64,000 nt of DNA from Candidatus Gottesmanbacteria bacterium GW2011_GWA2_43_14 (GTDB taxonomy: Bacteria; Patescibacteriota; Microgenomatia; 2-02-FULL-39-11): the NCBI GenBank assembly GCA_000999095.1, contig LCFP01000002.1, positions 69,736 through 133,735 on the forward strand, in the 5' to 3' direction. Each line of letters begins with the position of its first letter. Within the stretch, counting starts at the first letter, position 1. Made by a program: the position numbers and the translations under genes. The notes beneath the pieces were generated by a model. That model made no database searches, was not told the origin of the DNA, and saw only the letters and a program-made list of their open reading frames with translations. Of the stretch, positions 1 to 64,000 are shown piece after piece.

Positions 1-528
1 ACATTGCTTAATTACGACCGCTACCAGGATTATTTCGGCAGTAAATCTGTCAAAAGGGAAATCCTATATTTTGACAATGAAGGCAAATTAAGTTTGGCTT
101 CTTCACTTGTTCCCAGCCAGGATGCCAGAACCTCCATCCTAAAAAAATTCCTGGCTTCCTACAATTCGCCGCTTATTGAGTCCACGGACGAGATCATAAA
201 ACAATCTGACATTTACGGGCTGGACTATGCCCTCATTCCCGCCATAGCCATGCAGGAATCAGGAGGCTGCAAAGTATTGCCTCCCGGCTCACACAATTGC
301 TGGGGTTTCGGGATTTATGGGGATAAGACAGTATCCTTTAATAATTATTCAGAGGCAATTAATGCTGTAGCCAAAACCATAAAAGAAGCCTATATAAAGA
401 AAGGGCTCACCAACCCTACGCTGGTCGAAGACCGTTGGACTCCATCAAGTAAAGGCAACTGGTCTTACTCCGTCAATTTCTTTATCGGAAAAATCAGGGA
501 ATTGGAAAGAAACTACCATGCCACTTGA
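1..528 (+). CDS. Lysozyme-like / transglycosylase-like domain protein, probably 5'-truncated by the window edge (the track starts it at a TTG at 4). It is paralogous to the next gene.
   Basis: The motif AIAMQESGGC...NCWGFG is shared with the ORF at 623..1144 (ESGFC...NCWGW). It resembles muramidase/Rpf-like (CESGGNW) lysozyme-fold active-site regions. No N-terminal signal is seen, consistent with truncation. Confidence 0.4.
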   Translation, partial: TLLNYDRYQDYFGSKSVKREILYFDNEGKLSLASSLVPSQDARTSILKKFLASYNSPLIESTDEIIKQSDIYGLDYALIPAIAMQESGGCKVLPPGSHNCWGFGIYGDKTVSFNNYSEAINAVAKTIKEAYIKKGLTNPTLVEDRWTPSSKGNWSYSVNFFIGKIRELERNYHAT

Positions 529-622
529 CAAGCCTATAATATATGGTATAATACCACGTTAGATCCTAAGGTTATCCTGACTCGTTCGGGAGCGCTTTAG
601 GATTTTTTTCTGCCCCGCGTTT

Positions 623-1144
623 ATGTATTTATTAGCGTCTGTTTTGGCCGTTATTATTCTCCTGTTGAATCCGGGCAGAGTCAGCGCGGTAGTAGACTCT
701 GCTTCCATTGTAAAAGAAATTAAAGAAGCAGAACCGGTTGATGACCGGGTCACCCGGCTGGAAAAAACCTTGACTGTCTATGGATCTGATTTGGCTCCTT
801 ACTCAAAATTTATTATAGCTGTATCTGATAAAAATAATTTACCGTGGCATCTGTTGGCTGCCATTTCCGGAGTTGAATCAGGTTTCTGCCGGAAAATACC
901 ATCTGTTTCCTACAATTGTTGGGGATGGGCAAACGGCAGGAAATACTTTACTGATTATGAAGATGCACTGGAGACTGTCGCGTCTGGCATTAAAAGCAAC
1001 TACATCGACAGGGGACTGACCACTCCGGAACTTATGAACAGGGTATATGCTCCGCCGTCAGCAACCTGGGCTTGGAAAGTGCGTTATTTTATGAATCTGA
1101 TAGAGTATCAGACCCCGGATATCAGTCTGGAGTTCAATTTGTAA
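623..1144 (+). CDS. Secreted or membrane-anchored lysozyme-like/transglycosylase-like domain protein, paralog of the preceding ORF.
   Basis: ATG start with an N-terminal hydrophobic segment (LLASVLAVIILLL). The conserved block LLAAISGVESGFC...SYNCWGWANG aligns to the upstream ORF. Two TATAAT boxes lie at 536-556. Confidence 0.45.
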   Translation: MYLLASVLAVIILLLNPGRVSAVVDSASIVKEIKEAEPVDDRVTRLEKTLTVYGSDLAPYSKFIIAVSDKNNLPWHLLAAISGVESGFCRKIPSVSYNCWGWANGRKYFTDYEDALETVASGIKSNYIDRGLTTPELMNRVYAPPSATWAWKVRYFMNLIEYQTPDISLEFNL

Positions 1145-1164
1145 TAGGGTATAATATTGACGCC

Positions 1165-1249
1165 GCCGGGGTGGCGAAACTGGCAGACGCGCAGGATTTA
1201 GGATCCTGTGTCCGAATAGGACGTGGAGGTTCAACTCCTCTCTCCGGCA
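1165..1249 (+). tRNA. tRNA-Leu (anticodon TAG)
   Basis: Hand-folded cloverleaf. Acceptor GCCGGGG/CTCCGGC (one G-T pair), 3-bp D stem with a long D loop, anticodon stem CAGGA/TCCTG with loop TTTAGGA giving anticodon TAG, a long variable arm (GTCC..GGAC) typical of Leu, and T-arm GGAGG-TTCAACT-CCTCT. A TATAAT box lies at 1150-1155. Confidence 0.8.
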
Positions 1250-1272
1250 CTTTTTTATGATATAATCGCCAC

Positions 1273-2127
1273 ATGGCTACGTCTACTTTAAAACAATTAC
1301 CTAAAGCAACTGCGGAAATCGAAATAAATATTCCCTGGGCAGAAATAAAATCAACTTATGACGAGGTACTGACCCAGGTCAGCCGGGAATCGGAATTGCC
1401 TGGTTTTAGAAAGGGAAAAGCACCCCAAAAAATAGTCGAAGGAAAAGTCGACAAGACTAAAATATACGAGGAAGTCATTAAAAAAATCATACCCAAAGCG
1501 TACGCTGAGGCTGTTTCCGAACATAAACTCCAGCCGATCACTTCGCCTAAAATTGAGGTAGTAAAAGCCAAGCAGGATCAGGACTGGACCGTCAAAGCCA
1601 CTCTTTCTTTGAAACCTAAAATCATTCTGAAAAATTACAAGGATAAAATCAGGGAACTGAAGAAGACTAAAGTAAAAATCTGGACTCCCGGGGAAGGTAA
1701 ACCGGACAAGGAAGAAGAAACCAAAAAGTTGACTGTGGATGAAATTATTGGTGCTTTGGCAAGCGAAGCAGAAGTCGAGCTCTCGGATGAACTGATCAGT
1801 CAGGAGGCAAACAGGCTGCTCTCGGAGCTGATTGACCAGACAAGACAACTGGGCTTAACCGTTGAACAGTACCTTATTTCCAAAGGTAAAACTAACGAAC
1901 AATTAAGGGCAGAATATGCGCAAACAGCCAAAAGGAACCTCTCCATCGAATTTGCTTTAGCAGAGGTGGCTGATAAGGAAAATATTACCGTCAGCCAGGA
2001 AGACCTCAATAAAATTTTGGACAAAGTGGAAAAACCGGAAGAGAAGGAAAAACTCAAAAAAGACAGCTATTATTTGGCGCATCTGATCAGGCAGCAAAAG
2101 ACACTTGATTTTCTCAGCAACCTATAG
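1273..2127 (+). CDS. tig: Trigger factor, short form with N-terminal ribosome-binding domain and C-terminal domain but no PPIase domain.
   Basis: Carries the trigger-factor signature ELPGFRKGKAP (GFRKGK motif) near the N-terminus. The C-terminal region is like the TF chaperone arm. Length is 284 aa versus ~430 aa canonical. A TATAAT box at 1261-1266 lies 6 nt before the ATG, consistent with a leaderless transcript. Confidence 0.75.
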   Translation: MATSTLKQLPKATAEIEINIPWAEIKSTYDEVLTQVSRESELPGFRKGKAPQKIVEGKVDKTKIYEEVIKKIIPKAYAEAVSEHKLQPITSPKIEVVKAKQDQDWTVKATLSLKPKIILKNYKDKIRELKKTKVKIWTPGEGKPDKEEETKKLTVDEIIGALASEAEVELSDELISQEANRLLSELIDQTRQLGLTVEQYLISKGKTNEQLRAEYAQTAKRNLSIEFALAEVADKENITVSQEDLNKILDKVEKPEEKEKLKKDSYYLAHLIRQQKTLDFLSNL

Positions 2128-2141
2128 TATAATCGGGCGCT

Positions 2142-2726
2142 ATGTTTGCCAAAAAGAGCAATCAAAAAATCAACCCCTGGGGAGATGACAATCACGAGAA
2201 ACTTACCCAAAGCCCCAAATCGGCTGTCAAAAAACAGTTAGGTGACCTTATCAGTCCGTCGAAAATGCTTGACCAGATTTTCGGCAATAATCCCTCAGGT
2301 GAATATTATCCCCGGCCTTCCATGCCGGAGAATCAGCCCAGCAAACCCTCCCGGGAAAATCTAGTATTTTCCTACCGCAACCGTTCGGAAGATGTCAAAA
2401 TTACCCAGGAAACCCAGGCTATCGTCAATGAGTTAAAAAAACAGGTTACCATCCTGGAAAAAAAGGAAAAAGGCATAACCCAGGAATTGGCGAAGATAAA
2501 AGTCGAACAGTTGCCTCCCAAAACCGGAATTTATTATTTACGGTTCCTGGAATGGCTGCTTCTGGAAGTCAAGAGACTGATTGTCAAAGTCGATGAAGGA
2601 AAAGCGTGGCTCTCTACCTTTAACCAGAAAAAAAAGAAAAGAATGGGCTATTGGAAAATGTACAAAAAACACGGTACAACTTTCGGCCTTTCCCACGAAC
2701 GGTCACTGGCTACCCAGTCCGGCTAA
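2142..2726 (+). CDS. Hypothetical protein with a disordered, basic N-terminus and a predicted coiled-coil.
   Basis: Clean ORF with ATG start; TATAAT at 2128-2133 lies 8 nt upstream. No recognisable catalytic motifs. It overlaps the convergent ATP-grasp gene by 24 nt. Confidence 0.35.
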   Translation: MFAKKSNQKINPWGDDNHEKLTQSPKSAVKKQLGDLISPSKMLDQIFGNNPSGEYYPRPSMPENQPSKPSRENLVFSYRNRSEDVKITQETQAIVNELKKQVTILEKKEKGITQELAKIKVEQLPPKTGIYYLRFLEWLLLEVKRLIVKVDEGKAWLSTFNQKKKKRMGYWKMYKKHGTTFGLSHERSLATQSG

Positions 2727-4100
2727 TAAATTATCCATAGCCGCCTCAATTTTTTCCGCCCGGCTGCGTGTGTTGCCGAATATCACATAACCTAAATAAT
2801 TTTGTTCCATCAGTCTCGTGCCTGTAATGACAATCCCTTCTTTTTTAACGGGATCATATAAAATCGGAGACAGGATTTCGAATAATTTATTTGCTTCTTC
2901 GGCCGGACCGCTTTTTTTTATCGGGTATAAATTGTTAGTCAGGATATAAGTGTCATACATAAAATCCTTACCGAACAAATACCTGGCCAAATGGTAAGCG
3001 TGGGTCCCGCCGGTTCTCCGTACATTCGATTCGGTTACAAAAATATCGCCGTTTTTGGAAGCGACAAAATCTATTTCATAATAACCACGGTAGCCACGGG
3101 AAGCCAATTGTTCGCCCAGGAAAAAACCGGTATCCATAATTTGGGCCGTATCCTGATCCGACAGAACCGTATTATTTATTTCCACACCCTTAAAAATGCC
3201 GCTTGCCGATATACGCATGGCGCAATAATACAGGAATTCCACCCGCCCGTTTTTATTTATTTTAAATTCGGCATTGGGGTAGCCTCCCCCGATAGTCACG
3301 GCTGGATCAATGTATTTTTCCACAATTATGGGAAACTTATTCCAATATGTTTCTTTGCGAAACGTATTTAAAATTGTTCCTACGCATTCGTTGTAACTTT
3401 TAGGCAAGTCGTTTTCCCGGAAGATCAAAAGGCCCGCACCGGCATGTCCTTTATTGGTTTTAATGACAATGCCGTTTTCCTTGACATACATCTTGGCAGC
3501 CATTTTAGCCGTATTTTCAATATCGATTGATATAAGTCCCGGCGGCATTTTAAAATCGGGCTCCTGGATGCCTGATTGCTGGGAAAGCTGTCTGATACCC
3601 GATTTGCTGCCAAAAAAATCGACTGTCCAGGAATCCGCTTCAACCGGAGATTCAGGCGTATGTATCACAACTCCCCGTTCCCTGATTGTTGAAACCAGAT
3701 GAAGAAACTGGGAAGAATTGGTGTAACTGATAAACTCTACCCGGGTATACCTGCGGGATATACTGACCAGTTCATCCAAAAGCTGGCTGTCCGATACGAT
3801 ATCTTTGGAAATCTCACCGGTGTGGAGTTTCGGCGTCAATATTTTGAAATTTTTATTACCTGACAAGCCAAGAAAATATTTAATATATTTTTCCTTAACC
3901 GGTTTCGGCAGGACCATAACGATGTTTTCCATTCCGGTAAAACTGAAAAGATCGTGTTCCGCCAGGCCAGTATTTTCTATAATTTCCGTTTGACGGACGT
4001 AAGGGTTGGAAATTGACTGGATAAAAGGCCAGACATCTTCGGACATGTTGGATATATATATGGTGATCACCGATGAGTCTTTAACAATTGTTTTTTTCAT
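2703..4100 (-). CDS. ATP-grasp family protein (carboxylate-amine ligase-like)
   Basis: 465-aa ORF. The central region (KTNKGHAGAGLLIF..., EKYIDP...) and the C-terminal YYEIDFV...TESNVRRTGGTH are consistent with ATP-grasp nucleotide-binding and catalytic subdomains. The assignment is by motif resemblance only. Confidence 0.4.
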   Translation of the reverse strand: MKKTIVKDSSVITIYISNMSEDVWPFIQSISNPYVRQTEIIENTGLAEHDLFSFTGMENIVMVLPKPVKEKYIKYFLGLSGNKNFKILTPKLHTGEISKDIVSDSQLLDELVSISRRYTRVEFISYTNSSQFLHLVSTIRERGVVIHTPESPVEADSWTVDFFGSKSGIRQLSQQSGIQEPDFKMPPGLISIDIENTAKMAAKMYVKENGIVIKTNKGHAGAGLLIFRENDLPKSYNECVGTILNTFRKETYWNKFPIIVEKYIDPAVTIGGGYPNAEFKINKNGRVEFLYYCAMRISASGIFKGVEINNTVLSDQDTAQIMDTGFFLGEQLASRGYRGYYEIDFVASKNGDIFVTESNVRRTGGTHAYHLARYLFGKDFMYDTYILTNNLYPIKKSGPAEEANKLFEILSPILYDPVKKEGIVITGTRLMEQNYLGYVIFGNTRSRAEKIEAAMDNLLAGLGSQ

Positions 4101-4130
4101 AATTAAATCAGTATAAATCCTTGAGAAAAC

Positions 4131-4159
4131 TTGTCAAACAGTATTTTGACAATTATAAT
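4131..4159 (+). promoter_or_regulatory. Near-consensus sigma70-type promoter (TTGTCA-N17-TATAAT) driving tRNA-Val.
   Basis: TTGTCA at 4131-4136, a 17-nt spacer, and TATAAT at 4154-4159. The tRNA begins at 4182. Confidence 0.45.
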
Positions 4160-4181
4160 CACAATGAAGAAATTTGAATCC

Positions 4182-4257
4182 GGATCCGTAGCTCAGACGG
4201 CTAGAGCGTTTCGTTGACATCGAAAAGGTCAGAGGTTCGAGTCCTCTCGGATCCACC
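4182..4257 (+). tRNA. tRNA-Val (anticodon GAC)
   Basis: Acceptor GGATCCG/CGGATCC, D-arm GCTC-AGACGGCTA-GAGC, anticodon stem TTTCG/CGAAA with loop TTGACAT giving anticodon GAC, T-arm AGAGG-TTCGAGT-CCTCT, discriminator A, followed by CC. Confidence 0.85.
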
Positions 4258-4320
4258 GACGGCTAGAGCGGTCCGATGTCCATCGGACAGGTCAGAGGTT
4301 CGAGTCCTCTCGGATCCACC
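4258..4320 (+). pseudogene. Tandem partial copy of tRNA-Val: a tRNA-like fragment containing the D-loop piece plus the identical 31-nt T-arm and acceptor 3' half. The anticodon arm is replaced by a perfect 8-bp inverted repeat.
   Basis: GACGGCTAGAGCG and GGTCAGAGGTTCGAGTCCTCTCGGATCCACC are repeated exactly from the upstream tRNA. Between them lies GTCCGATG-TC-CATCGGAC (perfect 8-bp inverted repeat, no canonical 7-nt anticodon loop). There is no 5' acceptor or D-stem unless it borrows the palindromic GGATCC of the first tRNA. The copy ends in an encoded CCA. Confidence 0.5.
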
Positions 4321-4328
4321 ATAATTAC

Positions 4329-4979
4329 ATGCCCGACAAAATCACCTCTCAAAAAGTAATTACTCTTCTGAACATTCACTATCCTAACGCCAAGATTGTC
4401 TTGAATTATTCCGATAATTGGGAATTATTGGTGGCTGTAATACTGTCAGCCCAGTGCACCGACAAAATAGTCAATAAGATCACTGAAAAACTGTTCAGGA
4501 AATATTCTAGCCTGAATGATTATGTAAACGCAGATCCGGCTGAATTCGCCCAGGATATAAAATCTGCCGGTTTCTATAATGCCAAGTCGAAAAATATTCT
4601 GGCCGCGGCAAATTTGATAAAAACAAATTACCAAGGGCGGGTTCCTGACAGCATGGAGCAGCTTTTAAAAATCCCCGGTGTGGCCAGAAAAACCGCCAAT
4701 ATCATCCTCGGGAATGCGTTCAATATTTCCGAGGGAATTACCGTCGATACCCATGTCAGAAGATTGTCACAGAGGTTGGGTTTGACAAAAAATGAAGATC
4801 CAGTAAAAATCGAACAGGACTTAATGGATCAATTCGATCAAAAAGACTGGTTTAAACTGACATATTTATTGATTGACCACGGCCGCCAAATTTGTGATGC
4901 CAGGAAGCCGAAATGCGATCAGTGTTTTTTAAATAAAGTGTGTCCTTCTGCCTTCCGGTTTCCGCATTTTGCCAAATAG
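4329..4979 (+). CDS. nth: Endonuclease III (DNA-(apurinic or apyrimidinic site) lyase)
   Basis: HhH motif (LLKIPGVARKTANIILGNAF), catalytic Lys/Asp region (VDTHVRRL), and C-terminal 4Fe-4S ligands C-X6-C-X2-C-X5-C (CDARKPKCDQCFLNKVC). Confidence 0.9.
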   Translation: MPDKITSQKVITLLNIHYPNAKIVLNYSDNWELLVAVILSAQCTDKIVNKITEKLFRKYSSLNDYVNADPAEFAQDIKSAGFYNAKSKNILAAANLIKTNYQGRVPDSMEQLLKIPGVARKTANIILGNAFNISEGITVDTHVRRLSQRLGLTKNEDPVKIEQDLMDQFDQKDWFKLTYLLIDHGRQICDARKPKCDQCFLNKVCPSAFRFPHFAK

Positions 4980-5146
4980 TGTATAATTGACAAAGTTTAA
5001 TCTCAGCGTTTGCATAGAGACTCACCAACTCTAAAGCTGAGCGTTTCTCCCGATTCGAAATCGGGAACAATTAAGAGCCGTTTCTGGAATTGCGATGGAA
5101 CCGTCCGACTTAACATCGGACTCGCAAAAAAAGAACGGTATTTTTT
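4980..5146 (+). promoter_or_regulatory. Putative structured 5' leader of thrS: an extended -10 (TGTATAAT, 4980-4987) followed by a ~150-nt leader with three stem-loops.
   Basis: Three hairpins: CTCAGCG..CGCTGAG (loop ~27 nt), TCCCGATT-CGAA-AATCGGGA, and GTCCGA-CTTAACA-TCGGAC. No T-box consensus (AATTAGGGTGGTACCGCG) was recognised. thrS is classically autoregulated or T-box-regulated in other bacteria. Confidence 0.3.
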
Positions 5147-7027
5147 ATGACTAAAGTAAATCTGGAAAACCTCAGGCATTCAACAGCCCATTTATTGGCG
5201 GCTGCGGTCATGGAATTGTGGCCGCAGTCCAAAAGGACCATCGGGCCTGCAATTGAAAACGGCTTTTATTTTGATTTCGACTTTGGTGATATCAAAATAT
5301 CCGAAAACGATTTTCCCAAAATCGAGGCTAAAATGCGGCAACTTTTGAAGGGTTGGCAAGATTTCCAAAGGCATGAACTGTCAGCTGAAGAAGCTAAAAA
5401 AGAGTATCCAGGAAATCCTTTTAAACATGAACTGATTGATGAATTTTCTGCCGAGGGTCAAAAACTGACTTTTTACAAATCAGGTGAATATTGGGACCTT
5501 TGCCGGGGAGGGCACGTCGACCATCCCGATCAGAATCTGAAATATTTCAAATTGTTGAAAGTGGCCGGGGCTTATTGGCGTGGAAACGAGAAGAATAAAA
5601 TGCTGACCAGAATTTACGGTACCAGCTTTCCTTCGCAAAAAGAGCTGGAGGACTATTTGAAATCGCTTGAGGAAGCGGAAAAACGCGACCACCGCAAACT
5701 TGGCAGGGAATTGGATTTGTTTTCCACAAGCCCTCTGACCGGCGCCGGTCTGATACTCTGGCATCCCAAACTTGCTACTGTCAGAAATATTGTCGAGCAA
5801 TTCTGGAAAGATGAACATTACAAAGAAGGCTACCAGTTGGTAAACACGCCGCATATTGCCTCAACGGATATGTTTGTACTCTCACGACACCTGTCCAAAT
5901 ACATCGACTATATGTTCCCCATCATGATGCATGAATTTATCGAAGGGGATAGTGCCGGGGATTACTCAGCTGATGAAGTATTAAAACCCATGAACTGTCC
6001 CAACCATATCCAGATATTCAAAGCACGGCCCAGAAGTTACCGCGATCTTCCTGTCAGAATGGGTGAATTGGGTACCGTCTACCGCTATGAACGGGCAGGG
6101 GTTCTCCATGGCATGACGCGCGTCCGAGGTTTTACCCAGGACGATTCGCATATCTTCTGCGCACCTGAACAGGTTATCGAAGAAGTCCGGCGGGTATTAG
6201 CCATCATGAAACGATTTTACCGGGTATTCGGATTTTCCGGCTACCAGGCATATATCTCCACCCGTCCGGAGAAATTTCTGGGAGAACTAAAAATGTGGGA
6301 CTTTGCCGAAGAATCGCTCAAAAAAGCCGCTGCTCTTGAAGGTCTTGCTTATAAAATAGATGAAGGGGCCGGAGTTTTTTACGGGCCAAAAATCGACATG
6401 AAAGTCAAAGATTCTCTGGGACGCGAGTGGCAGCTGGGTACGGTTCAATTCGATTTCAACCAACCGTCTCGGGCGGAAACAACCGAGGAGGAAATTGACG
6501 AATTCTGGAATTTGAAATCATTCAAATTAAAATTCAAATCCAGGGAAAACACGGCCAAATATTTAAAAAAACTGGGCAGGGGATTCGATGTCACCTATAT
6601 TAACCATGAGGGAGCTGAAAAACAATGCGTCATGATACACAGAGTAGTGTTGGGCTCAATGGAACGGTTTTTCGGCATCCTGATCGAACATTACGGTGGA
6701 GCCTTTCCCCTGTGGCTGTCTCCGGTGCAGGTTGAGTTAATCCCGATTGCCGAAAGGCATTTGGAATATGCCCAAAATGCCGAAAATGTATTGAAAACTG
6801 CGGGTGTCAGAACGGAAACGGACAAAAGGCCGGAACGCATGCAGGCAAAAATTCGCGACCATACTTTACAAAAAGTGCCGTATTTGGGTATAATAGGGGA
6901 TAAAGAAGTTGAAAAAAAAGACGGTGTCTATCTCTCAGTAAGATCAAGAGATGGCAAAGATTTAGGCCAGCTTAGACTGGACCGTTTTTTAGTAACCTTA
7001 AAAGAACAGATTGAAAAAAAGTTTTAA
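5147..7027 (+). CDS. thrS: Threonyl-tRNA synthetase (form lacking the N-terminal TGS/N1 domain)
   Basis: The editing-domain His motif (HSTAHLLAAAV) lies at residues ~10-20. Class II catalytic core (FRAR.., RVRGFTQDDSHIF) and C-terminal anticodon-binding domain are present. The conserved thrS-infC-rpmI-rplT neighbourhood supports the call. Confidence 0.93.
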   Translation: MTKVNLENLRHSTAHLLAAAVMELWPQSKRTIGPAIENGFYFDFDFGDIKISENDFPKIEAKMRQLLKGWQDFQRHELSAEEAKKEYPGNPFKHELIDEFSAEGQKLTFYKSGEYWDLCRGGHVDHPDQNLKYFKLLKVAGAYWRGNEKNKMLTRIYGTSFPSQKELEDYLKSLEEAEKRDHRKLGRELDLFSTSPLTGAGLILWHPKLATVRNIVEQFWKDEHYKEGYQLVNTPHIASTDMFVLSRHLSKYIDYMFPIMMHEFIEGDSAGDYSADEVLKPMNCPNHIQIFKARPRSYRDLPVRMGELGTVYRYERAGVLHGMTRVRGFTQDDSHIFCAPEQVIEEVRRVLAIMKRFYRVFGFSGYQAYISTRPEKFLGELKMWDFAEESLKKAAALEGLAYKIDEGAGVFYGPKIDMKVKDSLGREWQLGTVQFDFNQPSRAETTEEEIDEFWNLKSFKLKFKSRENTAKYLKKLGRGFDVTYINHEGAEKQCVMIHRVVLGSMERFFGILIEHYGGAFPLWLSPVQVELIPIAERHLEYAQNAENVLKTAGVRTETDKRPERMQAKIRDHTLQKVPYLGIIGDKEVEKKDGVYLSVRSRDGKDLGQLRLDRFLVTLKEQIEKKF

Positions 7028-7538
7028 ATATTACCGGATAAATTATCAGATTTCGGCAGCCAATTTAAGACTTTTGGATGAGTCGGGCAAACAAATCGGA
7101 GTCAAGACAAGGGAAGAAGCGTTAAAAATGGCCCAGGCAGAGGGAAAGGATTTGGTCGAAATTGCAGGGAAGGCAAATCCGCCGGTCGTCAGAATTATCG
7201 ACTACAAAAAATTTAAATACCTCGAAGCCAAACGCGAACGGGACGCCAAAAAGAAAACCAAAAACGTCACGGTCAAGGAAATCAGGCTGTCACCCTTTAT
7301 CGGAGAACACGATTTTCAGACCAGGATTAAAAAAGCTGAAGAATTCCTGAAGGAAGGCAACCAGCTGAAAATAAATCTGCCGTTTCGGGGGAGGGAAATT
7401 GTCCATAAAGAGTTCGGTATGGAAACGATGAAAAAGGCTATCCAGGAACTGAAGGAATCAGCCAAAGTCATCAGGGATCCTCACTTTGAAGGAAGGGTAC
7501 TGGTAGCTCAATTAGCACCGGCCAAGGGGTCAATTTAG
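7011..7538 (+). CDS. infC: Translation initiation factor IF-3. The start codon is non-ATG (TTG at 7011; ATA 7038 or ATT 7050 are alternatives) and overlaps the thrS 3' end.
   Basis: RINYQISAANLRLLDESGKQIGV aligns to the IF-3 N-terminal domain (RINGEIRAQEVRL..GEQLGI). The C-terminal domain motifs KEIRLSPFIGEHDFQTRIKKAEEFL are present. IF-3 genes classically use atypical start codons. Confidence 0.85.
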   Translation: MKKSFKYYRINYQISAANLRLLDESGKQIGVKTREEALKMAQAEGKDLVEIAGKANPPVVRIIDYKKFKYLEAKRERDAKKKTKNVTVKEIRLSPFIGEHDFQTRIKKAEEFLKEGNQLKINLPFRGREIVHKEFGMETMKKAIQELKESAKVIRDPHFEGRVLVAQLAPAKGSI

Positions 7539-7548
7539 AATAATTATT

Positions 7549-7743
7549 ATGCCAAAACAAAAAACCAGAAAAACAGTCGCCAAGAGATTTAAAATAACCA
7601 AAACCGGACTTGTTTTACGCGGACACCAGTATGCCAGGCACCGCAAAGCCCATAAGTCCAAAAGGACCATCAGTTCTTACCATGGCACTGTCAGACTTTC
7701 ACATAAAATGGCGGCCAAAATAAAAAAATTATTAAGGGGATAA
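7549..7743 (+). CDS. rpmI: 50S ribosomal protein L35
   Basis: MPKQKTRKTVAKRFKITKTG... is the canonical L35 sequence; length 64 aa. Confidence 0.9.
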   Translation: MPKQKTRKTVAKRFKITKTGLVLRGHQYARHRKAHKSKRTISSYHGTVRLSHKMAAKIKKLLRG

Positions 7744-7747
7744 AAAC

Positions 7748-8095
7748 ATGAGAATTAAAAGAGGCATTACCAGTCATAGGCGGCATAAAAAGCTTTTGGA
7801 GTCGGTTAAAGGGTACCGCATGTCCAAAAGACGATTAATAAAATCAGCTACAGAGGCTCATCTCCACGCGGGAGCTTATGCTTATCAGGGCCGGAAAAAG
7901 AAAAAATCAGATTTCCGGAAATTATGGATTATCAGAATTACTGCTGCCGTCAGAAGCGAAGGAATCTCTTACAGTCAATTCATCCATAAAATGAAATTAA
8001 AGAAAATCTCTTTAGACCGTAAAATTTTAGCTCTGCTGGTCAGGGAAGATCCTGAGACTTTCAAGGCTGTAGTTGACAGGATAAGAAAAAATTGA
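7748..8095 (+). CDS. rplT: 50S ribosomal protein L20
   Basis: MRIKRGITSHRRHKKLL..GYRMSKRRL is the canonical L20 N-terminus; 115 aa. Confidence 0.95.
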   Translation: MRIKRGITSHRRHKKLLESVKGYRMSKRRLIKSATEAHLHAGAYAYQGRKKKKSDFRKLWIIRITAAVRSEGISYSQFIHKMKLKKISLDRKILALLVREDPETFKAVVDRIRKN

Positions 8096-8219
8096 TAATC
8101 TTCAATATTGTGACAGGCCAAACCAACAACTGGTATTATTTTTATTTTACCCCTATACAGTCGGGGCTTGGTTTGATGCTTAGAAAATAACCTAATAACA
8201 ATAAATTATATACAACCAA

Positions 8220-8243
8220 CCCCGAAAGAATCGGGGTTTTTTT
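8220..8243 (+). terminator. Rho-independent terminator (CCCCGA-AAGAA-TCGGGG + T7) ending the thrS-rplT operon. Its T-run abuts the ATG of the DAHP synthase gene.
   Basis: A 6-bp GC stem followed by TTTTTTT (8237-8243), then ATG at 8244. Confidence 0.6.
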
Positions 8244-9257
8244 ATGATTATCGTTTTAAAAAATGATTTAAAGGAAGAAAACAGAAAAACACTCAGGCGT
8301 TTTCTGGTAGATTTGCGGGTGGAAGCAGTTCCTGTAACAACTATCACTCAGTCGCTTTTGGTTGTTGTCGGTAAATGCGGGGAACTGACCCGCGAAGAAA
8401 TCAGGAAACACTCTTCTGTTGCCCGTCTGATCGATGTTGACAGGCCGTACAAGCTGGCCTCGATCTCAAGTCTTAAAACCAAAACAAAATTCAAATTGGG
8501 CGAGAACATCACTATCGGCAACAAAAAAATCGTCATTATGGCGGGTCCCTGTTCGGTTGAATCCAAAGAGCAAATTCTGAATACCGCAGGCGAAATTAAA
8601 AAAACTGGCGCCCACATATTGCGGGGCGGAGCTTACAAACCGAGGACTGCGCCTTACGACTTCCAGGGATTGGGCAAGATTGGCTTGCGCTTCCTGAAAG
8701 ATGCCGCGGATAAGAACAATATGCCCGTTATCACCGAGGTCATGGATATCAGAGATATCGACACGATCGAAAGGTATACCGATGTTTTTCAGGTTGGCAC
8801 CCGCAATATGCAGAATTATCCGCTTCTAAAAGAATTGGGCAAACAGAAAAAGCCGGTCCTTCTAAAGCGCGGCATGTGGTCAACATATAAGGAGCTGCTT
8901 CTGGCGGCCGAATATATTCTGGTGGGAGGCAATGAAAATGTTATTTTATGCGAACGGGGAATCCGGACCCATGTGCCGGAAACCCGTTTTACTCTGGATC
9001 TCAATGCGGTGCCGTACCTGAAACATGAAACCCATTTGCCTGTTTTTGTCGATCCCAGTCATGGTACCGGCCGGGCAAGCTTGGTAAGAGCCATGAGCAG
9101 GGCGGCTGTAGCGGCCGGATGTGACGGGCTTCTTATAGAGGCTCATCTAGATCCCCGGCGTTCAGTCTCCGATGCCGACCAGGCCATATCCATGGTGGAG
9201 CTGGCTAAACTGATAAAAGAAGTCAGACTGGTAGCCAAAGCCGTTGACCGAATATGA
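8244..9257 (+). CDS. aroF: 3-deoxy-7-phosphoheptulonate (DAHP) synthase, type I-beta, with an N-terminal ferredoxin-like/ACT-like regulatory domain (Thermotoga type).
   Basis: Strong block-wise identity to Thermotoga-type DAHPS: MIIVLK..., IMAGPCSVES, LRGGAYKPRTAPYDFQGLG, LLKRGMWST, ILCERGIRT, VDPSHGTGR. Catalytic core of ~250 aa after an ~90-aa N-terminal extension. Confidence 0.88.
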   Translation: MIIVLKNDLKEENRKTLRRFLVDLRVEAVPVTTITQSLLVVVGKCGELTREEIRKHSSVARLIDVDRPYKLASISSLKTKTKFKLGENITIGNKKIVIMAGPCSVESKEQILNTAGEIKKTGAHILRGGAYKPRTAPYDFQGLGKIGLRFLKDAADKNNMPVITEVMDIRDIDTIERYTDVFQVGTRNMQNYPLLKELGKQKKPVLLKRGMWSTYKELLLAAEYILVGGNENVILCERGIRTHVPETRFTLDLNAVPYLKHETHLPVFVDPSHGTGRASLVRAMSRAAVAAGCDGLLIEAHLDPRRSVSDADQAISMVELAKLIKEVRLVAKAVDRI

Positions 9258-10087
9258 AAAAAATAAAGCAAATCTTCTATTTGGGCATAAAGGGATCAAA
9301 CAGCTTTTTGGCGGCAAGCCTTTCGGCTGGAAATAAGGTGAAATTATCCGGTCTGGCCAGTTTTGAAGAAATTTTCAGATCTGTTGAAAAAGAGAGTTCC
9401 GCCGCCGGAATCCTGCCATTGGAAAATTCTCTCAGCGGCAGCATATATGAAATTTATGATTTGCTGACGGATTCAAAAACCTTTATCACAGCTGAAACGG
9501 AAGTCAGGATCAATCATGCCTTGATGCAAAAAGAACGGACCGGTTTGCAAAAAATCCGGTACTGCCTGTCACACCCGGAGGTTTTCCGGCAGTGCCGCCG
9601 CTTTTTTTCGGACAATCCCTCAATTGAAACGGTACCTGTGGCGGATACCGCTTCAGCAGCCAAAATGCTCAAGGAGCTGGGTCCTGATACAGCTTGTGTG
9701 GCCAATCCGGCAGCTGCTGCCGTCAATAATTTGCGGATAAAAAAAGAACATCTTGAGGATAACAGGAATAATTATTCCAGATTCATAACTGTTGGCAGGA
9801 AACTGAAACAGCATGGAAATAAAATCAGTCTGATGTTCAACTTGAAACATGTGCCCGGTAGTCTATATAAAGCGCTGTCACCCTATGCACGGCTCGGATT
9901 AAATCTGACGAAAATCGAATCCAGGCCGATTCCGGGTAGGCTCTGGGAATATTTGTTTTATGTGGATTTTGAGCTTAACAATGGCAAACACGGGTTTGAC
10001 GAGATTATTACGGCCATGAAAATGTTAACAAAAAATTTAAAAGTCTTAGGCAGGTATGACAAATATGACAAAATTAAAAACAGCTGA
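9254..10087 (+). CDS. pheA: Prephenate dehydratase (PDT domain + C-terminal ACT domain)
   Basis: PDT motifs (GIKGSNSFLAA, ILPLENSLSGSIYEIYDLL) and ACT-domain motif ESRPIPGRLWEYLFYVDFE. ATGA start overlaps the upstream stop. Confidence 0.85.
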   Translation: MKKIKQIFYLGIKGSNSFLAASLSAGNKVKLSGLASFEEIFRSVEKESSAAGILPLENSLSGSIYEIYDLLTDSKTFITAETEVRINHALMQKERTGLQKIRYCLSHPEVFRQCRRFFSDNPSIETVPVADTASAAKMLKELGPDTACVANPAAAAVNNLRIKKEHLEDNRNNYSRFITVGRKLKQHGNKISLMFNLKHVPGSLYKALSPYARLGLNLTKIESRPIPGRLWEYLFYVDFELNNGKHGFDEIITAMKMLTKNLKVLGRYDKYDKIKNS

Positions 10088-10334
10088 ACTGCGAAAAGCT
10101 ATTGACCGGCTGGACAGCCGTCTGACCGGCCTGATTCAAAAAAGGATAGAACTGGCGGTCAAAATCGGCCGTCTGAAAAAGGAAAACGGCAAGCCAATCG
10201 AAGACAGAAAAAGGGAAAAACAGGTTCTGAGAAATTGGGAAAGCCGGGCTGTCAAACACGGCCTGGACAAAAGAATGGTCAAAAAAATTGCCCGCCTGTT
10301 GGTTGGGGCAGCCAAAACAAAGGAACAGTCATGA
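10056..10334 (+). CDS. Chorismate mutase (AroQ class, monofunctional)
   Basis: 92 aa, helical. LRKAIDRLDSRLTGLIQKRIELAVKIGRLK...EDRKREKQVL matches AroQ CM helix 1 and the catalytic Arg/Lys/Glu pattern. An alternative ATG lies at 10065. Confidence 0.7.
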   Translation: MTNMTKLKTAELRKAIDRLDSRLTGLIQKRIELAVKIGRLKKENGKPIEDRKREKQVLRNWESRAVKHGLDKRMVKKIARLLVGAAKTKEQS

Positions 10335-11371
10335 ATAAAATAATCATTGGCCAGGGACTATTGCCAGACCTGGACCGGCTGGTAAAGGGAAATCCGTATG
10401 ACGGATATCTTTTACTGACCGACAAACAGGTTTACGGCCTTTATGGAAAAAAAGTTGTCGGCTTATTGTCGAAAATTGCTCCGGTCAGAGTAAGTATTGC
10501 GGACGACGGAGAAAAAGCTAAAGACCTGAAAATATTGCCGGAATTGCTGGCTCCGTTTTTCGAAGGCAAATTGACCAGAAATTTTTGCCTGGTTTCACTC
10601 GGCGGGGGCTCGATTTCAGATATCGGCGGTTTTATCGCCGCCATTCTTTTGCGGGGTATTGCCCATCTCGTGATACCCACTACCTTATTAAGCATGGTTG
10701 ATGCGGCGATAGGCGGCAAAAACGGCCTGAATTTCAAACGCCGAGGCAGAATTTATAAAAACGCTGTCGGTACTTTCCGCCTACCTGATTTGGTCATTTG
10801 CGACATAAACCTGCTTCAGTCTCTTCCTGACAGGGAAGTCAGAAACGGTTTCGGCGAAATTATCAAATACCGACTGGCTTTCGGTAAACCCGAATTGAAC
10901 GGTGTTTCTGCCGCCGATTTTCAACAGCTTTCCAAACAGAAACTAACTTCTCTCATCCGGGAGTGTCAACAAATTAAAATGAAGATCGTTTCCCAAGATC
11001 CCTTGGACACCCGGGGACTCAGGGAAGCTCTGAATTTAGGCCATACTGTCGGTCATGCGGTGGAAGGTCTGTTTCCGGAGAAATTTTCCCATGGAGAAGC
11101 TGTCGCCCTGGGTCTTAGGTCTGCCGCTTTTATGAGTTGGGATAAAGGGCTTATTAATCACCATAAATATAACCAGATTGTTAAAATTATTGAAAAATGC
11201 GGATTGCAGCTAAAAATTCCGCGGGTGAGAACTGCGAAGATTAACGACCTGCTGGATAAAGATAAAAAAGGAGGAACTACGGTCTTGTTAAAAGACCTGG
11301 GTTTTGTAGTGACAAAACAAAAAACCGATCGCAAACTTATTTTAAAGGCAATCAGGGAAATCCAATCATGA
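10331..11371 (+). CDS. aroB: 3-dehydroquinate synthase
   Basis: Glycine-rich NAD-binding motif LGGGSISDIGGF, metal-binding HTVGHAVE and KNAVGTF motifs. The internal ATG at 10331 (ATGA-coupled to the CM stop) is preferred over the extended track ORF starting at 10235. Confidence 0.85.
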   Translation: MNKIIIGQGLLPDLDRLVKGNPYDGYLLLTDKQVYGLYGKKVVGLLSKIAPVRVSIADDGEKAKDLKILPELLAPFFEGKLTRNFCLVSLGGGSISDIGGFIAAILLRGIAHLVIPTTLLSMVDAAIGGKNGLNFKRRGRIYKNAVGTFRLPDLVICDINLLQSLPDREVRNGFGEIIKYRLAFGKPELNGVSAADFQQLSKQKLTSLIRECQQIKMKIVSQDPLDTRGLREALNLGHTVGHAVEGLFPEKFSHGEAVALGLRSAAFMSWDKGLINHHKYNQIVKIIEKCGLQLKIPRVRTAKINDLLDKDKKGGTTVLLKDLGFVVTKQKTDRKLILKAIREIQS

Positions 11372-11808
11372 AAATTTTAGTGATAAACGGACCCAATCTT
11401 AATCTGCTGGGACAAAGAGATCTGAAAATATACGGCCGTATAACTCTGGCACAAATTGAAGCAAAAATTACGAAAATGGCCGATAGGGCGCAAGTTAAGG
11501 TTCGTTTTTTCCAATCCAACCATGAAGGTGGTCTTATAGATTTTATCCAGGAAAATTTCAAAAAAGCAGACGGTATTCTGATCAATCCCGGAGCCTTGAC
11601 GCACTACGGATACAGCCTGCGCGACTGCCTCGAAGACAGCCGTCTTCCAGTTGTTGAAGTCCACCTGTCCAATACCGGGTCCAGGGAAGATTTCAGAAGG
11701 TTTGATGTCTTTGACGGTATCGTGGCGGCAAAAATTCAGGGACTTCGGGAAAAAAGTTATTTTGAAGGCTTTAAAAAATTAATCAAAATCATATCACCCC
11801 GGGGGTGA
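11368..11808 (+). CDS. aroQ: 3-dehydroquinate dehydratase, type II
   Basis: MKILVINGPNLNLLGQRD..IYG, HEGGLIDFIQE, INPGALTHYGYSLRD are canonical type II DHQase motifs. Confidence 0.9.
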   Translation: MKILVINGPNLNLLGQRDLKIYGRITLAQIEAKITKMADRAQVKVRFFQSNHEGGLIDFIQENFKKADGILINPGALTHYGYSLRDCLEDSRLPVVEVHLSNTGSREDFRRFDVFDGIVAAKIQGLREKSYFEGFKKLIKIISPRG

Positions 11809-11843
11809 TATAGCTAGACACCTCCGGGTGGTATTTATAAACT

Positions 11844-13130
11844 ATGAAAGTCATAATAACTCCATCGAAAATTTCGGGTACAGTTTCGGCGCCGTCGTCC
11901 AAATCATTAAGCCATCGTGCTTTGATTACGGCCTCACTGTCAGACGGAATATCAGAAATCGACAATCTGTCTGATTGCCGGGATGTGCTTTTGACGCTTG
12001 CCGGTTTGCAATCCCTGGGCGCCGGTATCATCCTTAAAAAAAAGCAGGTGAGGATTTCAACCGGCAGCCTGCTTAAGCCTGACAAACAGGTCCGCTGTAT
12101 TGACTGCGGAGATTCCGGCACTAGCGCCAGGTTTTTAACGGCAGTTGCCACAGTCTCCGGAAAAAAGATTTTAATTGACGGAAGCCGGCGCCTGAGAACA
12201 AGACCCATGGCTGAACTTATCAGGCTTTTGCGCTTAAATGGTGCTCATATTAAAGAAACACATAAAAACGGCCAACTGCCTCTGGAAATATATCCCGCCA
12301 AATTGACCGGCGGCAGTTTCCGGATCAACAGTGATGATTCCTCACAATTTATAAGTGCCATGCTGCTGATTGCCCCCTTAATGGAAAAAGCTCTGAGGCT
12401 AAACATCAATGGTAATCATTCCCGGCCATATATTGATATGACTGTTGAAACCATGGAGAAGTTCGGACTCAAAATCAAAACTCTGAAAAATAATTTGTCT
12501 GTTTCTGAAAACCAGCATTACCGGGCAAGAAAATTAACTCTGGAAGGGGATTATTCTGCCGCTGCATATTTTTTTGCTGCTGCCATGATGACACAATCCA
12601 CAGTGACGGTAAAGAATTTAAAAACCGCTTCTCTGCAGGCTGACAGGAGATTTTTATCAGTCGCTTCTGAAATGGGTGCCCATGTCAGAATTAAAAATAA
12701 GGGTACTGTTGAAATTTCAGGAAAAGAGAAAAAATATAGGGGTTTGAAAATTAATCTGGGCCAAAGCCCTGACCTGGTTCCGGTTGTGGCTGTTTTAGCG
12801 GGAAATACAACAGGCCCGATTGAAATTTATGACATCGCCCACCTAAGGCACAAAGAATCAGACCGGATAAAGTCACTGACTCACAATCTGACTATGATGG
12901 GTCTCAAGGTCAATACATCCGAAAGCAAATTAAAGGTCTTTCCGGGTTTATTACAGGCAGCCAGAATCGATGCCTTTGACGATCACCGCATCTGCATGGC
13001 ATTCACTGTGGCAGCTTTGGCAGCCGGCGGACAGACTGTAATTAAGGGAGCTGAATCGGTAAACAAATCGTATCCCGGATTTTTCGCGGATTTACTGAAA
13101 CTCGGAGCCAAAGTGAGGTTATCATCATGA
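11844..13130 (+). CDS. aroA: 3-phosphoshikimate 1-carboxyvinyltransferase (EPSP synthase)
   Basis: PSSKSLSHRALITASL, DCGDSGTSARFL, RPM..L...L motifs; 428 aa. Confidence 0.9.
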   Translation: MKVIITPSKISGTVSAPSSKSLSHRALITASLSDGISEIDNLSDCRDVLLTLAGLQSLGAGIILKKKQVRISTGSLLKPDKQVRCIDCGDSGTSARFLTAVATVSGKKILIDGSRRLRTRPMAELIRLLRLNGAHIKETHKNGQLPLEIYPAKLTGGSFRINSDDSSQFISAMLLIAPLMEKALRLNINGNHSRPYIDMTVETMEKFGLKIKTLKNNLSVSENQHYRARKLTLEGDYSAAAYFFAAAMMTQSTVTVKNLKTASLQADRRFLSVASEMGAHVRIKNKGTVEISGKEKKYRGLKINLGQSPDLVPVVAVLAGNTTGPIEIYDIAHLRHKESDRIKSLTHNLTMMGLKVNTSESKLKVFPGLLQAARIDAFDDHRICMAFTVAALAAGGQTVIKGAESVNKSYPGFFADLLKLGAKVRLSS

Positions 13131-13639
13131 ACCTGATCCTGATCGGCATGCGCGGCAGCGGCAAATCGACTGTTGCCAAAATTTTGTCCGAAACACTGAA
13201 CCTGAATCTGATTGATGTTGATAAACTGATCGAATTAAAGGCAAAAAAGAGTGCCTCAGATATAATTAAAACAAACGGTCTTGAATATTTCCGGGACCTT
13301 GAAAGTGAAATTGTTCAGAATCTGCCGGATAAAAATAAAAGCATTATCGCCACTGGCGGCGGAACCGTGGAGAGGGAAATCAATATGCAGGCATTAAAAA
13401 AAGACTCTCTCATTATTTATCTGAGAACAATGCCTGTGACTTCAGCAGGCAGGCTGGCAAACATTTGCGACCGGCCAGTTTTGACGGGTGCCGGCAGCAT
13501 GCGTGAGGATCTGGAGAATTTATACACAATAAGAAAAACTGTCTATGAAAAATGGGCTGACATCATTGTTGAAACAGACGGAAAATCTTTTAAAGAAGTT
13601 GCGGATTCAATATTAAGAGAATTGTTCGAAAAATTATGA
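13127..13639 (+). CDS. aroK: Shikimate kinase
   Basis: Walker A motif LIGMRGSGKSTVAKIL, 170 aa, GGG motif IATGGG. Confidence 0.85.
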   Translation: MNLILIGMRGSGKSTVAKILSETLNLNLIDVDKLIELKAKKSASDIIKTNGLEYFRDLESEIVQNLPDKNKSIIATGGGTVEREINMQALKKDSLIIYLRTMPVTSAGRLANICDRPVLTGAGSMREDLENLYTIRKTVYEKWADIIVETDGKSFKEVADSILRELFEKL

Positions 13640-14442
13640 TCAGTGCCAAAACAAAAGTCTGTTGCATAATCGGCAATCCGGTAGATCATTCACTTTCACC
13701 GCAAATGCATAATGCGGCCTTTAAGGCCTTGAGTCTGGATTACGTTTTCCTGGCTTTCAAGGTTGAAAATGCACTGAAGGCTCTTTCCGGATTCCGCAGC
13801 GTGGGCATGGAAGGTATAGTGGTCACCGTGCCACACAAACAGGCTATCATCAAATCTCTTGACAGCCTGGATGAGGCAGCCCGGAAAATAGGAGCGGTCA
13901 ATGCCATAAAAAACAGCCATGGTATTTTAAAGGGTACCAATACCGACTGGATAGGCGCTGTGAAATCACTGGAAGAAAAAACTATACTTACAGGTAAAAA
14001 AGTAGCACTTCTCGGAGCAGGAGGTGCGGCACGGGCGATTATCTACGGCCTGAAAAAAAAGCAGGCAGAAATAACTCTGTTCAACCGCACGCCTGAAAAA
14101 GCCGAAAGTCTGGCAAAGGAATTCGGTTTAGCCCGAACAGGCAGTCTTGACGATATAAATAAAATAAGGCAAAACGAAATTATTATAAACAGCACTTCAG
14201 TCGGCATGGAAGAAGATAAATCACCCATTCCCGCCGGAGCGGTTACAAATCAGCTGGTTTTTGATATTATCTATACTCCGCACAAGACCAGACTGATCAG
14301 GATTGCCCTGGAAAAGAAATGCCCTGTAGTCTATGGTTATAAAATGGTACTTTTCGGAGGCACGGAAATATTTAAATTTTTTACAGGACTGCAGGCGCCG
14401 CAAAAAATTATGGAAAAAGCGTTATTAAAAAATTTACATTAA
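13636..14442 (+). CDS. aroE: Shikimate dehydrogenase
   Basis: N-terminal GNPVDHSLSPQMHNAAF substrate-binding motif and Rossmann motif LLGAGGAARA. Confidence 0.85.
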   Translation: MISAKTKVCCIIGNPVDHSLSPQMHNAAFKALSLDYVFLAFKVENALKALSGFRSVGMEGIVVTVPHKQAIIKSLDSLDEAARKIGAVNAIKNSHGILKGTNTDWIGAVKSLEEKTILTGKKVALLGAGGAARAIIYGLKKKQAEITLFNRTPEKAESLAKEFGLARTGSLDDINKIRQNEIIINSTSVGMEEDKSPIPAGAVTNQLVFDIIYTPHKTRLIRIALEKKCPVVYGYKMVLFGGTEIFKFFTGLQAPQKIMEKALLKNLH

Positions 14443-14443
14443 T

Positions 14444-15577
14444 ATGTCATTAAGATTTTTAACCGCAGGGGAATCTCACGGACCGGCAATCACAGCCATT
14501 TTGGAAGGCATGCCGGCCGGCCTAAGCCTTGATACTGAAGAAATCCAAAAGGATTTGGATAAAAGAAGAGGCGGATCAGGCCGGGGCGGCCGGGGTTTGA
14601 TTGAAACCGACACTGTCGAAATATTGTCAGGCGTACTTTCAAATCTAACCATCGGCAGTCCCATCACTCTGCAGATAAAAAACCTCGATTTTGCCAATTG
14701 GCAGAATAAAAAATTAGCCGAAATTAAAAATCCCAGGCCCGGACATGCGGATTACGTTGGGTTTCTGAAATACGGGTTTTCCGATATCCGCAATGTCCTG
14801 GAAAGGGCAAGCGCGCGGGAAACTGCCGCCCGGGTAGCTGTCGGAGCCGTCTGCAGGAAGCTTTTAGCTGTTTTCGGCATGGCCATTGCCAGCCACACTA
14901 TTGCCATAGGTAAAGAAAAGTTATTCCGTCGAAATTATACATTTGCTGAAGTTGCTAAAGTCAGCAAAACCGATCCGGATACCCGCTGTATCGATGCACC
15001 GACCTCCGCCAAAATGAAAGCAGCCATACTTGTTGCGCTTAAAACTAAAAATACCCTGGGCGGGGTAGTGGAAATTTTGGCGGTAAATATTCCTCCTGGT
15101 TTGGGCAGTTACGTGCATTATGACCGGAAACTGGACGGTTTGTTTGCTCAATCTCTGATGAGCATACCTTCAGTCAAAGCTGTAGAAATCGGGACCGGCA
15201 TATCTTTAGCCCATGAACCGGGAAGCCTGGTTCACGATGAACTTTTCCTTCATGAAAATAAAATCAGCAGAAGGACTAATAATGCCGGCGGACTGGAGGG
15301 GGGAGTGACCAATGGCGAACAATTGATTCTGCGGGTTTTTCACAAACCGATCTCCACTTTGGGCAATCCCCTGAGAACAGTCAACGTTGAGACCAAAAAG
15401 GCATCTCCGGCCCTTATTGAACGGTCGGACATTTGCGTTGTGCCCCGTGCAGGCATAATTTCCGAATCCATGACTGCTTTTGTCTTAGCTTCCGCATTTT
15501 TGGAAAAATTTGGCGCTGACAGTTTAATTGACATTAAGGAAAGTTATGCGCAATATCTGGGAAGAATTAAAAAATAG
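14444..15577 (+). CDS. aroC: Chorismate synthase
   Basis: MSLRFLTAGESHGPA..., RRGGSGRGGRGLIETD, and the 377-aa length are canonical AroC signatures. Confidence 0.9.
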   Translation: MSLRFLTAGESHGPAITAILEGMPAGLSLDTEEIQKDLDKRRGGSGRGGRGLIETDTVEILSGVLSNLTIGSPITLQIKNLDFANWQNKKLAEIKNPRPGHADYVGFLKYGFSDIRNVLERASARETAARVAVGAVCRKLLAVFGMAIASHTIAIGKEKLFRRNYTFAEVAKVSKTDPDTRCIDAPTSAKMKAAILVALKTKNTLGGVVEILAVNIPPGLGSYVHYDRKLDGLFAQSLMSIPSVKAVEIGTGISLAHEPGSLVHDELFLHENKISRRTNNAGGLEGGVTNGEQLILRVFHKPISTLGNPLRTVNVETKKASPALIERSDICVVPRAGIISESMTAFVLASAFLEKFGADSLIDIKESYAQYLGRIKK

Positions 15578-15591
15578 TTTTACAAACTTTT

Positions 15592-16836
15592 ATGAAGCAG
15601 CATACTCACATTAATAAACATTCCGTACTGGCAACTTCGGCCGGGTATCGGGAAGTACCGGAAGCAGCTGAAAGACTGAAAAATACCAGCGTTTCCGTCA
15701 TCAAGGAAATGATGTACCTGGGTGCCATGGAAAAAGCCAAAGGCCGCGACATTGTTTCCCTGGGTGTAGGACTGCCATTTTATCCCGCACCCCAATTTAT
15801 CCATGAAGAAGTTGTTAAGGCTCTTAAATCAAAAAGAGACATCGATAAATATACCCTCCTGACCGGTTTGCCTGTACTTCGCCGGATTATAGCCGCACTT
15901 TCCGCTCAAATGCTGGGATTTGCAGTTACAGATGAAGAAATTCTGGTCACTCCCGGCAGCATGGCCGCTCTTTTTGATTCATTATTGGCTCTGGTTAATC
16001 CCGGAGATGAAGTCATACTTCCCTCTCCTTATTTCTCATCCAATGCAGAGCAGGTTTCACTCGCTTCCGGCAAGGTTGTACCGGTAGCTATGACAATCGA
16101 CGGGGAAAACGGCTACCGCCTGGATGTAGCTGCCATAAAAAAAGCCATAAGTAAAAAAACAAAAGCCATAATTCTCAATAATCCCCAAAATCCGACGGGT
16201 GCCGTCTTTCTCAAGGAAGATCTAATGGAATTGGCCGGAATATTAGCTGACACTTCTGTTTTTGTCATCACCGACGAAGTCTATGATTACCTTTTATTCG
16301 ACAATGCCGAGTACTTCAATATTGCCAAAGTGAAAGAACTCTGGCCGAGAGTTATCCGCTGCGCCTCACTCTCCAAAAAATACGGCATGATGGGCTGGAG
16401 GGTAGGCTACCTTCATACCAACAAAGACCTGCTGATGCAGATTCTGAAAATTCATGATGCCTCAATCGTTTGTGCCCCTCATATTTCCCAGGTCGCTGCC
16501 ATTGCCGCTTTGACCGGACCCCAGAAGGTAGTTGAACATCACCGGACCATGCTTGCCGAAAACCGTGAAGTTATCCTGAAAAGGTTGGATGCGCTTGCCA
16601 ATCTTTTTGATTATGTCAGGCCCCTGGGTACTTATTACGTATTTCCCGAATATAAGTTGAATTTATCCAGTATCGAAATGGCCAAAAAACTGCTATATGA
16701 AGCCGGTGTGGTTACTGTTCCCGGTATCGGTTTCGGCCGGCAGGGTGAGCACCATTTAAGACTGTCATACGGTTCCTCCATTGCTGATATCAATAGGGCT
16801 TTTGACCTCATAGAAAAATGGCTACGAAAAGAATAA
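15592..16836 (+). CDS. Class I/II pyridoxal-phosphate-dependent aminotransferase (aspartate/aromatic aminotransferase-like; probable phenylpyruvate transaminase in this operon context).
   Basis: PLP-lysine motif SLSKKYGMMGWRVGY, N-terminal VISLGVGLPFY, and NPQNPTG motif. Confidence 0.8.
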   Translation: MKQHTHINKHSVLATSAGYREVPEAAERLKNTSVSVIKEMMYLGAMEKAKGRDIVSLGVGLPFYPAPQFIHEEVVKALKSKRDIDKYTLLTGLPVLRRIIAALSAQMLGFAVTDEEILVTPGSMAALFDSLLALVNPGDEVILPSPYFSSNAEQVSLASGKVVPVAMTIDGENGYRLDVAAIKKAISKKTKAIILNNPQNPTGAVFLKEDLMELAGILADTSVFVITDEVYDYLLFDNAEYFNIAKVKELWPRVIRCASLSKKYGMMGWRVGYLHTNKDLLMQILKIHDASIVCAPHISQVAAIAALTGPQKVVEHHRTMLAENREVILKRLDALANLFDYVRPLGTYYVFPEYKLNLSSIEMAKKLLYEAGVVTVPGIGFGRQGEHHLRLSYGSSIADINRAFDLIEKWLRKE

Positions 16837-16846
16837 ACTGGAATAT

Positions 16847-17899
16847 ATGGACCAAAAACTGCAGCAACTCCGAAACAGTACAATTAAAGAAATATCGGGT
16901 ATAAAATCCCGTGTTGACTTGAACCGCCTTTATTTAAAAATTTTCGGTTCCTCCGGAGAGTTTACCTTACTTCTCAAATCTATCCCTGAATTGCCCAAGG
17001 AAGTCAGGCCGAAAATCGGAAAACTGGCTAATCAGGTGAAAAAGGAACTGGAACAGGCAATTCTGATAAAAGGCCGGGATTTGGAAAAAGGCCGGTTAAC
17101 GGAAAAAATGGATGTTACCTTTCCGGCTGTTTTGCCTCCCCTGGGACATTTGCATATCGTTACCAAGGCGATTGAGGAGATCGTGCTAATTTTTGAGAAA
17201 ATAGGCTTTAACAACAGGCATTACCGGGAAATTGAATGGGACTGGTATGCCTTTGAAAGCCTGAACATGCCGAAAAACCATCCGGCTCGCGATGATTTCG
17301 AGACTTTTTACATTGACGAACCTCCTTCACCTTCATTCGGACAGATGGTCCTGTCACCCCATACTTCCAGCGGACAGGTCAGGGAAATGGAGGCTTTAAA
17401 AAGCCGGCCGCCTGTCAGGATGATCAATATCGCCAAATGTTACCGCCCTAACTGGGATTTGACCCATACACCCATGTTCCATCAGTTTGAAGGGCTGGTC
17501 GTCGATAAGGGGATCAATATTACCCACCTCAAGGGAACCCTTGATTATTTCGCCAGGGAGTTTTTCGGCAGCGAAAGGAAAACCCGCCTGAGACCATTCC
17601 ACTTCCAGTTTACCGAACCCTCATTCGAGGTTGATATAAATTGCGGTATCTGTCTGGGCAAAGGCAAATTGGAAAACGGGGAAAACTGCAGGTTTTGTAA
17701 AAGCGGCTGGCTGGAATTGGGCGGCGCGGGCATGGTGCATCCCGAGGTGCTGAAGGCGGGTAAAATCAACAGCCAGGACTATACAGGATTTGCTTTCGGC
17801 TGGGGTATTGAACGGACTTATATGATGAAATCGGGGACCAGGCTTGATGATATCAGGCTTTTATACGGCAATGATATCAGATTTTTGGAGCAATTCTGA
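16847..17899 (+). CDS. pheS: Phenylalanyl-tRNA synthetase alpha subunit
   Basis: Class II motifs (FEGLVVDKGINITHLKGTL, RLRPFHFQFTEPSFEVD, GWLELGGAGMVHPEVL). Carries a Cys4 insertion (CGICLGKGK...CRFCKSGW). Confidence 0.9.
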   Translation: MDQKLQQLRNSTIKEISGIKSRVDLNRLYLKIFGSSGEFTLLLKSIPELPKEVRPKIGKLANQVKKELEQAILIKGRDLEKGRLTEKMDVTFPAVLPPLGHLHIVTKAIEEIVLIFEKIGFNNRHYREIEWDWYAFESLNMPKNHPARDDFETFYIDEPPSPSFGQMVLSPHTSSGQVREMEALKSRPPVRMINIAKCYRPNWDLTHTPMFHQFEGLVVDKGINITHLKGTLDYFAREFFGSERKTRLRPFHFQFTEPSFEVDINCGICLGKGKLENGENCRFCKSGWLELGGAGMVHPEVLKAGKINSQDYTGFAFGWGIERTYMMKSGTRLDDIRLLYGNDIRFLEQF

Positions 17900-19902
17900 T
17901 GAATATCTTAGTTCCCGATTCATGGCTGAGAGAATATTTGCAAACGGAAGCTACACCCCTTGATATCAAACGCTGCCTGTCGCTTTGCGGCCCGTCTGTG
18001 GAAAAAGTTAATGACATAGATAAAGAGAAGGTTTATGAAATCGAGATTACCACAAACCGGGTCGATATGGCTTCCGTTTACGGAATAGCCCGGGAAGCAT
18101 CGGCCATCCTGCCGCGTTTCGGCTTTACCGCCAAATTAAAACCGCTGCCTTTGCCGGAAAAAATCTCAGCGGCCAACGTGTTACCACTTGATATCAGCGA
18201 CCCCCGGCAGCTTTGCCGCCGCATCCTCGCAATTGTCATGGACAATGTCACTCTGGGGCAATCGCCGGAGTCTGTCAGCAAACGCCTGGAAGATAGCGGT
18301 GTCCGCAGTCTGAACAATGCCGTAGACGTGACAAATTACGTCATGCTCGAACTGGGTCATCCTGTACATGTCTTTGACTACGACCGCATAAAAACAAACC
18401 GCTTTTTGATCAGAACCGCCAAAAAATATGAGCCGATAGTCACTTTGGACGGAAAAAAATATCTCCTTAATGAAAATGACGTCATTATCGACGACGGTAC
18501 GGGCAGAGTCATAGATTTACCGGGAATTATGGGAACGGAAAACAGTGTGGTAGCGGAAAATACCAAAAGGATTATCCTTTTTATCGAATCCAACGATCCG
18601 GCCCGTATCAGAAAATCTTCACTTACCTACGGCATCAGGACCATGGCCGCCGCCATCAACGAGAAATCGCCAGATCCGGAACTGGCCTATCTGGCCCTTG
18701 AACGGGGAATCGTTTTGATGAAAAAGTTATGCGGTGCTGAACCGGCCGGCCAAATTATTGACATTTACCCCGAACGGCTAAAGAAAGTGTCAATATCTGT
18801 TTCACCTGAATTCATCAACAGCCGGTTGGGCAAAGATCTGTCCCGGAAGGAAATAACTTCAATACTTTCCTCCTTAAATTTCGATGTAAGTGAGGATAAT
18901 GATAAATTAATCAAAGTTATACCTCCTTCATACCGAAGTTTCGATGTCAGGCTGGCTGAAGACATTGTTGAAGAAGTAGCCCGCATTTACGGCTACCATA
19001 ATTTGCCTTCGTGCCTTATGGAAGGACAAATCCCCATATCGGGCAGTTCCATAAATTTCATCAGGAAAAATCAAATAAAAAAAATGCTGAAATACTGGGG
19101 CTATACCGAAACCTACAGCTATTCATTTATATCAGATGAGCTGATATCCAAAACAAAACTGGACATTACGGATCATCTGAAAATCTCAAATCCGCTGACG
19201 AATGATTTTGCATATATGCGGATATCTCTCGTTCCTTCAATTTTGGAGGCATATGCTAAAAACCAGGCTCTGAAAAAAGACCTCAAGCTTTTCGAACTAT
19301 CTGCGGTATATCAAAAAAAGAAAAATGATTTACCGGTTGAACCGGAGCGGCTGGTCATTGCCGAAAATGCTGATTTTTACCGTCATAAAGGAACAGTTGA
19401 AGGCGTTTTCCGTGAAATTGGCTTAACGGGTTGGACTGTCAAAATTAGTGCTCCGGAATTTTGGCATCCCGGAAAATCACTAACCTATCATTTGGGTAAA
19501 GATATTCTTGGGTATGCGGGACAATTACACCCTGAAGTCGCTTCTTCCTTCCGGATTAAAGAGGAAGTCTGCCTGGCTGAACTGGATATTGAAATTTTAT
19601 TGAAATTCGCCAGTGACGCCAAAATCTTCAAGAGGATTATTTCGACCCCCGAGGTCATTGAAAACTTTTCCGTATATTTAACACCGGAAATTATGGTCGG
19701 AACGCTGATAAGTGACATCAGAAGGATAAATAAATTTATCAGCCTGGTCAGTCTGACAGAGAAGTATTCTGACAGCATTAATCTGGAAATCCGTTATCGG
19801 CACCCCGAACGCAATCTGGATAAAAAGGAAATCGAGTATATTAGACGACAGATAGAAAATCTTATCAAGAAACAATTCGGACTCAAACTTAAAAATATTT
19901 AA
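17899..19902 (+). CDS. pheT: Phenylalanyl-tRNA synthetase beta subunit
   Basis: B3/B4 and B5 domain motifs (ITTNRVDMASVYGIAREASA), 667 aa, ATGA-coupled to pheS. Confidence 0.85.
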   Translation: MNILVPDSWLREYLQTEATPLDIKRCLSLCGPSVEKVNDIDKEKVYEIEITTNRVDMASVYGIAREASAILPRFGFTAKLKPLPLPEKISAANVLPLDISDPRQLCRRILAIVMDNVTLGQSPESVSKRLEDSGVRSLNNAVDVTNYVMLELGHPVHVFDYDRIKTNRFLIRTAKKYEPIVTLDGKKYLLNENDVIIDDGTGRVIDLPGIMGTENSVVAENTKRIILFIESNDPARIRKSSLTYGIRTMAAAINEKSPDPELAYLALERGIVLMKKLCGAEPAGQIIDIYPERLKKVSISVSPEFINSRLGKDLSRKEITSILSSLNFDVSEDNDKLIKVIPPSYRSFDVRLAEDIVEEVARIYGYHNLPSCLMEGQIPISGSSINFIRKNQIKKMLKYWGYTETYSYSFISDELISKTKLDITDHLKISNPLTNDFAYMRISLVPSILEAYAKNQALKKDLKLFELSAVYQKKKNDLPVEPERLVIAENADFYRHKGTVEGVFREIGLTGWTVKISAPEFWHPGKSLTYHLGKDILGYAGQLHPEVASSFRIKEEVCLAELDIEILLKFASDAKIFKRIISTPEVIENFSVYLTPEIMVGTLISDIRRINKFISLVSLTEKYSDSINLEIRYRHPERNLDKKEIEYIRRQIENLIKKQFGLKLKNI

Positions 19903-19965
19903 GCTTTTGCTTCACCTTCTCTTCGGCTGATTTTATGTTAAAATACAGGCGCTTCTAACTATTTA

Positions 19966-20064
19966 ATGGGTAAAATGTCATTTTCCAAAGGTTTTATTTT
20001 TCAGAAATTAGAACAAAAAACGATAATTTTTGACGGAGAAAACTCATTTCTGCATAAAAGGTAA
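19966..20064 (+). pseudogene. 32-aa ORF equal to the N-terminal third of a PqqD-like protein, ended by a premature stop (probable decayed PqqD-like gene).
   Basis: MGKMSFSKGFIFQKLEQKTIIFDGENSFLHKR aligns closely to residues 13-45 of the PqqD-like protein at 48931..49248 (MKKITVNKGFVSRKLGKKTMIFDGEKSLLI). It lies 20 nt upstream of the HprK-like paralog. Confidence 0.4.
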
Positions 20065-20084
20065 TATCAAATGCTTAAAAATTA

Positions 20085-20885
20085 ATGACGAATAATTGTC
20101 TCTTCTTGAATATCGCCGATTATTACTTCAAAATAAATTTTTTGGAAAATGACCTTAAATTTATTTTTGATAATCTCAAAAAAGAAATTGGCAGTAAATT
20201 TTCAGGATTTATCAGTACCAATATCCCAAAAAAATATCAATTTGAAATAAATATTATTGTAAGTAATAAATTTGATGTTTTTTTTAACCGTAATAAAAAA
20301 GATGTATATATAAAGTTTTACAGATATACATCACCTTATACTGTTGAGACTTACTATCAAATAAGTATCTACCAGTTTCAACTGATTTTAATAGATGGGA
20401 TTTACAGAATTTTGATAAAAAATAAAGCCTTTATATTTCATGCATCGGCCAATCTGATCAACGGAAAGGCAAGTTTATTTTTAGGCGGTGATGGCGCAGG
20501 AAAATCAACAATCATGAAAATTTTAAGAAATAAATTTACGCCTTTGGCCGATGACAGCATGATTATCCGGAAAATTAAGGATAAATATTATGCTTTCCAA
20601 ACTCCTTTTATAGAAAAAGAAACGTGGTTAAAGAGAAAAAAGGGGAAATATCTGCTTGGTAAAATATATTTTATAAATAAAGCTGATTTTTATTCGATTA
20701 AAAAAATCAGCAGTATAGAATCAGCACTTAAAAAAACTATAGAGCTAAATAAGCATTTCAGCATAACTGACAAGGAATATTACCAGCAAGTTAAATCGCA
20801 AATGGAATTTACTTCAGACTTTCCCTACCAGTATAATCTCCATTTCGGACTCAATAAAAAGAAGGTATTATCCTTATTCATTTAA
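20085..20885 (+). CDS. HPr-kinase/phosphorylase-C-domain-like P-loop protein (paralog of 48086..48934)
   Basis: AFIFHASANLINGKASLFLGGDGAGKSTIMKIL...PLADDSMII matches the Hpr_kinase_C Walker-A region (H..v..G.G.L..G.SG.GKS...L....LvADD) and aligns to the second copy in the window. A+T-rich codon usage. Confidence 0.55.
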   Translation: MTNNCLFLNIADYYFKINFLENDLKFIFDNLKKEIGSKFSGFISTNIPKKYQFEINIIVSNKFDVFFNRNKKDVYIKFYRYTSPYTVETYYQISIYQFQLILIDGIYRILIKNKAFIFHASANLINGKASLFLGGDGAGKSTIMKILRNKFTPLADDSMIIRKIKDKYYAFQTPFIEKETWLKRKKGKYLLGKIYFINKADFYSIKKISSIESALKKTIELNKHFSITDKEYYQQVKSQMEFTSDFPYQYNLHFGLNKKKVLSLFI

Positions 20886-22077
20886 AATAACGACTGACGA
20901 CAAATTCGGGACTGGTTTTTAACGGAAGGAATGGTAAATATTTTTTTTCAGAATAACCTGCTTTTAAACTCTTCTTCATGATCAGAATGCCGTTGCTGAT
21001 TTTTTTTATCTTTAATCTTTGAAAATATTTTACTAAATTCTCAGTTTGTTGCAGATATATTTTATAATCGGCTTTTAACAAATCATGGCTGATCAGCCAT
21101 GAATAATGATACGGGTCACTTTCACTGAGTATTAAATATAGAATTTTATATTTTTTTTTATTTTGGCCTAACCATCTATCGGCTGATTTTCTAAATTCAT
21201 CTTGTTCTGATTCATGGATAGTACAATTTACATGGCTAAATCCATCATCTGAAAGATGATCGGGAATGCTGCTTATAATCTTTTCCAAAATGTTTATACC
21301 TGGTTTTTGAGATAAGGAAGATATATCACCATTTTCAAGTATTGATTTTATACTGGGGGGATTGGCAACTATTAAATCATATTTTTCGCCGGCTGCAGAT
21401 TCGAATAAATTACTTAATTTGAATTCAATATTTCCTGCTTGATTTAACCGGAAATTAAAATTGCTATAGTTTATTGCCCGAGGATTAATATCAACGGCTG
21501 CAACTTTTTGAGAAATTAGGGAAGATATAATTGCATGAAAACCGCACCCTGTCCCCAAATCAAATACTGATCTGTATTTTTTTTTAACTACGGATTCCCA
21601 GAGATTGATAGAATCATGACTGATGGGGTAAACTGTTTCCTTAAAGGAATATAAAACAAGTTTATCTTCACTGTAGTCAAATCTGAACAAAAAATCGCAG
21701 GTAAAAAAAAGATTGTGATAAGGCAAAATTGAGACTTTGGACTGTATCGCGTTTCCGTATGTTTCCTCTAAGATACTGAGATGTATGTACCTTTTAATCA
21801 TACTGACCGGAATAATTGCGGCTAAATCTTTAATTAATACTTTATTTCCTAAAAAAAATAAATAAAAGCCGATTCCCTGAAATTTCAGGTGTCTGACTTT
21901 CTGGATTAAAACTGCATATTCCGCAAATGATCTTCTGTATGGATCTATATTAGATTGACGGAAGTCTGAAGTAGTATAACCAAGTTGATGAAATAAATTC
22001 CTTAGGGAATCATAGTCCTGCCGCTTAAACAGATGAAGTGGAAGGGTAGTATCAGGAACAATTCTGTCGATTACCAT
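20878..22077 (-). CDS. Class I SAM-dependent methyltransferase, HemK/PrmC-like (NPPS motif), with an ~150-aa N-terminal extension.
   Basis: SAM motif I VFDLGTGCGFHAI, AAVDINPRAI, and catalytic motif IVANPPS (NPPY-type). Confidence 0.6.
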   Translation of the reverse strand: MVIDRIVPDTTLPLHLFKRQDYDSLRNLFHQLGYTTSDFRQSNIDPYRRSFAEYAVLIQKVRHLKFQGIGFYLFFLGNKVLIKDLAAIIPVSMIKRYIHLSILEETYGNAIQSKVSILPYHNLFFTCDFLFRFDYSEDKLVLYSFKETVYPISHDSINLWESVVKKKYRSVFDLGTGCGFHAIISSLISQKVAAVDINPRAINYSNFNFRLNQAGNIEFKLSNLFESAAGEKYDLIVANPPSIKSILENGDISSLSQKPGINILEKIISSIPDHLSDDGFSHVNCTIHESEQDEFRKSADRWLGQNKKKYKILYLILSESDPYHYSWLISHDLLKADYKIYLQQTENLVKYFQRLKIKKISNGILIMKKSLKAGYSEKKYLPFLPLKTSPEFVVSRYFK

Positions 22078-22100
22078 TTAAGGCTGTACTCCCGGGAAAA

Positions 22101-22595
22101 TTATAGTGAAGTATATTTTTCTACTCGCTTTTCAAGCATTCTCAATTTTTTTTCCGTTATACTATTTTTTTCTGTAAGTTCTTTTATTGCTTCAACTAAA
22201 ATTGCTGTAAAGGCAGGGTAGTTAACCCCCAGATAATTTCGGTTAATTTTTTTAGCAAGTTGAGGAAAGGCAATTTTTACGTCTTGTGCCAGCAAACCCA
22301 TGGAGTCGGTGTTTTTCTGAATGCCTAACGACTTAAAAGATCTTTTCCATTGAAATTCATAAGCCTGAAGTCTTTTAATTTTTTCCAAAACCTTCTTAAC
22401 CGGCTTGAGTTTATTTTTTAATTTCCTGTCACTACAGGAGAAACAAGTTCCACAGCAGGCTAAGAGTTCACCATTGACTTCCGGAATGAAATTAAAATAA
22501 CCATCGTATTCATCATATAAATTAAAAAACATATTCAGCTTTATTTTTACTGATTTAATAGCAGGCTTTCTGTAAATGGGATATTTTTTCTTCAT
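22101..22595 (-). CDS. Small protein: an N-terminal ~54-aa Lys-rich/Cys-rich peptide fused to a C-terminal Peptidase-S74-type intramolecular chaperone auto-processing domain.
   Basis: The C-terminal region SDRKLKNKL..LEKIKRLQAYEFQWK..MGLLAQDVKIAFPQL..YLGVNYPAFTAILVEAIKEL matches the phage tail-spike chaperone consensus (sDrrLK..pvsY.y......G.iAQeve...Pe..dYs.LvpllieAikeL). The N-terminal part, ending ..ELLACCGTCFSC, is homologous to the peptide at 47940..48131. Confidence 0.55.
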   Translation of the reverse strand: MKKKYPIYRKPAIKSVKIKLNMFFNLYDEYDGYFNFIPEVNGELLACCGTCFSCSDRKLKNKLKPVKKVLEKIKRLQAYEFQWKRSFKSLGIQKNTDSMGLLAQDVKIAFPQLAKKINRNYLGVNYPAFTAILVEAIKELTEKNSITEKKLRMLEKRVEKYTSL

Positions 22596-22678
22596 AACAG
22601 GGTAATTTTATTAATCTAATTTATAATACCGAAATTAGAGCTTCTATGTCAATCATTTGCATCCGCCCGGCAAATACA

Positions 22679-23701
22679 TCAGCTCTTTTTTAATTCAGTC
22701 CTTTTCTTTTTAATCTCTCCGGCAATTATCTGATGAATTTCTTTTGCATAATGGCAGTGGAAAAAAGTAGAAGGGTTTGCCTGTGATTGAAGATAACGAT
22801 TAATGGCCTCAGACGGATCAAGACAGAGATTGCTGTTTTTACGGCAATATGAAAGATATACCGGATTATTTGCTTCCCCTGCCGAAGTCAGTTCTTTATA
22901 ACTTGGAATATTTACCAGCATCATTGTTGCACCGGATTCGACAACTGCTGTTTGCATTTCATTAAGCAAAGCCATGGCTATTTTATTGGTTTCAGAACGG
23001 ACTTTTTCCTGATTTACATAATATTTATCATAAATCATGCTTAAGATATCTGATAAGATTAAATGAAATTGCCCGGCATATTTTTTGGGGTCTGTTAAAG
23101 GTTGATTAACCTGCGTTAATTTTCCCCCGACAAAGGCGAATTTAGGCTTTTGATAATCAATAAAGCCGTATTTCACTCTTTCTACATCATCACTGTAAAA
23201 ACCAACTATTACCATATCAGGTTGATATTTCAATGCCCGTTTTAATTTTAAGTACTCCTGATCCAAACCATAGCCATGAACTCCCATATTAAAGACTTCA
23301 GTATCTTCGGAGATTTTTTCCAAATAATAGGAATAAGTTTCCTCATCATCCGCACACTCCCCGAATGTATAGGAGTCTCCAATGGCGATAATTCTGTTTT
23401 TTTTTCGTTGATTGATATAATTATCAGGGGCTCTGAAACCTTCTGAATTGATAGTGACTTTCGTGCCGTCAACAAGCTGGGCTTTGGTGTCTTTTTTAGG
23501 AATCCACCCCAATAGAGGATCGAATTCGTAGATTTCAGGAAGATGGGTAGGCGAGTTATTGGTTCGCTGGGTGTGCCAATACCATTTCCACCAGCCTTCT
23601 GATTTTTGATAGTTTATTTGATAGAAAGGTGTTCTTAAAAAAACTTCAGTTATAATTATTCCTGATGTCAAACCAATAATAATTAATAATATTTTTTTCA
23701 T
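22679..23701 (-). CDS. Membrane-anchored SGNH/GDSL-family hydrolase (paralog 1 of 3)
   Basis: N-terminal TM helix; GDS block IIAIGDSYTFGEC. More distant from the two paralogs at 55024 and 60577. Confidence 0.55.
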   Translation of the reverse strand: MKKILLIIIGLTSGIIITEVFLRTPFYQINYQKSEGWWKWYWHTQRTNNSPTHLPEIYEFDPLLGWIPKKDTKAQLVDGTKVTINSEGFRAPDNYINQRKKNRIIAIGDSYTFGECADDEETYSYYLEKISEDTEVFNMGVHGYGLDQEYLKLKRALKYQPDMVIVGFYSDDVERVKYGFIDYQKPKFAFVGGKLTQVNQPLTDPKKYAGQFHLILSDILSMIYDKYYVNQEKVRSETNKIAMALLNEMQTAVVESGATMMLVNIPSYKELTSAGEANNPVYLSYCRKNSNLCLDPSEAINRYLQSQANPSTFFHCHYAKEIHQIIAGEIKKKRTELKKS

Positions 23702-23826
23702 TTCCGGCTTGTTTTTTACCTTATGTATGATATTGTCTGAATTAATCTTATTGAAAGAGATTTTTTATAAGTAATTTTTTAACCCGATCTTCGGCATTAT
23801 CTTAACATATGTTTAATGATTGACTT

Positions 23827-25845
23827 ATGAATTCTAAAAAAAACTCATATAAGAGAATCTCTTTCTTGAAAAAGATTTTTATTCTATCATTTTTATTATC
23901 GATCCCTGTAATATATATTTTTTATGATGATTTTATTCGATCAGCAAAAACTGTTTACTATTTTGATATGGATGACTCTTCACAGGAATTATTGATTCCT
24001 TCCGGTCAAAATCATCCGGTATTGAAAATAGCGGGTAAAGTCAGGGAAATTACAGGCATCAAAAATAAAGCCTTAGAGCTTGAAGAACAGAACCGTTTGA
24101 CCTGCCTAAATAATATTACTTGCCTCAAATTAGATATCGACAAAGGTTTGAGTCTGATTCTTTGGATTAAAATAAAATCCGGTGATAAAAAACCCTTTCA
24201 ACAGGAAATTATCTCATTAACCCAGAATTACGGTGATAATTTTAAGAAAAAAAGTTTTTACAACGTCTTTGACTTGGCAACATTAAACAGTCAGGCCAAG
24301 GGATATATCAGCGGTATCTTTGACGGCAGGTACCTATATTTAATTCCGATAAAAAATGATTTGAAATATCATGGTCTCGTTGCTAGGTATGATACATCCA
24401 AAGTTTTTAACCAAACCAACTCCTGGGAGATATTTGATACGGAAAAAATCAATAAAGCCGCCAAAGGCTACGGCGGGGGAGTCTTTGACGGTCAATATAT
24501 CTACCTGGTTCCCAATTATAACGATAATACCCGTTCCGGTCTTGTAGTCAGATTTGATACCCGAAAGGAATTCCGGAATAAGTCTTCCTGGGAGATTTTT
24601 GATACCACTCTGCTTAATGACAATTCCCGAGGTTTTTGGGGCGGGATATTTGACGGCCGTTATATTTATTTTGTACCACATCACCACAACAAAGATTATT
24701 CCGGCGTAATTACGCAATATGACACAACTTCAGCATTTTCTTCTCCTGATGCCTGGAGAATTACCGACATCACTAAATTCAACAGTCGAGCCAAAGGATT
24801 TTTAGGAGGAATATATGACGGCAGGTATGTCTATTTTATCCCTAACCGTACCGGCGTAGACATTTTCAGCGGTTTGTTGGGGATTTATGACACCGGAAAA
24901 GATCTGCAATCAGCCTCTGCCTGGCAATTTTTCGATATTCAAAAATTGAATCCCCAGGCAAAAGGCTTTGCCGGTGGAGTCTTTGACGGCAGGTACATCT
25001 ACCTGGCACCTTTATTTTCCGATCCTGTTAATTTTAACGGACTGTCGGCCAGGTATGACACCCGGTTGCCCCTGCTTTCTCCTTTAGCCTGGCAATTTAA
25101 CAACTTGAGCAATCTGGATCAGAATGCTAAAGGCTTTATTGATATCGCCTTTGACGGTAAAAATCTATACTATATTCCGTTCAGAAACCGCTACACTGAA
25201 AGTGAAGAAATTATGGCTGGAGGACTGAAATCCTGGTGTTCTGCCGATCAAACAGGCGGATTCAGCGGTACTATTGCCCGTTATAAGACAGGTGATGATT
25301 TTAGCCGAAATCAGTCATGGTCTTTTTTCGATTTAACTTCTATTGATTCAACATATAAAGGTTTTTGGGGCGGCGCTTTTGACGGGCGTTTCCTTTATTA
25401 TATTCCGGTTAAGTTTGCCTGCTCAATCTTAAGCAGCCAAATTATAAGGTATGATACGGTCGATACAGCACTCAGCCAAATAAAACTGATTGTCTCTCCC
25501 GTCTTTCAAAGCAGCTTTTCGTCCCAGAATAAGTCGGATCTTGTTTTAACCGGAAATATATTACGTCAGAATATCTCAATCTACTCCGGGGAAAATATTG
25601 CCGATAATCAGTGGCATCAGCTTGCTTTGGTAATTGACGGTTCTTCAGCCAGTCTCTATGTTGATGGCAAACAAAAAAAGGTAAAATATCCTGATCAGAT
25701 CAAGAATAAAATCGGGGATTTTTTGCTGACTGTCGGTAATGCAGACAGGGAGAATACGGCCGACTTTGCAATTGACGAAATTCAAATATATAATCACTCC
25801 CTGACTATAGAGAACATTAATCAACTGTATCTTAAATTCAAATGA
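23827..25845 (+). CDS. Membrane-anchored repeat protein: ~7-8 tandem ~48-aa repeats (probable beta-propeller) plus a C-terminal LamG/concanavalin-like domain.
   Basis: Repeats N..AKGF.GG[IV]FDGRY[IV]Y[LF][IV]P....sGL[VI].RYDT......SW.[IF]FD recur at least 7 times. The C-terminus NQWHQLALVIDGSSASLYVDGK...EIQIYNHSLT is a LamG-like motif. N-terminal TM anchor. Confidence 0.5.
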   Translation: MNSKKNSYKRISFLKKIFILSFLLSIPVIYIFYDDFIRSAKTVYYFDMDDSSQELLIPSGQNHPVLKIAGKVREITGIKNKALELEEQNRLTCLNNITCLKLDIDKGLSLILWIKIKSGDKKPFQQEIISLTQNYGDNFKKKSFYNVFDLATLNSQAKGYISGIFDGRYLYLIPIKNDLKYHGLVARYDTSKVFNQTNSWEIFDTEKINKAAKGYGGGVFDGQYIYLVPNYNDNTRSGLVVRFDTRKEFRNKSSWEIFDTTLLNDNSRGFWGGIFDGRYIYFVPHHHNKDYSGVITQYDTTSAFSSPDAWRITDITKFNSRAKGFLGGIYDGRYVYFIPNRTGVDIFSGLLGIYDTGKDLQSASAWQFFDIQKLNPQAKGFAGGVFDGRYIYLAPLFSDPVNFNGLSARYDTRLPLLSPLAWQFNNLSNLDQNAKGFIDIAFDGKNLYYIPFRNRYTESEEIMAGGLKSWCSADQTGGFSGTIARYKTGDDFSRNQSWSFFDLTSIDSTYKGFWGGAFDGRFLYYIPVKFACSILSSQIIRYDTVDTALSQIKLIVSPVFQSSFSSQNKSDLVLTGNILRQNISIYSGENIADNQWHQLALVIDGSSASLYVDGKQKKVKYPDQIKNKIGDFLLTVGNADRENTADFAIDEIQIYNHSLTIENINQLYLKFK

Positions 25846-25880
25846 AGGAAAACGCTGACAGAAGCCTGTTCTTCCTATTT

Positions 25881-26438
25881 CTATAATCGGGTTATTTGCC
25901 AAGCATAAAGTGCCTGCCCGCTTTTTGACTGGGAGATATCCATGGAAACTGTTATTTTAATCCTGTCTCCGAGCTGAAGTTCGGTTAATTCCAATTTATT
26001 TTCCGACAAATCCGTAAAAGTGTACTGTGATTTCTGTTTTTCAGTATCTTCAGGAAACTTCATCGGATGAAGTCCACCATCTTCACCTCTAAGGATAAAA
26101 GTAAAAGGAGGCTTATCAGAAATCATAATTTCCTGAATTTCTCCCTCTAAAGTTACGCTGACGACAAATTGTTTAAGCACATCAGGGTTAATTTTGAGGG
26201 AGCTGTCGAGCAAATTCATCAAGAGAACACTGTCCAATCCGTTAATACTCACAGCCGGTGACGGAAAAGCCGGCGCCGGAAAATTGCTCTTGTTATTTTG
26301 TTCATTTATTCCAGCCAGATTCCGGAAGATAGCCTGGAAGTTGAAATTGAGAGAGTAATAGTAAATAATTTCAATAATCGTCAGAGTCAATAAAAGACCC
26401 AGTATTATTATTAGGAGTTTGCGAGAACGAATTATCAT
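25881..26438 (-). CDS. Hypothetical membrane-anchored protein
   Basis: ORF with an N-terminal TM segment (LLIIILGLLLTLTIIEII). Start set at the internal ATG (MIIRSRK) to avoid abutting the divergent downstream gene. No motif recognised. Confidence 0.3.
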   Translation of the reverse strand: MIIRSRKLLIIILGLLLTLTIIEIIYYYSLNFNFQAIFRNLAGINEQNNKSNFPAPAFPSPAVSINGLDSVLLMNLLDSSLKINPDVLKQFVVSVTLEGEIQEIMISDKPPFTFILRGEDGGLHPMKFPEDTEKQKSQYTFTDLSENKLELTELQLGDRIKITVSMDISQSKSGQALYAWQITRL

Positions 26439-26471
26439 CTTCCTTCTTATCGTATAAAATGACTGATACAT

Positions 26472-27935
26472 ATGTCAATAAAAATTTATATCAGGCATAT
26501 TCCGGTTTTAATCAATAAGCATAAAGTATTCTTTTTAATTTTTTGTCTTACTTCAGTTTTATTCATCGGATTTCTGTATCGGGATCCGCTGTCCGACTGG
26601 GATGAGTGTATCTATGCAGAATATGCCAAAGAAATGAAATTAACCGGTAATTTTTGGACTTATACCTGGAATGGCAACCCGATTCTGGAAAAACCTCCTC
26701 TTTACGGTTGGCTTATGCAAATACCCTATCTTTGGGGGATTAATGAATTCACCTCCAGAATATCATCCGTTATCTTCAGTCTGGGAATCCTGACCTTAAT
26801 TTACTTTTTTGCTTCCAAATATATGTCACGGAAAATCGCTCTGATGGCTGTCCTTATTTATTTAGCAAGTCCGACGAATCTTAATTATGCCGTAAAAGTC
26901 AATACCGATATCGGTTTTACTTTTTGGCTAAATTTATATGCTTTTCTAATAATTTTTTCAGGCCGTAGACTTTTAACTTTATCTGTGGCTGCTTTCTCTC
27001 TGACCCTAGCCACATTGCATAAGGGATTAAGTTCTTTATTCTTCCTGTCTGTCATGCCGGTAATTGATATATACCAGCGTAAAAAACAAGTGTCTTCAAA
27101 TTTTCTACTTCTCTTTGTAATTGTTTTTTCTTTAATTATTCCCTGGCATATATATCAATTTCTGATCTGGAAAAATGGTTTTTCCAATACCTACCTGACA
27201 GAACACCTTTTCATCCGTTTTTTCAATAACATCTTTCTGCATAAAAATTTATTTTATTACCCGGTTGTTTTAGCCCGTGATTTTTTTCCCTGGTGGATGA
27301 TTCTGGTCATTTTCTGTTACCAGTATTTCAGAAAAGAAATAAAGTTATCACAATTTTACGAAAAGTATTTTCCGAATGTTTTTTTAATGACTGCTATTCC
27401 GGGTTTATTTTTTATGGCGGCAAGAACTCAGGTTAAATGGTATTTAATGCCCCTCTATCCCTTAATCTCAATCTTACTGGCGGTTATACTTAACAGGTAT
27501 TTTTTAAAAATGAACTTAAAACTGCAGACGGTCATTAAAATTCTGCTCATCTCCAATGTAATATATTCATTTTTACTGATAATTCAACCGTTTCGTTTCA
27601 AAAAAAATGTTTCTCCAAGCACTGAATCATTCCGTTACATAAACAATCTTCCCCAGAAAAGCTTTAATTATTTGGTTGAATCAAATTACCGCCAAATATA
27701 TAATAAACCCCCGGTCCGTACAATACCGGCACAATTCATTTATGGTGAAAAACCGTGTTCGGTATTTTATAGCGGTAAAAAAGTTAATTTATTCTATCAT
27801 CCGGACGAATTTGCCGCTGCTCTGGAAACTAAGTCCGGACTATATTTATTCAGCAAATCTGACAAGAGTCTGCTTGGTAAAATCACACTGAAGTATATTT
27901 TCCAAAATGAAGACTATGGTTTAATTTTAAGGTGA
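26472..27935 (+). CDS. GT-C fold glycosyltransferase, family 39/83-like (PMT/ArnT-like)
   Basis: Polytopic membrane protein with the first-loop motif DPLSDWDECIYAEYAKEM (DE..YA.. acceptor-loop signature of PMT/ArnT). Confidence 0.6.
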   Translation: MSIKIYIRHIPVLINKHKVFFLIFCLTSVLFIGFLYRDPLSDWDECIYAEYAKEMKLTGNFWTYTWNGNPILEKPPLYGWLMQIPYLWGINEFTSRISSVIFSLGILTLIYFFASKYMSRKIALMAVLIYLASPTNLNYAVKVNTDIGFTFWLNLYAFLIIFSGRRLLTLSVAAFSLTLATLHKGLSSLFFLSVMPVIDIYQRKKQVSSNFLLLFVIVFSLIIPWHIYQFLIWKNGFSNTYLTEHLFIRFFNNIFLHKNLFYYPVVLARDFFPWWMILVIFCYQYFRKEIKLSQFYEKYFPNVFLMTAIPGLFFMAARTQVKWYLMPLYPLISILLAVILNRYFLKMNLKLQTVIKILLISNVIYSFLLIIQPFRFKKNVSPSTESFRYINNLPQKSFNYLVESNYRQIYNKPPVRTIPAQFIYGEKPCSVFYSGKKVNLFYHPDEFAAALETKSGLYLFSKSDKSLLGKITLKYIFQNEDYGLILR

Positions 27936-27957
27936 AGATTGGCGCCTTAATCATTTA

Positions 27958-30603
27958 TCAGGGAGCAGAAGTTACAGTTAATATCTGGCCGACAGTTGGA
28001 GTCGGACTGAGGTAATTCGGGTCGGTATTTATACCGACGGTGATTTCGGCCTCGCCTGTTTTTCCTCCTTCGACATAGACTTTAACTTTTATTTTTCTGA
28101 TTCCGTTATCCATCTGGATGGTTTTGCCGATTGAATTTCCGTCATTTTTTTCCCTGAGATTGCCGTCTACGTAAATTTCCATTCTCTCTATCCGGGCAAC
28201 GGCTCTGCCCTCCGCTTCTATTTCCACGCTGTTTATGTCAATCCTGGCTTTATCAGAAGGCTTTTTAATATTTACCACCACCTGATCCTGGTTTGAAGTT
28301 GATTTTTCTTTGGGATATTTATAGGAAGGATCAGATTGTGTTTCCAGCCATTTATCAATGCCTTCCTGCCAGCGGTTGGGGTCGCTGCCGGCCGGGTCAT
28401 TCTCTTCAAAGACTATAAAATCCTTTTCTTCGTATTGGCCTGTGGCGATCTCGACCAGGTTAGCCAGCTTATTTGAATCATTTTTGGAAATTTTCAATTT
28501 TTGATAGATGGGTGCGCTCTGTGTTGGTTCCGTCCCTTTAATGAAATATTCGCTTCTGGTCGGCCGGCCGTCGCGGGGCAGTCCTCCCCCGTAAGCATCT
28601 ATCACCAGGGAAACGACATTGCCGGGGATTGGGAATGACTGATCTTTATGCTCGGCTGTTATTTCCTTCATTAAGCGGTTCCAAATCGGCGAAGCCCCCG
28701 TTGCTCCGGAAGCCAGACGCGGGTCCATGGGACTGTTATCGTTATTGCCTACCCAGACTCCGGCCACGGCATAGGGTGTATATCCGACTGCCCAGTTGTC
28801 TTTTTTATCGTCGGTCGTACCGGTTTTGACACTGACTGTTTTGCCCGGGATAACGAGGTAGCTTCTTTCCCCGAAGACATCCCGGCGGGCGACATTGTCC
28901 AGAAGGATATGGCTGACCAGAAATGAAACATCCTCGCCCAATACGCGTTTGCCGGACATCTTTTTATGTTCGAATAGTGTTTTATCATTTGTGTCTGAAA
29001 CTTTGAGGATTGAAACAGGCTCATATTTTATGCCTCCTGTGGCAAACACGCCGTAAGCTGAAGTAAGTTCCAGCAGTCTGACTTCACCGCCGCCCAATGT
29101 AATTGACAAACCTAAACGGTTTTCATTGTCCCGGGTCGGCTCAAGAGTGGTCAAACCCATATTATAAGCCGTTTCCAGGATTTCCCGGATGCCTACCAGG
29201 GCTGTCAGTTTCACGGCCGGCACATTGATGGAATTGCCCAGGGCAAAACGTAACTGGACCGGGCCGCGGAACTTGCCGTCGTAATTTTTGGGGATGTAGT
29301 CCGGTTTATCGGTGCCTCCGGGAAATTTGGTCTCGACATCCATGATCAGTGATGCCGGAGTATAGTTTTTACTGAAGGAAACTGCATAAGTAATCGGTTT
29401 GAGAGCGCTGCCCGGCTGTCTTAAACCGAGGCTGACCACATCATATTTGCCCTGGAATTTCTCATCATCGGAATCGTATTGTTTGCTGCCGACATAGGCT
29501 AAAATTTCACCGCTGGCAGGATCAATAACCACAGCCGCGCCGTTGCCGACTTTCAAATTCTTGACCTTCTCCACCTCCTCAAAAACAATATCTTCAGCTT
29601 TTTTCTGCAAATCCAAATCCAGCGTAGTTACTACTTTCAGTCCGCCCTGTTCAACTTTTTTCTCGCCGAATTTGGCTATCAGCTGTTTTTTGACGTATTC
29701 CACGAAATGTGGAGCCCGGAAAGACAGGTCTCCCTGTTTAAACTTATAATCATTTAGCGATTTTTTGTAATCATTTTCCTGCTTGGTGGTAATGTAATTG
29801 TCTTCCCTCATCCTCCGCAGGACTTCTTCGCTTCGTTCCTTATAGGCATCTTTGGAGCCGTTAAAAGGCGAATAGAAACTCGGTCTTTGGGGAAGACCGG
29901 CCAAAATAACCGACTCGAGTAAATCGAGTTCCTTGGTCGTTTTGCCGAAATATCCCTGGGCGGCTGATTCAATACCCCACATGGTGCCGCCGTAGGGCGC
30001 TTCATTTAAATACATCTGTAAAATCTCATCTTTCGAGTATTTACGTTCGATTTCAACAGCCAGGATAAACTCCTTGAATTTTCGCGGCAGTGTTCTTTCC
30101 GAAGTTAAAAGAACATTTTTTACCAATTGTTGCGTCAGGGTTGAACCACCCTGCAAGCCTTTAAGGGTCAGAATATTAATGACAGCGCGCAACATCCCAC
30201 GGGTGGAAAATCCCTGATGCTTGTAAAAATCCTTGTCTTCTATGGCTATGGTGGCTTTTTTCAGGTGGTCGGGAATTTGATCAAATTTAACGGGAATGGT
30301 ATTGCGGTCAGTATAGATGTCATAAACCGTTTTGCCGTTCCGGTCGAGTATGACAGTGGAAAATCCTTCCCGGCGCTGGATTTTTTCCGGGGAAGGCAAA
30401 TCCCGGGAATAAACGGCAAATAGAAGCAGCAAAAAAACTACCGTCCCTCCGACAATATACCAAAGGTAAGCCAGGATAAAATTCAAAAGGCGGACTCTGA
30501 GAAGACGCAGCTTATAACTGAACCGGGATTGCTGCCGCCGTGAAGCTTGCGGCAGTCTGATGCGGCGAAAACGCCTGTTATAAGCATAACTCATCTTGTG
30601 CAC
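27958..30603 (-). CDS. Class A penicillin-binding protein (bifunctional glycosyltransferase/transpeptidase, PBP1A-like) with a C-terminal extension.
   Basis: GT51 motifs (AIEDKDFYKHQG, GGSTLTQQLVKN), transpeptidase SALKP (SxxK), SIN, KTGTT; TM anchor; 881 aa. Confidence 0.85.
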   Translation of the reverse strand: MHKMSYAYNRRFRRIRLPQASRRQQSRFSYKLRLLRVRLLNFILAYLWYIVGGTVVFLLLLFAVYSRDLPSPEKIQRREGFSTVILDRNGKTVYDIYTDRNTIPVKFDQIPDHLKKATIAIEDKDFYKHQGFSTRGMLRAVINILTLKGLQGGSTLTQQLVKNVLLTSERTLPRKFKEFILAVEIERKYSKDEILQMYLNEAPYGGTMWGIESAAQGYFGKTTKELDLLESVILAGLPQRPSFYSPFNGSKDAYKERSEEVLRRMREDNYITTKQENDYKKSLNDYKFKQGDLSFRAPHFVEYVKKQLIAKFGEKKVEQGGLKVVTTLDLDLQKKAEDIVFEEVEKVKNLKVGNGAAVVIDPASGEILAYVGSKQYDSDDEKFQGKYDVVSLGLRQPGSALKPITYAVSFSKNYTPASLIMDVETKFPGGTDKPDYIPKNYDGKFRGPVQLRFALGNSINVPAVKLTALVGIREILETAYNMGLTTLEPTRDNENRLGLSITLGGGEVRLLELTSAYGVFATGGIKYEPVSILKVSDTNDKTLFEHKKMSGKRVLGEDVSFLVSHILLDNVARRDVFGERSYLVIPGKTVSVKTGTTDDKKDNWAVGYTPYAVAGVWVGNNDNSPMDPRLASGATGASPIWNRLMKEITAEHKDQSFPIPGNVVSLVIDAYGGGLPRDGRPTRSEYFIKGTEPTQSAPIYQKLKISKNDSNKLANLVEIATGQYEEKDFIVFEENDPAGSDPNRWQEGIDKWLETQSDPSYKYPKEKSTSNQDQVVVNIKKPSDKARIDINSVEIEAEGRAVARIERMEIYVDGNLREKNDGNSIGKTIQMDNGIRKIKVKVYVEGGKTGEAEITVGINTDPNYLSPTPTVGQILTVTSAP

Positions 30604-30660
30604 ATCGAGTGTAGCAGAAAGTATTTAAGTTTGGCAACTGAAGCTGATATAATTCGGAGT

Positions 30661-31854
30661 ATGGATGCCATCGAAGAAACGCTTAGTAGGGCTGTTGATA
30701 AAATTTATCCCTCCAGGGAAGCTTTGGTAAAGGTTTTACGGTCAGGTAAAAAAATAAAACTTTACCAGGGTTTTGACCCTTCCGGCATCCAATTGCACAT
30801 CGGTCACCTGACAGGTCTTATGAAACTGAGGCAGTTCCAAAAACTGGGTCATCAGGTCATTTTCCTGGTTGGAGACGGCACAGGGCAGGCCGGCGACCCT
30901 TCCGGTAAGTCCAGGACCAGGGATAAATTTTTAAACCGGGAGGAACTTCGGGAAAACGCCCGGGATTATGTCTTGCAGGCATCCAAAATAATAGATTTTG
31001 AAGGAGAGAACAAGGCCGAAATTCTGTATAACGGAGACTGGCTGAACAGGCTCTCATTGCCGGAGCTTCTTGAGATTGCCGGCCATTTTACCCTGCAGCA
31101 GCTGGAAGAAAGGGACATGTATATCGAACGGAAAAACCAGGGCATCCCCATCAATTTCCGGGAGTTTTTATATCCCTTACTGCAGGGTTATGATTCTGTG
31201 GCCATGGAAGTTGACCTGGAAATCGGAGGCACAGACCAGACGTTCAACATGCTTTGCGGCCGTCAGTTGGTCAAAGATTATTTAAAGAAGGAAAAATTCG
31301 TCCTGACAACTCCCTTATTAACCGATGCTTCAGGCAAAAAAATCGGCAAAACGGAAGGCAATGTCATCGCCTTGACCAGTATACCGGAAGACCTTTACGG
31401 ATTAATCATGAATCTACCGGACACAGCCATCATCAACAGTTTTTATTACATCACCGATCTACCACTTAAAGAGGTAAAGCAAATGGAAGACTCTCTTGAT
31501 GCGGGTGACAATCCGATGAAATATAAAAAACAGCTCGCCTTCCGTTTAACCCGCATGCTCAATTCCGAAAAAGAAGCTCTGGCTGCCCAGGCCTACTTTG
31601 AAGCTGTGTTTCAAAAACGGTCGGAATCAGCCGATATACCGGAATTTAAAATTGACCGGGATAATATTCCCCTGACCGAACTCCTGCTTACACTGAATAT
31701 GGTAAAATCAAAAGGTGAGGCCAAACGGTTAATACGGGAAGGGGCGGTGGACGTTGACCGGACAAGAATAAAAGATGAAAAATATTCCGTCGCCGTTACC
31801 GACGGCAGGGTTATAAGGACCGGCAAACACAAATTTGTCAGACTCAGGAAATAA
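30661..31854 (+). CDS. tyrS: Tyrosyl-tRNA synthetase
   Basis: HIGH motif (LHIGHL), KMSKS-like KIGKT, and C-terminal S4 domain (RLIREGAVDVD). Internal ATG at 30661 is preceded by TATAAT (30647-52, 8 nt upstream). The extended track ORF is rejected. Confidence 0.9.
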   Translation: MDAIEETLSRAVDKIYPSREALVKVLRSGKKIKLYQGFDPSGIQLHIGHLTGLMKLRQFQKLGHQVIFLVGDGTGQAGDPSGKSRTRDKFLNREELRENARDYVLQASKIIDFEGENKAEILYNGDWLNRLSLPELLEIAGHFTLQQLEERDMYIERKNQGIPINFREFLYPLLQGYDSVAMEVDLEIGGTDQTFNMLCGRQLVKDYLKKEKFVLTTPLLTDASGKKIGKTEGNVIALTSIPEDLYGLIMNLPDTAIINSFYYITDLPLKEVKQMEDSLDAGDNPMKYKKQLAFRLTRMLNSEKEALAAQAYFEAVFQKRSESADIPEFKIDRDNIPLTELLLTLNMVKSKGEAKRLIREGAVDVDRTRIKDEKYSVAVTDGRVIRTGKHKFVRLRK

Positions 31855-31857
31855 ACT

Positions 31858-31962
31858 ATGAATTTTTTCAGAAAACACAGAAAATTTTGGACTGTCATTA
31901 TCATTATCTCAACCGTAGCCCTGGTAGTCACCTCACTTGCTCCGGTATTGTTCCTGCCTTGA
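31858..31962 (+). CDS. Possible 34-aa hydrophobic small membrane peptide (not in the ORF track).
   Basis: ATG..TGA ORF MNFFRKHRKFWTVIIIISTVALVVTSLAPVLFLP between tyrS and recG. A single predicted TM helix; no homology evidence. Confidence 0.2.
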   Translation: MNFFRKHRKFWTVIIIISTVALVVTSLAPVLFLP

Positions 31963-31971
31963 CCGCTCTTT

Positions 31972-34014
31972 ATGTTCGAACTTAGCTCGAAAGTCGATAC
32001 GCTGGCGATGATCGGTCCGGTTTACCGGAAACTGCTGGAGAAACTGGGGATCAATACAATCGGCGATCTTCTCTACCATGTTCCTTTCCGTTATGAAAAC
32101 TATTCCCTGGTATCCAAAATAAATCAACTGCAACCTGGTGAAACCGTTTCTGTCCACGGCCGGATTACCGATTTTAAAAATATTTATACCCGGACCGGCA
32201 AAAAACTCCAGAAAGCCAAACTTTCGGATGAAACAGGAGAAATCAGCCTTATCTGGTTTAATCAGACATTTTTGTCTTCAATACTAATACCGGGCACTGA
32301 GCTGACGGTAGCCGGAGAGGTTAAATTTTATGAGAGGAGATTGGCTTTTATTGTGCCGCAGTATGAAATCTATACCAACAACAGCCTCCATATTCACACA
32401 GCCGGTCTAATTCCCGTTTACCCGGAAACAAAAGGCCTGACTTCCAAATGGTTAAGAGCCAAAATCGCCGTAATCCTGAAGAGGCTGAATCCGGAAATAA
32501 GGGAATTTTTGCCCCCCACACTTCTCGAGGCATATAATTTGCCGGTCCTGAAAGAGGCACTCGGCAATATCCACTTTCCCAAAGATTATAAACAGGCAGA
32601 ATCCGCCCGCCGGAGAATGGCTTTTGAAGAACTCTTAATCATCCAGTTGGCCGCCGCCTTCAGAAAAAAAGCCCTGGACAGGCAAAGTAACGCTAAAATG
32701 ATCACTGTTGATGAAAAGTCTCTGGCTGCCTTTATAAAGTCTTTGCCGTTTCAACTGACACGGGCTCAGGAAAGAGCCCTCTCGGAAATTCTTGGGGACA
32801 TTAAAAGAGATAAGCCCATGCTCCGACTGTTGTCCGGCGATGTCGGCAGCGGCAAAACCATCGTGGCTGTTTTAGCCGTTTTTGCCACCTGTCTGGCCGG
32901 CTATAAATCAATACTTCTGGCCCCTACGGAAATTCTGGCAAGCCAGCACTACCGGACAATTTCCAAACTGCTTGATCCCTGGGGAATCAAAATAGCTTAT
33001 ATCACTTCCCGGGAAAAAACAGCACGTCCCGAGGACTATCCTGTCACAGTGGGTACCCATGCACTTTTATATAATTATTCTCCCGGAAACGACCTGGGTC
33101 TTTTGATTATTGATGAACAGCATCGCTTCGGTGTGGAGCAAAGGGCAGTATTGAGCCTGAAAAATAAACAGCCTCATGTACTGTCCATGACCGCCACTCC
33201 CATCCCCAGAACTATCGGTATGACTCTTTTTGCCGATCTGGATTTGTCCCTGATCGATGAAATGCCCCGCAACCGGCTGGCGGTGAAAACCTATATCGTA
33301 AAGACTGAAAAAAGAGAAGCGGCGTACGGCTGGATTAAAGAGAAAATTCTGAAGAGCAGGCATAACAGTCCGGAACAGGTTTTTATCATCTGCCCGTTTA
33401 TTGAAGCCTCAGAAACACTGGCCACTGTTAAAAGCGCCAATGAAGAATATGACCGCCTTGGAAAAGATGTTTTACCCGGTCTCAACCTGGGCCTTTTGCA
33501 CGGACGGCTGAAACCTGCGGAAAAATCAGCTGTTTTGGCTAAATTTCAAAATAAGGAAATTGACATTTTGGTGGCTACTCCGATCGTCGAAGTCGGCATT
33601 GATTTTCCTTCGGCTACCGTGATTTTAATTGAAGCTGCCGACCGATTCGGCCTGGCACAGCTCCATCAGCTTCGGGGCCGTGTCGGCCGGGGCAATCTTC
33701 AATCATACTGCCTGCTGTTTACCGAAAGCCGTGAAGCAAAAGTTTTGGACCGTCTCAATACACTGACCAGATTCAGGCAGGGACATGAATTGGCTGAATA
33801 TGATTTAAAAATGCGGGGTCCCGGGGAATTTTTCGGCACCCGCCAGCATGGCGGACTGGGACTAAAATTTGCCGATTTTTCCGATCTTTCTTTAATCAAA
33901 AAAACCCGCTCTGAAGCGGTAAAGCTGCTTAAACAAGATCCCGAATTAAAGTCGTCCAGCCTCTTGCGTGATAAAGTTCTAGCATATACAATTATAAAAG
34001 ATACGATTGATTGA
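31972..34014 (+). CDS. recG: ATP-dependent DNA helicase RecG
   Basis: Wedge/N-terminal motif (GDLLYHVPFRYENY), Walker A (GDVGSGKT), DEQH box (DEQHRFGV), and helicase C motifs (QLRGRVGRG). Confidence 0.9.
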   Translation: MFELSSKVDTLAMIGPVYRKLLEKLGINTIGDLLYHVPFRYENYSLVSKINQLQPGETVSVHGRITDFKNIYTRTGKKLQKAKLSDETGEISLIWFNQTFLSSILIPGTELTVAGEVKFYERRLAFIVPQYEIYTNNSLHIHTAGLIPVYPETKGLTSKWLRAKIAVILKRLNPEIREFLPPTLLEAYNLPVLKEALGNIHFPKDYKQAESARRRMAFEELLIIQLAAAFRKKALDRQSNAKMITVDEKSLAAFIKSLPFQLTRAQERALSEILGDIKRDKPMLRLLSGDVGSGKTIVAVLAVFATCLAGYKSILLAPTEILASQHYRTISKLLDPWGIKIAYITSREKTARPEDYPVTVGTHALLYNYSPGNDLGLLIIDEQHRFGVEQRAVLSLKNKQPHVLSMTATPIPRTIGMTLFADLDLSLIDEMPRNRLAVKTYIVKTEKREAAYGWIKEKILKSRHNSPEQVFIICPFIEASETLATVKSANEEYDRLGKDVLPGLNLGLLHGRLKPAEKSAVLAKFQNKEIDILVATPIVEVGIDFPSATVILIEAADRFGLAQLHQLRGRVGRGNLQSYCLLFTESREAKVLDRLNTLTRFRQGHELAEYDLKMRGPGEFFGTRQHGGLGLKFADFSDLSLIKKTRSEAVKLLKQDPELKSSSLLRDKVLAYTIIKDTID

Positions 34015-34017
34015 ACT

Positions 34018-34176
34018 ATGACACCGTTACCTAAAAGAAGACATTCATCCAGGCGTCAGGGAAAAAGGGAAAAAGCCAACCTGAAATCACGGCTTTTGCT
34101 TACTATTAAATGTCCCAAGTGCGGTCAGGCACGGCTTCCGCATCGCGCATGTCCCAAGTGCGGTTTTTATAAATGA
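34018..34176 (+). CDS. rpmF: 50S ribosomal protein L32 (not in the ORF track)
   Basis: 52-aa [22 protein letters not shown]...[21 protein letters not shown] with the L32 C4 zinc-ribbon pattern. Confidence 0.8.
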
Positions 34177-34541
34177 AGAAAACGGACGACCCCAGGCACC
34201 GTAAACGGATTTCAATCATGCAGTCACTTTTCTCAAACAGTTTTGATGAACATACAGTTCCTGCTTCAGATTTGCCGGAATTGATATCAATCAGACAAAA
34301 TCTGAAAGCTATAGATTTACTCATTGAAGAGGCAGCCCCGCAATTTCCAATAGCCAAAATCGCCAGACTCGACGCTGCCATCCTGCGGTTGGCAGTTTAT
34401 GAAATGAAAGTGGTAAAACAAGTACCGCCAAAAGTCATCATTGATGAGGCAATTGAATTGGCCAAAGAATTCGGCTCTGATACCAGCCCGGGTTTTATTA
34501 ACGGTGCTCTGGGTACCATCTATAAAAAAATCTATGGATAA
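34173..34541 (+). CDS. nusB: Transcription antitermination factor NusB
   Basis: [41 protein letters not shown] matches NusB helices. ATGA-coupled to rpmF. Confidence 0.75.
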
Positions 34542-34773
34542 TTATAAAGCCGTTAAAAAAATACTCAGCGATAAATTCGGTGTCTCTGATGAAAATATTA
34601 CTCCTGAGGCTGACTTAACAGGCGATCTCAACCTGGCCAACCTTGAAATTAACGATCTGATGGCGCTAATCGCCAGGGAATTTAAATTGACTTTCAGCGA
34701 TACTGACACCATTTCCCCTCAAACAGTCAATGATCTTCTGGATATAATCGAAGAATTCGGAGAAGGAATTTAA
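34534..34773 (+). CDS. Acyl-carrier-protein-like four-helix protein lacking the phosphopantetheine-attachment serine (DSL replaced by ANL).
   Basis: [50 protein letters not shown] aligns to ACP (…[20 protein letters not shown]) with Ser replaced by Asn. Sits in the acpP position upstream of rnc, as in Bacillus. Confidence 0.5.
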   Translation: MDNYKAVKKILSDKFGVSDENITPEADLTGDLNLANLEINDLMALIAREFKLTFSDTDTISPQTVNDLLDIIEEFGEGI

Positions 34774-35477
34774 TGCAGGTATATCAAAAACTATCCGAGG
34801 TTATCGGCCTTCAATTCAAAGATCTCAGCTTAATCAACCTGGCCTTTATCCACCGCTCATATCTTAACGAAGCCAAGGATAAAATTCCGTCCAACGAACG
34901 ACTTGAATTTTTAGGTGACAGCATTTTATCGTTTTTAACTTCTGAATATCTGTACCGCAATTATCCGAAACTGCCCGAAGGAGATTTGACTAACCTCAGG
35001 TCAAGCGTCGTTAAAACATCGACTTTAGCCAAGTTGGCAAAACAGCTTGATTTGGGTCTGTATCTGAAATTATCCCATGGCGAGGAAGAAGGCGGCGGCA
35101 GGCAAAATACTTCGATCCTCGCTGATACGTTTGAGGCATTTTTAGGTGCAGTCTACCTGGACGGCGGACTGGAACCTGTAATTACCATTTTGGAAAAATC
35201 CCTTTTTCCCCTGATTCCGGTCATTTATAAAGACAAGTCGTATAAAGATGCCAAGAGTTCCTTTCAGGAATTGGTACAGGAACAGATTAAAATGTCTCCG
35301 GTTTACAGGGTCCTGGAAGAGAAAGGTCCCGATCACGCCAAAGAGTTTACCGTGGGGGTTTTTGTCGGTGAGACTAAATGGGGGAGCGGATTGGGTAAAA
35401 ACAAACAGGAGGCGGAACAAAAAGCAGCCACCGATGCTCTTGTGAAGTGGAAGAAAAAACCGTATAATACAGGCTAA
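34773..35477 (+). CDS. rnc: Ribonuclease III
   Basis: Catalytic signature ERLEFLGDSIL and a C-terminal dsRBD (AKEFTVGVFVG...GSGLGKNKQEAEQKAA). Confidence 0.9.
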   Translation: MQVYQKLSEVIGLQFKDLSLINLAFIHRSYLNEAKDKIPSNERLEFLGDSILSFLTSEYLYRNYPKLPEGDLTNLRSSVVKTSTLAKLAKQLDLGLYLKLSHGEEEGGGRQNTSILADTFEAFLGAVYLDGGLEPVITILEKSLFPLIPVIYKDKSYKDAKSSFQELVQEQIKMSPVYRVLEEKGPDHAKEFTVGVFVGETKWGSGLGKNKQEAEQKAATDALVKWKKKPYNTG

Positions 35478-35488
35478 AGATAAAATTT

Positions 35489-35719
35489 ATGTCAGCAAAA
35501 ATTAAACTGCATCGTCTGGGTAGAAAAAAAAGGGAATTTTTCCGTATCGTAGTTGCTGATGAAGCAACTGCTGTAGGCGGTAAAGTTGTGGCTAACTTGG
35601 GCTATTATGACCCTCTGACTAAACCTCCGAAAATCGAAATCAACAAAGAAGAATTGAAAAAATGGCTCTCCCACGGTGTTCAACCGACAGATGCCGTCAG
35701 AAAACTTCTTAAAATATGA
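35489..35719 (+). CDS. rpsP: 30S ribosomal protein S16
   Basis: MSAKIKLHRLGRKKREFFRIVVAD... is the canonical S16 sequence. Confidence 0.9.
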   Translation: MSAKIKLHRLGRKKREFFRIVVADEATAVGGKVVANLGYYDPLTKPPKIEINKEELKKWLSHGVQPTDAVRKLLKI

Positions 35720-35946
35720 AAGATTTTCTGCATTATCTCTTAAATCAGATAGTGAACCACCCTGAAGACCTCGAGATCGAGGAAGAGCAAATCAATGAAT
35801 TGAGTTTCCAGTATACTTTAAAAGCAGAAGCTTCGGACGTCGGCAAAATTATCGGCCGTGACGGTAAAATCATTCAGGCAATCAGAAATGCGGCAAAAAT
35901 ATTGGCTGTTAAAGAAGGCATTCACGTCCGCATCCAAATAGCTTAA
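35716..35946 (+). CDS. KH-domain RNA-binding protein (YlqC-like)
   Basis: GKIIGRDGKIIQAIRNAAKI (KH GXXG loop); conserved position between rpsP and trmD. Confidence 0.7.
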   Translation: MKDFLHYLLNQIVNHPEDLEIEEEQINELSFQYTLKAEASDVGKIIGRDGKIIQAIRNAAKILAVKEGIHVRIQIA

Positions 35947-35948
35947 AC

Positions 35949-36605
35949 GTGCTGATTACCATCTTAACCCTTTTTCCCGAAATTCTAAAACCGTATTTAT
36001 CCTCCTCAATTATCGGCAAAGCGCAAAAAAAAGAACAGGTTGCAGTTAAACTTGTCAATATCAGAGATTATGCAAAAGACAGCCATAAAACAGTTGATAA
36101 CCGTCCTTACGGCGGGGGAGCAGGGATGCTTTTGCGGGTAGATATCGTCCATAAAGCCATCATAGATAACAGGTTGAGCCAGTCTGGCGGTAAAGCGTCC
36201 CCGAATGAAAAGATCATCTTGACCGATCCGGCCGGGAAAATTTATAACCAGGCTAAAGCTAGGCGTTTCAGCCGGCTGGACCACCTGATGATTGTGGCCG
36301 GACACTATGAAGGCATAGATGAACGCATAAAGAGCTTTACTGATGAAACCGTCTCAATCGGCCGTTTCATACTGACAGGGGGAGAATTGCCCTCTTTGGC
36401 CATTGCCGACAGCGTAATCCGATTGATACCGGGAGTACTGAAAAAAGCGGAAGCAGTCAGGGATGAATCCTATTCAAAAAAAGGTTTGACAGAATCACCC
36501 CAGTTTACCCGGCCTCGTGAATATCTGGGATTAAAAGTCCCTGAAGTCTTAACCCGAGGCAACCACTCGGAATTAGACGACTGGAAAAAAAGCCACCGTA
36601 AATAA
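35949..36605 (+). CDS. trmD: tRNA (guanine37-N1)-methyltransferase
   Basis: ILTLFPEI, YGGGAGMLLRVD, MIVAGHYEGIDERI motifs; GTG start. Confidence 0.9.
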   Translation: MLITILTLFPEILKPYLSSSIIGKAQKKEQVAVKLVNIRDYAKDSHKTVDNRPYGGGAGMLLRVDIVHKAIIDNRLSQSGGKASPNEKIILTDPAGKIYNQAKARRFSRLDHLMIVAGHYEGIDERIKSFTDETVSIGRFILTGGELPSLAIADSVIRLIPGVLKKAEAVRDESYSKKGLTESPQFTRPREYLGLKVPEVLTRGNHSELDDWKKSHRK

Positions 36606-36624
36606 AGAAATATTAAACACTATT

Positions 36625-37359
36625 TCAAAAGAATAAATTATCATTGCCTACAGGAACCTGTGACGGAAATTCCGGCGGTTGACGATCCAAAACCATATTT
36701 TGCGAGACTCTTTCAATAATTTGCCGGTATTCGTGTTTGATTTGCGGCAGGGGCGAATCAATTTTGCCTATGGTCTTTGGCAGCGGATTAAAATAGGCAT
36801 TACCGTCAATACTGGAGCGGACCGAACCGTCATCAAGCATGGTCAGCTGTAAGTGGTTAACAGTTATCATTCTCCCCGATAAATTAGTTAAGGATCTCAA
36901 AAAAATTTCTATTTGCCCGATATCTCCGGTCACTTCAAGGTTAATCGGTAAAAGAAATGAAGGCTCCCCGACCGGTTTTTTTAAAAGTGCCGATGAAGTA
37001 GATACTACCCCAAGCTGAAAATCGCTTCTGGTAACAAAGACTCCGGTTGACTGCTGTAATTGGTCAAGTGTAGAAAATAAAAGGACATAGTCTTTTGAGG
37101 CGGGAACAATCATATTTAACCTGGCGAAATCTTCCGCCAGGACGTCCCTGTTTTGCAAAGTCAACAATGCTTCTTTTTTTTTCAGCTGCACTAATTTAGT
37201 TGTCAGTTCTTTCCGCTCAGTAAAAATAGTCGTAATCCGCAGGAAATTCGGCAGAAGAAGTTTGACAGTCAATATCAGTATAAACAAAACTACCACAAAA
37301 GAGGAAAGGACTGATTCGTATTTAAGGATAAAAGATTTAATTTTCAGACGGTTTTTCAT
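36625..37359 (-). CDS. Type IV pilus assembly protein PilO-like (bitopic, coiled-coil)
   Basis: N-terminal TM, coiled-coil, then a periplasmic domain. Positioned after pilM-pilN and overlapping by 4 nt. Assignment is by context and architecture only. Confidence 0.4.
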   Translation of the reverse strand: MKNRLKIKSFILKYESVLSSFVVVLFILILTVKLLLPNFLRITTIFTERKELTTKLVQLKKKEALLTLQNRDVLAEDFARLNMIVPASKDYVLLFSTLDQLQQSTGVFVTRSDFQLGVVSTSSALLKKPVGEPSFLLPINLEVTGDIGQIEIFLRSLTNLSGRMITVNHLQLTMLDDGSVRSSIDGNAYFNPLPKTIGKIDSPLPQIKHEYRQIIERVSQNMVLDRQPPEFPSQVPVGNDNLFF

Positions 37360-37922
37360 GAAGTAGCTGCCGGACTTTTCCTATATTTCAGGGAAATGGT
37401 CATGGTGTAACTGCCGTCCTTGTCACGCAAAATCCCCTGAGCTTTTATATCTGAAAACACGGCATCTATCTGCTTGTTTAAAAGCTCGCCTACAAAAACT
37501 TCCAGAGCCGTCAGGGAATAGGCTGTCAGGGAAAATGACATCTGTCCGTTGCGGTCGACAGTCAGTGTTTTTATATCAATCTCATCTGAATCTATCCCAT
37601 AGACTTCCGGTAAAGTATCGGCAACGGTACTGAAATTTTTAGCTAAAATTTTGTTGATCACATCAAGTATATTGAAAGTTGCCAGATATAAGCCTTCAGT
37701 CGCCTGGTAAGACGTTATTTTCTTTTCGCTGGAGGTTACTTCGGCTTTTAATTTGTTGTATTCGCTGGTATTCAACTTGAGATAAATCAGGGAAATGGAA
37801 TATAACAGGACAAACAATATAAGGCAGACAGCCGCGGTTACGGGGGCAAATTTTTTCAGCCTTTTCAATACAGGCAAGTCATCATCTTTCTCGATTATCA
37901 GATTGATTGTTTTCTTGCTCAT
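37356..37922 (-). CDS. Type IV pilus assembly protein PilN-like
   Basis: INLIIEKDD N-terminus (INLLP-like), a single TM, and a coiled-coil. Coupled to pilM. Confidence 0.5.
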   Translation of the reverse strand: MSKKTINLIIEKDDDLPVLKRLKKFAPVTAAVCLILFVLLYSISLIYLKLNTSEYNKLKAEVTSSEKKITSYQATEGLYLATFNILDVINKILAKNFSTVADTLPEVYGIDSDEIDIKTLTVDRNGQMSFSLTAYSLTALEVFVGELLNKQIDAVFSDIKAQGILRDKDGSYTMTISLKYRKSPAATS

Positions 37923-38944
37923 AATTCCTTTAAAGCCAGACCTACGGCTGTGGTATAGATCGGACTGTCAGCGGTCAAAGAATTCAAGATTTCCTCATTA
38001 GCCTGGATATTGATGAAAGGATTTGAGATTTGTGAATTGATGCCGATATTTTTGGTTGTAGAAAGCATAAGACCGGGCATTTTGGCCGTTCCGCCCAGGA
38101 TAACCACCGTCATCAGTTCCTCTTTGGGGTATTCTTCCTTAAAGTAAGCGATATTTTTTTCCATTTCGGTAAATATATTGTTAAAAAAAGGAGTGACGAT
38201 TTTATATATTTTGCCTTCAAGTTTCGATTCATCCATGCCATAAGTGTTTTTATATTCTTCAGCCTGGGCAAAATCAAATCCCAATTCTTCTGAAATGGCC
38301 CGCGTCAAAGTATTGCCTCCCAAAGGATACGTCCTGGTAAATATCATCAGGTGGTTTCTGATTAAGGCAATATCGGTATTGTTGGAACCGATCGAAACCA
38401 GCAGCAGGTTGGGCAAGGTCGGCAGTGAATGCACGACACTCCTGGCCGAAGAGATTATCTCCGTTTCCAAAGCTACCGGATTTAACCCGGCCAGATTGAT
38501 GATGCGCATGTATTTTTCAATCAGCGTAATCGGTGCCGCAACCAAAATTATCTTGAGTTTGCTATTGCTTTCACTTTTGCCGATAACTGAATAGTCAAGT
38601 TTGACTTTTGAAAGCGGCAGGGGAATATACTGTTCAGCTTCCCACTGGATACTCTGCTCGATCTCCTTTTCGTTCATTTCAGGGATTTCGATTACCTGGG
38701 TAATAACTTTGTATGAAGGTAGGGATGCGGCTACATCCGCGGAATTAACTTTCATATCGGAAACCAGCTGGTTTATGGCTTTTGCCATGATTTGCTCATC
38801 GGTTCTGCCGACCATGTCAATTTCAACTTTTGGAGTCAGAATATAGCCGGCCGATAACAGAGAAACATTATTTTTGGAACGGGACAACTGAACAGCTTTT
38901 ATTGTATGGGAACCGATGTCCAAACCGAGCAGTATTTTGGCCAT
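37919..38944 (-). CDS. pilM: Type IV pilus assembly protein PilM (actin-like ATPase fold)
   Basis: GLDIGSHTIKAVQL, IQWEAEQYIPLP, ILGGTAKMPGL are canonical PilM motifs. Confidence 0.8.
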   Translation of the reverse strand: MAKILLGLDIGSHTIKAVQLSRSKNNVSLLSAGYILTPKVEIDMVGRTDEQIMAKAINQLVSDMKVNSADVAASLPSYKVITQVIEIPEMNEKEIEQSIQWEAEQYIPLPLSKVKLDYSVIGKSESNSKLKIILVAAPITLIEKYMRIINLAGLNPVALETEIISSARSVVHSLPTLPNLLLVSIGSNNTDIALIRNHLMIFTRTYPLGGNTLTRAISEELGFDFAQAEEYKNTYGMDESKLEGKIYKIVTPFFNNIFTEMEKNIAYFKEEYPKEELMTVVILGGTAKMPGLMLSTTKNIGINSQISNPFINIQANEEILNSLTADSPIYTTAVGLALKEL

Positions 38945-39004
38945 ATATTTAGTATCTAATCACCCGGCAACAATGTCAATCCGGCAAGGAAAAAATAACT
39001 CAGG

Positions 39005-39859
39005 CTAATTTTCGGAGAAGAAGGAAAAATCAAGTAAAGTAGGCAGAACAGGAAATCCCTGGTATACCTGAATTTTTCTGACAATATTAGTATTGGTCTG
39101 GCCTATTGAAGTGATGATTTTCCCCTGCAGAGGTAAATTTTGCGCCGGATCGACTGCAAATGAAGTCGGGGCATACAATGGCTGAAGGCGCATCAAAAGC
39201 ATTAAAGCGTCAGCCGGTAAACCGAAATCATCCGTAGCCGGATCAATGTCGGAACCGGCTACTATGACTATGCGGTAAGAGTAATCACCCTGGCAATAAC
39301 CTCCCAAAATCTCAGCCGGAATGAAGTTATTACCGCGGTTTTCAGGGTCATAGGCTTTTTTGGCCACTTTATAACTGCCTGCATCCTTGTAAAAAAGTGT
39401 AATCAGAACAGCGGCTGCTCCTGTCGATTGACTTCCCCAGCAAATTTCCAAATTGCTTCCGGCAGGATAAGCATAGCCGGCCTCATTCAGACTGTCATCC
39501 GGGTTGTGGTCTAACAGCCAAACATGCTGGGTATCTCCCGGAACTGTCAAAGGCATAACCAGAGGATCACTGGAACCACCGATCGTTTTCACTGAGTAAT
39601 TGGCGGAAGCCCCAGGCAGATTTACGGTACCGGTCGGGCCAATTGCCACGTTTCCTCCTAAGGCAGTTTCAATACCGGCTTCAGCAGCGGAAAAAGCCCG
39701 TGATGACTGTTCTATTTGTGAGGTAATGCGTACATCGGTAATGGTGCGTGAAATCAGGGAAAGACCGATTGTCAAACCGACTACCGTCAGTAGGACTAAT
39801 ATCAGGACAATTTGGCCCCGGTTCTCCCTCTGCATTTTTTTTATATAGTTATTTTTCAT
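39005..39859 (-). CDS. PilX-like minor-pilin/pilus assembly protein (PilX_N-type N-terminus)
   Basis: RGQIVLILVLLTVVGLTIGLSLISRTITDVRITSQIEQSSRAFSAAEAGIE matches the PilX N-domain pattern (RG..L..LL.L..L......E.R.....Q..AF.AAEAG). Confidence 0.45.
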   Translation of the reverse strand: MKNNYIKKMQRENRGQIVLILVLLTVVGLTIGLSLISRTITDVRITSQIEQSSRAFSAAEAGIETALGGNVAIGPTGTVNLPGASANYSVKTIGGSSDPLVMPLTVPGDTQHVWLLDHNPDDSLNEAGYAYPAGSNLEICWGSQSTGAAAVLITLFYKDAGSYKVAKKAYDPENRGNNFIPAEILGGYCQGDYSYRIVIVAGSDIDPATDDFGLPADALMLLMRLQPLYAPTSFAVDPAQNLPLQGKIITSIGQTNTNIVRKIQVYQGFPVLPTLLDFSFFSEN

Positions 39860-42800
39860 GGTGATAAATCCTGCCAGTTCACCCTGGACCGGCCCAGGAA
39901 CGGCAATAGCTTTACCAAATAGCCTGGCTGGTATATGAACTGGTAGGTCGGTATATTCTGGTCAATAAAAGTCCTGGCAAAATTAAACCGTTTGGCATAA
40001 AGCATACCGTCAATGATTATCGGCAGATCGGATGAGGCTATACTGATAGTCTGGCTGCTGATGTAAAGCCCTGGAATCCGGCTGACATTGGCACCGATCT
40101 GGATATAGCCGTTAACAATAAATACCACAATGTCCTCAGGATCGGCAAGAGAAAAATTATCACTAATTTCCATAGTGCCGGAAACAAGCATCACTGTTAC
40201 ATCAGGACCGGCGGTACGGTTGCCGTCAAAAGACGGATCAAGTGTATATAATCCAGATCCCAGGTAAGCATAAACGGAATTTTGCTCATCCAAATCACCC
40301 GAACCTTCAGGAGTGGGGGTGGGAGCGGAAACATTGGGTAAAACAATAACGGTATACATCGATTTGCCCGTAGCTCCGTTTGTGCCGACCGTGACTGTGC
40401 CCGCCGGAAATTCTTTGGCATAAAGACGGAAATTTTTAGGTATATTTTCACTGTTAACAAGATAAAAACCCGTATCAGTCCAGCCGGAAAGCCAGGCGGG
40501 TTTAGGTGTAATAGTACTTTCATGAGCGACATAAGCGGTAACGTCAATATTGACTTCAAAGGTCACCAATGGTTCTGTAGTATAAGCCCGGGAATCATTG
40601 GCTGATTGTACCCAGGCAGCACCCAGGAATTCGGCAGGAATTGAGTTCAAAACATAAGTTCTGTCACCGAACTGGGTATCTCCTGTCTGTAAATTGCTTT
40701 TAATATGCCAGTCAACAGCATTGGCCATATCATTTACTGCCAAATTGGAAATAGCCAGGGGAGCCGGCGTGACTTCAGCCGGGGCATTGATTACACCGAT
40801 TACATTATTGTTTACACTTTTAGCCTTGTTTTTCAATGATTCCCAATAGTAGCTGAATGAATAGGCGTTGGTAAACGTCCCCGGAACTTCCCAGTCAATT
40901 GGAGCGGATGATCCCAAACCGTAGTTGCCGCTGCCGCTGTTGGACCAGATCAGGCCGGCTGAATAAGGATTTTCGACCGGAGTCGGCAGGAGATCAAGGA
41001 AGTACTTGCCGCTGGGTACGGGCTGATTTATCACTGGCTGATAGATATCGCCGCCGAGAATTTGCAGCCAGGCACCCAAGGTGGGTGTCGGTGTGACTGT
41101 CGGACTTGGGGGCACTGCTGTCGGTCCTCCCGGTGTCGGTGTATTTCCGTAATTTATCCTGGGGGCGGTGAAACTGCCTCCGGTATCGGATTTTTCAGAG
41201 ATATTGCCTGCTGAATCCTGAGTGGCCACTTCGGCATATAACTCCTGGCCGTCTTCAACAACCACTGTTATGGAAGTCTGATCTCCAATCCAGCCTGGAT
41301 CCCAGCTCTCTCCGGTCGAAGTCCAGAAGTAAGGATGGTAATTGACGGTATTGGCACAGCCCTCAGAAACAGTTTCAAACCAGGTGCATGTAAAAAAGGA
41401 TTCTCCTGTAACATAATTCTGGTAATCCAAAGTGCATACCGGCGGATCAGGCGGTTCAGGGGGAGTATAATCTAAAGAAAGCAACCTGGAAGGTGCCTGT
41501 CCCGAATCAGGGCAGGATGAAGACTGGGTTATGGCTGACCACCAGAATGACTCAGTCTGATTCAACTCCATCTCTCCCGGCGTCCAGACACTATCACCTG
41601 AAGGTATGACGGAATTCCCGTTTACGTCCAGTCCGTTTGATAAGAAAAAATGAGCCCAGACATTATCGCCGTTGGGATCTTCAACGTAAGCTGAAAAGTC
41701 AGGCTTAAAGTTCAGGCAGACATCGTGTTCCGGAGACTGCAAATCAGGTGTGGGTAAAGTTTGACATTCAGTCGGCGGTTCAATGGCTGAAGTCGGGGTT
41801 ACCTGGGCAGTCGGGGCAATTCCGGAAAGAGTCGGAGTCGGGGTGTTTTCAGGCAGGCCGCCGCCGGGTGGTGTCGGAGTCGGGGTGCCCGGCTGATAGG
41901 TTGGAGTTATGGTTATATAAGGAAAATCAACAATAACTTCACTGCCGGCCACGATAGCCATCTGGGGATTTGTATAATTGAGATAAGGTACTGAATTCGC
42001 TGGTTCCGATAAAAGCTCAACCGTATAAATACCGTCAATGGTATTACTAAAACGGTAATTGCCCAATATTCCGGAAATCTGGGAATTTTGACTGGTAGTG
42101 GAATTATAAAGTGTTCCGTACAAATTTATGCCTATTCCGCCGATTAATCCTTCTGAGGCTGCCGTAGACCTGTTTATATTATTATTGGTTTCGTTGTAAA
42201 GCCAACCGTAAATCTGGTATTGCGTGGGGGTCGGGGAGGAAGTCGGTTGCGGTGCAGGCCTAATTGCTAATCCGTTCATCACCCAGTCAGTATTTCCGGA
42301 AAACAGATGATTGACATTGTCTGAACCGGAAACAGCCAGCATACGGTCATGAATATAAAGACGTGTTCTTACACCCACAAAATCGGTGGCTCTCTGAGTG
42401 TAATCAGGATCAGCAGTCTGGATAGTTGTATTCCTGGCATCAGTAGCTGCGAATAAAACCGAATTCGGGGTCGTTGAAGTTAAAGTCAAAAGCGAATTGG
42501 TGTTATTAACACCTCCGGTACAGGTAGTATCATTCTGACCCAAGGTATTTGAACCGGCCCAGTTTTGCACCGGATTTGCCGGATCCGCCCCGGAATAGCC
42601 GGATACGGAGCCAACGACCTCAGAAACTGACACTCCATAATTAATGGTTACATTCCCATTAGCCGGAGAACCGAAGGCGGTCCAAATATCCATGCGACTG
42701 GCGCTGTTTGCTGAACACTGAGTTCTCCTCTTAGTCCAGGATAAACCTAACCCGCTGACAGCGGATACCGTTGATGTACCCCTGTTAGCAGCTGTCACGA

Positions 42801-43041
42801 CATACAGCCTGTTGGTACCGCCCGTAGCCGGACAGACCACCTGGGTGACATTTGTACCTTTACAGATCTGCGTAATTATGTGGGTAGGAATAATCGGTGT
42901 CGGTGTCGGTGCTGAAGTTATTTCAGGTATGGTTGGATATTGGGCTTGGGCTTGTCTGCCCCATGAGCGTGAAATCAATCCGGTTAAGAATACTATTACC
43001 ACTAATGGAATAATAGACAACCAATACCTTTTGCCAAGCAT
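39856..43041 (-). CDS. Large secreted surface protein with Pro/Thr-rich linkers; candidate pilus-associated adhesin (PilY1-like role).
   Basis: 1061 aa, N-terminal signal peptide, multiple PTPTPT linkers. Encoded immediately upstream of the PilX-like gene in the same operon. No catalytic motif recognised. Confidence 0.45.
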   Translation of the reverse strand: MLGKRYWLSIIPLVVIVFLTGLISRSWGRQAQAQYPTIPEITSAPTPTPIIPTHIITQICKGTNVTQVVCPATGGTNRLYVVTAANRGTSTVSAVSGLGLSWTKRRTQCSANSASRMDIWTAFGSPANGNVTINYGVSVSEVVGSVSGYSGADPANPVQNWAGSNTLGQNDTTCTGGVNNTNSLLTLTSTTPNSVLFAATDARNTTIQTADPDYTQRATDFVGVRTRLYIHDRMLAVSGSDNVNHLFSGNTDWVMNGLAIRPAPQPTSSPTPTQYQIYGWLYNETNNNINRSTAASEGLIGGIGINLYGTLYNSTTSQNSQISGILGNYRFSNTIDGIYTVELLSEPANSVPYLNYTNPQMAIVAGSEVIVDFPYITITPTYQPGTPTPTPPGGGLPENTPTPTLSGIAPTAQVTPTSAIEPPTECQTLPTPDLQSPEHDVCLNFKPDFSAYVEDPNGDNVWAHFFLSNGLDVNGNSVIPSGDSVWTPGEMELNQTESFWWSAITQSSSCPDSGQAPSRLLSLDYTPPEPPDPPVCTLDYQNYVTGESFFTCTWFETVSEGCANTVNYHPYFWTSTGESWDPGWIGDQTSITVVVEDGQELYAEVATQDSAGNISEKSDTGGSFTAPRINYGNTPTPGGPTAVPPSPTVTPTPTLGAWLQILGGDIYQPVINQPVPSGKYFLDLLPTPVENPYSAGLIWSNSGSGNYGLGSSAPIDWEVPGTFTNAYSFSYYWESLKNKAKSVNNNVIGVINAPAEVTPAPLAISNLAVNDMANAVDWHIKSNLQTGDTQFGDRTYVLNSIPAEFLGAAWVQSANDSRAYTTEPLVTFEVNIDVTAYVAHESTITPKPAWLSGWTDTGFYLVNSENIPKNFRLYAKEFPAGTVTVGTNGATGKSMYTVIVLPNVSAPTPTPEGSGDLDEQNSVYAYLGSGLYTLDPSFDGNRTAGPDVTVMLVSGTMEISDNFSLADPEDIVVFIVNGYIQIGANVSRIPGLYISSQTISIASSDLPIIIDGMLYAKRFNFARTFIDQNIPTYQFIYQPGYLVKLLPFLGRSRVNWQDLSP

Positions 43042-43072
43042 GATTTAAGAATAGTAATTTGACCCGGTAAAG

Positions 43073-44791
43073 TCAATGAATAATGTTGGCCGCACATGAT
43101 TTAACTTCCTCAGGAGAAAAAGAGATTGATTGGACATTTTTTTTTGCCGATTCGAGATATGCTCTGAAGTCATAATCCGCGGGAAAATCCCTGTTTAAAT
43201 GGAAATGAAACACCGGGCAAAGCCTTGTGGAAATCGATAGGTAGGCATATGCCTTATCCGGATTATCCTGGTTAAAAGCATCTTCAGCCTGGGAGATATA
43301 ATATAAATAGTCCTTCTTCAACAGGCTTTCACTGTCCAGCATATTCAATTCAATTGCCCGACTTAAAAGGACATGGGCCATGTCAGCATATCCCCTCATC
43401 CAATATATCTCGGCTGATTTAAGATAAAGTTCCCGGTTTGACCCGTCCCAGATCAATCCATCGGACAGCACTTTCCGGGCGCCGTCAAAATCACCTTTAT
43501 CAATCAGCTTTTCCGCGTTTTGCATTCGTTTTTCAGTTGTCGGAAGCACTAAAGAACCAACCGTACCTGCGGTCAGCAGCAAAAGTATAAAAAAAAGGGG
43601 CAACCGGATTTGAAACTTTTTACCTTTGGGGACAACCAGAGCTAAAAAGATTAAAAAATACAGCATCAGGGAAAGGAATTGCCAGTCATAATCCATCAGA
43701 TTATGCATCAGTGAAACAAAAAGGACTGTCAGTGCAGTTAAAACCTGTCTGCTGCCGGGACCCGAAAAAAATGACCTGAGAAATAACTGCAAAGATATAC
43801 AGAGGAATAAAACAAACAATAAAACTCCAATCAGTCCCGTATCTGACAACAACTGCAGAATGAAATTATGAGCATACCATGACCATGATAATGGCTGTGT
43901 CTGGTACTTTTGGGATATGTACCGGAAAGTGTCAGGCCCGTTTCCGATGAGAGGCGATTGCCGGAAACCGGAAAGTGACTGGAGGAAATAGCCGGTTCTT
44001 TGTTCAAATCTGAATGGCTTATAATATCCTGCCGGCCTGCCGCTTAAATTAAGGAATTCCGAGTAAAAGTAAGTAAATATAACAAAAACAAAAGATGCCG
44101 CCACAACTGCTTTTGCCGACTTCCGGCTGTACTTCAGCAGATTGGGATCTTTGAAAAATAAAATGGCAACAAGTGACGCTGCCAGGGAAAGATTGGCTCC
44201 GCGGCCGCCTGATAATAACAGCATTCCCGTAAATAAAACCAGAAAACCCATATTAAGCCATTTTTTCCCGTTAATCGGATAGTTAAAAATTAAGACGGGT
44301 ATGGCTAAAATCAAAACCGCGGAGATCCGGTTATGGCCGAAAGAGGCAAAAAATAAGTTCATGCCGTGAGGCAGAGGTAATCGGGGAATAAATTTGTAAA
44401 TTACCGCAAAAAGAGTCAGTACTGTGCTGTTAAAAATTAAGGAAAAATAAAGTAGTCTCCTGGCTTTATTTTTGGCCTCATCTTCCAGCTGACTTACGTA
44501 AATAAAAATTAATAAATAGGCGAGATAACGGAGGACTTCCGCCAGCGAGTAATATAAGGAAGATGAAAACGGTAAAATCAGCACTGTCCAAATTACAAAT
44601 ATTAAAAATAAAATGGACGGTAGGCCGCCGACAAAACTGCGTCGTAAGATTTTTGCCGACAGGATAAGGGAAAATATGACTAAAACCAGTAAAGCAACAG
44701 ACCTATTAACGGATTCAACAAGTGGCAGGGCGAAAAGAAGGCAAAATACGGATAGGGAAAAATATTTTGCGGTCCTTATGAAAATGTTCAT
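43073..44791 (-). CDS. Wzy_C (O-antigen ligase/O-oligosaccharyltransferase family) polytopic membrane protein with C-terminal TPR repeats.
   Basis: About 12 TM helices with a large loop; C-terminal TPR-like repeats (KLIDKGDFDGARKVL..AEIYWMRGYADMAHVLLSRAIE). Confidence 0.55.
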   Translation of the reverse strand: MNIFIRTAKYFSLSVFCLLFALPLVESVNRSVALLVLVIFSLILSAKILRRSFVGGLPSILFLIFVIWTVLILPFSSSLYYSLAEVLRYLAYLLIFIYVSQLEDEAKNKARRLLYFSLIFNSTVLTLFAVIYKFIPRLPLPHGMNLFFASFGHNRISAVLILAIPVLIFNYPINGKKWLNMGFLVLFTGMLLLSGGRGANLSLAASLVAILFFKDPNLLKYSRKSAKAVVAASFVFVIFTYFYSEFLNLSGRPAGYYKPFRFEQRTGYFLQSLSGFRQSPLIGNGPDTFRYISQKYQTQPLSWSWYAHNFILQLLSDTGLIGVLLFVLFLCISLQLFLRSFFSGPGSRQVLTALTVLFVSLMHNLMDYDWQFLSLMLYFLIFLALVVPKGKKFQIRLPLFFILLLLTAGTVGSLVLPTTEKRMQNAEKLIDKGDFDGARKVLSDGLIWDGSNRELYLKSAEIYWMRGYADMAHVLLSRAIELNMLDSESLLKKDYLYYISQAEDAFNQDNPDKAYAYLSISTRLCPVFHFHLNRDFPADYDFRAYLESAKKNVQSISFSPEEVKSCAANIIH

Positions 44792-44884
44792 TGATCTTAA
44801 TACTTTTTACCCGGAATTATTCTATGTCAAGCCGGGTTTTTAATAAAGGATGAAAGACGGATCAATAATATATAATACCTTCAA

Positions 44885-46048
44885 ATGAAAATCGCCATGG
44901 TTGTTTATGCCCAATATTCCCGCGATGCCAGAGTCAGGCGTTATGCCGAAAGCCTGGCAGGCAAAGGACACCAGGTTGATATTATTTGTTTAAAGGAGGA
45001 TTATTCACCGCAATATAAAAAGCTGAAGCTTTATAAGTTTCCTTTTCCCAGAAGAAGGAAAAACTTTTCCTGGTATTTTTTAGAGTACGGTTTATTTTTT
45101 TGCTATACTTTCGGTCTTCTGTCAATTCTCTCTTTGTTCAAAAAATATAAGATTGTCCATATTCACAATATGCCGGATTTCCTGGTTTTTACTGCCGTTA
45201 TGCCCAAATTCCGGGGCAGCCGGATCATTCTTGACATGCATGATCCCATGCCGGAACTGTTGATGACTAAATACCGTTTGAATCACTCCCACTGGCTGAT
45301 GAATTTGGTATATTTTTTGGAGAGGCAAGCCTTTATTTTCGCCGACAAAATAATAACTGCCAACAGTGAGTTTAAAAAGATATTTTTGGAAAGGCAGACT
45401 ATTTCCGCTGATAAGATTGAAGTCATACTGAATTACCCTGATCCCAAATTATTTAAACCCGTGAGCAGAAAAACGGCATCGGAAAATTTCATTTTAATGT
45501 ACATGGGAACAGTTGACGAGCGTTTCGGGCTGGATATCGCCTTGGAGGCAATCCCGGCAATTAAAAATAAAATTCCTCAAATCAAGTTGATTATCATCCC
45601 GAAAATATCCGGCGAGGGCAATTACTACAGCCAATTAGTGCAGCGTATTACCAAGCTGAAAATCGGACGGTATGTGGAAATACGTAAGCCGGTGGCGCTG
45701 GATGAAATCGCCAAAGAAATTCACCTGGCTGATATCGGGTTAACCTTGGTCAAAAAAAATCTTTTTACGGAAAAAATCTTACCTTTGAAACTGACGGAAT
45801 TTATGGCGGGCGGTATTCCCGTGATTGCCACAAGAACCAAACTACTGAGCAGATATTTTTCCGGCAAAATGATCTGTTATCTTACGGAAAATACTTCAGC
45901 GGAATTCAGCCGTAAAGTTCTGTTTCTATACCGGAATAAAAAACAAAGGGAATTATACGGCAAAAATGCCCTGTTGTTTTTCCGGAAATATAACTGGCAC
46001 ATGGAAGAAAAAAAATATTACCGCATAATCCGGACATTGACACAGTAA
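44885..46048 (+). CDS. Glycosyltransferase family 4 (GT-B fold)
   Basis: C-terminal E..GIPVIAT motif (LTEFMAGGIPVIATRT). TATAAT 8 nt upstream of the ATG. Confidence 0.7.
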   Translation: MKIAMVVYAQYSRDARVRRYAESLAGKGHQVDIICLKEDYSPQYKKLKLYKFPFPRRRKNFSWYFLEYGLFFCYTFGLLSILSLFKKYKIVHIHNMPDFLVFTAVMPKFRGSRIILDMHDPMPELLMTKYRLNHSHWLMNLVYFLERQAFIFADKIITANSEFKKIFLERQTISADKIEVILNYPDPKLFKPVSRKTASENFILMYMGTVDERFGLDIALEAIPAIKNKIPQIKLIIIPKISGEGNYYSQLVQRITKLKIGRYVEIRKPVALDEIAKEIHLADIGLTLVKKNLFTEKILPLKLTEFMAGGIPVIATRTKLLSRYFSGKMICYLTENTSAEFSRKVLFLYRNKKQRELYGKNALLFFRKYNWHMEEKKYYRIIRTLTQ

Positions 46049-47325
46049 TGACGTACTCCCGAATATTAAATCTTCTGATAAAAAAAAAACAGATAATAGT
46101 CAGTGCTGAAGGCGGCAGCATGCTGCCCGTACTTCATCCCGGTGATGTGCTGTATCTGACGAAAACCAATTTCTCAAAAGTCAATGAAGGGGAAATCATT
46201 TTTGCCAAAAAAAAAGGTAAATTTTTCATCCACAGGATAATTTATAAAGGGAAGAATTATCTTATCACCAAAGGAGACGCAAACCGTGTTTCAGACGGTA
46301 AAATTGCACCGGGTCAAATTTTTGCCAAACTGATTAAACTGAAAAGGCAAGGCCGGATTCTTTCTCCGGAATACTATAACCTCATCCAGTCCACCTATTA
46401 CATCAGGGAAATAAACCGTGTAATAAAGGCTTTTAAACGCCATCAGCTTGATTATGTGTTCCTAAAAGGTTTACCCCTTTATCTTTATCTTCAGAAGATG
46501 ATCCCATTGCGTTTCTATGCAGATTGTGATCTTTTGATCGCCCGGAAGGATTACCGGAAGGCAGCCTTTCTTTTGGAAAAAATAGGATTTAAATTCAATG
46601 ACCGGTCATTTTCCGGCCTCCATCGTCTGCTTAAAAAAAAACCGACCGAATATATGTTTATCAAGAAAAAAGGGGTTTTCCCGGTAGTTCTGGATATCCA
46701 CTTGGAACCGGTATTTTTAATGAACCAGTTAAGCGGGCTGGATTGCTTATATCCCCAACTTTACCTCGATAAATTATCCTCGGATTTTCTTAAAAAAAAG
46801 CAAGACGCCGTCATCAACAACAGTATGTTCAGACTGCTGTCTTCCTCTCATCAAATCATTTATCTTGCCCTTCATTTTTTCCATCACAATTTCAGGGGTT
46901 TTCACAGATTACAGCTTCTCCGGGATTCAGTTCAACATTATTCGGGACCATGGGAGAAACCGGCTGAAATGATTAAAAAATACAAGCTGGATAATTTCGT
47001 TTACCCTGCATTTGCGGCCGTTAAGCGCTTCTACCCGGGGACATTAACCGGCAAATACCTGACTGCTATAACTCCTTCGGCCGCAGTCTTAGATAAAACA
47101 AAAGCAATATTGAAGGATATTGAACTTTCTTCTGAAGAAAGCCAACTGAAAGAGGGAATCGAGAGGTTTATGAATATATTTCTGTTTTCCCCTCAGCCGA
47201 ATTTAAAAAAAATATCCGTATTCCTCAATCCGCAGGTTCTATATTCAATTTTATTCACAGTTTTTGAACAGCTGCAACATATTGACCGGTTGATATTTCT
47301 TAAGAAAAAATCCGCCGAATCGTAA
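46048..47325 (+). CDS. Fusion protein: an N-terminal SipW/Sec11-type (S26B) signal-peptidase-like domain without a TM anchor, plus a C-terminal PF14907-like nucleotidyltransferase domain.
   Basis: S26B motifs GGSMLPVLHPGDVLYL (Ser), FIHRIIY (His), ITKGDANRVSDG (Asp). The nucleotidyltransferase pattern FLKGLPLYLYLQKMIPLRFYADCDLLIARKDY..AAFLLEKIGF matches (hKG..Y...R...DxDLLV...A..LL...GF). TAATG-coupled to the upstream GT4. Confidence 0.55.
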   Translation: MTYSRILNLLIKKKQIIVSAEGGSMLPVLHPGDVLYLTKTNFSKVNEGEIIFAKKKGKFFIHRIIYKGKNYLITKGDANRVSDGKIAPGQIFAKLIKLKRQGRILSPEYYNLIQSTYYIREINRVIKAFKRHQLDYVFLKGLPLYLYLQKMIPLRFYADCDLLIARKDYRKAAFLLEKIGFKFNDRSFSGLHRLLKKKPTEYMFIKKKGVFPVVLDIHLEPVFLMNQLSGLDCLYPQLYLDKLSSDFLKKKQDAVINNSMFRLLSSSHQIIYLALHFFHHNFRGFHRLQLLRDSVQHYSGPWEKPAEMIKKYKLDNFVYPAFAAVKRFYPGTLTGKYLTAITPSAAVLDKTKAILKDIELSSEESQLKEGIERFMNIFLFSPQPNLKKISVFLNPQVLYSILFTVFEQLQHIDRLIFLKKKSAES

Positions 47326-47373
47326 TTGACGGGCAATGATTTATAGCCTATTCTGAGAGTAGTATGTATTAAT

Positions 47374-47934
47374 ATGGCTAAACTACTGAAAACAGCCTTT
47401 GTTATTCTATTGGTCATAAGTTTTATTGAGGTTTTTTATTATTTATTTTACTTGAATTCCTTTAAACTGCTGTTCTCCAAACCGGATACAGCTGATATCA
47501 GCGGGAAACAGGCTGTTAATGAAACGGAGCCTCCTGGTACTCCGGCTATATCGGTCACTCCTGCCGTTCATCCCGATGTATTAGAACGGCTGCGTAATTA
47601 TAAGTATGATCCCAAATCGAAAATGTCGATTAAAACTGAATTACAAACAGAGATAAAAGACATCGATTATGACGGCAGGCAAAGTGGAGGGGATTTTTAC
47701 CCGTTTGCCTTAAAAATCGTCACTACCTCCGGAAGAGATTTTTGGATGTACTTTCCTAATTTCTTATATCAAAAGGTAAAAGTCTACTCGAAAACTGACG
47801 GAGTAGATCAACCGCTGAAGCCTGGGGATCTAAAAATCGGGGATACTGTCCTGCTGGTAGAAACATATAATCCTCGTTTTGCTCCTGATAATCCTGAACA
47901 GGTTATTAGTTATGAAATATTCAGGATTCAATAG
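47374..47934 (+). CDS. Hypothetical membrane-anchored protein
   Basis: N-terminal TM (AFVILLVISFIEVFYYLF) and a Pro/Thr linker. No motif recognised. Confidence 0.35.
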   Translation: MAKLLKTAFVILLVISFIEVFYYLFYLNSFKLLFSKPDTADISGKQAVNETEPPGTPAISVTPAVHPDVLERLRNYKYDPKSKMSIKTELQTEIKDIDYDGRQSGGDFYPFALKIVTTSGRDFWMYFPNFLYQKVKVYSKTDGVDQPLKPGDLKIGDTVLLVETYNPRFAPDNPEQVISYEIFRIQ

Positions 47935-47939
47935 CCCAT

Positions 47940-48131
47940 ATGCCTCACAGTCGTAAAAGAAGTTCGTCTAAAAAATATAGTAGACCAAAATTAACCCTTT
48001 CCAAAGTAAAATTAAATCTGTTTTCATTTCCTTTGGAATATTTTCCGGATGAGGATTTTTTTTTAAATTCGGTTAATGCAGCAGTTTATTGTCCTGGTTT
48101 TTGTGATCCGGAAGCCTGCAATAAATGCTGA
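47940..48131 (+). CDS. Candidate 63-aa Lys/Arg-rich, C-terminally Cys-rich peptide (putative modified-peptide precursor), paralogous to the N-terminal part of 22101..22595.
   Basis: MPHSRKRSSSKKYSRPKLTLSKVKLNLFSFPLEYFPDEDFFLNSVNAAVYCPGFCDPEACNKC aligns to KKKYPIYRKPAIKSVKIKLNMFFNLYDEY..FNFIPEVNGELLACCGTCFSC. It overlaps the convergent HprK-like gene 3' end by 46 nt and contains a T9 run, so a spurious ORF cannot be excluded. Confidence 0.4.
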   Translation: MPHSRKRSSSKKYSRPKLTLSKVKLNLFSFPLEYFPDEDFFLNSVNAAVYCPGFCDPEACNKC

Positions 48132-48934
48132 TTCCCTTTCAAAAATAAATCCCATAGTTTTTGCCTATCAAGTCCCGAATGGAGGTCAAAAAATGTGTCA
48201 TTTTTATCAATAAAATCCAGCAAGTATTTCATCTGCTTTCCGGTATGACCGCTGTCCGTGAAAAAAACCCTGATCAATTTTTTCAGGACAAGCTGTTTGT
48301 CTTTTATTTTTTTAGACCGGTAATTCATGTCCTTGTGTAGAAAAAATAATTTACCCATTTTATAACGCCTGACGGATTTCCCGACCCATGCCTGTTTATC
48401 AATCATCGGAGCCTGATATAGAAAATAGTTATTTTTTTCTTTTTTGATTATAAGCGTATCATCTGCCAGCGGAAGACATTTTTCAGCCAGAAGGCGAAGG
48501 ATGGTGGATTTCCCCGCTCCTGATTTTCCCAAGAAAATATGAGCCTGATCATCAATATAAACAGCGGAACCGTGGAATATAAACCCTTTGTTCTCTGCCA
48601 GTAAATTCTGCAGAATAGTCCTTATGATGATGATAAGCTGCACAATTCCTATATGATAAAATGAAATTGCGGTATTCTTCCCTTTATTTTCATAAAAATT
48701 AATAAAGTGCTTGTTGCTTTTCTTTTCGCTTAAGACATCCATACCCAATCTGTCAATAAAATGTACGGTGGCATCCACGTGGATGTAGGTTTTTTTGACT
48801 ATAAAACCTCCCAGGGAAAATTCAACCTCTTTTATCAGATGATGCCGGGTGGAAGGCCAGTCTGTCGGATGGAAAACGAGTCTGAAGGTAAAGCCTGCAA
48901 TTTTAAGATAAACGGAGGAGTTTGACTGTTTCAT
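48086..48934 (-). CDS. HPr-kinase/phosphorylase-C-domain-like P-loop protein (putative peptide kinase)
   Basis: GFIFHGSAVYIDDQAHIFLGKSGAGKSTILRLLAEKCLPLADDTLII matches the Hpr_kinase_C Walker-A region. Coupled by a 4-nt overlap to the PqqD-like gene. Confidence 0.6.
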   Translation of the reverse strand: MKQSNSSVYLKIAGFTFRLVFHPTDWPSTRHHLIKEVEFSLGGFIVKKTYIHVDATVHFIDRLGMDVLSEKKSNKHFINFYENKGKNTAISFYHIGIVQLIIIIRTILQNLLAENKGFIFHGSAVYIDDQAHIFLGKSGAGKSTILRLLAEKCLPLADDTLIIKKEKNNYFLYQAPMIDKQAWVGKSVRRYKMGKLFFLHKDMNYRSKKIKDKQLVLKKLIRVFFTDSGHTGKQMKYLLDFIDKNDTFFDLHSGLDRQKLWDLFLKGNQHLLQASGSQKPGQ

Positions 48935-49248
48935 CCATGATCGGCTTTATTTCCTATACTGATGATGTTTTCTTTGGCTAATACTTTTAAAAAGTCATCG
49001 ACATCCCGTTTGGCCGTATCGTTATTCAAGCCGTATTCCGACTTAAGAAATAAAGTTATTTCTTCCTTTCCTTCCCCCTTTAACAGTCTTTTAAATATTT
49101 CCGAGGCGGTTTCATTCAGAGTTATCAGCAGGGATTTTTCTCCGTCAAAGATCATCGTCTTTTTGCCCAACTTCCTGCTTACGAATCCCTTGTTGACAGT
49201 GATTTTTTTCATGACTTTTCCTCGACTGATGTGATGAGCCCATCCCAT
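48931..49248 (-). CDS. PqqD-family protein (RiPP recognition element-like)
   Basis: ~105 aa; KKTMIFDGEKSLLITLNETASEIFKRLLKGEGKEEITLFLKSEYGL..AKRDVDDFLKVLAKENII follows the PqqD pattern (beta-strands then helices; ..L.D.E.G.YY.LN..A..IW.LL.G..T..EI...L...Y.V..E.A..DV..FL..L...GLI). Confidence 0.6.
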   Translation of the reverse strand: MGWAHHISRGKVMKKITVNKGFVSRKLGKKTMIFDGEKSLLITLNETASEIFKRLLKGEGKEEITLFLKSEYGLNNDTAKRDVDDFLKVLAKENIISIGNKADHG

Positions 49249-49976
49249 AAGATGACGTTTTTGAAAAATAAATTAATATTTTCTCCTGTTTTTATTTTGC
49301 TGATCTCGGTGAAATAATCAATACCGTAGATATCTTTTGCCGTCACCTCAACCGATATCTCCACATTGCTTCTGGCCTCAGTATTAAGGGTAGTCGGCAC
49401 AAGGTTGACGCTGATAATTTTTGCCATGACCTCACCCTTGTTATTGAGCATGACGTCATTGGGTTTAAATTCCTTGGCAATAAACGGCAGCTCATTGTCT
49501 TTAGCAACAGTCAGCAAAACCTGTTTTTTCTTGAATTTCGAGGGTTTCAAAGAAAGATAGGTGATAAAGCCCCGGTGTTTGAATTTACCGAAATTAAAAT
49601 TTACCCATTTGTTTAATTCAAGTGACTGGCCTTTATAAAAATAATTATCCTCCCTGTCTTTCTGGACAAAAAGCTTCAGCTCAAGTACCAGGTGCTTTCC
49701 ATGGCTGCCTCCCTCATATGATTCCACCTCAATTACTTCGGCTGTGGTACCGCCAAAAGCGGATTTTTCTTTGTTGCCCTTTTCAACCTGGTTTGCCACC
49801 CAGTAAGGGACGGCTACTTTTAAATCATCGCTTTCGGAAAATATTGCCCGGCCGTATAGTACTATACCGCTGCGGGATTTATTATAGAAAAAATAAATTA
49901 CAAACAGGGCAAAAACAAGAATCAACAGGCTGAAGAGATTATAGCGGGTCATAAGTGAAAAATTTTTAAGTTTCAT
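49209..49976 (-). CDS. Hypothetical membrane-anchored protein
   Basis: N-terminal TM (LFSLLILVFALFVIYFF). No motif recognised. Overlaps the PqqD-like gene start by 40 nt. Confidence 0.35.
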   Translation of the reverse strand: MKLKNFSLMTRYNLFSLLILVFALFVIYFFYNKSRSGIVLYGRAIFSESDDLKVAVPYWVANQVEKGNKEKSAFGGTTAEVIEVESYEGGSHGKHLVLELKLFVQKDREDNYFYKGQSLELNKWVNFNFGKFKHRGFITYLSLKPSKFKKKQVLLTVAKDNELPFIAKEFKPNDVMLNNKGEVMAKIISVNLVPTTLNTEARSNVEISVEVTAKDIYGIDYFTEISKIKTGENINLFFKNVILWDGLITSVEEKS

Positions 49977-51405
49977 ACTGCGGCTTATTGTATACCAAGA
50001 GCATTACTATAAGCAAAAAAAGGGTTTTCATCTGTCCTGTATGGAAAAAGGGGTTGACGTAGGAAATAACGATAAGTCCCAATAAACCCGCGTAGACTGC
50101 CAGTCCGATATCATCCGTCTCTGTTCTCTTCTGCATGTTTCTGACGACCGAACCCAGAAAAAGCAGAAACAGCAGAAGGCCGGGCAGTCCGGTTTCCGAG
50201 GCGATTTCCAGAAAAGTATTATGGATTTTATAAAATGCCCCCGGCTGTTCACTTTCAAAAATATTGGTCACGGGGTATAGGGCGTAAGTCTCAAGCGACC
50301 TGTTGAGTCCTGTGCCGAAAATATAATTCTTACTTATTAAATTAAAGGCCTCGATATCCAGTTTGACCCTGATTCCCATTGAACCGAATTCATCCAGGGA
50401 AACCGGGCTTGTATTGACTCGGGAGAAAAAATACGGTGACAGGATATAAAGTGAAAAAAATAAGGCTACTGCGGAAATCAGAACTTTTTTGTTCAGCCAG
50501 GCTTTTTTCTTAAACCAATAATAATTCCGGGAAAAAGGGCTTATCGGTATTAACAATAAATAAACGGTGATCAGCACAATCCAGGCAATCCGGCTGAAAG
50601 TAAATATCAAAACAAGCAATACCATGATTTTGGCCAAAGTCATCCACTGACTTTTATGCGGGTAATGAAGAAGCAGGGGGAAGACCGAGAGCAGAAAAGC
50701 GGCGAAAGCATTCGGATGTCCGAATGCCGCTGTGACCCTGAAAAGATTTATATTTTCGACAGCTGTGATTCCCGCCGGATTATAAAAAAGAACCGATTCC
50801 AATACCAGTCCGAGCGGATGCCTGAAAAAAAATTGAAGCAAGGCGATAAGGGATTGAAAAAGAAGCATAAAAATAAGCAGAATCCGGACTTGGGGTAAGT
50901 CTTTTTCGCTTAAATTCAGCCTGAGCAAATAATAGAGGGCAGCCATTTCAAACAACTGGATAAGTCCGATAAAGGAATTGTGGCTTATATTGACGTAAAA
51001 TGAGATGCCGGACCAGACAAAAAAGGCAAACAAAGCCAAATCAGCCGTCTCAAATTTTCGCAGCCTTTTTTTATATGAAACCAAAGCCAGAAACGGCACA
51101 AACACCGTCAGCGAAGAAATCCACCAGCCTGAACCCATGTTCAGGCTGGCAGGCTCCAGCCTGAAAAAAGCCGCACCCAGGCTGATATCTGAAAATATAG
51201 CCAGGATGACAACAAATACTAATGCTTTGGCAATGCTTTTAAAATAATTCAGAAAAATAAAATAGGTTAAAAAGAATGAAAAAAAATAGAAAGGCTTATT
51301 GGGGGCCAAAAAGAGAAGGAGGAAATGCAATGACAGACCAAAAATAAACAAATTTACATCCACCCCTGAAAACCTCTTCAACTGCTTTTTAATGATTCCG
51401 GACAT
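49966..51405 (-). CDS. O-antigen ligase/polymerase-like (Wzy_C family) polytopic membrane protein
   Basis: About 10-12 TM helices with a periplasmic loop; general Wzy/WaaL architecture. Confidence 0.5.
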   Translation of the reverse strand: MSGIIKKQLKRFSGVDVNLFIFGLSLHFLLLFLAPNKPFYFFSFFLTYFIFLNYFKSIAKALVFVVILAIFSDISLGAAFFRLEPASLNMGSGWWISSLTVFVPFLALVSYKKRLRKFETADLALFAFFVWSGISFYVNISHNSFIGLIQLFEMAALYYLLRLNLSEKDLPQVRILLIFMLLFQSLIALLQFFFRHPLGLVLESVLFYNPAGITAVENINLFRVTAAFGHPNAFAAFLLSVFPLLLHYPHKSQWMTLAKIMVLLVLIFTFSRIAWIVLITVYLLLIPISPFSRNYYWFKKKAWLNKKVLISAVALFFSLYILSPYFFSRVNTSPVSLDEFGSMGIRVKLDIEAFNLISKNYIFGTGLNRSLETYALYPVTNIFESEQPGAFYKIHNTFLEIASETGLPGLLLFLLFLGSVVRNMQKRTETDDIGLAVYAGLLGLIVISYVNPFFHTGQMKTLFLLIVMLLVYNKPQYET

Positions 51406-51406
51406 C

Positions 51407-53248
51407 TCAGAGTATATTTAGCTGACCAAGCCATTTTTTAAAACACAAAAGAGACCATATCAGATAAGCATGGTCATTAATGCCTTCTGCATGTTCCTTT
51501 AATACTTTATTAATATAGGACATGTCGAACAAATCGGATCCGCTTAATACGCCGTCAAAAAATTCATCCCTGACCTGCTTTTCATACTTACCTCTGAACC
51601 AGGAAGCCAAAGGCGGTAAAAAACCGTGCTTTTGCCTGATGGGCAAACCGGGAAATTTCCGGGCGATAATTTTACGCATGATATATTTACGCTGCAGGCC
51701 GTTAATTTTTAAACGGTCAGGCAGCTGGGCAGACAACTCAAAGAGTGTATGGTCGAGAAGGGGAGAACGCACTTCCAGGGAATGTGCCATGGAAGCAATA
51801 TCCACTTTGGGCAGCAGGTAATCAGCTAAATAGGATTTCCTGTCATAAGCCAGGACGTCGTCCAAAGAATTTAATTGCATCTTCTGAAAATGTTTTCGAT
51901 TTTTTTTAAGCAGCAGGCCGACTTCCTTTTCCCCTGTCAGAGCTGAAGCTGATAAATAAGCATTTACACGATCTTTCCCCAATGCCGGCAGGTATTTTCC
52001 GCTGACAACAGACAGGGACCTGATTTTCAATATCCGGTAAAAAATCTTTAAAAGAGATACTGCTTCTTTTTGCCAGGGCAGACTATTTAACTGACGATGG
52101 TATTTCCAGAATAAATAACGCGGGTATCCGGCAAAATTTTCATCACCGCCGTCTCCGTTTATAGCTACCCTGACCATTTTACCCGTCTTCTTCATTAACA
52201 TCCAGGTGGGCAGCATTGACGGATCGGCAAAAGGTTCTTCATAACTTTTAACAATATCTCCCAGGAATTTAAGACTGTTTTCTCTCACGGTCAATTCATG
52301 ATGTGAACTGCCGATGGCAGCGGCAATATTTCTGGCATACGGCAATTCGTTATATTCATTTTCAGCAAAACCGACGGAGAATGTGTTGATTTTTTTGCCT
52401 GAAACGGAGGCGGCAATGGCACAGACCAGGCTGGAATCCATGCCTCCAGATAAATGAAAACCCAGAGGTACATCACTCTCCAGTCTGATTTTCACACATT
52501 CAACCAGTTTATCGGACAGGATTTCTATCCATTCATTTTCAGATAAGTTAAGTTTGTGCGAATAGTCAATATCCCAATATTTGTGCAATGATTGTTTTCC
52601 CGAAGAAGAAACAACCAAATAATGGGCAGGAGGCAATTTAAAAATATTTTTATAACCGGTCTGCGGTGATTTTACATATCCGTTGGTAAAATATTCCTGT
52701 AAAACCGTTTCATCAAAGATGCTTGGGATACCCGGCTGGGAGATAAGGGCTTTCAGCTCTGAAGCGAAAGCAAAAAAATTGTCGTCAAAATAATATTTCA
52801 GAGGCTTTTTTCCCAGTCTGTCCCTGGCCAGAAAAAGTTTATTCAACCTCCCGTCCCAGACCACAAAGGCAAACATGCCCCTTAAAAAGGCCAAGCACTT
52901 TATCCCGTAATGAAGATACATGGCCAAGAGTACCTCGCTGTCACCTCTCGATTTAAAACTGTACTTATTTTTAAGCTTCTCCCTTAAATTTCTGTAGTTG
53001 TATATTTCGCCGTTAAAAACCAAAACCACTTTGCCGTCGGGTGAAATCATCGGCTGATGACCGGCAGCTGACAAATCAAGGATGGCCAGTCTCGTGGAAA
53101 CCAGCCAAATTTTCGCTGATAAAAATGATCCGGCATCATCAGGTCCCCGGTGATGTAATTTGCTCAGGACGGAGCGGATAGCGGATTTTTCAGCTTGAGA
53201 GTTTACTTCCCTGGTCTTAAAATAAAGTTTACCGGCAATACCGCACAT
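51407..53248 (-). CDS. asnB: Asparagine synthetase B-family glutamine amidotransferase
   Basis: N-terminal nucleophile MCGIAG, PP-loop SGGMDSS, about 612 aa. Start set at the MCGI ATG (53248), not the extended track start. Confidence 0.85.
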   Translation of the reverse strand: MCGIAGKLYFKTREVNSQAEKSAIRSVLSKLHHRGPDDAGSFLSAKIWLVSTRLAILDLSAAGHQPMISPDGKVVLVFNGEIYNYRNLREKLKNKYSFKSRGDSEVLLAMYLHYGIKCLAFLRGMFAFVVWDGRLNKLFLARDRLGKKPLKYYFDDNFFAFASELKALISQPGIPSIFDETVLQEYFTNGYVKSPQTGYKNIFKLPPAHYLVVSSSGKQSLHKYWDIDYSHKLNLSENEWIEILSDKLVECVKIRLESDVPLGFHLSGGMDSSLVCAIAASVSGKKINTFSVGFAENEYNELPYARNIAAAIGSSHHELTVRENSLKFLGDIVKSYEEPFADPSMLPTWMLMKKTGKMVRVAINGDGGDENFAGYPRYLFWKYHRQLNSLPWQKEAVSLLKIFYRILKIRSLSVVSGKYLPALGKDRVNAYLSASALTGEKEVGLLLKKNRKHFQKMQLNSLDDVLAYDRKSYLADYLLPKVDIASMAHSLEVRSPLLDHTLFELSAQLPDRLKINGLQRKYIMRKIIARKFPGLPIRQKHGFLPPLASWFRGKYEKQVRDEFFDGVLSGSDLFDMSYINKVLKEHAEGINDHAYLIWSLLCFKKWLGQLNIL

Positions 53249-53258
53249 AAAAAAAGTT

Positions 53259-54101
53259 ATGCGATTCTCACCAGCCATTATACTACTGATTTTACCGGTG
53301 GCAGTCACCTATATCTGGTTTTCCGCCGGAGATTATCATACACTCCACCGGGATTATGAGACATTCGCTGACTCGATTAAATACCGGCAACTGCCTAACT
53401 GTACCGATAAAACCGTTTTTACGGACTTGGAAATCGCCTTAAAAGAATCTTCCTCTGTCTGCACACTGTTATTGCCTAATCAGAAATTGTCGGAGGTACC
53501 TGAAGCAATAACGGAACTGGTAAATCTGGAACGTCTGGATTTGCATGAAAACCAACTGACATTTCTTCCTTCGGGACTGGAACGTCTCCGTGCCTTGAAA
53601 ACCCTGGATTTGGGGGCCAACCGCTTCATTGAATTTCCGGAAATATTGGGCATTTTACCGAAATTGGAAACTCTTGAGATTGCCTTCAACGGTCTGACGG
53701 ATATTCCTCCTTTTGTCTCCCGTTTGTATAATCTGAGAATTTTATCATTAAATAATAACCTGTTAACCGGGTTTCCGGCTGCAGTTTCAGGATTGGCTGG
53801 TCTGGAAATTTTAGAACTCGGAAACAACAAAATCACCGTCATAGACAGCTCTATCGGGTTCGCGAACGGCCTTAAAGAATTATATTTATACGGAAATCAT
53901 CTGACCGGATTGCCGGACAATATTAAAAATCTGAAAAATCTGGAAGTACTCAATCTACAGAATAACCGTTTAAGTTCGATTCCTGAAGCGCTTTTTTCGA
54001 TGCCGCAACTCACTGAATTAAATCTAAGGGGAAATAATATTAAGCCTGAATCTATAAATGAATTTCAGAATAAGCTGCCTGAGACTGATCTGATTTTTTG
54101 A
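53259..54101 (+). CDS. Leucine-rich repeat (LRR) protein with N-terminal signal/TM
   Basis: At least 9 consecutive LxxLxLxxNxL repeats (LERLDLHENQLTFLP, LKTLDLGANRFIEFP, LEILELGNNKITVI, ...). Confidence 0.75.
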   Translation: MRFSPAIILLILPVAVTYIWFSAGDYHTLHRDYETFADSIKYRQLPNCTDKTVFTDLEIALKESSSVCTLLLPNQKLSEVPEAITELVNLERLDLHENQLTFLPSGLERLRALKTLDLGANRFIEFPEILGILPKLETLEIAFNGLTDIPPFVSRLYNLRILSLNNNLLTGFPAAVSGLAGLEILELGNNKITVIDSSIGFANGLKELYLYGNHLTGLPDNIKNLKNLEVLNLQNNRLSSIPEALFSMPQLTELNLRGNNIKPESINEFQNKLPETDLIF

Positions 54102-54155
54102 TCCGTTTGTAATCCCACTTGACAAATTTTATTTTATTTCTTTATACTGATTTTA

Positions 54156-55016
54156 ATGTCCGAAAAAAAATACCTAATCCTCACCGTTGTTTTCATTTTC
54201 CTATCAGTTATCGCCGGTATATCCTATGTCTTTATAAAAAACAGTCAACAGCCGCTTCAGCTGGCTGAAAATACGGAAACTGCTGACGGGGCGCAGGCAC
54301 TGGAAAATTGTAACGATGATACGCTTTATGACTGGGACAGCATGGATAAAGCTTTGGAGAAACCGGACTCTGTCTGCAAATTGGATATCAGTAAACATGA
54401 TGTGACTGAAGTTGTAGCTGATGTTTTTCAATTTCCCAATCTTGAAGTACTAATCGCCGAAAACAATTTAATTGAATCCATTCCTGACCAGCTGGAGACT
54501 TTGACGAAGCTTAAAAGCGTTGACCTCAGTAACAATAAACTCCAGGAATTCCCTCCGGTTTTATTGCGAATGCCTAACCTTCAATATTTGGATCTGGGAG
54601 GAAACCAGATAGCTGCTATACCGGCAGGCATCAGCAGTCTGACCAACCTCTATAAACTGGACATGAAAGAAAATCTGATAACCGAAGTACCAGCGGAAAT
54701 CGGTAGCCTGACCAGTTTGGAAACCCTGGAATTAAGCTATAACAACATAAACCTGGTCAGTGCAGATATAGGAAATTTAACAGCTTTGTGGGAATTGTTC
54801 CTGGGGGATAACAGTCTGAGCGCTTTGCCCTCCGAATTAGGTAATTTATCAAATCTTAAAGTATTTTATCTGAGTAATAATCAATTCACTTCGGTTCCAG
54901 AAGTTATCAAAGCCATGAGCGGGCTGGTTGAACTCCATCTGGAAGGCAATCCCTTAAATCAGGATGATGTGTCGGCATTAAAGAATTCCCTGCCCGGTGC
55001 TCAGGTAACCTTCTGA
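54156..55016 (+). CDS. Leucine-rich repeat (LRR) protein, membrane-anchored, paralog of the preceding gene
   Basis: N-terminal TM, then ~9 LRRs (LKSVDLSNNKLQEFP, LQYLDLGGNQIAAIP, ...). Promoter TTGACA-N17-TATACT at 54120-54148, 7 nt upstream of the ATG. Confidence 0.75.
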   Translation: MSEKKYLILTVVFIFLSVIAGISYVFIKNSQQPLQLAENTETADGAQALENCNDDTLYDWDSMDKALEKPDSVCKLDISKHDVTEVVADVFQFPNLEVLIAENNLIESIPDQLETLTKLKSVDLSNNKLQEFPPVLLRMPNLQYLDLGGNQIAAIPAGISSLTNLYKLDMKENLITEVPAEIGSLTSLETLELSYNNINLVSADIGNLTALWELFLGDNSLSALPSELGNLSNLKVFYLSNNQFTSVPEVIKAMSGLVELHLEGNPLNQDDVSALKNSLPGAQVTF

Positions 55017-55023
55017 ACTTTTC

Positions 55024-56088
55024 CTATAACTTATTTTTTATTTCTTCAGCGATTTCTTTTCCGATCAGATCATTTGCAAAAACTGTAGGATGTGCGTGAT
55101 CGTAATACAATTTATGCTGCCTGAAGTCCCGTAATACAGGCAAAAGGTCAATGTATTCCAATTTCAGCTTGTCAGCAATATTTTTCAGCATAGTTTGCGG
55201 GTAATTTTCCGAATAATCAGCATAAACCTGATAGGATACCGGAAAACAGACTATAACTACCTTAAAATTATGTTTTTTTGACAATAAAACCAGTCTCTCT
55301 AGTTGTTTTTCTACAGAAATCCAGCTCTCTTTGGTCCAGGCGGCACCCCAATCATACTGAGTAGCCTGAATCATTTCTTTAAATTGCCCGGGATCCTGCC
55401 GCCAATTTTTATTTCCTATCCTGCTCCAGTCGCGATAATTAACATTATTTTCCTTGACCCATTTTCTAAATACCAGTTCCCTGTATATAGTCTCGATTAA
55501 AACGCTCTGGCGGCGCCAGAAATTACGGTAATCAATATCAATGGGAAACCCGTGAGGCGGCCGGCTGTCATTGAGATAGAAACCGACAACAATCATATCC
55601 GGTTTTATCGCGAGTCCTTTCTCCTCCAAAATATCCACTTCTTCCGCCAGTCCTATATCGCTGACCCCGGCATTAACAACCTGCAGCTTTTTACCGGAGA
55701 AATTGCTTTCAAGGTATTTGCCTATTTTTTCAACATAGACTTCATCGGCTTTTAGATAATCTCCCAATGTTATGGAGTCACCCAAAACCAAAATTCTGAA
55801 TTCAGACTGGACTTTTTCACCGATTTCCTCATCTCGGAAGCCCAAGGAATTTGTCGAAACAGGAATATCCCTTTTAGAAAGATAGTGATTCTTTATGGTA
55901 ACCCGGACATTGGGAACCAGTCTTCTGCCCGAAGTTGTATTTCTGACTAAAAACTCCGGGTCGTTTTCAATTACTGATCCGGCGGACATTCTGTCCCTGA
56001 CTACATAGGATTCCGTCAGCCTCAATATTGACTCGGCAACCAAAAGTGCTGAAATCAGTCCCAGGCAAAATAGCATTAACTTTCTCAT
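55024..56088 (-). CDS. Membrane-anchored SGNH/GDSL-family hydrolase (paralog 2 of 3)
   Basis: N-terminal TM; TNSLGFRDEEIGEK...FRILVLGDSITLGDY block shared with 60577..61731. Confidence 0.6.
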   Translation of the reverse strand: MRKLMLFCLGLISALLVAESILRLTESYVVRDRMSAGSVIENDPEFLVRNTTSGRRLVPNVRVTIKNHYLSKRDIPVSTNSLGFRDEEIGEKVQSEFRILVLGDSITLGDYLKADEVYVEKIGKYLESNFSGKKLQVVNAGVSDIGLAEEVDILEEKGLAIKPDMIVVGFYLNDSRPPHGFPIDIDYRNFWRRQSVLIETIYRELVFRKWVKENNVNYRDWSRIGNKNWRQDPGQFKEMIQATQYDWGAAWTKESWISVEKQLERLVLLSKKHNFKVVIVCFPVSYQVYADYSENYPQTMLKNIADKLKLEYIDLLPVLRDFRQHKLYYDHAHPTVFANDLIGKEIAEEIKNKL

Positions 56089-57299
56089 ATCATCTCCCCG
56101 TATAGCTTCATTACTTTCCGGTAGTGATCGACCGGATTAAATTTATCTACGGCCATTTTTCTGGCATTTCCCCCCAACCTTATAACCGATCCTTTGTCTC
56201 CGGAAAGCTTTTTAATTTTTTCCAACAAATCATCCAGGTCACCTGGTTTAAACAAATAGCCCGTGTAATTATCATCAACCAGTTCCGGAATGCCGCCGAT
56301 ATCAGAGGCGATTACCGGTTTACCGCAGGCAAAAGCCTCCAAAATAGACATACCGAATACTTCAGGCCACAAAGAGGGCAAAATAACAGCCAGGCTCCGG
56401 CTGATTACTTTCTTAAGCGCTGCTCCCTCTAAAAAACCGCTGAATTCCACATTTTTCATCCGTTTTTCTTTGACAAAATTTTTCAGTTCATCCTCCTGTT
56501 GCCCCCGGCCGGCAATTTTCAATTTAATGTCCGGTAAATTTTTCATTGCTTTTAACAGTAAAAGCAGCCCTTTTTCCGGCGATAATCTGCCGAAATACAA
56601 CAGATATTCTCCGGCTGATTTCCTGTATGGATATTCATGGCTGATTATAAAATGTGGTATCGTTCTGATTTTTTCTTCCCTGATACCGGATTCAATCAGT
56701 TTCTTTTTCATAAAAACCGAAGGAGAAATGTATTTATCTATCAGGTTATGCTCCCAACCTGCCAATTGGTGAAAATATTTTTCCAATACTTCAATGGAAC
56801 TGTAGAATCTAGAATTACGTATACATCTGTGCGCTATAGCCTTGTAAAATCTACCGCCGAGGGTTATTTCACAAACAGCACCGTTATGAAACAAATTATA
56901 ATTCGGGGAGATCAGATGATAATCGCCCAGATTCTGGACAATCGGTAAATGCTTTTTTTTTACGGCCGGCAGAATGGAAGGGGAAAGATGGTGATATATA
57001 GTATGAAGATGGACGATGTCAGGTTTTACCTGGTCAATCAGTCTGCTTATCTTATTGTTAGCTTCGGGTGAATAGAATAACCTGATAAATTGCCTGAGAC
57101 GCTGATATAATTGCGAATTGTCATAAGATACATTGGATACGGCAAAATCAGCCCATCTGCTTTGTCCGTCAGCGGCTGATTGCATGTAAAAATATGAAGT
57201 CCTGTTTCCCCGGGCCTCCATCAGTTTACCCAGCTCAAAAAAATATCTTTCCACGCCTCCGACCAGATGGAAAAATTTATTGACATAAAGTATATTCAT
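56085..57299 (-). CDS. Glycosyltransferase family 4 (GT-B)
   Basis: EVFGMSILEAFACGKPVIASDIGGIPELV (E-X7-E motif region). Confidence 0.75.
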   Translation of the reverse strand: MNILYVNKFFHLVGGVERYFFELGKLMEARGNRTSYFYMQSAADGQSRWADFAVSNVSYDNSQLYQRLRQFIRLFYSPEANNKISRLIDQVKPDIVHLHTIYHHLSPSILPAVKKKHLPIVQNLGDYHLISPNYNLFHNGAVCEITLGGRFYKAIAHRCIRNSRFYSSIEVLEKYFHQLAGWEHNLIDKYISPSVFMKKKLIESGIREEKIRTIPHFIISHEYPYRKSAGEYLLYFGRLSPEKGLLLLLKAMKNLPDIKLKIAGRGQQEDELKNFVKEKRMKNVEFSGFLEGAALKKVISRSLAVILPSLWPEVFGMSILEAFACGKPVIASDIGGIPELVDDNYTGYLFKPGDLDDLLEKIKKLSGDKGSVIRLGGNARKMAVDKFNPVDHYRKVMKLYGEMI

Positions 57300-57307
57300 A
57301 AATTGTT

Positions 57308-58435
57308 ATGAAACAAATTGTTGTGCTGTCGGGAGGCAATTATTACTCGGATCTGGTCAGGATTGAACAGATGCTTCCCGGTTTTCTTTCAAAACATTAC
57401 CAGGTACTTTTTATTGAATACCCTAAGTTTAGCAGAATTATCCGGTTGATTGCAGGCAAGCAGACATACCTGGAAAAAGTGAATAACCAGCTTACAGTCA
57501 TCCATACTTTCGGACTGTTACCATGTGGCAGATCAGTAGCTCAAATAAACCTGCTGAATCACCGCCTCAACTATTTTCTTGTGAAAAACCTGATAAATAA
57601 AAAATATCTTTTACTTTCATTTACTCCGGAAGCGGTTCTTATACCCCTATTGATGTCAGGAGCAAACCGGGTTTATTATTGGGTGATTGATGATTATGTT
57701 ACCCTCCCATTTTGGAACAATCCATGGCAAAAACGGCAATTCAGATATCTGGACAAACTGATGGTATCCGGATCTGACAGGATTATCGCCGCATCAACGA
57801 CCCTCTATGAACAATACCGCAAGGATAAGCCTCAAACATTCTACTTTCCTACTCCGGCGGACTTATCGGATGTAAAGATAATCGATAATGAAATTCCCGG
57901 CGATTTAAAGGCAATGGAAGGTCTTAAAATAGGCTTTATCGGAGCTTTCTATGACTGGAGGATAGATATTGATCTGTTACTGAAAACAGCCGCATATTAC
58001 AGTAATCATTCCTTTATTTTTATCGGCAGTTTTAAGGTACGGAAAAAATATCTGCGGGACAGGCTATACAGCATGAAAAATCTTCACTTTCTGGACTATA
58101 AAAAGCCTGAATACCTGTCTCTATATATCAACGCTTTTGATGTTTGTCTTATTCCCTATAGAATGAATGCTTATGGCATTTCGGCCTATCCGGTGAAAAT
58201 CAACGAATACCTTTATGCGGGTAAACCGGTTGTCACTACTGCCTTACCGGCTCTTAAAGACCTGGCAAACAGAAAATTAATCTACTGGGCTGATAATAAT
58301 CGGACTTTTATAAAGTACATTGGCAAAGCGATCAGGGAAAATGATCCTGAATTAAAAAAGGCCAGGAAAAAAACAGCCTCCGCCAATTCATGGCAGGCCA
58401 GATCCGCTGCTTTACTAAAATTGCTGGAACAATGA
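57308..58435 (+). CDS. Glycosyltransferase, GT-B fold (GT4-like)
   Basis: C-terminal YPVKINEYLYAGKPVVTTALPALKDL nucleotide-sugar-binding region. Confidence 0.55.
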   Translation: MKQIVVLSGGNYYSDLVRIEQMLPGFLSKHYQVLFIEYPKFSRIIRLIAGKQTYLEKVNNQLTVIHTFGLLPCGRSVAQINLLNHRLNYFLVKNLINKKYLLLSFTPEAVLIPLLMSGANRVYYWVIDDYVTLPFWNNPWQKRQFRYLDKLMVSGSDRIIAASTTLYEQYRKDKPQTFYFPTPADLSDVKIIDNEIPGDLKAMEGLKIGFIGAFYDWRIDIDLLLKTAAYYSNHSFIFIGSFKVRKKYLRDRLYSMKNLHFLDYKKPEYLSLYINAFDVCLIPYRMNAYGISAYPVKINEYLYAGKPVVTTALPALKDLANRKLIYWADNNRTFIKYIGKAIRENDPELKKARKKTASANSWQARSAALLKLLEQ

Positions 58436-59337
58436 TTAAACTTACCGCCATCATCGTTACCGTCAAAAAAGATAAACATCTGCTTAAAACCTGCCTGGTA
58501 TCACTTGATAAATCAGTAAAGCATGCAGGGGCTGATATAAATTATCTCATCGTTGCCAATGGCACCGTAATAAGAAAAGAAGAATACCCCGCAACCGGCG
58601 TTTCCATTTTGAAATTAAAAAAAAATGCTGGATTCGGCCCCGCCGTAAATTCAGCCATGAAAAAGGTTGAAAGTGACTGGGTGATAATTGTCTGTCCTGA
58701 TGTTATTACCGGAAAAAGCTGCCTTAATGAAATTTTGCCGTTTAGCCTCGACACTACAGCCGGCATAATCGCCCCTCTTGTCAGACTTAAAGATAAAAGA
58801 ATCCAAAAAACTATTCTGCCCGTCCCCTCAATTAAAGAAATTTTTATCGAATCTTCATATTTGTATAGGCTACTGCCGGCACTATTTAAATCCCCGCTAT
58901 CTGATAATTCTTTTTATAAAAGGACAGGCAAAGTCGGGGCGGTAGCGGCTATTTGGTGGCTGGTCAGGAAGGAGGCATTTCAGAAGGCAGGCGGATTTGA
59001 CAATCGCTTTTTCCTCTACTTTGAAGATGTTGACCTCTGCTGCCGGATGAGAAAATCCGGTTATGATCTTATATTCGCTCATAGGGCTGAAGCTTTGCAT
59101 CTGCCTCATCAAAGCACAGGAGGTAAGACAGACGGCAGACTCTACCTGATATCACTAAAAAGATTCCTTAGGAAATATTACGGAAAAAATACCTCCGCTT
59201 TTGCCATTATCATTTTTGCAATCGGCAGCTATCTCAGATTTTTTTACTGGCTGTTTATATATTTGACAGGACGAAATTTGAACACCAGAAAAACAGCGGT
59301 GGATAAACTCTTTTTTTTTAAAAGCATGGCATCTTAA
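58432..59337 (+). CDS. Glycosyltransferase family 2 (GT-A)
   Basis: LTAIIVTVKKD N-terminus, DxD-type YFEDVDLCCRM motif, WWLVRKEAFQKAGGFDNRF. Internal ATG at 58432 is ATGA-coupled to the upstream stop. Confidence 0.7.
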   Translation: MIKLTAIIVTVKKDKHLLKTCLVSLDKSVKHAGADINYLIVANGTVIRKEEYPATGVSILKLKKNAGFGPAVNSAMKKVESDWVIIVCPDVITGKSCLNEILPFSLDTTAGIIAPLVRLKDKRIQKTILPVPSIKEIFIESSYLYRLLPALFKSPLSDNSFYKRTGKVGAVAAIWWLVRKEAFQKAGGFDNRFFLYFEDVDLCCRMRKSGYDLIFAHRAEALHLPHQSTGGKTDGRLYLISLKRFLRKYYGKNTSAFAIIIFAIGSYLRFFYWLFIYLTGRNLNTRKTAVDKLFFFKSMAS

Positions 59338-59342
59338 TTTCT

Positions 59343-60641
59343 ATGAATCCAAAATTAAAATGGCTTTTTGCTCTGGCATTGACCGGTTATCTTTTAATCA
59401 ACTTTTTACTTATCCCCTCTAAAGGCACCGGGGATGTTGAGAATTGGACCGGGATTATCAGCTATGTCAGATTGAATCCTGATAAAAATCTGTTTCCCTC
59501 CTGTCTAAACCATCAATGCGGGGTTTTCTATCCGGTTACCTATCCTCCCGGGCATTTTCTAGTAGTATACTTAGCAGCCAGACTGTTTCCGGCAAATGTG
59601 ACTCCGCTGTCAACCTTCAAACTCACTGTTGCCTTATTCTATCTGCTGGGATTTGCAGCTTTATATTTCTATAACCGTTCACAATCGAAAATTAAATTTT
59701 CTTCCCTTAAACTCGCCTTGCTTTATTTTTCCCTGCCCAGCTTCATTATTAATACCCAGGGATTAGGCTATACCGATATTTTTTATGTGCCGTTTTTAAT
59801 TTTATTCCTGATGCTTATCCGGAATGAACGCTATTTTTGGTCAGGTCTTTGTTTCGGTGTAACACTTCTGATAAAGTGGCAGCCGATAATCCTTTTGCCC
59901 CTGACTTTGGTTTTTATAACTTTTGGCAAGGGCAAAATTATCAATTGGCGCAAAACCTCACTTTTTATCGGCGGACTCTTTTTAATGCAATTGCCAATTT
60001 TGCTGTTGAACAAAAACTATCTTTTTACCACCTGGAATTATTTAATAAACGGAGCCATCGGCAATACTATTTTGTCCGCAGCCCTGAATCTCCAATGGCT
60101 TGTCTCCTTCTACTTCCAAAATATCCTGGAAATCAGGGCCGGAAGTCTGCCTGGCTTTCTGATCTTTTCCCCTGATGATCCCTTCAGGTATCTGCTTGAT
60201 TTAGCGAAAATCAGTTACCTGATAATTTATTTACTGATTGTTGTTTTTTTCATTGGAAAGCGAAGCCGGCGGGGAATTGATTTTCCCTTTTACCTCCACA
60301 CATTGTTTGCAGTTTATTTCAGTTATTTCATGCTGTCCGCAGGTGTTCATGAAAATCACCTGATAATGGCCGTAGTCCTGGCATTGCTACTTTTCATTCA
60401 GCATCGTACTAACAAAAACAAAATTCTCTTATTTTTTACTGATCAGGTTTGCTTCTGGAATATGTTCATCTTTTACGGATTAACCGGTATCCCGTTGTTT
60501 GCCCAACCCTATGATAATCCCCGGTTGTATTTAGCGGCTGCCATTATTATTTTTCCCTTATACCTTCTGGTTATTTTTAATTACTTCCTGGGTCAAAAAC
60601 CGGAGGATTATTATCAGGAAATCCGTATTTTTCGGTCATAA
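59343..60641 (+). CDS. Polytopic membrane protein, possible GT-C-fold glycosyltransferase (DUF2029/GT87-like)
   Basis: More than 10 TM helices. Assignment from architecture and context only. Confidence 0.35.
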   Translation: MNPKLKWLFALALTGYLLINFLLIPSKGTGDVENWTGIISYVRLNPDKNLFPSCLNHQCGVFYPVTYPPGHFLVVYLAARLFPANVTPLSTFKLTVALFYLLGFAALYFYNRSQSKIKFSSLKLALLYFSLPSFIINTQGLGYTDIFYVPFLILFLMLIRNERYFWSGLCFGVTLLIKWQPIILLPLTLVFITFGKGKIINWRKTSLFIGGLFLMQLPILLLNKNYLFTTWNYLINGAIGNTILSAALNLQWLVSFYFQNILEIRAGSLPGFLIFSPDDPFRYLLDLAKISYLIIYLLIVVFFIGKRSRRGIDFPFYLHTLFAVYFSYFMLSAGVHENHLIMAVVLALLLFIQHRTNKNKILLFFTDQVCFWNMFIFYGLTGIPLFAQPYDNPRLYLAAAIIIFPLYLLVIFNYFLGQKPEDYYQEIRIFRS

Positions 60642-61731
60642 ATTGCGCCAGTTCATTTCCGATTAAGTCATTGGCAAATTCTCTGGGATGGCAATGATCA
60701 TAAAAAAGTTCCCGGTCCTTATTTTTCCTTAATAGAGGCAATAAATCCAAATAGGTAAACCCGTACTTACCGGTCAGATCAGCTAATTTCGTTTGGGGAA
60801 AATTTTCGAGAAAATCGGCTTCTACCTGATATTTTACCGGGAAAGCTGCTATCAGCACCTTAAAGCCATGGTTTTGCGATAACCGGTTCAGTCTTTTAAA
60901 CTGGTCGCCGATCAGACTCCATGTCTCATCTTTCCAGGCGCTGCCCCAGTCCAGTTCAGCTGCAGCGACCAGTTCCATGAATTCCCTTCTGTCGTCAATC
61001 CAACCGTCTTTTATTTTATTATTAAGAAGGGAAACCCATTTGGCTTTATCGATTCCCTTAATACTTATCCATTGTCTGATCAGAAATTCCCGGTAAATTG
61101 CCTGGACCAGATAACTGTATCTTCTTAATAAACTCTTATTTTCCGAATCACCCGGAAAACCCCAAGGCGGGCGGCCGTCATTGAGATAAAAGGCTACCGC
61201 AACTATATCGGGTTTTGTGCTCAATCCGCTTTCCTCAAGGAGATCGATTTCCTCTTTTATTCCGATATCGGCAACGGATGCATTAATGACCTGATAATTC
61301 ACTGAATTTTGTTTCTGATTTAAATAATGCTCAATCCTGGAAACGAACACCTTTTCTACAGGCAAATAATCGCCCAGGACTATTGAGTCACCAAGTACCA
61401 GAATTCTGAATTCATTTTCCTTCTTCCCGGTTATCTCCTCATCACGAAAACCCAATGAGTTTGTCATAACGGATATGTTGTCATACTCTGAAAAAGGGTG
61501 GTTTCTGATAATTATATTGGCATTGGGGATCAATCGTCGACCTCGGGCAGATTCCGTCACCAGAAACGGCGTATCCGCATCTCCCTCGGAAAGATGGAAT
61601 TTATTATTTTCCCCTTTGATTATTCTGACAGCGTGATTTCTGTAAAAAATCTCGGCAATAAGAAGCGGCAGAATAAAAGAAGCGGAAAAAAGCAGTAGTC
61701 TGAAAAAATATTTAGCTGATTTTTTTTTCAC
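60577..61731 (-). CDS. Membrane-anchored SGNH/GDSL-family hydrolase (paralog 3 of 3)
   Basis: TNSLGFRDEEITGKKENEFRILVLGDSIVLGDY; close paralog of 55024..56088. Confidence 0.6.
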   Translation of the reverse strand: MKKKSAKYFFRLLLFSASFILPLLIAEIFYRNHAVRIIKGENNKFHLSEGDADTPFLVTESARGRRLIPNANIIIRNHPFSEYDNISVMTNSLGFRDEEITGKKENEFRILVLGDSIVLGDYLPVEKVFVSRIEHYLNQKQNSVNYQVINASVADIGIKEEIDLLEESGLSTKPDIVAVAFYLNDGRPPWGFPGDSENKSLLRRYSYLVQAIYREFLIRQWISIKGIDKAKWVSLLNNKIKDGWIDDRREFMELVAAAELDWGSAWKDETWSLIGDQFKRLNRLSQNHGFKVLIAAFPVKYQVEADFLENFPQTKLADLTGKYGFTYLDLLPLLRKNKDRELFYDHCHPREFANDLIGNELAQFMTEKYGFPDNNPPVFDPGSN

Positions 61732-62465
61732 GACGGTATTTTTTTTCCTAATGCCACCACGGATGAACCGAAAGGCAATGATATATATTTCAGAAGCTGA
61801 TTTTCACAGTTAAGGATCAGATAGAAAATTTCATTTATAAGAAGGGGCAGGGGATGGCTGTCGGAATGAAAATATCTTTTCCCTTTAATTCTTTCCAGAC
61901 TTCTTTTAATTAATAGAGGCACGGTCAGCAGCATGTTGGCATAGGAAATCCCTACAACCGTAAATCCTGAAGTTTTCATCTTACGACCTACTTCTCCGGT
62001 AGTGTATCGGTGACGGGTTTCCACTACAATATCATGTGCTCCCCTCAATATCTCGAGAGCGGGCAGACGGAGCAATAATAATCCTTTCGGTTTCAGAACG
62101 CGGTATAATTCTTTAAGTGCAGCAGTATCATCCGTAACTTTTTTGTGGTAGAGAACGTCCAGACAGACAACCAGATCAAAATAATCATCCTGAAAAGGCA
62201 ACTCGGAGACGCTGGCTTTGATTACATGCCTCAAGCCCTTTTTTTGGGCAAATTTTAAAGCAGTTTCGTTGATATCAACAGCGTAAACGGTCCCGAACCG
62301 TGTCAACTTTAATGACATGCCCCCTGTTCCGCAGCCGGCATCAAGTATGACTTTTTTTTTCCGGACAAAGGAGGCTATGCTTTCTATAACCTGTTCTCCC
62401 ATCGCCCGGTACCAGAAATGTTTGTTTTCCAGTTCTTCTATCCTCTTGTATTCCGACTTATGCAT
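61728..62465 (-). CDS. Class I SAM-dependent methyltransferase (Methyltransf_11/25-like)
   Basis: SAM-binding motif ILDAGCGTGGMSLKL and acidic loop AVDINETAL. Confidence 0.7.
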   Translation of the reverse strand: MHKSEYKRIEELENKHFWYRAMGEQVIESIASFVRKKKVILDAGCGTGGMSLKLTRFGTVYAVDINETALKFAQKKGLRHVIKASVSELPFQDDYFDLVVCLDVLYHKKVTDDTAALKELYRVLKPKGLLLLRLPALEILRGAHDIVVETRHRYTTGEVGRKMKTSGFTVVGISYANMLLTVPLLIKRSLERIKGKRYFHSDSHPLPLLINEIFYLILNCENQLLKYISLPFGSSVVALGKKIPS

Positions 62466-62508
62466 TGATAAAAGTTATTATATATTATAAGAGAGGAACA
62501 ACATTACT

Positions 62509-63732
62509 GTGACTTACGTCAAATTACAGTCCTTCTATAATTCGGGCCGGAAACCCGGAGTCTTATTGCTGGCGGCAATTCTGGTTTCTTTCCTTTTTTT
62601 AAAAATTTTTCTTAATCCTTTATATGATGATGAATACAGCAATTACGGCCAGATAAAACTTTTTTTGGAAGGGAATTATTCCGCCTATCCGAAAATCGGC
62701 GTTATCCCCGGATACCACTTTTTTGTTTCTTCCATGGGAATTTTGCTCGGTTTAACCCAAATCCCCCAGTTAAGAATAATTAACTTTATTATGGTACTCT
62801 TATCTTTCTATCTGTTCTGGAAAACTGCCGGATTACTTGAAGATTATGGATCAATTAATCTTAAAACCCTGCAATTTATTTTCCTGCCCGTAATTTTTCC
62901 GTACAGATTTCTTCTCTATACTGAGAATTTGTCAGTGCCGCTTATACTCGGCTCACTTTTCTTTCTGCATAACAAAAGGCATTGGCTGGCAGGGCTTTTG
63001 GCCTGTTTAAGCATGCTTGTCAGACAACTGAATGTATTTCTGGTGATTTACCTCATTTTACATATTACAGCGGAAACAATGGGTAAGCAGAAAAAATTGA
63101 AAACAATTATCAAAAATAATTTAATTAATATATTTGGACTACTGGCATTTGCAGGGTTGTTCATAATCAATAAAGGCACTGCCATAGGAGTTCAGGACCT
63201 GCATCCCGATTTTTTCATTTCCCCCGGAAATTTATACTGGGCCCTTTTCCTGTTTTTTATCATGTTTATCCCCATAAACATTGCCAATTTTTGGGCAATC
63301 AGGACCTTTATCAGACAGCATAAAAAAATTTTAATATTCGCCATGATATTTATTATTTCTGCGGTTATAACCTTTACGGCCAATCACCCCTGGAATCAGT
63401 CGCCTGAACATCTCAGAAACCGGCTGCTCCTGGCCGTCAACGGCAATATTATCACGGAGATTCTCTTTTTTAGCGCCGTCGTATATGCCATTTTCTCGCT
63501 GGCTATGATCAAACTCAACCGACCGCTGAATTATCTCATTTATCCTCTATCGATCCTGTCACTTCTGCCGATCTGGCTGATTGAATCAAGATATGCCCTC
63601 TTACCGCTTCTTCTGTTTATGCTTTACCGGAAACCTACGGAAAAGCGGTTGGAATATCTTACATTGGCCGGCTTTATTATTTTTTCTGCTTACCTGTATT
63701 ACGGTTACTTAAAGCAGGTCTTTTACTTTTAA
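62509..63732 (+). CDS. Polytopic membrane protein, possible GT-C-fold glycosyltransferase
   Basis: More than 10 TM helices; GTG start. Architecture and context only. Confidence 0.35.
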   Translation: MTYVKLQSFYNSGRKPGVLLLAAILVSFLFLKIFLNPLYDDEYSNYGQIKLFLEGNYSAYPKIGVIPGYHFFVSSMGILLGLTQIPQLRIINFIMVLLSFYLFWKTAGLLEDYGSINLKTLQFIFLPVIFPYRFLLYTENLSVPLILGSLFFLHNKRHWLAGLLACLSMLVRQLNVFLVIYLILHITAETMGKQKKLKTIIKNNLINIFGLLAFAGLFIINKGTAIGVQDLHPDFFISPGNLYWALFLFFIMFIPINIANFWAIRTFIRQHKKILIFAMIFIISAVITFTANHPWNQSPEHLRNRLLLAVNGNIITEILFFSAVVYAIFSLAMIKLNRPLNYLIYPLSILSLLPIWLIESRYALLPLLLFMLYRKPTEKRLEYLTLAGFIIFSAYLYYGYLKQVFYF

Positions 63733-63797
63733 ACTGACGGAAAAGTGCTATAATTTTTATTTTATCGGGCTTCCTTCTGACCGGTTATCTGCAATTT

Positions 63798-64000
63798 ATG
63801 TCAAAAAAATTAACCTTTTTTCTTTTTACAATCGTTGTTTTAGGCACGTTATTACGCATCTACAAGTTGGACCGGACGCTTTCCTTTGATACAGATCAGG
63901 CTGCCGCTTATCTGATTGCAGACAGAATTTTAAGCGGAAAAAATCTGCTGCTGGTCGGCCCGTTGACCACTATCTGGCAGGTTAACCTGCTCCCGCCCAC
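63798..64000 (+). CDS. N-terminal fragment of a GT39/83-like (PMT/ArnT-like) membrane glycosyltransferase, truncated by the window end.
   Basis: MSKKLTFFLFTIVVLGTLLRIYKLDRTLSFDTDQAAAYL resembles the PMT/ArnT N-terminus (TM1 followed by the D-x-D/E loop motif). Confidence 0.4.
   Translation, partial: MSKKLTFFLFTIVVLGTLLRIYKLDRTLSFDTDQAAAYLIADRILSGKNLLLVGPLTTIWQVNLLPP

Follow-up and report, generated by a model that had tools for sequence, protein, structure and literature searches.

A pheST operon with ten inserted aromatic biosynthetic genes is predicted to be controlled by a leader-peptide attenuator in Candidatus Gottesmanbacteria

Analysis of a 64-kb window (the whole stretch of DNA studied here) from a Candidatus Gottesmanbacteria MAG suggested that its aromatic gene array is a pheST operon under a leader-peptide attenuator, with ten biosynthetic genes inserted between the leader and pheS, a reading to which we give a probability of roughly 0.75. 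Gene identities, synteny and the conservation of promoter, leader ORF and alternative pairings were computed, and we infer from them a switch that depends on ribosome stalling. The predicted mechanism belongs to a familiar class, that of classical attenuation; the novelty lies in its occurrence in CPR and in the joining of a pathway to the operon of its aminoacyl-tRNA synthetase. The CPR-like gene style recognized in the original prediction agrees with the source of the DNA, as does its PPIase-less trigger factor, which has N and C domains only.

The array lies within the conserved thrS-infC-rpmI-rplT-pheS-pheT cluster, in which genes for seven shikimate-pathway steps, chorismate mutase (CM), prephenate dehydratase and an aminotransferase sit between rplT and pheS:

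5147-7027, + strand: thrS, threonyl-tRNA synthetase, opening the thrS-infC-rpmI-rplT block (Pfam tRNA_SAD, tRNA-synt_2b, HGTP_anticodon); same position in all related loci
7011-7538, + strand: infC, IF-3 (Pfam IF3_N, IF3_C)
7549-7743, + strand: rpmI, ribosomal protein L35 (translation MPKQKTRKTVAKRF...; Ribosomal_L35p called here in relatives)
7748-8095, + strand: rplT, ribosomal protein L20 (Pfam Ribosomal_L20; identical protein named Candidatus Gottesmanbacteria L20)
8244-9257, + strand: DAHP synthase (DAHPS), type I-beta (NF006421, 422 bits, above cut-off)
9254-10087, + strand: prephenate dehydratase with C-terminal ACT domain, ESRP motif (Pfam PDT; full-length match to 2QMX; sequence)
10056-10334, + strand: monofunctional AroQ-type chorismate mutase (Pfam CM_2; TIGR01791, 68.8 bits, above cut-off)
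10331-11371, + strand: aroB, 3-dehydroquinate synthase (Pfam DHQ_synthase and DHQS_C)
11368-11808, + strand: aroQ, type II 3-dehydroquinate dehydratase (Pfam/NCBIfam)
11844-13130, + strand: aroA, EPSP synthase (TIGR01356, 392 bits)
13127-13639, + strand: aroK, shikimate kinase (Pfam SKI)
13636-14442, + strand: aroE, shikimate dehydrogenase (NF001319, 261 bits)
14444-15577, + strand: aroC, chorismate synthase (NF003793, 407 bits)
15592-16836, + strand: class I aminotransferase, AspAT I-beta-like (Pfam Aminotran_1_2)
16847-17899, + strand: pheS, PheRS alpha subunit (Pfam tRNA-synt_2d, Phe_tRNA-synt_N)
17899-19902, + strand: pheT, PheRS beta subunit (Pfam B3_4, B5, tRNA_synthFbeta)

Pfam and NCBIfam assignments bore out all 12 gene identities proposed earlier, and with them a complete shikimate pathway, Phe branch, aminotransferase and PheRS. 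The regulatory domain ascribed to DAHPS was also recovered: DAHPS aligns over its whole length, the N-terminal ferredoxin-like/ACT-like part included, with the T. maritima enzyme (1RZM/3PG9). The dehydratase carries an ACT domain as well, which had gone unmentioned. A TTG start for aroB at 10235, given by a mechanical ORF list, was rejected, as gene callers place it at ATG 10331, overlapping the CM stop. The aminotransferase is probably an aromatic/aspartate or prephenate aminotransferase; its nearest solved structures are the P. horikoshii aromatic aminotransferase 1DJU and AspAT 1GD9, and the prephenate aminotransferases 6F35 and 5WMH match too.

The gene order thrS-infC-rpmI-rplT-DAHPS...pheS-pheT was present in every clade locus with enough flanking sequence, and neither rplT beside DAHPS nor pheS beside aro genes occurred in any of 80 DAHPS loci of other phyla. 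This synteny, together with the sister loci described below, indicates an insertion at the universal rplT-pheST junction and not the free-standing 'supra-operon' first proposed.

All genes of the array are co-directional and tightly packed, as originally described, with overlaps or gaps of at most 35 nt at the 11 junctions from DAHPS to pheT (-4, -32, -4, -4, +35, -4, -4, +1, +14, +10 and -1 nt, five of them ATGA overlaps). A + strand scan of 4000-21500 found no strong intrinsic terminator inside the array, the sole good one lying directly upstream at 8218-8238, a site absent from the original prediction. PheRS is essential, and therefore either termination at that site is incomplete or pheST has another promoter. 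We tentatively consider an arrangement in which the attenuator serves mainly the ten biosynthetic genes and pheST is transcribed also from an internal promoter, as a leaderless message giving constitutive PheRS. In six of seven loci the pheS ATG is preceded, at a distance of 6-7 nt, by a TAnnnT hexamer amid otherwise differing sequence (TAGAAA-17-TAAACT at 16811-16839 in the window), and the leader peptide seems to share this leaderless layout; however, the -35 elements are poor (the window match is 8/12 only), TAnnnT is frequent by chance in AT-rich spacers, and in E. coli basal read-through of the attenuator suffices for pheST. Such a promoter is compatible with the attenuator but would split the twelve-gene operon. 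The claim of a single unit stands as regards the lack of strong internal terminators and is weakened by the recurrent -10-like hexamer, with which a separate basal pheST transcript is possible.

The 148-nt gap between rplT and DAHPS contains a putative promoter, a leader ORF and a predicted four-segment attenuator, all three of which recur in about 20 Gottesmanbacteria loci:

8073-8101, + strand: sigma-70-type promoter, TTGACA-N14-TGnTAnnnT, overlapping the rplT end (pattern match and conservation)
8110-8190, + strand: leader ORF, GTG start, 26 codons, (M)TGQTNNWYYFYFTPIQSGLGLMLRK*; peptide begins MTGQTNNWYYFYFTPIQ...
8131-8148, + strand: regulatory codons TGG TAT TAT TTT TAT TTT (W Y Y F Y F); no other stretch of six consecutive aromatic residues occurs in any of the six frames of the 64-kb window
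8149-8154, + strand: segment 1, ACCCCT, pairing weakly with segment 2 as anti-antiterminator (1:2 duplex -8.3 kcal/mol)
8160-8174, + strand: segment 2, GTCGGGGCTTGGTTT, within the leader ORF, 5' strand of the antiterminator (2:3 duplex)
8213-8225, + strand: segment 3, CAACCAACCCCGA, common to antiterminator (with segment 2) and terminator (with segment 4), from pairing and folding
8218-8243, + strand: intrinsic terminator, AACCCCGA-AAGAA-TCGGGGTT plus T7 run, the top terminator-like site in 4000-21500 (hairpin -12.2 kcal/mol)

The promoter comprises a -35 TTGACA (8073-8078), a 17-nt spacer and a -10 TAATCT (8096-8101) that fits consensus at only 3/6 positions, with an extended -10 TG at 8093-8094 that falls within the TGA stop codon of rplT. 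Its full pattern has a single match in the window against 0.04 expected, and 22 clade loci have it at the corresponding place, as opposed to five scattered matches in 80 outgroup loci. The Asp codon within the promoter is GAC in 17 of 17 cases, while GAC makes up 42% of Asp codons. The leader ORF begins 8 nt past the -10 and lacks a Shine-Dalgarno sequence, and its mRNA is probably leaderless or nearly so; the ORF is kept in about 20 relatives, one of which (L083) has ATG at the same position. An aromatic run with an F-Y-F core was found in 18 distinct Gottesmanbacteria leaders, the core directly preceding segment 1 in nearly all.

The window leader contains three Tyr, two Phe and one Trp codons, and therefore regulation through it is predicted not to be Phe-specific. 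This bears on the proposal that the array is a constitutive single-transcript operon solely for making and charging Phe, in an organism that makes neither Tyr nor Trp. As first stated, no tyrA or trp genes were found in the 64-kb window when every ORF of at least 100 aa was searched with Pfam, nor was tyrA found by tblastn with TyrA of five relatives; the tight junctions without strong internal terminators and the co-location of PheRS with the biosynthetic genes fit the same view. We consider it unlikely nevertheless, because that search spanned 64 kb of the genome only, the Tyr and Trp codons stand beside those for Phe, and the conserved leader peptide and terminator/antiterminator would make expression conditional. 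In addition, tyrA is found between CM and aroB in most relatives (distinct loci L084, L092, L095, L098, L099, L106, L107, L108 and L109), and L085 retains a truncated, decaying remnant. The sequences therefore indicate that tyrA was lost recently in the window lineage and that the Phe-only state is derived. Thus 'dedicated to phenylalanine' describes the present cluster, which is without tyrA and trp, and does not hold for its ancestry or its leader codons.

Three sister Microgenomates loci without aro genes have the order rplT-leader-terminator-small ORF-pheST, with leaders MNRIFYFTYFTSQAGR, MKALITFFGFWYFFTP... and MNNKLFYFFFFTSQTGR, and therefore point to capture of the biosynthetic pathway by an ancestral pheST attenuator.

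Pairing between segments 2 and 3 is among the evidence for a switch. In the window the 2:3 duplex has an energy of -18.2 kcal/mol against -6.4 for shuffled sequences (z = -4.7), and across leaders it ranges from -14 to -20 kcal/mol compared with -11 to -14.5 for the terminator hairpin, with z = -2.2 to -4.7 against shuffles in 15 of 17. Segment 1 sets in 0 +/- 2 nt after the final aromatic codon in 15 of the 17 leaders analysed, and at +1 and +3 nt in the other two. Covariation of the core extends over the four segments, with CCCC/GGGG in most loci and CCTCC/GGAGG in L098, L101, L106, L107 and L094; it was read segment by segment, and MAFFT and covariance-model alignments were in poor structural register. 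The T7 run adjoins the DAHPS ATG, and the GGGG of the terminator 3' arm (segment 4), 7 nt before that ATG, may double as the DAHPS ribosome-binding site.

For 21 leaders, transcripts ending ahead of segment 4 were folded with a ribosome placed on the leader. A ribosome halted on the final aromatic codon left the terminator 5' arm sequestered in 19, and one at the stop codon left it free in 18; with no ribosome the antiterminator formed anyway in 18. With its 4-7 bp the 1:2 hairpin is weak, and in these models the scheme falls short of a full trp-type four-state switch. At equilibrium, full-length leaders under a stalled-ribosome mask retained the terminator in the MFE of 11 of 17, the window among them, and the argument therefore hangs on co-transcriptional order.

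Searched with a covariance model built on the leaders, each clade locus gave a single match, which in every case lay upstream of DAHPS, and 33 outgroup loci gave no match. The Rfam model Phe_leader (RF01859) scored 60 bits on the relative L094, against a gathering score of 55, and gave E = 2e-4 to 7e-3 on L111, L098, L112 and L097; most relatives scored 28-45 bits, and the window leader 19.8 bits (E = 1.5).

The equilibrium result, and the presence of a canonical intrinsic hairpin downstream of rplT, would also suit an ordinary infC-rpmI-rplT terminator at 8218-8243, with a chance or non-functional aromatic ORF and aro genes expressed free of any translation-coupled switch. This is quite improbable, given that about 21 divergent loci preserve the ORF with its aromatic run, frame and stop position despite variation in the surrounding nucleotides, that segment 2/segment 3 complementarity is far above shuffles, that a simple operon terminator has no need of a conserved promoter between itself and the rplT coding end, and that Rfam Phe_leader matches were obtained. 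Several relatives have an extra element of 70-270 nt past the terminator. That element and the T-box control of Firmicutes pheST (PMC1262725) could hint at another sensor (T-box, other riboswitch or protein-binding site), which we regard as most improbable, as no T-box or riboswitch matched at any threshold in 7500-8400 of the window or in relatives, the roughly 100 nt from start codon to terminator are too short for a T-box, and what is conserved is a translated aromatic run. Work cited in PMC1262725 assigns classical attenuators to gamma-proteobacterial pheST.

We propose that transcription starts from the conserved promoter within the last rplT codons, with a possible contribution from rplT read-through, and that the transcript would at once encode the leader peptide with its W-Y-Y-F-Y-F run. 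Under a shortage of charged tRNA-Phe or tRNA-Tyr (possibly tRNA-Trp), a ribosome would stall at the last aromatic codons and cover segment 1, leaving segment 2 free to pair with segment 3; the terminator would then be blocked and RNA polymerase would enter the biosynthetic genes and pheST. When these tRNAs are charged, the ribosome would proceed to the stop codon at 8188 and occupy segment 2, the terminator would form, and transcription would end a single base short of the DAHPS start codon. Feedback control probably comes in addition from two allosteric domains, the DAHPS N-terminal domain and the dehydratase ACT domain. Preceded by these conserved elements, what had been presented merely as a terminator-free array appears to be a regulated unit.

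Comparison with known systems shows both shared and distinct features. Type I-beta DAHPS genes of other phyla also lie in arrays with near-complete shikimate and Phe/Tyr genes (L013, L020, L033, L036, L008, L009, L014), including DAHPS-aroB-PDT-aroE-aroA-aroK-aroC in Syntrophia-like MAGs and PDT-AT-DAHPS-tyrA-aroA in Nitrospirota and Endomicrobia; unlike the window array, all of them lack the rplT and pheST flanks, the gene order differs, and none matched the leader covariance model. The Bacillus subtilis aromatic supraoperon, aroFBH-trpEDCFBA-hisC-tyrA-aroE, likewise combines many aromatic-pathway genes and an aminotransferase co-directionally, but is not associated with rplT/pheST, whereas here there is no nested trp operon or TRAP-type control and the pathway runs without gaps from DAHP to Phe. 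The enterobacterial pheA leader (pheL) of RF01859 shares a Phe-rich ORF whose end, ...F-T-(F)-P, overlies a C-rich segment 1, followed by alternative hairpins, a terminator and a Phe biosynthetic gene; it differs in controlling pheA alone instead of 12 genes including an aminoacyl-tRNA synthetase, and the window leader, besides its low score, adds Tyr and Trp to the regulatory codons.

The closest parallel is E. coli thrS-infC-rpmI-rplT-pheM-pheST, in which rplT is followed by a promoter and a short leader ORF rich in Phe, with an intrinsic terminator and control by charged tRNA. Both loci share the surrounding gene order, the promoter and leader ORF straight after rplT, the terminator ahead of the first structural gene and, as predicted here, control of PheRS by charged tRNA, a likeness to pheM of position, whether by homology or convergence. 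In contrast to pheM, the leader described here mixes Phe, Tyr and Trp codons, follows rplT with no terminator before the promoter, appears to have a leaderless mRNA, and stands in a CPR bacterium ahead of ten biosynthetic genes that separate the attenuator from pheS.

Open reading frame listing and profile searches bore out the twelve co-directional genes proposed at 8244–19902 in the original prediction, in the order type I-beta DAHP synthase (DAHPS), prephenate dehydratase, AroQ-type chorismate mutase (92 aa), aroB, type II aroQ, aroA, aroK, aroE, aroC, class I aminotransferase, pheS and pheT. Successive junctions measured −4, −32, −4, −4, +35, −4, −4, +1, +14, +10 and −1 nt, taking ATG 10331, the choice of public gene callers, as the aroB start. 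The guess of a CPR origin was also right, the proteins of the window being identical to those of a Candidatus Gottesmanbacteria MAG. While the gene array itself stood, its setting had been overlooked: thrS, infC, rpmI and rplT lie directly 5′ of it on one strand, in the order thrS-infC-rpmI-rplT...pheS-pheT, and the array thus corresponds to the classical thrS-infC-rpmI-rplT-pheS-pheT cluster, its rplT and pheS separated by ten intercalated biosynthetic genes.

The DAHPS scored 422 bits against NF006421 (cut-off 335), and its residues 1–333 aligned to residues 1–332 of the Thermotoga maritima enzyme (1RZM/3PG9), N-terminal regulatory domain included; it is classed by this homology as a type I-beta enzyme of the T. 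maritima type, with a catalytic barrel and a predicted N-terminal ferredoxin-like/ACT-like regulatory domain of ~70–80 aa. The prephenate dehydratase matched 2QMX along its entire length and has an ESRP motif, that of the ACT domain. The aminotransferase is nearest to Pyrococcus aromatic/aspartate aminotransferases but also shows kinship with solved prephenate aminotransferases, so that the phenylpyruvate and arogenate routes are not distinguishable.

Comparison of the regions within ±10 kb of each DAHPS match showed that the rplT-aro-pheST arrangement is kept in all related Gottesmanbacteria loci with sufficient flanking DNA, where the DAHPS is 63–86% identical. Among 80 DAHPS loci from other phyla, none had rplT adjoining DAHPS or pheS adjoining aro genes, and some carried aromatic clusters that were nearly complete but ordered differently. 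These loci came from a contig search with the DAHPS alignment and, all being at most 55% identical among the matches listed, served as outgroup controls only.

Analysis of the 148 nt that separate rplT from DAHPS, and of the end of rplT itself, revealed the parts of a candidate attenuator:

8073–8101, forward strand: predicted promoter, TTGACA, 14 nt, then TGn-TAnnnT, over the final rplT codons, the TG being part of the rplT stop codon
8110–8190, forward strand: leader ORF from GTG 8110 to TAA 8190, 26 codons, (M)TGQTNNWYYFYFTPIQSGLGLMLRK, 5′ of the terminator
8149–8154, forward strand: segment 1, C-rich, within the leader ORF
8160–8174, forward strand: segment 2, within the leader ORF
8213–8225, forward strand: segment 3, containing the terminator 5′ arm
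8218–8243, forward strand: predicted intrinsic terminator, AACCCCGA-AAGAA-TCGGGGTT plus seven T, ending one base 5′ of the DAHPS ATG, its 3′ arm being segment 4

As in classical leader-peptide attenuators, the short upstream ORF contains a run of cognate aromatic codons (W-Y-Y-F-Y-F), and nowhere else in the 64-kb window, in any of the six frames, do six aromatic residues follow one another. The leader ORF is kept in ~21 loci, including 18 distinct Gottesmanbacteria leaders (for example MTGQTKVWYYFYFTP..., MKEPKQTWFFYFYFKS..., MIEKSQNWYFAFYFTP..., MSKLRQTNNFYYFYFTAG..., MKLHAQVNWFYFYFKLL... and MNKQSFWFYFYFTLL...), with an F-Y-F core nearly always immediately 5′ of segment 1.

Downstream of the leader ORF, the hairpin at 8218–8243 was the best terminator-like site between 4 and 21.5 kb, with an 8-bp stem including five G-C pairs followed by T7, as expected of a Rho-independent terminator, and a terminator was found in all relatives. 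Segment 2 (GGGG..TTGGTT) is complementary to segment 3 (AACCAA..CCCC), and the resulting 2:3 duplex, the putative antiterminator, had an energy of −18.2 kcal/mol in the window (z = −4.7 relative to shuffled sequences). Across leaders this duplex ranged from −14 to −20 kcal/mol, compared to −11 to −14.5 kcal/mol for the terminator hairpin, and lay 2.2–4.7 SD below shuffled controls in 15 of 17. The 1:2 pairing, the potential anti-antiterminator, was weak, comprising only 4–7 bp (−7 to −12 kcal/mol), and folds lacking a ribosome still formed the antiterminator in 18 of 21 leaders. The core motif co-varied in all four segments, being CCCC/GGGG in most loci and CCTCC/GGAGG in five (L094, L098, L101, L106 and L107); because loop and spacer lengths vary, MAFFT and covariance-model alignments fell out of structural register, and covariation was therefore counted per sequence rather than by column.

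Equilibrium minimum free energy folds of full-length leaders with ribosome masks gave mixed results, the terminator staying in 11 of 17, and were replaced by folds of transcripts cut before segment 4 together with duplex energies relative to shuffled sequences. With a ribosome stalled on the last aromatic codon, the terminator 5′ arm was sequestered in 19 of 21 such leaders, and with the ribosome on the stop codon it was free in 18 of 21. In these models ribosome occupancy of segment 2 appears to be the decisive element, and the mechanism at work would most likely be leader-peptide attenuation of the known, classical kind, with the textbook mechanism unchanged.

Two further features were observed in this region. 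A stretch in the 5′ portion of the leader ORF, GCCAAACCAA at 8116–8125 (in relatives, the conserved K-Q-T codons), is complementary to TTGGTTTG at 8168–8176, the segment 2 3′ half, a pairing that occurs in the free-RNA minimum free energy structure and may extend the anti-antiterminator. The terminator 3′ arm (8233–8236, GGGG; GGAGG in several relatives) lies 7–8 nt 5′ of the DAHPS ATG unless an extra element intervenes, and could double as the DAHPS Shine-Dalgarno sequence, in which case the hairpin would also mask translation initiation. Found in some relatives and missing from the window, the extra element is a stretch of 70–270 nt that separates the attenuator T-run from the DAHPS start (e.g. 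GATGGCTGCTTACTGAACGAAGTGAAGTTAGCAG...; L084 9918–10000, L089 5514–5593, L090 2579–2662, L096 1308–1407, L097 ~5800–6000 and L098 458–625), whose stem-loops are apparently part-conserved and for which no Rfam match was found.

Transcription of the array solely by read-through from rplT, with no room for a promoter of its own, was dropped as an explanation, since TTGACA-N17-TAnnnT is conserved within the rplT 3′ end. The full pattern, TTGACA-N14-TGn-TAnnnT, occurred once in the window compared to 0.04 expected, and at the same site in 22 clade loci compared to five scattered matches among the 80 outgroup loci. It is retained in one relative (L098) despite an rplT stop codon elsewhere; in another with a displaced stop codon (L101), the −35 element, spacing and TGn are kept and the −10 is TATAAA. 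All 17 loci compared use GAC for the Asp within the −35, although GAC accounts here for only 42% of Asp codons. The leader start codon lies 7–14 nt past the −10, with no Shine-Dalgarno sequence to be seen ahead of it, from which we infer that the leader mRNA is probably leaderless or almost so. Another promoter-like site, at 8110–8139, was rejected as an artefact, its apparent −10 (TATTAT) being two adjacent Tyr codons in the leader.

Searched with a covariance model built from the leaders, each clade locus gave exactly one match, always 5′ of DAHPS, and 33 outgroup loci gave no match. The Rfam Phe_leader model (RF01859) scored 19.8 bits (E = 1.5) on window 8118–8245, below its gathering score of 55; one relative (L094) exceeded that score with 60 bits, other relatives reached 28–45 bits, and matches were sub-threshold yet significant on L111 and L112, which lack aro genes, and on L098 and L097. 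T-box control, the usual regulation of pheST in Firmicutes (PMC1262725), found no counterpart, 7500–8400 yielding no T-box up to E = 10 and the entire window none that reached the gathering threshold.

Three loci from sister Microgenomates, one of them named Levybacteria, showed the same neighbourhood with the aro genes absent, the order being trigger factor, DUF5660, thrS, infC, rpmI, rplT, a small unannotated ORF, pheS and pheT. Their leaders 3′ of rplT (MNRIFYFTYFTSQAGR, MKALITFFGFWYFFTPCP... and MNNKLFYFFFFTSQTGR) are each followed by a GCCTCCC...GGGAGG terminator. Because loci lacking aro genes have the same device after rplT, the attenuator would be an ancestral pheST attenuator in this part of the Microgenomates, and on this comparison the aromatic pathway is a predicted insertion 3′ of a pre-existing pheST attenuator in Gottesmanbacteria. 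The small sister ORFs, between attenuator and pheS (L110 6593–6775, L111 6784–6972 and L112 6498–6788), encode 60–96 aa without a Pfam match and occupy the site of the Gottesmanbacteria aromatic genes. Leader codons numbered F 52, Y 42 and W 13 in the aro-containing clade and F 13, Y 4 and W 1 in the sisters, an enrichment of Tyr/Trp that, with three sister loci, is a trend only (Fisher p = 0.077). The boldest reading is that a leaderless, Phe-rich attenuator after rplT was the ancestral control of PheRS in the Microgenomates (CPR), that the Gottesmanbacteria ancestor added a complete Phe and Tyr pathway beneath it, and that the leader shifted to mixed Phe/Tyr/Trp sensing; for this combination as a whole we would give slightly less than even odds (about 0.45).

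Neither tyrA nor trp genes were found in the window among ORFs of at least 100 aa, as had been predicted, nor did tblastn with TyrA from five relatives detect a TyrA remnant there. In nine distinct relatives (L084, L092, L095, L098, L099, L106, L107, L108 and L109), by contrast, tyrA, encoding prephenate dehydrogenase, lies between the chorismate mutase gene and aroB. It is absent at the locus from the window, L083, L088 and L097, while L085 has a truncated tyrA at 12130–12456 (108 aa that retain the GxGxxG Rossmann motif of the N-terminus, then 120 nt non-coding), which reads as decay in progress, parallel to the complete loss in the window lineage. The presence of tyrA in most relatives and its remnant in L085 indicate that the ancestral insert was a Phe and Tyr cluster and that the Phe-only content of the window is a secondary loss. 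The proposal of an array dedicated to phenylalanine thus describes what the window now contains but not the original design, since relatives have tyrA and the leader keeps three Tyr codons; either Tyr synthesis would depend on a gene beyond the window, or the sensing of Tyr would be a relic. The aminotransferase gene, in turn, is absent from L106 and L108.

No convincing terminator was found within the array, in agreement with the original prediction. The aroQ-aroA spacer holds a strong hairpin (11791–11834, −23.9 kcal/mol) that overlaps the aroQ stop codon, lacks a T-run, and is missing from the closest relative, L083, whose aroQ and aroA overlap; this hairpin may act in RNA processing or stability. 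A promoter-like sequence, TAGAAA-17-TAAACT, at 16811–16839 ends 7 nt 5′ of the pheS ATG and may be an internal promoter yielding a leaderless pheS mRNA. The recurrence of a TAnnnT hexamer 6–7 nt 5′ of the pheS ATG (6 of 7 loci) makes an additional basal pheST promoter possible.

Elsewhere in the window, a region directly 3′ of pheT (20001–24000) has a GC content of 0.30–0.34 compared to ~0.44 in its flanks and encodes an ORF without a Pfam match, a PrmA-like methyltransferase, and Peptidase_S74 (endosialidase-chaperone), GDSL-like and Laminin_G_3 proteins; it is possibly a surface island, either variable or gained by horizontal transfer. Encoded at 46048–53308 are a PqqD-like protein (105 aa) and an asparagine-synthase-like one (633 aa), a pair reminiscent of lasso-peptide/RiPP maturation genes, together with an NTP_transf_5 nucleotidyltransferase and Wzy_C membrane proteins; several further ORFs of this cluster lack a Pfam match. 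Two neighbouring leucine-rich-repeat proteins (280 and 286 aa) at 53259–55016 are unusual and possibly serve in host or partner interaction in this CPR genome.

CPR bacteria (Patescibacteria) are generally described as incapable of amino-acid synthesis, and to our knowledge almost nothing is known of their gene regulation. A full-text search of an available literature collection returned no paper connecting Gottesmanbacteria or CPR with the shikimate pathway or leader-peptide attenuation. A complete aromatic pathway clade-wide in a CPR group would, if these readings are true, make Gottesmanbacteria aromatic amino-acid prototrophs, unlike typical CPR, with lineages like that of the window secondarily turning Tyr auxotroph. 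The attenuator would then be the first ribosome-mediated one in CPR, and a rare example in which a single charged-tRNA sensor governs the making of an amino acid as well as its charging. The loci also offer a concrete predicted device (promoter, leader peptide and attenuator) in bacteria not culturable alone, and make an evolutionary route visible, from an empty attenuator-pheST in the sisters to a filled one in Gottesmanbacteria, with single lineages losing tyrA or the aminotransferase.

Among known systems, the predicted attenuator is equivalent in position to E. coli pheM, and classical attenuators at pheST have been reported for gamma-proteobacteria (PMC1262725). The arrangement differs from the B. 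subtilis-type aromatic supraoperon, in which TRAP controls an aro operon that encloses a trp operon, since trp genes were found neither in the window nor in the clade loci. What is new here is the CPR setting, the mixed aromatic leader, and one predicted switch over a whole pathway and its aminoacyl-tRNA synthetase.

What the first reader, a model, noticed from the sequence alone, without database searches (positions are those of the whole stretch)
19966..22595. Second, partly decayed copy of the PqqD/HprK locus, with a HemK-like methyltransferase
A 32-aa ORF at 19966-20064 reproduces the N-terminal third of the PqqD-like protein from the 48.9-kb locus (KGFIFQKLEQKTIIFDGENSFL versus KGFVSRKLGKKTMIFDGEKSLL) and then stops. 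An HprK-like P-loop paralog follows 20 nt downstream at 20085-20885. Convergent with these are a HemK/PrmC-like NPPS methyltransferase with a long N-terminal extension (20878-22077) and the S74-fused Cys-rich peptide (22101-22595), upstream of which sits an SGNH hydrolase. So the system is duplicated 26 kb apart. The intact PqqD copy at 48.9 kb may serve both loci, or the truncated copy may be a pseudogene. The methyltransferase is a candidate additional tailoring enzyme.
Basis: seen in the sequence. Interest (0 to 1): 0.65.

Follow-up and report, generated by a model that had tools for sequence, protein, structure and literature searches.

The report
Second peptide-maturation locus with broken PqqD
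This small groundwater bacterium carries a second, old and divergent copy of a peptide-modifying gene set in which the peptide-binding helper gene (PqqD) is cut down to a 32-codon stump, while the enzyme and an unusual self-cleaving precursor peptide next to it look intact.

Summary
The ORF at 19966-20064 matches the N-terminus of the PqqD at 48.9 kb (16/29 identical). ScmC1 starts 20 nt downstream, so the rest of PqqD is deleted, not frameshifted. A separately built 97-kb assembly is 100% identical here.

The window is Candidatus Gottesmanbacteria (CPR). The "HprK-like" genes belong to the ScmC family (PF27840), about 140 relatives found. ScmC1 is intact: it keeps all family-invariant residues, and its AF2 model (pLDDT 95) has a PEPCK/HprK fold. 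It is not a recent duplicate of ScmC2 (33% identity, closer to proteins from other genomes).

The S74-fused peptide belongs to a family of at least 14 small proteins: a Lys-rich leader shared with the free precursors, a Cys-rich core, then an invariant S-D-x-x-x-K self-cleavage site. Related loci carry S74- or Hint-fused precursors, often with YcaO and a dehydrogenase. Neither is present in this window.

The methyltransferase fails the PrmC/HemK cut-offs. Its fold is closest to GenN and to AerE, a RiPP amide N-methyltransferase. It is absent from the 8 related loci examined and has a 7-nt frameshift allele in other assemblies.

Verdict: a real second ScmC-type locus with a PqqD pseudogene, probably served in trans by the 48.9-kb PqqD. 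Moderately interesting.

The parts
19966..20064 (+). PqqD/RRE pseudogene remnant. Codons 1-29 (19966-20052) match the N-terminal beta-strand region of PqqD, followed by H-K-R-stop. About 60 codons, including all helices of the winged helix, are missing.
20085..20885 (+). ScmC1: an intact ScmC-family (PF27840) P-loop protein with a PEPCK/HprK-like two-domain fold. The P-loop G134-T142 lies at nt 20484-20510. H119, K140, S141 and D156-D157 are conserved.
20878..22077 (-). Class I SAM-dependent N-methyltransferase with a GenN/AerE-like fold, the motif N239-P-P-S (nt 21363-21352) and an N-terminal helical domain. It lacks the C-terminal DUF7782 domain of its relatives. It lies 23 nt downstream of the precursor gene, and its 3' end overlaps ScmC1 by 8 nt.
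21487..21493 (-). The 7 nt TGATATT are present here but absent in three short ENA contigs. The deletion frameshifts the methyltransferase inside the V-D-I-N SAM-binding motif.
22101..22595 (-). Precursor fused to a self-cleaving Peptidase_S74 domain. The leader is residues 1-~43 (Y8, K10-P11, K17-I-K-L-N-M-F23). The L44-L-A46 + Cys-rich core C47-C-G-T-C-F-S-C54 lies at nt 22466-22434. The predicted cleavage is before S55 (nt 22433-22431), with the dyad partner K60. The S74 domain is residues 55-113.
22623..22652 (-). Promoter-like site TTGACA-18-TATTAT (11 of 12 matches), 28 nt upstream of the precursor ATG.
22679..23701 (-). Weak SGNH/GDSL-type hydrolase, a paralog (29% identity) of 55024-56088 near the other locus. 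Probably a cell-envelope glycan gene rather than part of the peptide system.
25881..26471 (-). 196-aa single-pass membrane protein, a weak paralog of the 186-aa protein at 47374-47934. In all related loci a protein of this type sits next to the precursor.
46048..47325 (+). Locus 2: a fusion of an S24/S26-type peptidase and NTP_transf_5. It is the candidate leader peptidase and nucleotidyl/glycosyl transferase, and there is no counterpart in locus 1.
47940..48131 (+). Locus 2: free 63-aa precursor with the same leader motif and a Cys-rich C-terminus.
48086..48934 (-). Locus 2: ScmC2, identical to P0012 of Candidatus Gottesmanbacteria GW2011_GWA2.
48931..49248 (-). Locus 2: intact PqqD/RRE. The likely true start is M13 at 49212, which has an SD-like GAGGA upstream. 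This is the candidate trans-acting partner for locus 1.

Best explanation
Window 19966-22595, with the membrane-protein gene at 25881-26471, is a second and anciently diverged ScmC-type peptide-maturation (RiPP-like) locus of a Candidatus Gottesmanbacteria genome.

Shown. It once had the PqqD-then-ScmC order of the 48.9-kb locus. An internal deletion then removed about 60 codons of PqqD, leaving a 32-codon stump that lacks the helices of the leader-binding winged helix. The deletion is recent relative to the paralog split. ScmC1, a P-loop protein with a PEPCK/HprK fold, is intact. So is the precursor, which consists of a leader, a Cys-rich core and an S74 domain.

Inferred mechanism. The precursor is transcribed from its own promoter together with the methyltransferase. 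The intact PqqD of the 48.9-kb locus binds its leader (K-K-Y-x-K-P-x-I-K-x-x-K-I-K-L-N-x-F, shared with the free 63-aa precursor) in trans. That PqqD presents the core to ScmC1, which uses ATP for a phosphotransfer-type modification, by analogy with the HprK-homolog kinases of lasso clusters. The S74 domain trimerises and cleaves itself off between C54 and S55 using the S55/K60 dyad, which defines the C-terminus of the core. The leader is then removed, possibly after L-L-A46, by the S24/S26-NTP_transf_5 protein of the other locus. The methyltransferase is a lineage-specific addition that may N-methylate the peptide in the manner of AerE, or may act on an envelope glycan in the manner of GenN.
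For: - PqqD stump: similarity and geometry are. An independent assembly is identical.
- Timing of the truncation: at identical amino acids 7 of 15 codons are the same, against 6.7 expected from codon usage. That is the same saturation as the ScmC pair (41%), so there was no recent copying. The 55% amino-acid identity equals that among intact family PqqD N-termini, so the gene was under selection until recently.
- ScmC1 is intact: it has all 5 invariant and 11 near-invariant family residues. It scores 276 bits against a family HMM built without it, rank 55 of 96. The AF2 model has pLDDT 95.3 and pTM 0.90. Its fold matches PEPCK (E 8e-9) and HprK/P (E 1.6e-5).
- The leader motif is shared by free, S74-fused and Hint-fused precursors from 7 loci.
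- Related loci: L015 has ScmC without PqqD, plus YcaO, nitroreductase, an S74-fused precursor and the membrane protein. L004 has a PqqD-less ScmC-YcaO-nitroreductase-membrane protein-Hint-fused precursor locus 7 kb from a PqqD-ScmC-free precursor locus.
- A promoter-like site lies upstream of the precursor gene.
- Precedent for an HprK-homolog kinase and a nucleotidyltransferase acting on RiPP precursors: PMC8498205.
- The methyltransferase fold matches AerE and GenN with E 1e-18 to 6e-20 and TM 0.62-0.70. AerE is a RiPP Asn N-methyltransferase (PMC9060474).
Against: - No chemistry, expression or binding data exist. The activity of ScmC is unknown in any system.
- Ser/Thr are not universal in the cores: the 63-aa precursor has none after N-S-V.
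- Related loci with fused precursors usually contain YcaO and a dehydrogenase, which are absent from the whole 64-kb window. Locus 1 may therefore be incomplete.
- Trans use of PqqD is inferred only from the shared leader motif and the L004 precedent.
- The methyltransferase has Ser where AerE has F234, which is essential there. It has a frameshift allele and is not found in the other loci.
Confidence: 0.72

Rival explanations
1. Locus 1 as a whole is a decaying relic that no longer makes a product. PqqD is truncated, YcaO and the dehydrogenase are lost, the membrane-protein gene is separated by inserted genes, and the methyltransferase is drifting.
For: The PqqD stump. No YcaO or nitroreductase anywhere in the window, although 2 of 2 other PqqD-less fused-precursor loci have them. 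The SGNH and LamG genes lie between the precursor and the 196-aa membrane protein. There is a 7-nt frameshift allele of the methyltransferase, and NPPS replaces NPP[YF].
Against: ScmC1 keeps every invariant residue, has a typical HMM score and gives a confident fold. The precursor keeps the leader motif, the core and the S/D/K cleavage residues, and has a near-consensus promoter. YcaO-less loci with free precursors (L001, L013, window locus 2) show that YcaO is an optional module.
Confidence: 0.18
2. The 32-aa ORF is a functional micro-protein, for example a beta-strand module that docks on ScmC1 or on the leader, rather than a pseudogene.
For: The ORF is intact with an ATG. Amino-acid identity of 55% is retained although synonymous sites are saturated.
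Against: It keeps only beta1, beta2 and half of beta3, and only ~10 of the 67 Pfam PqqD positions; Pfam gives no hit. The other PqqD-less loci (L004-A, L015) have no such mini-ORF upstream of ScmC. The conservation is equally explained by a recent truncation. The SD-like sequence of the intact gene is missing, though SD use is rare in this genome (9 of 48 genes), so this is weak evidence.
Confidence: 0.07
3. The truncation is an assembly or sequencing artefact, and a full-length PqqD exists in the organism.
For: The genome is a metagenome assembly. Three short ENA contigs break inside ScmC1 at ~20470-20492 and do not cover the stump.
Against: Only 20 nt separate the stop from ScmC1, and no frame holds the missing residues. 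A separately assembled 97-kb Logan contig is 100% identical over 14 kb, and 5 long contigs carry the same PheT with the same neighbours.
Confidence: 0.03
4. The methyltransferase is unrelated to the peptide system. It would be a cell-envelope or small-molecule N-methyltransferase that merely lies next to the precursor inside a glycan-biosynthesis region.
For: It is absent from all 8 other ScmC loci examined. Its relatives P0004 and P0009 sit in unrelated contexts. The best sequence match in the PDB is GenN, an aminoglycoside N-methyltransferase. The surrounding genes are glycosyltransferases, Wzy_C, PMT_2 and SGNH.
Against: There is a 23-nt gap on the same strand directly downstream of the precursor, with a promoter-like site only upstream of the precursor. 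The full-length fold matches the RiPP enzyme AerE about as well as it matches GenN.
Confidence: 0.5

Closest known systems
SynChlorMet (SCM) cassette protein ScmC / Pfam PF27840 with a PqqD-family RRE
   Same: ScmC1 and ScmC2 and about 140 relatives carry PF27840 in the precomputed annotation. They pair with a small PqqD protein and a short Cys-rich precursor.
   Different: TIGR04249 scores only 21-26 bits against a cut-off of 125. There are no radical SAM partners here. The partners are NTP_transf_5/S24 peptidase, a membrane protein and, in relatives, YcaO plus a dehydrogenase. Some precursors are fused to self-cleaving domains.
HPr-kinase-homolog kinases and nucleotidyltransferases of lasso peptide clusters (paeninodin, pseudomycoidin)
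   Same: Both combine a PqqD RRE, an HprK-fold P-loop protein and a nucleotidyltransferase, sometimes fused to the leader protease, acting on a ribosomal precursor (PMC8498205). The H...GxxGxGKS...DD constellation is kept.
   Different: There is no lasso cyclase: the nearby Asn synthase is a true Ntn-Cys amidotransferase and scores 256 bits against a cut-off of 525 for the cyclase model. No B2 transglutaminase protease was found. The cores are Cys-rich and have no C-terminal Ser.
YcaO/dehydrogenase azol(in)e peptide (TOMM/LAP) systems
   Same: Relatives L004-A, L015, L021, L022 and L023 place ScmC next to, or overlapping, YcaO and a nitroreductase-type dehydrogenase, with Cys-rich cores.
   Different: The window has no YcaO or dehydrogenase. 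No E1-like or Ocin-ThiF partner is seen in these loci; ScmC plus a discrete PqqD sit where one would be expected.
Peptidase S74 intramolecular chaperone domain of phage tail fibres and endosialidases
   Same: The domain passes the Pfam cut-off, and the S-D-x-x-x-K site is invariant. Phage fibres show the same S-D-x-R-L-K junction.
   Different: In this window it is attached to a ~54-aa leader-plus-core peptide in a 150-175-aa protein, rather than to a 400-2400-aa fibre. It sits in a cellular RiPP-like locus.
AerE/PoyE (proteusin Asn N-methyltransferase) and GenN (gentamicin N-methyltransferase)
   Same: The full-length fold matches with E 1e-18 to 6e-20 and TMq 0.62-0.70. The sequence match to GenN has E 6e-13 and to AerE 1e-6. 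The Asn of the N-P-P-x motif aligns with AerE N231.
   Different: Identity is 15-17%. Ser replaces the aromatic residue, although F234A is inactive in AerE. No proteusin-type precursor or epimerase is present.

Membership tests
PqqD / RRE (PF05402) | Pfam domain match above the gathering score | tested here: not met
   The 32-aa ORF gives no Pfam hit at E<=0.1. The intact 48.9-kb copy scores 46.4 bits against 23.4.
PqqD / RRE (PF05402) | Complete three-strand sheet plus three-helix winged helix | tested here: not met
   The fragment ends at the position of S-L-L in beta3. The L-N-x-T-A motif and all helices of the 7-member family alignment are missing.
ScmC family (PF27840) | Family-level sequence match and invariant residues | tested here: met
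   An unmarked PF27840 hit on the identical 266-aa gene in L019. All invariant residues are present. It scores 276 bits against a family HMM built without it.
ScmC equivalog TIGR04249 (SynChlorMet cassette) | Score above the NCBIfam cut-off | tested here: not met
   25.8 bits for ScmC1 and 21.1 bits for ScmC2 against a cut-off of 125.
HPr kinase/phosphorylase | TIGR00679 / PF07475 above the cut-off | tested here: not met
   ScmC1 gives no hit. ScmC2 scores 27.7 bits against 240 and 15.8 bits against 33.3.
HPr kinase/phosphorylase | P-loop kinase fold shared with PEPCK | tested here: met
   Foldseek gives PEPCK E 8e-9 (TMq ~0.5) and HprK/P E 1.6e-5 to 4e-4.
HPr kinase/phosphorylase | Kinase activity on a Ser of a protein or peptide substrate | not testable with these tools
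   This needs biochemistry.
PrmC/HemK N5-glutamine methyltransferase | TIGR03534 / TIGR00536 above the cut-off | tested here: not met
   61.7 bits against 199.1, and 58.7 bits against 115.5.
PrmC/HemK N5-glutamine methyltransferase | NPPY motif | tested here: not met
   The motif is N239-P-P-S. Relatives have NPP[YF].
GenN/AerE-type N-methyltransferases | Full-length fold, N-terminal helical subdomain plus Rossmann domain | tested here: met
   Foldseek E 6e-20 for GenN and 1e-18 for AerE, with TMq 0.62-0.70. The model has mean pLDDT 72.
GenN/AerE-type N-methyltransferases | AerE catalytic residues (Y137, D141, N231, F234) | tested here: inconclusive
   The Asn is conserved and F234 is replaced by Ser. 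A Y150...D155 pair is present, but with different spacing and it is not conserved in the relatives.
Peptidase S74 (PF13884) | Domain above the cut-off and a Ser/Lys dyad | tested here: met
   43.8 bits against 22. S55, D56 and K60 are invariant in 16 of 16 family members.
Peptidase S74 (PF13884) | Autoproteolysis after trimerisation | not testable with these tools
   This needs expression and mass spectrometry.
Lasso peptide cluster | Lasso cyclase and B2 protease | tested here: not met
   The Asn synthase scores 256 bits against 525 for NF033535 and has an MCGIAG amidotransferase N-terminus. No transglutaminase-type protease is seen in the loci.
YcaO azoline (TOMM/LAP) cluster | YcaO cyclodehydratase in the locus | tested here: not met
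   tblastn with two YcaO and two dehydrogenase queries from related loci finds nothing in the 64-kb window. The rest of the genome was not examined.

The most novel reading that the evidence does not exclude
S74- and Hint-fused small proteins next to ScmC (and YcaO) genes in CPR Microgenomates may represent an undescribed precursor logic for ribosomal peptides. A self-cleaving C-terminal 'follower' domain would oligomerise or present the Cys-rich core to the modifying enzymes and then excise itself. The S74 type would leave a defined carboxyl end. The Hint type would leave a thioester that could be captured. In this genome such a locus would work without its own RRE, borrowing the PqqD of the sister locus, and would have recruited an AerE-like N-methyltransferase.
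Probability: 0.3. Interest if true: 0.75.

Novelty: new variant of a known kind. Interest (0 to 1): 0.5.

Why it matters
CPR bacteria have genomes of about 1 Mb and few recognised natural-product pathways. Two loci of one peptide-maturation system in a Gottesmanbacteria genome, one of them apparently relying on the other's leader-binding protein, would be a natural case of an RRE shared in trans.

Following this finding also exposed a family of precursors fused to self-cleaving domains, S74 here and Hint in relatives. These share one leader motif with ordinary free precursors and sit beside ScmC, PqqD and YcaO genes. I found no description of this in the searchable literature. If the domains really act as removable followers, that would add a new way of defining or activating a RiPP C-terminus. 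It would also give the uncharacterised ScmC family a tractable substrate.

The narrower claim of the finding, a pseudogenised PqqD plus a neighbouring methyltransferase, is ordinary gene decay and lineage-specific gene gain.

Tried and rejected
- Genome-contig scan with the ScmC alignment: the tool chose the generic P-loop pattern. It returned only 3 distant hits (Acidobacteriota, Nitrospira, Bacteroidota) that are of no use for synteny.
- Metagenome contigs exact-pattern search for the core junction C-C-G-T-C-F-S-C-S-D: one hit, a chance match inside an rsmI-like gene of a high-GC organism.
- Viral-contig scan with the S74-precursor alignment: 80 loci, all matching only from residue ~40-55 onward. 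The four with the longest N-terminal reach that I inspected are long phage tail fibres of 1080-2377 aa. None is leader-bearing.
- Apparent PqqD C-terminal remnant upstream of the L015 YcaO (E 3e-4): rejected. It is Lys-rich low-complexity sequence with in-frame stops.
- Recent copy or gene conversion of the stump from the 48.9-kb PqqD, suggested by a 24/28-nt identical stretch: rejected. Identical-codon use, 7 of 15, equals the codon-usage expectation of 6.7 (P = 0.54).
- Lasso-peptide cluster reading of the 48.9-kb locus: rejected, see the membership tests.
- The C-terminal DUF7782 of the methyltransferase relatives as an RRE: only suggestive (Pfam PqqD E 0.017 in one protein, hhalign E 0.036). 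The window protein lacks the domain in any case.
- Rfam gathering-threshold scan of the window: only two tRNAs at 1.2 and 4.2 kb, nothing near the locus.
- Literature searches for S74 + RiPP, ScmC + PqqD and CPR + YcaO found no description of this system.
- Shine-Dalgarno presence is uninformative: only 9 of 48 genes in the window have one.


Full report
**Observation**

- The 32-aa ORF at 19966-20064 aligns to residues 13-41 of the PqqD-family protein at 48931-49248: 16/29 identical, 23/29 similar, E 5e-10 pairwise. Against all six frames of the window the match has E 5e-7.
- The intact protein passes Pfam PqqD (46.4 bits against 23.4). The fragment gives no hit.
- After the stop there are only 20 nt before the ATG of the next gene, and none of the three frames encodes the missing ~60 residues. 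The rest of the gene is therefore deleted, and a sequencing frameshift cannot restore it.
- An exact-protein look-up with PheT found 5 long contigs with the same neighbours. The one retrieved is L019, a Logan assembly of SRR29904086, 97.4 kb long. It is 100% identical to window 11899-25902.
- The two loci lie about 28-29 kb apart, not 26 kb.

**Source and family**

The P-loop protein at 48086-48934 is identical to a protein of Candidatus Gottesmanbacteria bacterium GW2011_GWA2 (UV73_C0002). This is a CPR/Microgenomates genome from groundwater metagenomes.

A single-sequence search with the paralog at 20085-20885 (ScmC1) found 2 relatives. A profile search found 142, nearly all carrying Pfam PF27840 (ScmC).

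ScmC1 is 33% identical to ScmC2 but 38-42% identical to proteins of other genomes. ScmC2 in turn has much closer relatives elsewhere (P0013 and P0017). In a neighbour-joining tree ScmC1 is a long separate branch. These are old paralogs, not a recent in-genome duplication.

Other paralog pairs between the two regions:
- the membrane proteins 25881-26471 and 47374-47934;
- two SGNH-type hydrolases;
- weakly, the two precursors.

**State of the parts**

*ScmC1.* It keeps all 5 invariant and 11 near-invariant residues of a 96-member alignment: H119, S121, the G134-T142 P-loop, D156-D157, Q172 and P174. It scores 276 bits against a family HMM built without it, where the median for the members used to build the model is 288. 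The AF2 model has pLDDT 95.3 and pTM 0.90. The model matches ATP-dependent PEPCK (E 8e-9, TMq about 0.5) and HprK/P (E 1.6e-5 to 4e-4). 'HprK-like' is therefore right at fold level. However, the HprK and ScmC equivalog models are far below their cut-offs.

*The PqqD stump.* At identical amino acids, 7 of 15 codons are the same, against 6.7 expected from codon usage (P = 0.54). This is the same saturation as the ScmC pair, at 41%. So the stump is not a recent copy of the 48.9-kb gene. Its 55% amino-acid identity is what intact family PqqDs show in this N-terminal stretch. The simplest reading is that a full-length PqqD was under selection here for most of the time since the paralogs split and was truncated recently.

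The stump keeps beta1, beta2 and half of beta3. It lacks the L-N-x-T-A motif and all three helices, so I consider it non-functional as an RRE. This rests on the general RRE architecture and is an inference.

**The precursor**

22101-22595 encodes 164 aa, with Peptidase_S74 at residues 55-113. An exhaustive HMMER search of 1.84 billion representatives gave many phage fibres. It also gave at least 14 small proteins of 147-176 aa that match from residue ~1-10 to the end.

Aligned, these small proteins share four features:
- a leader, Y-[KR]-K-P-x-I-x-x-K-K-I-x-x-N-L-F;
- a variable linker;
- L-L-A followed by a Cys-rich core, here C47-C-G-T-C-F-S-C54;
- immediately after the core, an invariant S55-D56...K60.

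S55 and K60 correspond to the Ser/Lys autoprocessing dyad of S74 intramolecular chaperone domains (this assignment is from my own knowledge). The same S-D-x-R-L-K junction is visible in the phage fibres retrieved.

The same leader motif occurs in three further groups:
- the free 63-aa precursor at 47940-48131;
- free precursors of L001, L004, L013 and L021;
- Hint-fused precursors of L004 (PT-HINT 43.8 bits against 27.7) and L022 (weak match).

A near-consensus promoter-like site (11 of 12 matches) lies just upstream of the precursor gene.

**Context in relatives**

| Locus | Gene content |
|---|---|
| L001, L013 | ScmC, PqqD, free precursor, membrane protein, NTP_transf_5 |
| L021, L022, L023 | the same plus YcaO and a nitroreductase-type dehydrogenase; L022 also has a Hint-fused precursor and a QueC-PqqD fusion |
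| L015 | ScmC without PqqD in the 9.4 kb retrieved (of a 10.2-kb contig), YcaO, dehydrogenase, S74-fused precursor, membrane protein |
| L004 | a PqqD-less ScmC-YcaO-dehydrogenase-membrane protein-Hint precursor locus, 7 kb from a PqqD-ScmC-free precursor-membrane protein locus |

PqqD is thus a regular component of the system. PqqD-less loci do exist, and in L004 such a locus coexists with a PqqD-bearing one. This is the same situation as in this window.

No PqqD stump is seen upstream of ScmC in L004-A or L015. The window contains no YcaO or dehydrogenase.

**The methyltransferase**

- Pfam gives MTS and PrmA (E about 1e-12). NCBIfam PrmC and HemK models are far below their cut-offs.
- The best PDB sequence matches are GenN (E 6e-13) and AerE (E 1e-6), with HemK only at 1e-4.
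- The AF2 model has mean pLDDT 72. It matches GenN and AerE over the full length, with E 6e-20 to 4e-18 and TMq 0.61-0.70.
- AerE is the iterative Asn side-chain N-methyltransferase of the proteusin aeronamide. In AerE, N231 and F234 are essential (PMC9060474). The window protein has N239-P-P-S, whereas its relatives have NPP[YF].
- Its relatives are 474-537 aa long and carry DUF7059, MTS and a C-terminal DUF7782 that the window protein lacks. They sit in contexts that are not RiPP-like.
- None of the 8 other ScmC loci has such a gene.
- Three short ENA contigs (2.7 kb, window ~20470-23197) are identical to the window except for a 7-nt deletion at 21487-21493. The deletion frameshifts the V-D-I-N SAM motif.
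- The gene lies 23 nt downstream of the precursor on the same strand, so co-transcription is likely.

I therefore rate 'tailoring enzyme of this peptide' and 'unrelated envelope or small-molecule N-methyltransferase' as about equally likely.

**Mechanism**

Shown:
- the locus anatomy;
- the deletion in PqqD;
- the intact ScmC1;
- the leader shared by the two precursors;
- the conserved S74 dyad.

Inferred, step by step:
- The 48.9-kb PqqD binds both leaders.
- ScmC1 performs an ATP-dependent phosphotransfer-type step on the core. The precedent is the HprK-homolog kinases that act on lasso precursors, with nucleotidyltransferases that are sometimes fused to the leader protease (PMC8498205).
- The S74 domain removes itself at C54|S55.
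- The S24/S26-NTP_transf_5 protein of the other locus removes the leader.

The main uncertainty is the chemistry of ScmC, which is unknown in any system. A second open question is whether locus 1 is complete without YcaO.

**Comparison and novelty**

The system works like a PqqD-dependent RiPP pathway and belongs to the ScmC (PF27840) family. It is not a lasso cluster. In this genome it is not a YcaO cluster, and it is not the SynChlorMet cassette proper.

The pseudogenised PqqD is ordinary gene decay. The precursors fused to S74 or Hint self-cleaving domains, and the apparent sharing of one RRE between two loci, are the unusual features. I found no description of them in the searchable literature, although absence from that library is not proof.

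Overall: a new variant of a known kind, of moderate interest.

Noticed in passing
window 21487-21493 (L009-L011): Three short ENA contigs carry a 7-nt deletion (TGATATT) that frameshifts the methyltransferase in its V-D-I-N SAM motif. The contigs come from SAMN03202999, SRR1658466 and a third assembly. The window and a Logan contig have the intact version. This may be a population allele or a recurrent local assembly error.
   Followed up: partly
window ~20468-20492 and ~23179-23197: All three short contigs end at nearly the same two points, one inside ScmC1 near its P-loop and one inside the SGNH gene. This suggests strain-level heterogeneity in the flanks of the precursor/methyltransferase segment in that sample.
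   Followed up: no
L004 13473-14072; L022 10585-11166: Two precursors with the same Lys-rich leader and a Gly/Cys/Ser-rich core are fused to a Hint (intein-like) domain that begins C-F-L-P or C-L-S-P. Both lie next to ScmC, YcaO and a dehydrogenase. This is a second kind of self-cleaving follower.
   Followed up: partly
L022 9078-10223 (-): A 381-aa protein fuses a QueC-like PP-loop ATPase domain to a C-terminal PqqD domain. It sits directly beside ScmC and a stand-alone PqqD, and may be an uncharacterised RRE-dependent enzyme.
   Followed up: no
L021 5221-6585; L022 6166-7527: A gene of the sulfatase/phosphodiesterase (alkaline-phosphatase superfamily) type is conserved next to the NTP_transf_5/S24 genes in two YcaO-containing ScmC loci.
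   Followed up: no
L013 ~9050-9195 (-); L021 ~8850-9060 (-): Precursor ORFs missed by the gene callers: KKYIKPNIKVKKIKLNLFF...LLLASYTCDGTRVGYCGN in L013, and MNNKKKYSPPTIKVKKIKISLF...GPCGVSGGCLGSGSC... in L021.
   Followed up: partly
window 47940-48131 (+) and 48086-48934 (-): The core-encoding 3' end of the free 63-aa precursor gene overlaps the 3' end of the convergent ScmC2 gene by 46 nt. ScmC1 and the methyltransferase overlap by 8 nt in the same tail-to-tail way.
   Followed up: no
window 49212 and 53308-53249: Two likely start-codon corrections. PqqD probably starts at M13, which has a GAGGA 6 nt upstream and gives 93 aa. The Asn-synthase-like amidotransferase probably starts at MCGIAG, 20 codons inside the GTG-called ORF, which makes it a true Ntn-Cys enzyme rather than a lasso cyclase.
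   Followed up: partly
P0004-P0009 (relatives of window 20878-22077): The methyltransferase relatives carry a C-terminal DUF7782 of ~110 aa that looks weakly like a PqqD/RRE winged helix (Pfam PqqD E 0.017 in P0008; hhalign E 0.036). The window protein lacks this domain.
   Followed up: partly
window 23827-25845, 26472-27935, 43073-46048, 49966-53308: Both loci are embedded among cell-envelope glycan genes: LamG-domain protein, PMT_2, Wzy_C, GT4 glycosyltransferases and an EPS-type amidotransferase. The related loci L001, L013, L021, L022 and L023 show the same embedding, which hints at a link between the peptide system and surface glycans.
   Followed up: no

Follow-up and report, generated by a model that had tools for sequence, protein, structure and literature searches.

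A candidate RiPP precursor with a predicted self-removing Peptidase_S74 follower in a Gottesmanbacteria genome

Can a Peptidase_S74 domain cut itself free when no folded fibre lies upstream of it? The question is posed by a small gene of a groundwater bacterium in the 64-kb window (the whole stretch of DNA analysed here, 64,000 nucleotides long), in which such a domain is attached to only 54 residues. The reading favoured here, with a probability of roughly two in three, is that the 164-aa product is a RiPP precursor carrying a self-excising, trimerising S74 follower whose cleavage is predicted. The gene and its parts are as follows.

22101 to 22595, minus strand: open reading frame of the 164-aa protein, ATG start
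22458 to 22595, minus strand: leader, residues 1-46, basic and Cys-free, with the motif Y-R-K-P-x-I-K-x-x-K-I-K-L-N-M-F-F and the end E-L-L-A46
22434 to 22457, minus strand: core CCGTCFSC, residues 47-54, hypervariable across the family
22101 to 22433, minus strand: Peptidase_S74/ICA follower domain, residues 55-164 plus stop codon (PF13884, invariant columns, PDB profile matches, AlphaFold2)
22623 to 22652, minus strand: promoter-like site TTGACA-18 nt-TATTAT, 27 nt 5ʹ of the precursor ATG, by consensus match only

The gene and its Peptidase_S74 domain

The 164-aa protein is deposited in GenBank as KKS98384.1 (Candidatus Gottesmanbacteria bacterium GW2011_GWA2_43_14), and both the reading frame and the sequence strings quoted for it in the first-pass annotation are correct. 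The gene is genuine and not a chance reading frame, since identical copies of the protein are present on 11 contigs from several samples and relatives spanning its full length share 30-46% identity. The promoter-like site upstream is the top-scoring sigma-70-like site (11/12) within the 6.8 kb from 19800 to 26600, a region in which the total count of promoter-like sites is no higher than in shuffles.

A word-indexed homologue search with the 164-aa protein alone returned the protein itself and ordinary tail-fibre fragments, and the precursor family surfaced only in an exhaustive representative search. A scan of a genome collection with an 8-sequence pattern, which fell in the generic S74 helix, gave a family member at one of 80 loci (L010). 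The loci used for comparison all come from metagenomes, with some redundancy among them, and several relatives lie on contigs shorter than 2 kb with little gene context.

That the C-terminal part is an S74 domain, as the first-pass annotation had proposed, is borne out by a search with PF13884, which matches residues 55-113 (E=3.2e-11; 43.8 bits, the gathering cutoff being 22). The family profile also matches solved S74/ICA structures, including 6f45 (3.9e-18) and the MyRF ICA 7dc3 (2e-10) as well as 8jov and GA-1 3gud. With the family alignment as input, AlphaFold2 gives pLDDT above 90 across residues 60-164 and predicts a long C-terminal helix at residues 126-162; this is the model used here, the single-sequence run having reached a pLDDT of 45. 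In Foldseek, the top PDB match of the model is 7dc3 (probability 1.0, TM 0.55-0.65; rmsd 3.0 Å over 115 columns), followed by 3gud and 3gw6.

The residues expected of a cleaving domain are also in place. The serine anticipated at the scissile position is Ser55 (codon AGT, 22431-22433), which is followed by D-R-K-L-K60, and the Ser55/Lys60 spacing of +5 is that of S911/K916 in endosialidase NF (endoNF) and of S587/K592 in MyRF. As judged by these alignments, the catalytic dyad is intact. Moreover, none of 18 divergent family members, which are 28-41% identical to the 164-aa protein, departs from S55, D56, K60, F81, W83 or Q104. Five of these (S55, K60, F81, W83 and Q104) align with MyRF S587, K592, Y615, Y617 and Q639, all of which are required for P586|S587 cleavage, as shown by mutagenesis (PMC8326128). 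The MyRF scissile-strand residue I637 is conservatively substituted by L102. Furthermore, the released GA-1 chaperone chain in 3gud begins at the residue aligned to Ser55.

Leader, core and S74-less relatives

The first-pass annotation described the cargo as a single Cys-rich peptide of about 54 aa. The cargo is indeed short and unlike a fibre: it contains no fibre repeats, and the domain does not have the placement C-terminal to a fibre that is typical of S74. However, it is not one Cys-rich peptide but a 46-aa Cys-free leader followed by an 8-aa core, all four Cys lying within the final eight residues.

No fewer than 24 divergent proteins, 139-176 aa long, have the same layout of leader, hypervariable core and S74 domain. 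At least 18 S74-bearing peptides and about 20 without the domain have the leader motif in common; A46 does not vary in the 18 proteins that bear S74, and Ala likewise occupies that position in the S74-less peptides. Cores of the S74-bearing family are 7-23 aa long and mostly rich in Cys, Ser, Thr and Gly, with Cys-free examples such as LRSHNYS and GSGGGGVT. The 8-mer CCGTCFSC itself is kept in three relatives (P0177, P0019 and P0020) that are only 41-46% identical to the 164-aa protein over their whole length. A conserved leader followed by a hypervariable core, the pattern expected of RiPP precursors, is thus found both in the family alignments and in the tabulated leaders and cores. Based on 95 aa of the S74 domain, a neighbour-joining tree does not decide between one clade and several for the precursor-linked domains, nor between a single and a multiple origin.

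The S74-less relatives are 42-80 aa long and consist of the same leader and a core of 5-44 aa, after which they end; in about 20 of them the stop codon falls exactly at the position of the S74 Ser. All of these roughly 20 peptides adjoin an ScmC-like gene, and, of 20 independent ScmC loci, about 17 encode leader-bearing S74-less peptides. The leader HMM has no match among 11,559 control open reading frames (best E=1.3) or 3,036 viral ones (best E=0.61). NCBIfam has no match for the 164-aa protein, and neither NCBIfam nor Pfam has one for the 63-aa S74-less peptide at 47940 described below. This leader family was previously uncatalogued; it occurs mostly in candidate-phyla bacteria from groundwater, with ScmC-like genes as neighbours.

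Read together, the invariance of S55, D56 and K60 and the stop codons of the S74-less relatives at the Ser position make an autocatalytic follower the best-supported reading of the S74 domain on present sequence evidence. In the proposed mechanism, residues 1-46 would serve as a recognition leader, residues 47-54 would give rise to the final product, and residues 55-164 would form a follower that removes itself. Three precursor chains would trimerise through the C-terminal helices of their S74 domains, after which the Ser55-Lys60 dyad would cut at Cys54|Ser55 and leave the core with a free C-terminus equal to that given by the stop codon in the S74-less relatives.

Cleavage of this kind would have to follow MyRF rather than the phage enzymes. 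In endosialidase NF, an arginine (Arg897) of the upstream triple beta-helix participates in cleavage (PMC8326128). Here, the residues upstream of Ser55 are hypervariable, so a conserved helper like Arg897 is lacking and the mechanism must be MyRF-like. Cleavage of MyRF is independent of the upstream fold and needs only ICA trimerisation (PMC8326128), and by this precedent an S74 domain could cleave with no folded fibre upstream.

The same domain might instead be retained uncleaved, which appears unlikely. S74 would then be a trimerisation or solubility scaffold only, and the product a small trimer, perhaps metal-binding or associated with the surface, with three modified Cys-rich segments on display. 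Among the structural properties of ICA domains, none is better conserved than trimer formation by the C-terminal helix, and such a helix is part of the predicted model; no obvious advantage is gained from a follower whose effect equals that of a stop codon; and the neighbouring genes encode envelope and secreted proteins. However, a pure scaffold would not need S55, D56 and K60, which are invariant in all 18 divergent members, and no trimer domain is needed by the S74-less relatives, whose leader is the same and whose cores are similar.

Gene neighbourhoods and processing enzymes

The genes around the S74-bearing precursor, referred to as locus A, are listed below together with one gene remnant.

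19966 to 20064, plus strand: N-terminal remnant of a PqqD-type protein, 32 codons (phmmer E=3.4e-6 to the PqqD of locus B; sequence read directly)
20085 to 20885, plus strand: ScmC-like (HPr-kinase-related P-loop) protein, copy A (TIGR04249, PF27840)
20878 to 22077, minus strand: 399-aa protein with a HemK/PrmA-type SAM methyltransferase domain (Pfam MTS and PrmA), 23 nt downstream of the precursor
22679 to 23701, minus strand: GDSL/SGNH-like protein immediately upstream of the precursor (weak Pfam GDSL matches)
23827 to 25845, plus strand: secreted-type protein with FDGRYIYF repeats and a C-terminal LamG domain (Pfam Laminin_G_3)
25881 to 26471, minus strand: single-pass membrane protein, copy A (24% identical to copy B)
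26472 to 27935, plus strand: PMT_2 (GT39-like) glycosyltransferase at the edge of the conserved neighbourhood (Pfam PMT_2)

The seven-gene neighbourhood of locus A, which includes the methyltransferase and ScmC, is conserved in a second genome: all seven genes recur at 33-50% identity in a syntenic locus (L126), beside a precursor with the identical core CCGTCFSC. There, the precursor adjoins a 399-aa homologue of the methyltransferase (33% identical), the GDSL/SGNH-like protein has a 50%-identical homologue at the same position (two further paralogues lie elsewhere in the 64-kb window), and a 42%-identical PMT_2 homologue lies at the edge. Homologues of the FDGRYIYF-repeat/LamG protein adjoin S74 precursors in L126 and L006. 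Homologues of the membrane protein, for which a search found no Pfam or PDB relative, lie immediately upstream of the precursor, often overlapping it, in seven loci (L006, L010, L119, L122, L124, L125 and L126).

This context bears on the names under which these proteins are deposited. GenBank calls them 'Distal tail fiber protein' and 'tail fiber domain-containing protein', and viral contigs do carry small S74 proteins with cargos of 54-93 aa, so that the 164-aa protein could be seen as a remnant or miniature phage tail-fibre protein unrelated to peptide natural products. However, those small viral cargos are fibre-like, Cys-free and leaderless (most cargos among the viral S74 reading frames sampled exceed 100 aa), and no leader match was found in the reading frames of 80 loci from viral contigs. 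The 64-kb window holds housekeeping and envelope genes only and no phage genes; among the neighbours of the precursor are PheT, TyrS, RecG, RNase III, a PBP, glycosyltransferases, the methyltransferase and ScmC. Additionally, the N-terminal part is homologous to peptides of ScmC/PqqD cassettes and relatives adjoin YcaO/SagB. The prophage or tail-fibre reading is rejected on gene context and leader homology, retaining hardly any probability, and the analysis shows that 'tail fiber' is the wrong label for the proteins that now bear it in these genomes.

The enzymes that would tailor the core differ between sub-families. No YcaO, SagB or radical-SAM homologue and no dedicated exporter are encoded in the 64-kb window, and locus A offers only two candidate modifying enzymes, the conserved methyltransferase and ScmC, both of them putative in that role. 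The 399-aa methyltransferase is a candidate tailoring enzyme by virtue of its conserved position, and in the sub-family of the 164-aa protein tailoring would probably fall to it and ScmC. In sister sub-families, azole-forming YcaO/SagB enzymes would take this role. An ScmC-like gene adjoins the precursor in six of the seven S74-bearing loci with at least 5 kb of context, and in three S74-bearing relatives the precursor adjoins a SagD-type YcaO gene, a SagB gene or both. The SagD-family YcaO score is 219.9 bits in L120 (cutoff 219.25) and 155 bits, below the cutoff, in L122; SagB dehydrogenase scores 149 and 126 bits, respectively, against a cutoff of 78.4. L122 additionally encodes a B12-radical-SAM methyltransferase, and L009 has a SagB fragment adjoining the precursor. 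In a neighbour-joining tree of ScmC, with long branches and no support values and hence suggestive only, the proteins of L120 (with S74) and L093 (without S74) are closest, and YcaO/SagB occur at both loci, in keeping with S74 as an optional module.

A second precursor gene, in locus B, lies in the same window with the following neighbours.

46048 to 47325, plus strand: S24/S26 signal-peptidase-I-like domain fused to NTP_transf_5 (Pfam and NCBIfam), 24 kb from locus A
47374 to 47934, plus strand: single-pass membrane protein, copy B, homologue of copy A
47940 to 48131, plus strand: 63-aa S74-less precursor of the same leader family, core VYCPGFCDPEACNKC (BLASTP and leader HMM)
48086 to 48934, minus strand: ScmC-like protein, copy B (Pfam/NCBIfam matches; 33% identical to copy A)
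48931 to 49248, minus strand: intact PqqD-family (RRE-type) peptide chaperone (PF05402 at 46.4 bits, and lasso-type PqqD models)

The 63-aa peptide, recorded in one source as the NCBI hypothetical protein UV73_C0002G0122, had been named a homologue of the 164-aa protein without the S74 domain. This holds for the N-terminal part of the latter: the leader profile matches at E=5.8e-13, the 47940 peptide being one of the 17 sequences from which that profile was built, and pairwise BLASTP is weaker at E=0.003.

The S26-type/NTP_transf_5 fusion keeps G-x-S-M-x-P, H-R-x-I-Y-K and K-G-D-N-N in 13 homologues, and these motifs make it a candidate leader peptidase. Signal-peptidase sites follow the -3/-1 rule. 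In the proposed pathway, the cut that frees the core from its leader would fall behind the invariant Ala46, and the S26-type domain of the 46048-47325 protein is the most plausible enzyme for it. The first-pass annotation instead suggested that one and the same processing step may be solved by the S74 domain in locus A and by the S26 fusion in locus B. Locus A has S74 and no S26 fusion and locus B the reverse, and in six of the seven S74-bearing loci the retrieved context contains no S24-NTP_transf_5 gene. However, the equivalence finds no support, because the two would cut opposite ends of the core. The S74 cut would fall at the core's C-terminal end, where S74-less peptides already stop and so need no cut, whereas the L-L-A where leader meets core is invariant and suits a cut of signal-peptidase type on the core's N-terminal side. 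Moreover, L120 holds an S74 precursor and an NTP_transf_5 gene together. The suggestion is therefore considered highly improbable.

The distribution of PqqD allows a further reading, again an unlikely one, in which S74 acts as a chaperone or template. By trimerising, the domain would hold three cores in register, or the core's C-terminal carbonyl would pass onto the S74 Ser as an ester that the peptide's own nucleophile resolves before release, and the product would be cyclised at its C-terminus (thiolactone or lactam) or cross-linked between chains; S74 might also stand in for PqqD. Most S74-less loci carry PqqD together with the S26-type-peptidase/NTP_transf_5 fusion, and PqqD occurs in 0 of 7 S74-bearing against 16 of 20 S74-less loci, in an exploratory count of loci that are not independent. 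In the 64-kb window, the only intact PqqD is that of locus B, 26 kb from locus A. A nucleophile immediately C-terminal to a scissile bond, as here, allows an N-to-O acyl-shift ester that other nucleophiles can intercept. Furthermore, Cys precedes the S74 Ser in 11 of 18 tabulated sequences, and AlphaFold2 places leader residues 1-10 with an unexpectedly high pLDDT of 79. However, Cys-free cores also exist in the family, and the PqqD anticorrelation may come from shared ancestry or short contigs. If this reading were true, an enzyme-free, self-contained macrocyclisation or templating would be built into a RiPP precursor.

Significance and comparison with known systems

A modified-peptide precursor with an S74 C-terminus looks like a combination not yet described in the literature searched. 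No work linking S74, PF13884 or the endosialidase chaperone to RiPPs or YcaO was found in that search, most subscription journals lying outside it, and a 2023 review of RiPP proteases mentions neither S74, S26 nor self-cleaving precursors (PMC10885120). If the follower does cut itself off, this would be the first RiPP precursor, as far as found, to carry its own protease. It would also mean that the tail-spike chaperone domain has been put to use independently a third time, phage fibres and the MyRF factors of animals and Dictyostelium being the first two, and would provide a traceless, trimer-gated, self-removing 110-aa C-terminal tag for peptide production that tolerates almost any upstream sequence. 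Additionally, an uncatalogued precursor family and an ScmC/membrane-protein cassette are exposed in candidate-phyla bacteria, which are usually deemed poor in natural products.

Lasso-peptide clusters of the paeninodin/pseudomycoidin type contain an HPr-kinase-like kinase, a nucleotidyltransferase and PqqD. The accessory trio of locus B (HPrK-related P-loop protein, NTP_transf_5 and PqqD) resembles this set. However, a lasso-peptide system is rejected for locus B because the nearby AsnB (51407-53308) scores as a true glutamine-hydrolysing asparagine synthase (434 bits vs 267 for TIGR01536; 256 against a lasso-cyclase cutoff of 525), and no B2/transglutaminase-type protease was seen among the proteins scanned.

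The family shares with SagA/SagBCD, microcin B17 and plantazolicin a leader followed by a Cys/Ser/Thr/Gly-rich core. As in TOMM/LAP systems, a SagD-type YcaO and a SagB dehydrogenase adjoin precursors in L120 and L122 (with S74) and in L093 (without S74). Unlike in those systems, a SagC/E1-like partner is not seen here and an ScmC-like protein stands in its place, and locus A lacks YcaO and SagB throughout the 64-kb window. To our knowledge, none of the SagA, microcin B17 and plantazolicin precursors has a folded catalytic follower. A C-terminal extension that is removed to free the core's C-terminus is known from bottromycin (BotAH/PurAH) and AgrD (AgrB) (PMC10885120). In those cases a separate enzyme cuts the follower, whereas here the follower would cut itself off.

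With the phage S74 proteins (endosialidase NF, the GA-1 neck appendage and the long tail fibre 6f45), the 164-aa protein shares the Pfam family, the Ser-Lys(+5) pair, a cut N-terminal to Ser (here predicted), the trimerising C-terminal helix (also predicted here) and the location of the domain at the C-terminus of the polypeptide. It differs in that the phage cargo is a trimeric beta-helix of several hundred residues rather than a 46-aa leader and an 8-aa core, and in its chromosomal, non-phage context and hypervariable upstream residues. The MyRF ICA, the best structural match, is a precedent for recruitment of S74 to release a cargo other than a fibre. In MyRF, a large DNA-binding trimer is freed from a membrane anchor; here, the released cargo would be a 54-aa peptide that is processed further.

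The S74-bearing precursor

The following gene carries an S74 domain (Peptidase_S74, an intramolecular chaperone, ICA) attached to a short peptide rather than to a tail fibre:

22101-22595 (-): precursor of 164 aa; leader (residues 1-46), core CCGTCFSC (47-54), S74 domain (55-164)

The first-pass annotation took its cargo to be a 54-aa Cys-rich peptide; this part is made up of the leader and an 8-aa core. The gene, which begins with ATG, is judged real, and several groundwater samples together yield 11 contigs that encode an identical protein. Its GenBank record, from Candidatus Gottesmanbacteria bacterium GW2011_GWA2_43_14, is KKS98384.1, a "Distal tail fiber protein" on a 172.8-kb contig. A TTGACA-18-TATTAT site 27 nt 5ʹ of the ATG scores highest among the sigma-70-like sites of the 6.8 kb around it, a stretch in which such sites are in total no more numerous than expected by chance. 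No phage genes were found in the window, which contains housekeeping genes (PheT, TyrS, RecG, RNase III, TrmD, class-A PBP and PilM) as well as envelope-glycosylation genes. It also encodes two neighbouring leucine-rich-repeat proteins, a pair unusual for a small candidate-phyla genome, and a large protein downstream of a PilM-type cluster (36625-39859), several members of which likewise lack a match:

53259-54101 and 54156-55016 (+): leucine-rich-repeat proteins, 280 and 286 aa
39856-43041 (-): protein of 1,061 aa, no Pfam match at E≤1e-4

The S74 domain proposed from the sequence is borne out by PF13884 (Peptidase_S74, "chaperone of endosialidase"), which matches residues 55-113 with a score of 43.8 bits (cutoff 22). 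Among 18 aligned full-length relatives, S55, D56, K60, K72, F81, W83, G100, A103, Q104, P111, Y126 and L133 are invariant. In MyRF, a eukaryotic factor with an ICA domain, crystallography and mutants place the cut at P586|S587, on the N-terminal side of the Ser; the reaction cannot do without S587 and K592, the counterparts of endoNF S911/K916, the scissile strand is held in position by Y615/Y617, R590, I637 and Q639, and cleavage requires ICA trimerisation but, unlike in endoNF, no upstream fold (PMC8326128). By family profile, S55, K60, F81, W83, L102 and Q104 line up with these catalytic and strand-positioning residues, and the released GA-1 chaperone chain (3gud) starts at the Ser aligned to S55. 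In the AlphaFold2 model built with the family alignment, residues 60-164 exceed a pLDDT of 90 and the S74 part ends in a 37-residue helix; among PDB folds the MyRF ICA domain comes closest, ahead of the GA-1 and endoNF chaperones. Every testable S74 sequence or fold feature is present, with the usual fibre cargo as the sole exception. In model m45b3004de171 of the precursor, leader residues 1-10 have a pLDDT of 79 and residues 22-48 fall below 50, a pattern that may hint at cis docking of the leader N-terminus on the S74 domain.

When 1.84 billion representative proteins were searched exhaustively, 23,358 S74 proteins came up. Among the best 150 matches, 17 proteins of 142-176 aa align to the precursor from residue 1, the remaining short S74 proteins being ordinary fibre fragments. 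With six further members (139-163 aa) from a later profile search, the family comprises at least 24 proteins, including the window precursor. All share a layout in which a variable spacer separates the basic leader (K-[KR]-Y-x-K-P-x-I-x-x-K-K-I-x-L-N-[LF]-F) from a nearly invariant L-[LY]-A; next come a hypervariable segment of 7-23 aa, usually rich in Cys/Ser/Thr/Gly, and the S-D-x-[RK]-[LF]-K of the S74 domain. The window core recurs unchanged in one homologue (P0177) and within QGCCGTCFSC in two others (P0019 and P0020); over their full length the three proteins are only 41-46% identical to the window precursor. Viral contigs also encode small S74 proteins, 149-193 aa long, whose cargos of 54-93 aa lack Cys and resemble fibres (L152 2854-3303; L164 2815-3324; L129 2740-3321; L139 3303-3842), so a short cargo is by itself no distinguishing mark of the precursor family.

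Relatives without S74 and the stop-codon register

A second locus contains a precursor of 63 aa that had been read as an S74-less homologue, and its alignment with the leader of the S74-bearing precursor agrees with this; no curated model matches it:

46048-49976: locus B, an S74-less cassette
47940: start of the 63-aa precursor gene (+)
48086-48131: 46-nt convergent overlap of the 3ʹ ends of this gene and ScmC copy B (-)
25881-26471 (locus A) and 47374-47934 (locus B): single-pass membrane proteins

Metagenome contigs were scanned with an alignment of ScmC-like proteins (HPr-kinase-related P-loop proteins), and the resulting loci were searched with a leader-only HMM. Peptides of 42-76 aa with the leader and an L-L-A junction were found in some 17 of the 20 independent loci; every such peptide adjoins a ScmC-like gene and ends after a core of 5-44 aa. 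The same HMM gave best E-values of only 1.3 among 11,559 ORFs of 79 ordinary S74 loci and 0.61 among 3,036 ORFs of 80 viral loci. Measured against leader and core, the S74-less peptides have their stop codon at the very position where S74-bearing ones have the scissile Ser, which is the strongest sequence-level argument that the S74 domain is there to be removed.

The S74-less cassette consists of ScmC, PqqD and an S24/S26-peptidase/NTP_transf_5 fusion, often with DUF4330-like and Wzy_C proteins and sometimes with an MsbA-type ABC exporter. That of locus B recurs in L090, L093, L095, L097, L099-L103 and L106-L110; it has no curated name and is set in envelope-glycosylation loci of groundwater metagenomes. 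The single-pass membrane protein gene, usually directly 5ʹ of the peptide gene in this cassette, is almost always directly 5ʹ of the precursor gene, often overlapping it. Its family (171-196 aa; alignment A5) has an invariant Glu within the membrane helix and showed no relative in Pfam or the PDB. The S24/S26 domain keeps G-x-S-M-x-P, H-R-x-I-Y-K and K-G-D-N-N in 13 homologues and is of the Ser/His, ER/archaeal type of signal peptidase I. An L-x-A site suits the -3/-1 rule of that type, making the domain the natural candidate for the leader peptidase that would cut after the invariant Ala.

Neighbouring enzymes

The precursor is linked to ScmC and, in relatives, to YcaO and SagB, hallmark enzymes of thiazole/oxazole-modified peptides. 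S74-bearing loci are arranged as follows:

L122: membrane protein, precursor, ScmC, YcaO, SagB, B12-radical-SAM enzyme
L120: precursor, SagB, YcaO, ScmC; NTP_transf_5 gene nearby
L009: SagB fragment
L010: ScmC, DUF4330-like, Wzy_C
L125: minimal operon in which the membrane protein, precursor and ScmC genes overlap; the 10 kb on either side contain no other relevant gene
L119/L124: membrane protein and Wzy_C

The L120 YcaO meets the SagD-family model cutoff; for that of L122 this model is the top match, at 155 bits and under the cutoff. Both SagB proteins are above theirs. The SagD-type YcaOs stand alone (420-431 aa) and with SagB adjoin ScmC (L120 2047-4160; L122 1099-3922); no SagC/E1-like partner is visible in the retrieved context, and ScmC might be their partner protein. 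The L120 S74/YcaO cluster is bordered, at 4305-8857, by transposase genes of IS1595 and IS4 type, S24-NTP_transf_5-like fragments and a PIN-domain gene, which suggests that the locus was recently rearranged.

YcaO, SagB and B12-radical-SAM enzymes are absent from the 64 kb of the window. Around the window precursor (locus A), the features are:

20085-20885: ScmC copy A
19966-20064 (+): 32-codon ORF, MGKMSFSKGFIFQKLEQKTIIFDGENSFLHKR, just 5ʹ of ScmC copy A
23827-25845 (+): repeat protein

All seven locus A genes (PMT_2, membrane protein, repeat/LamG, GDSL-like, precursor, 399-aa methyltransferase and ScmC) recur in L126 at 33-50% identity around a precursor with an identical core, the repeat-protein gene alone differing in position. 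Given this conservation, the methyltransferase and ScmC stand out as the best candidates to act on the core. The repeat protein (also L006 1337-1822 and L126 3796-5118) has about eight FDGRY[IL]YF...YDT repeats and, in the window, a LamG domain at the C-terminus; it recurrently adjoins CCGTCFSC-type S74 precursors.

The 32-codon ORF matches the N-terminus of the locus B PqqD, and, judging by this remnant, locus A appears to be a derived cassette copy in which PqqD was lost. PqqD occurs in none of seven S74-bearing loci with at least 5 kb of context versus 16 of 20 S74-less loci, a striking contrast, though one resting on few, related and partly short contigs. In a ScmC neighbour-joining tree without support values, S74-linked copies are scattered, and L120 (with S74) pairs with L093 (without), YcaO/SagB being present in both; this suggests that the S74 module is readily gained or lost. 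The S74-domain tree gives no resolved topology.

A putative self-cleaving follower

The idea of an autocatalytic follower holds within the limits of sequence analysis, given the stop codon/Ser register and the intact, conserved S74 catalytic set. The precursor would trimerise through the C-terminal S74 helix, and a cut at C54|S55 would yield two fragments, leader-core (6.36 kDa) and S74 (12.87 kDa). Given the hypervariable residues ahead of the Ser, such cleavage must be MyRF-like, independent of the upstream fold, rather than endoNF-like. The S26-type domain encoded at a distance of 24 kb would remove the leader after A46, and the methyltransferase and ScmC would modify the core. The earlier view of S26 and S74 as alternative solutions to one step is not supported, since they would act at opposite ends of the core. 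The follower could keep a very short, Cys-rich peptide protected or soluble up to its folding or modification, present a trimerised substrate to the enzymes, or template or cyclise the core.

In the S74-less relatives, the stop codon already provides the end that the follower would recreate. Public records label the S74-bearing precursors tail fibres, and no Pfam or NCBIfam model describes the leader family. Neither an S74-RiPP link nor a self-cleaving precursor turned up in the literature searched, a library lacking most subscription journals, or in a 2023 review of RiPP proteases (PMC10885120). RiPP precursors and S74 domains are both of known kinds; their combination appears to be new.
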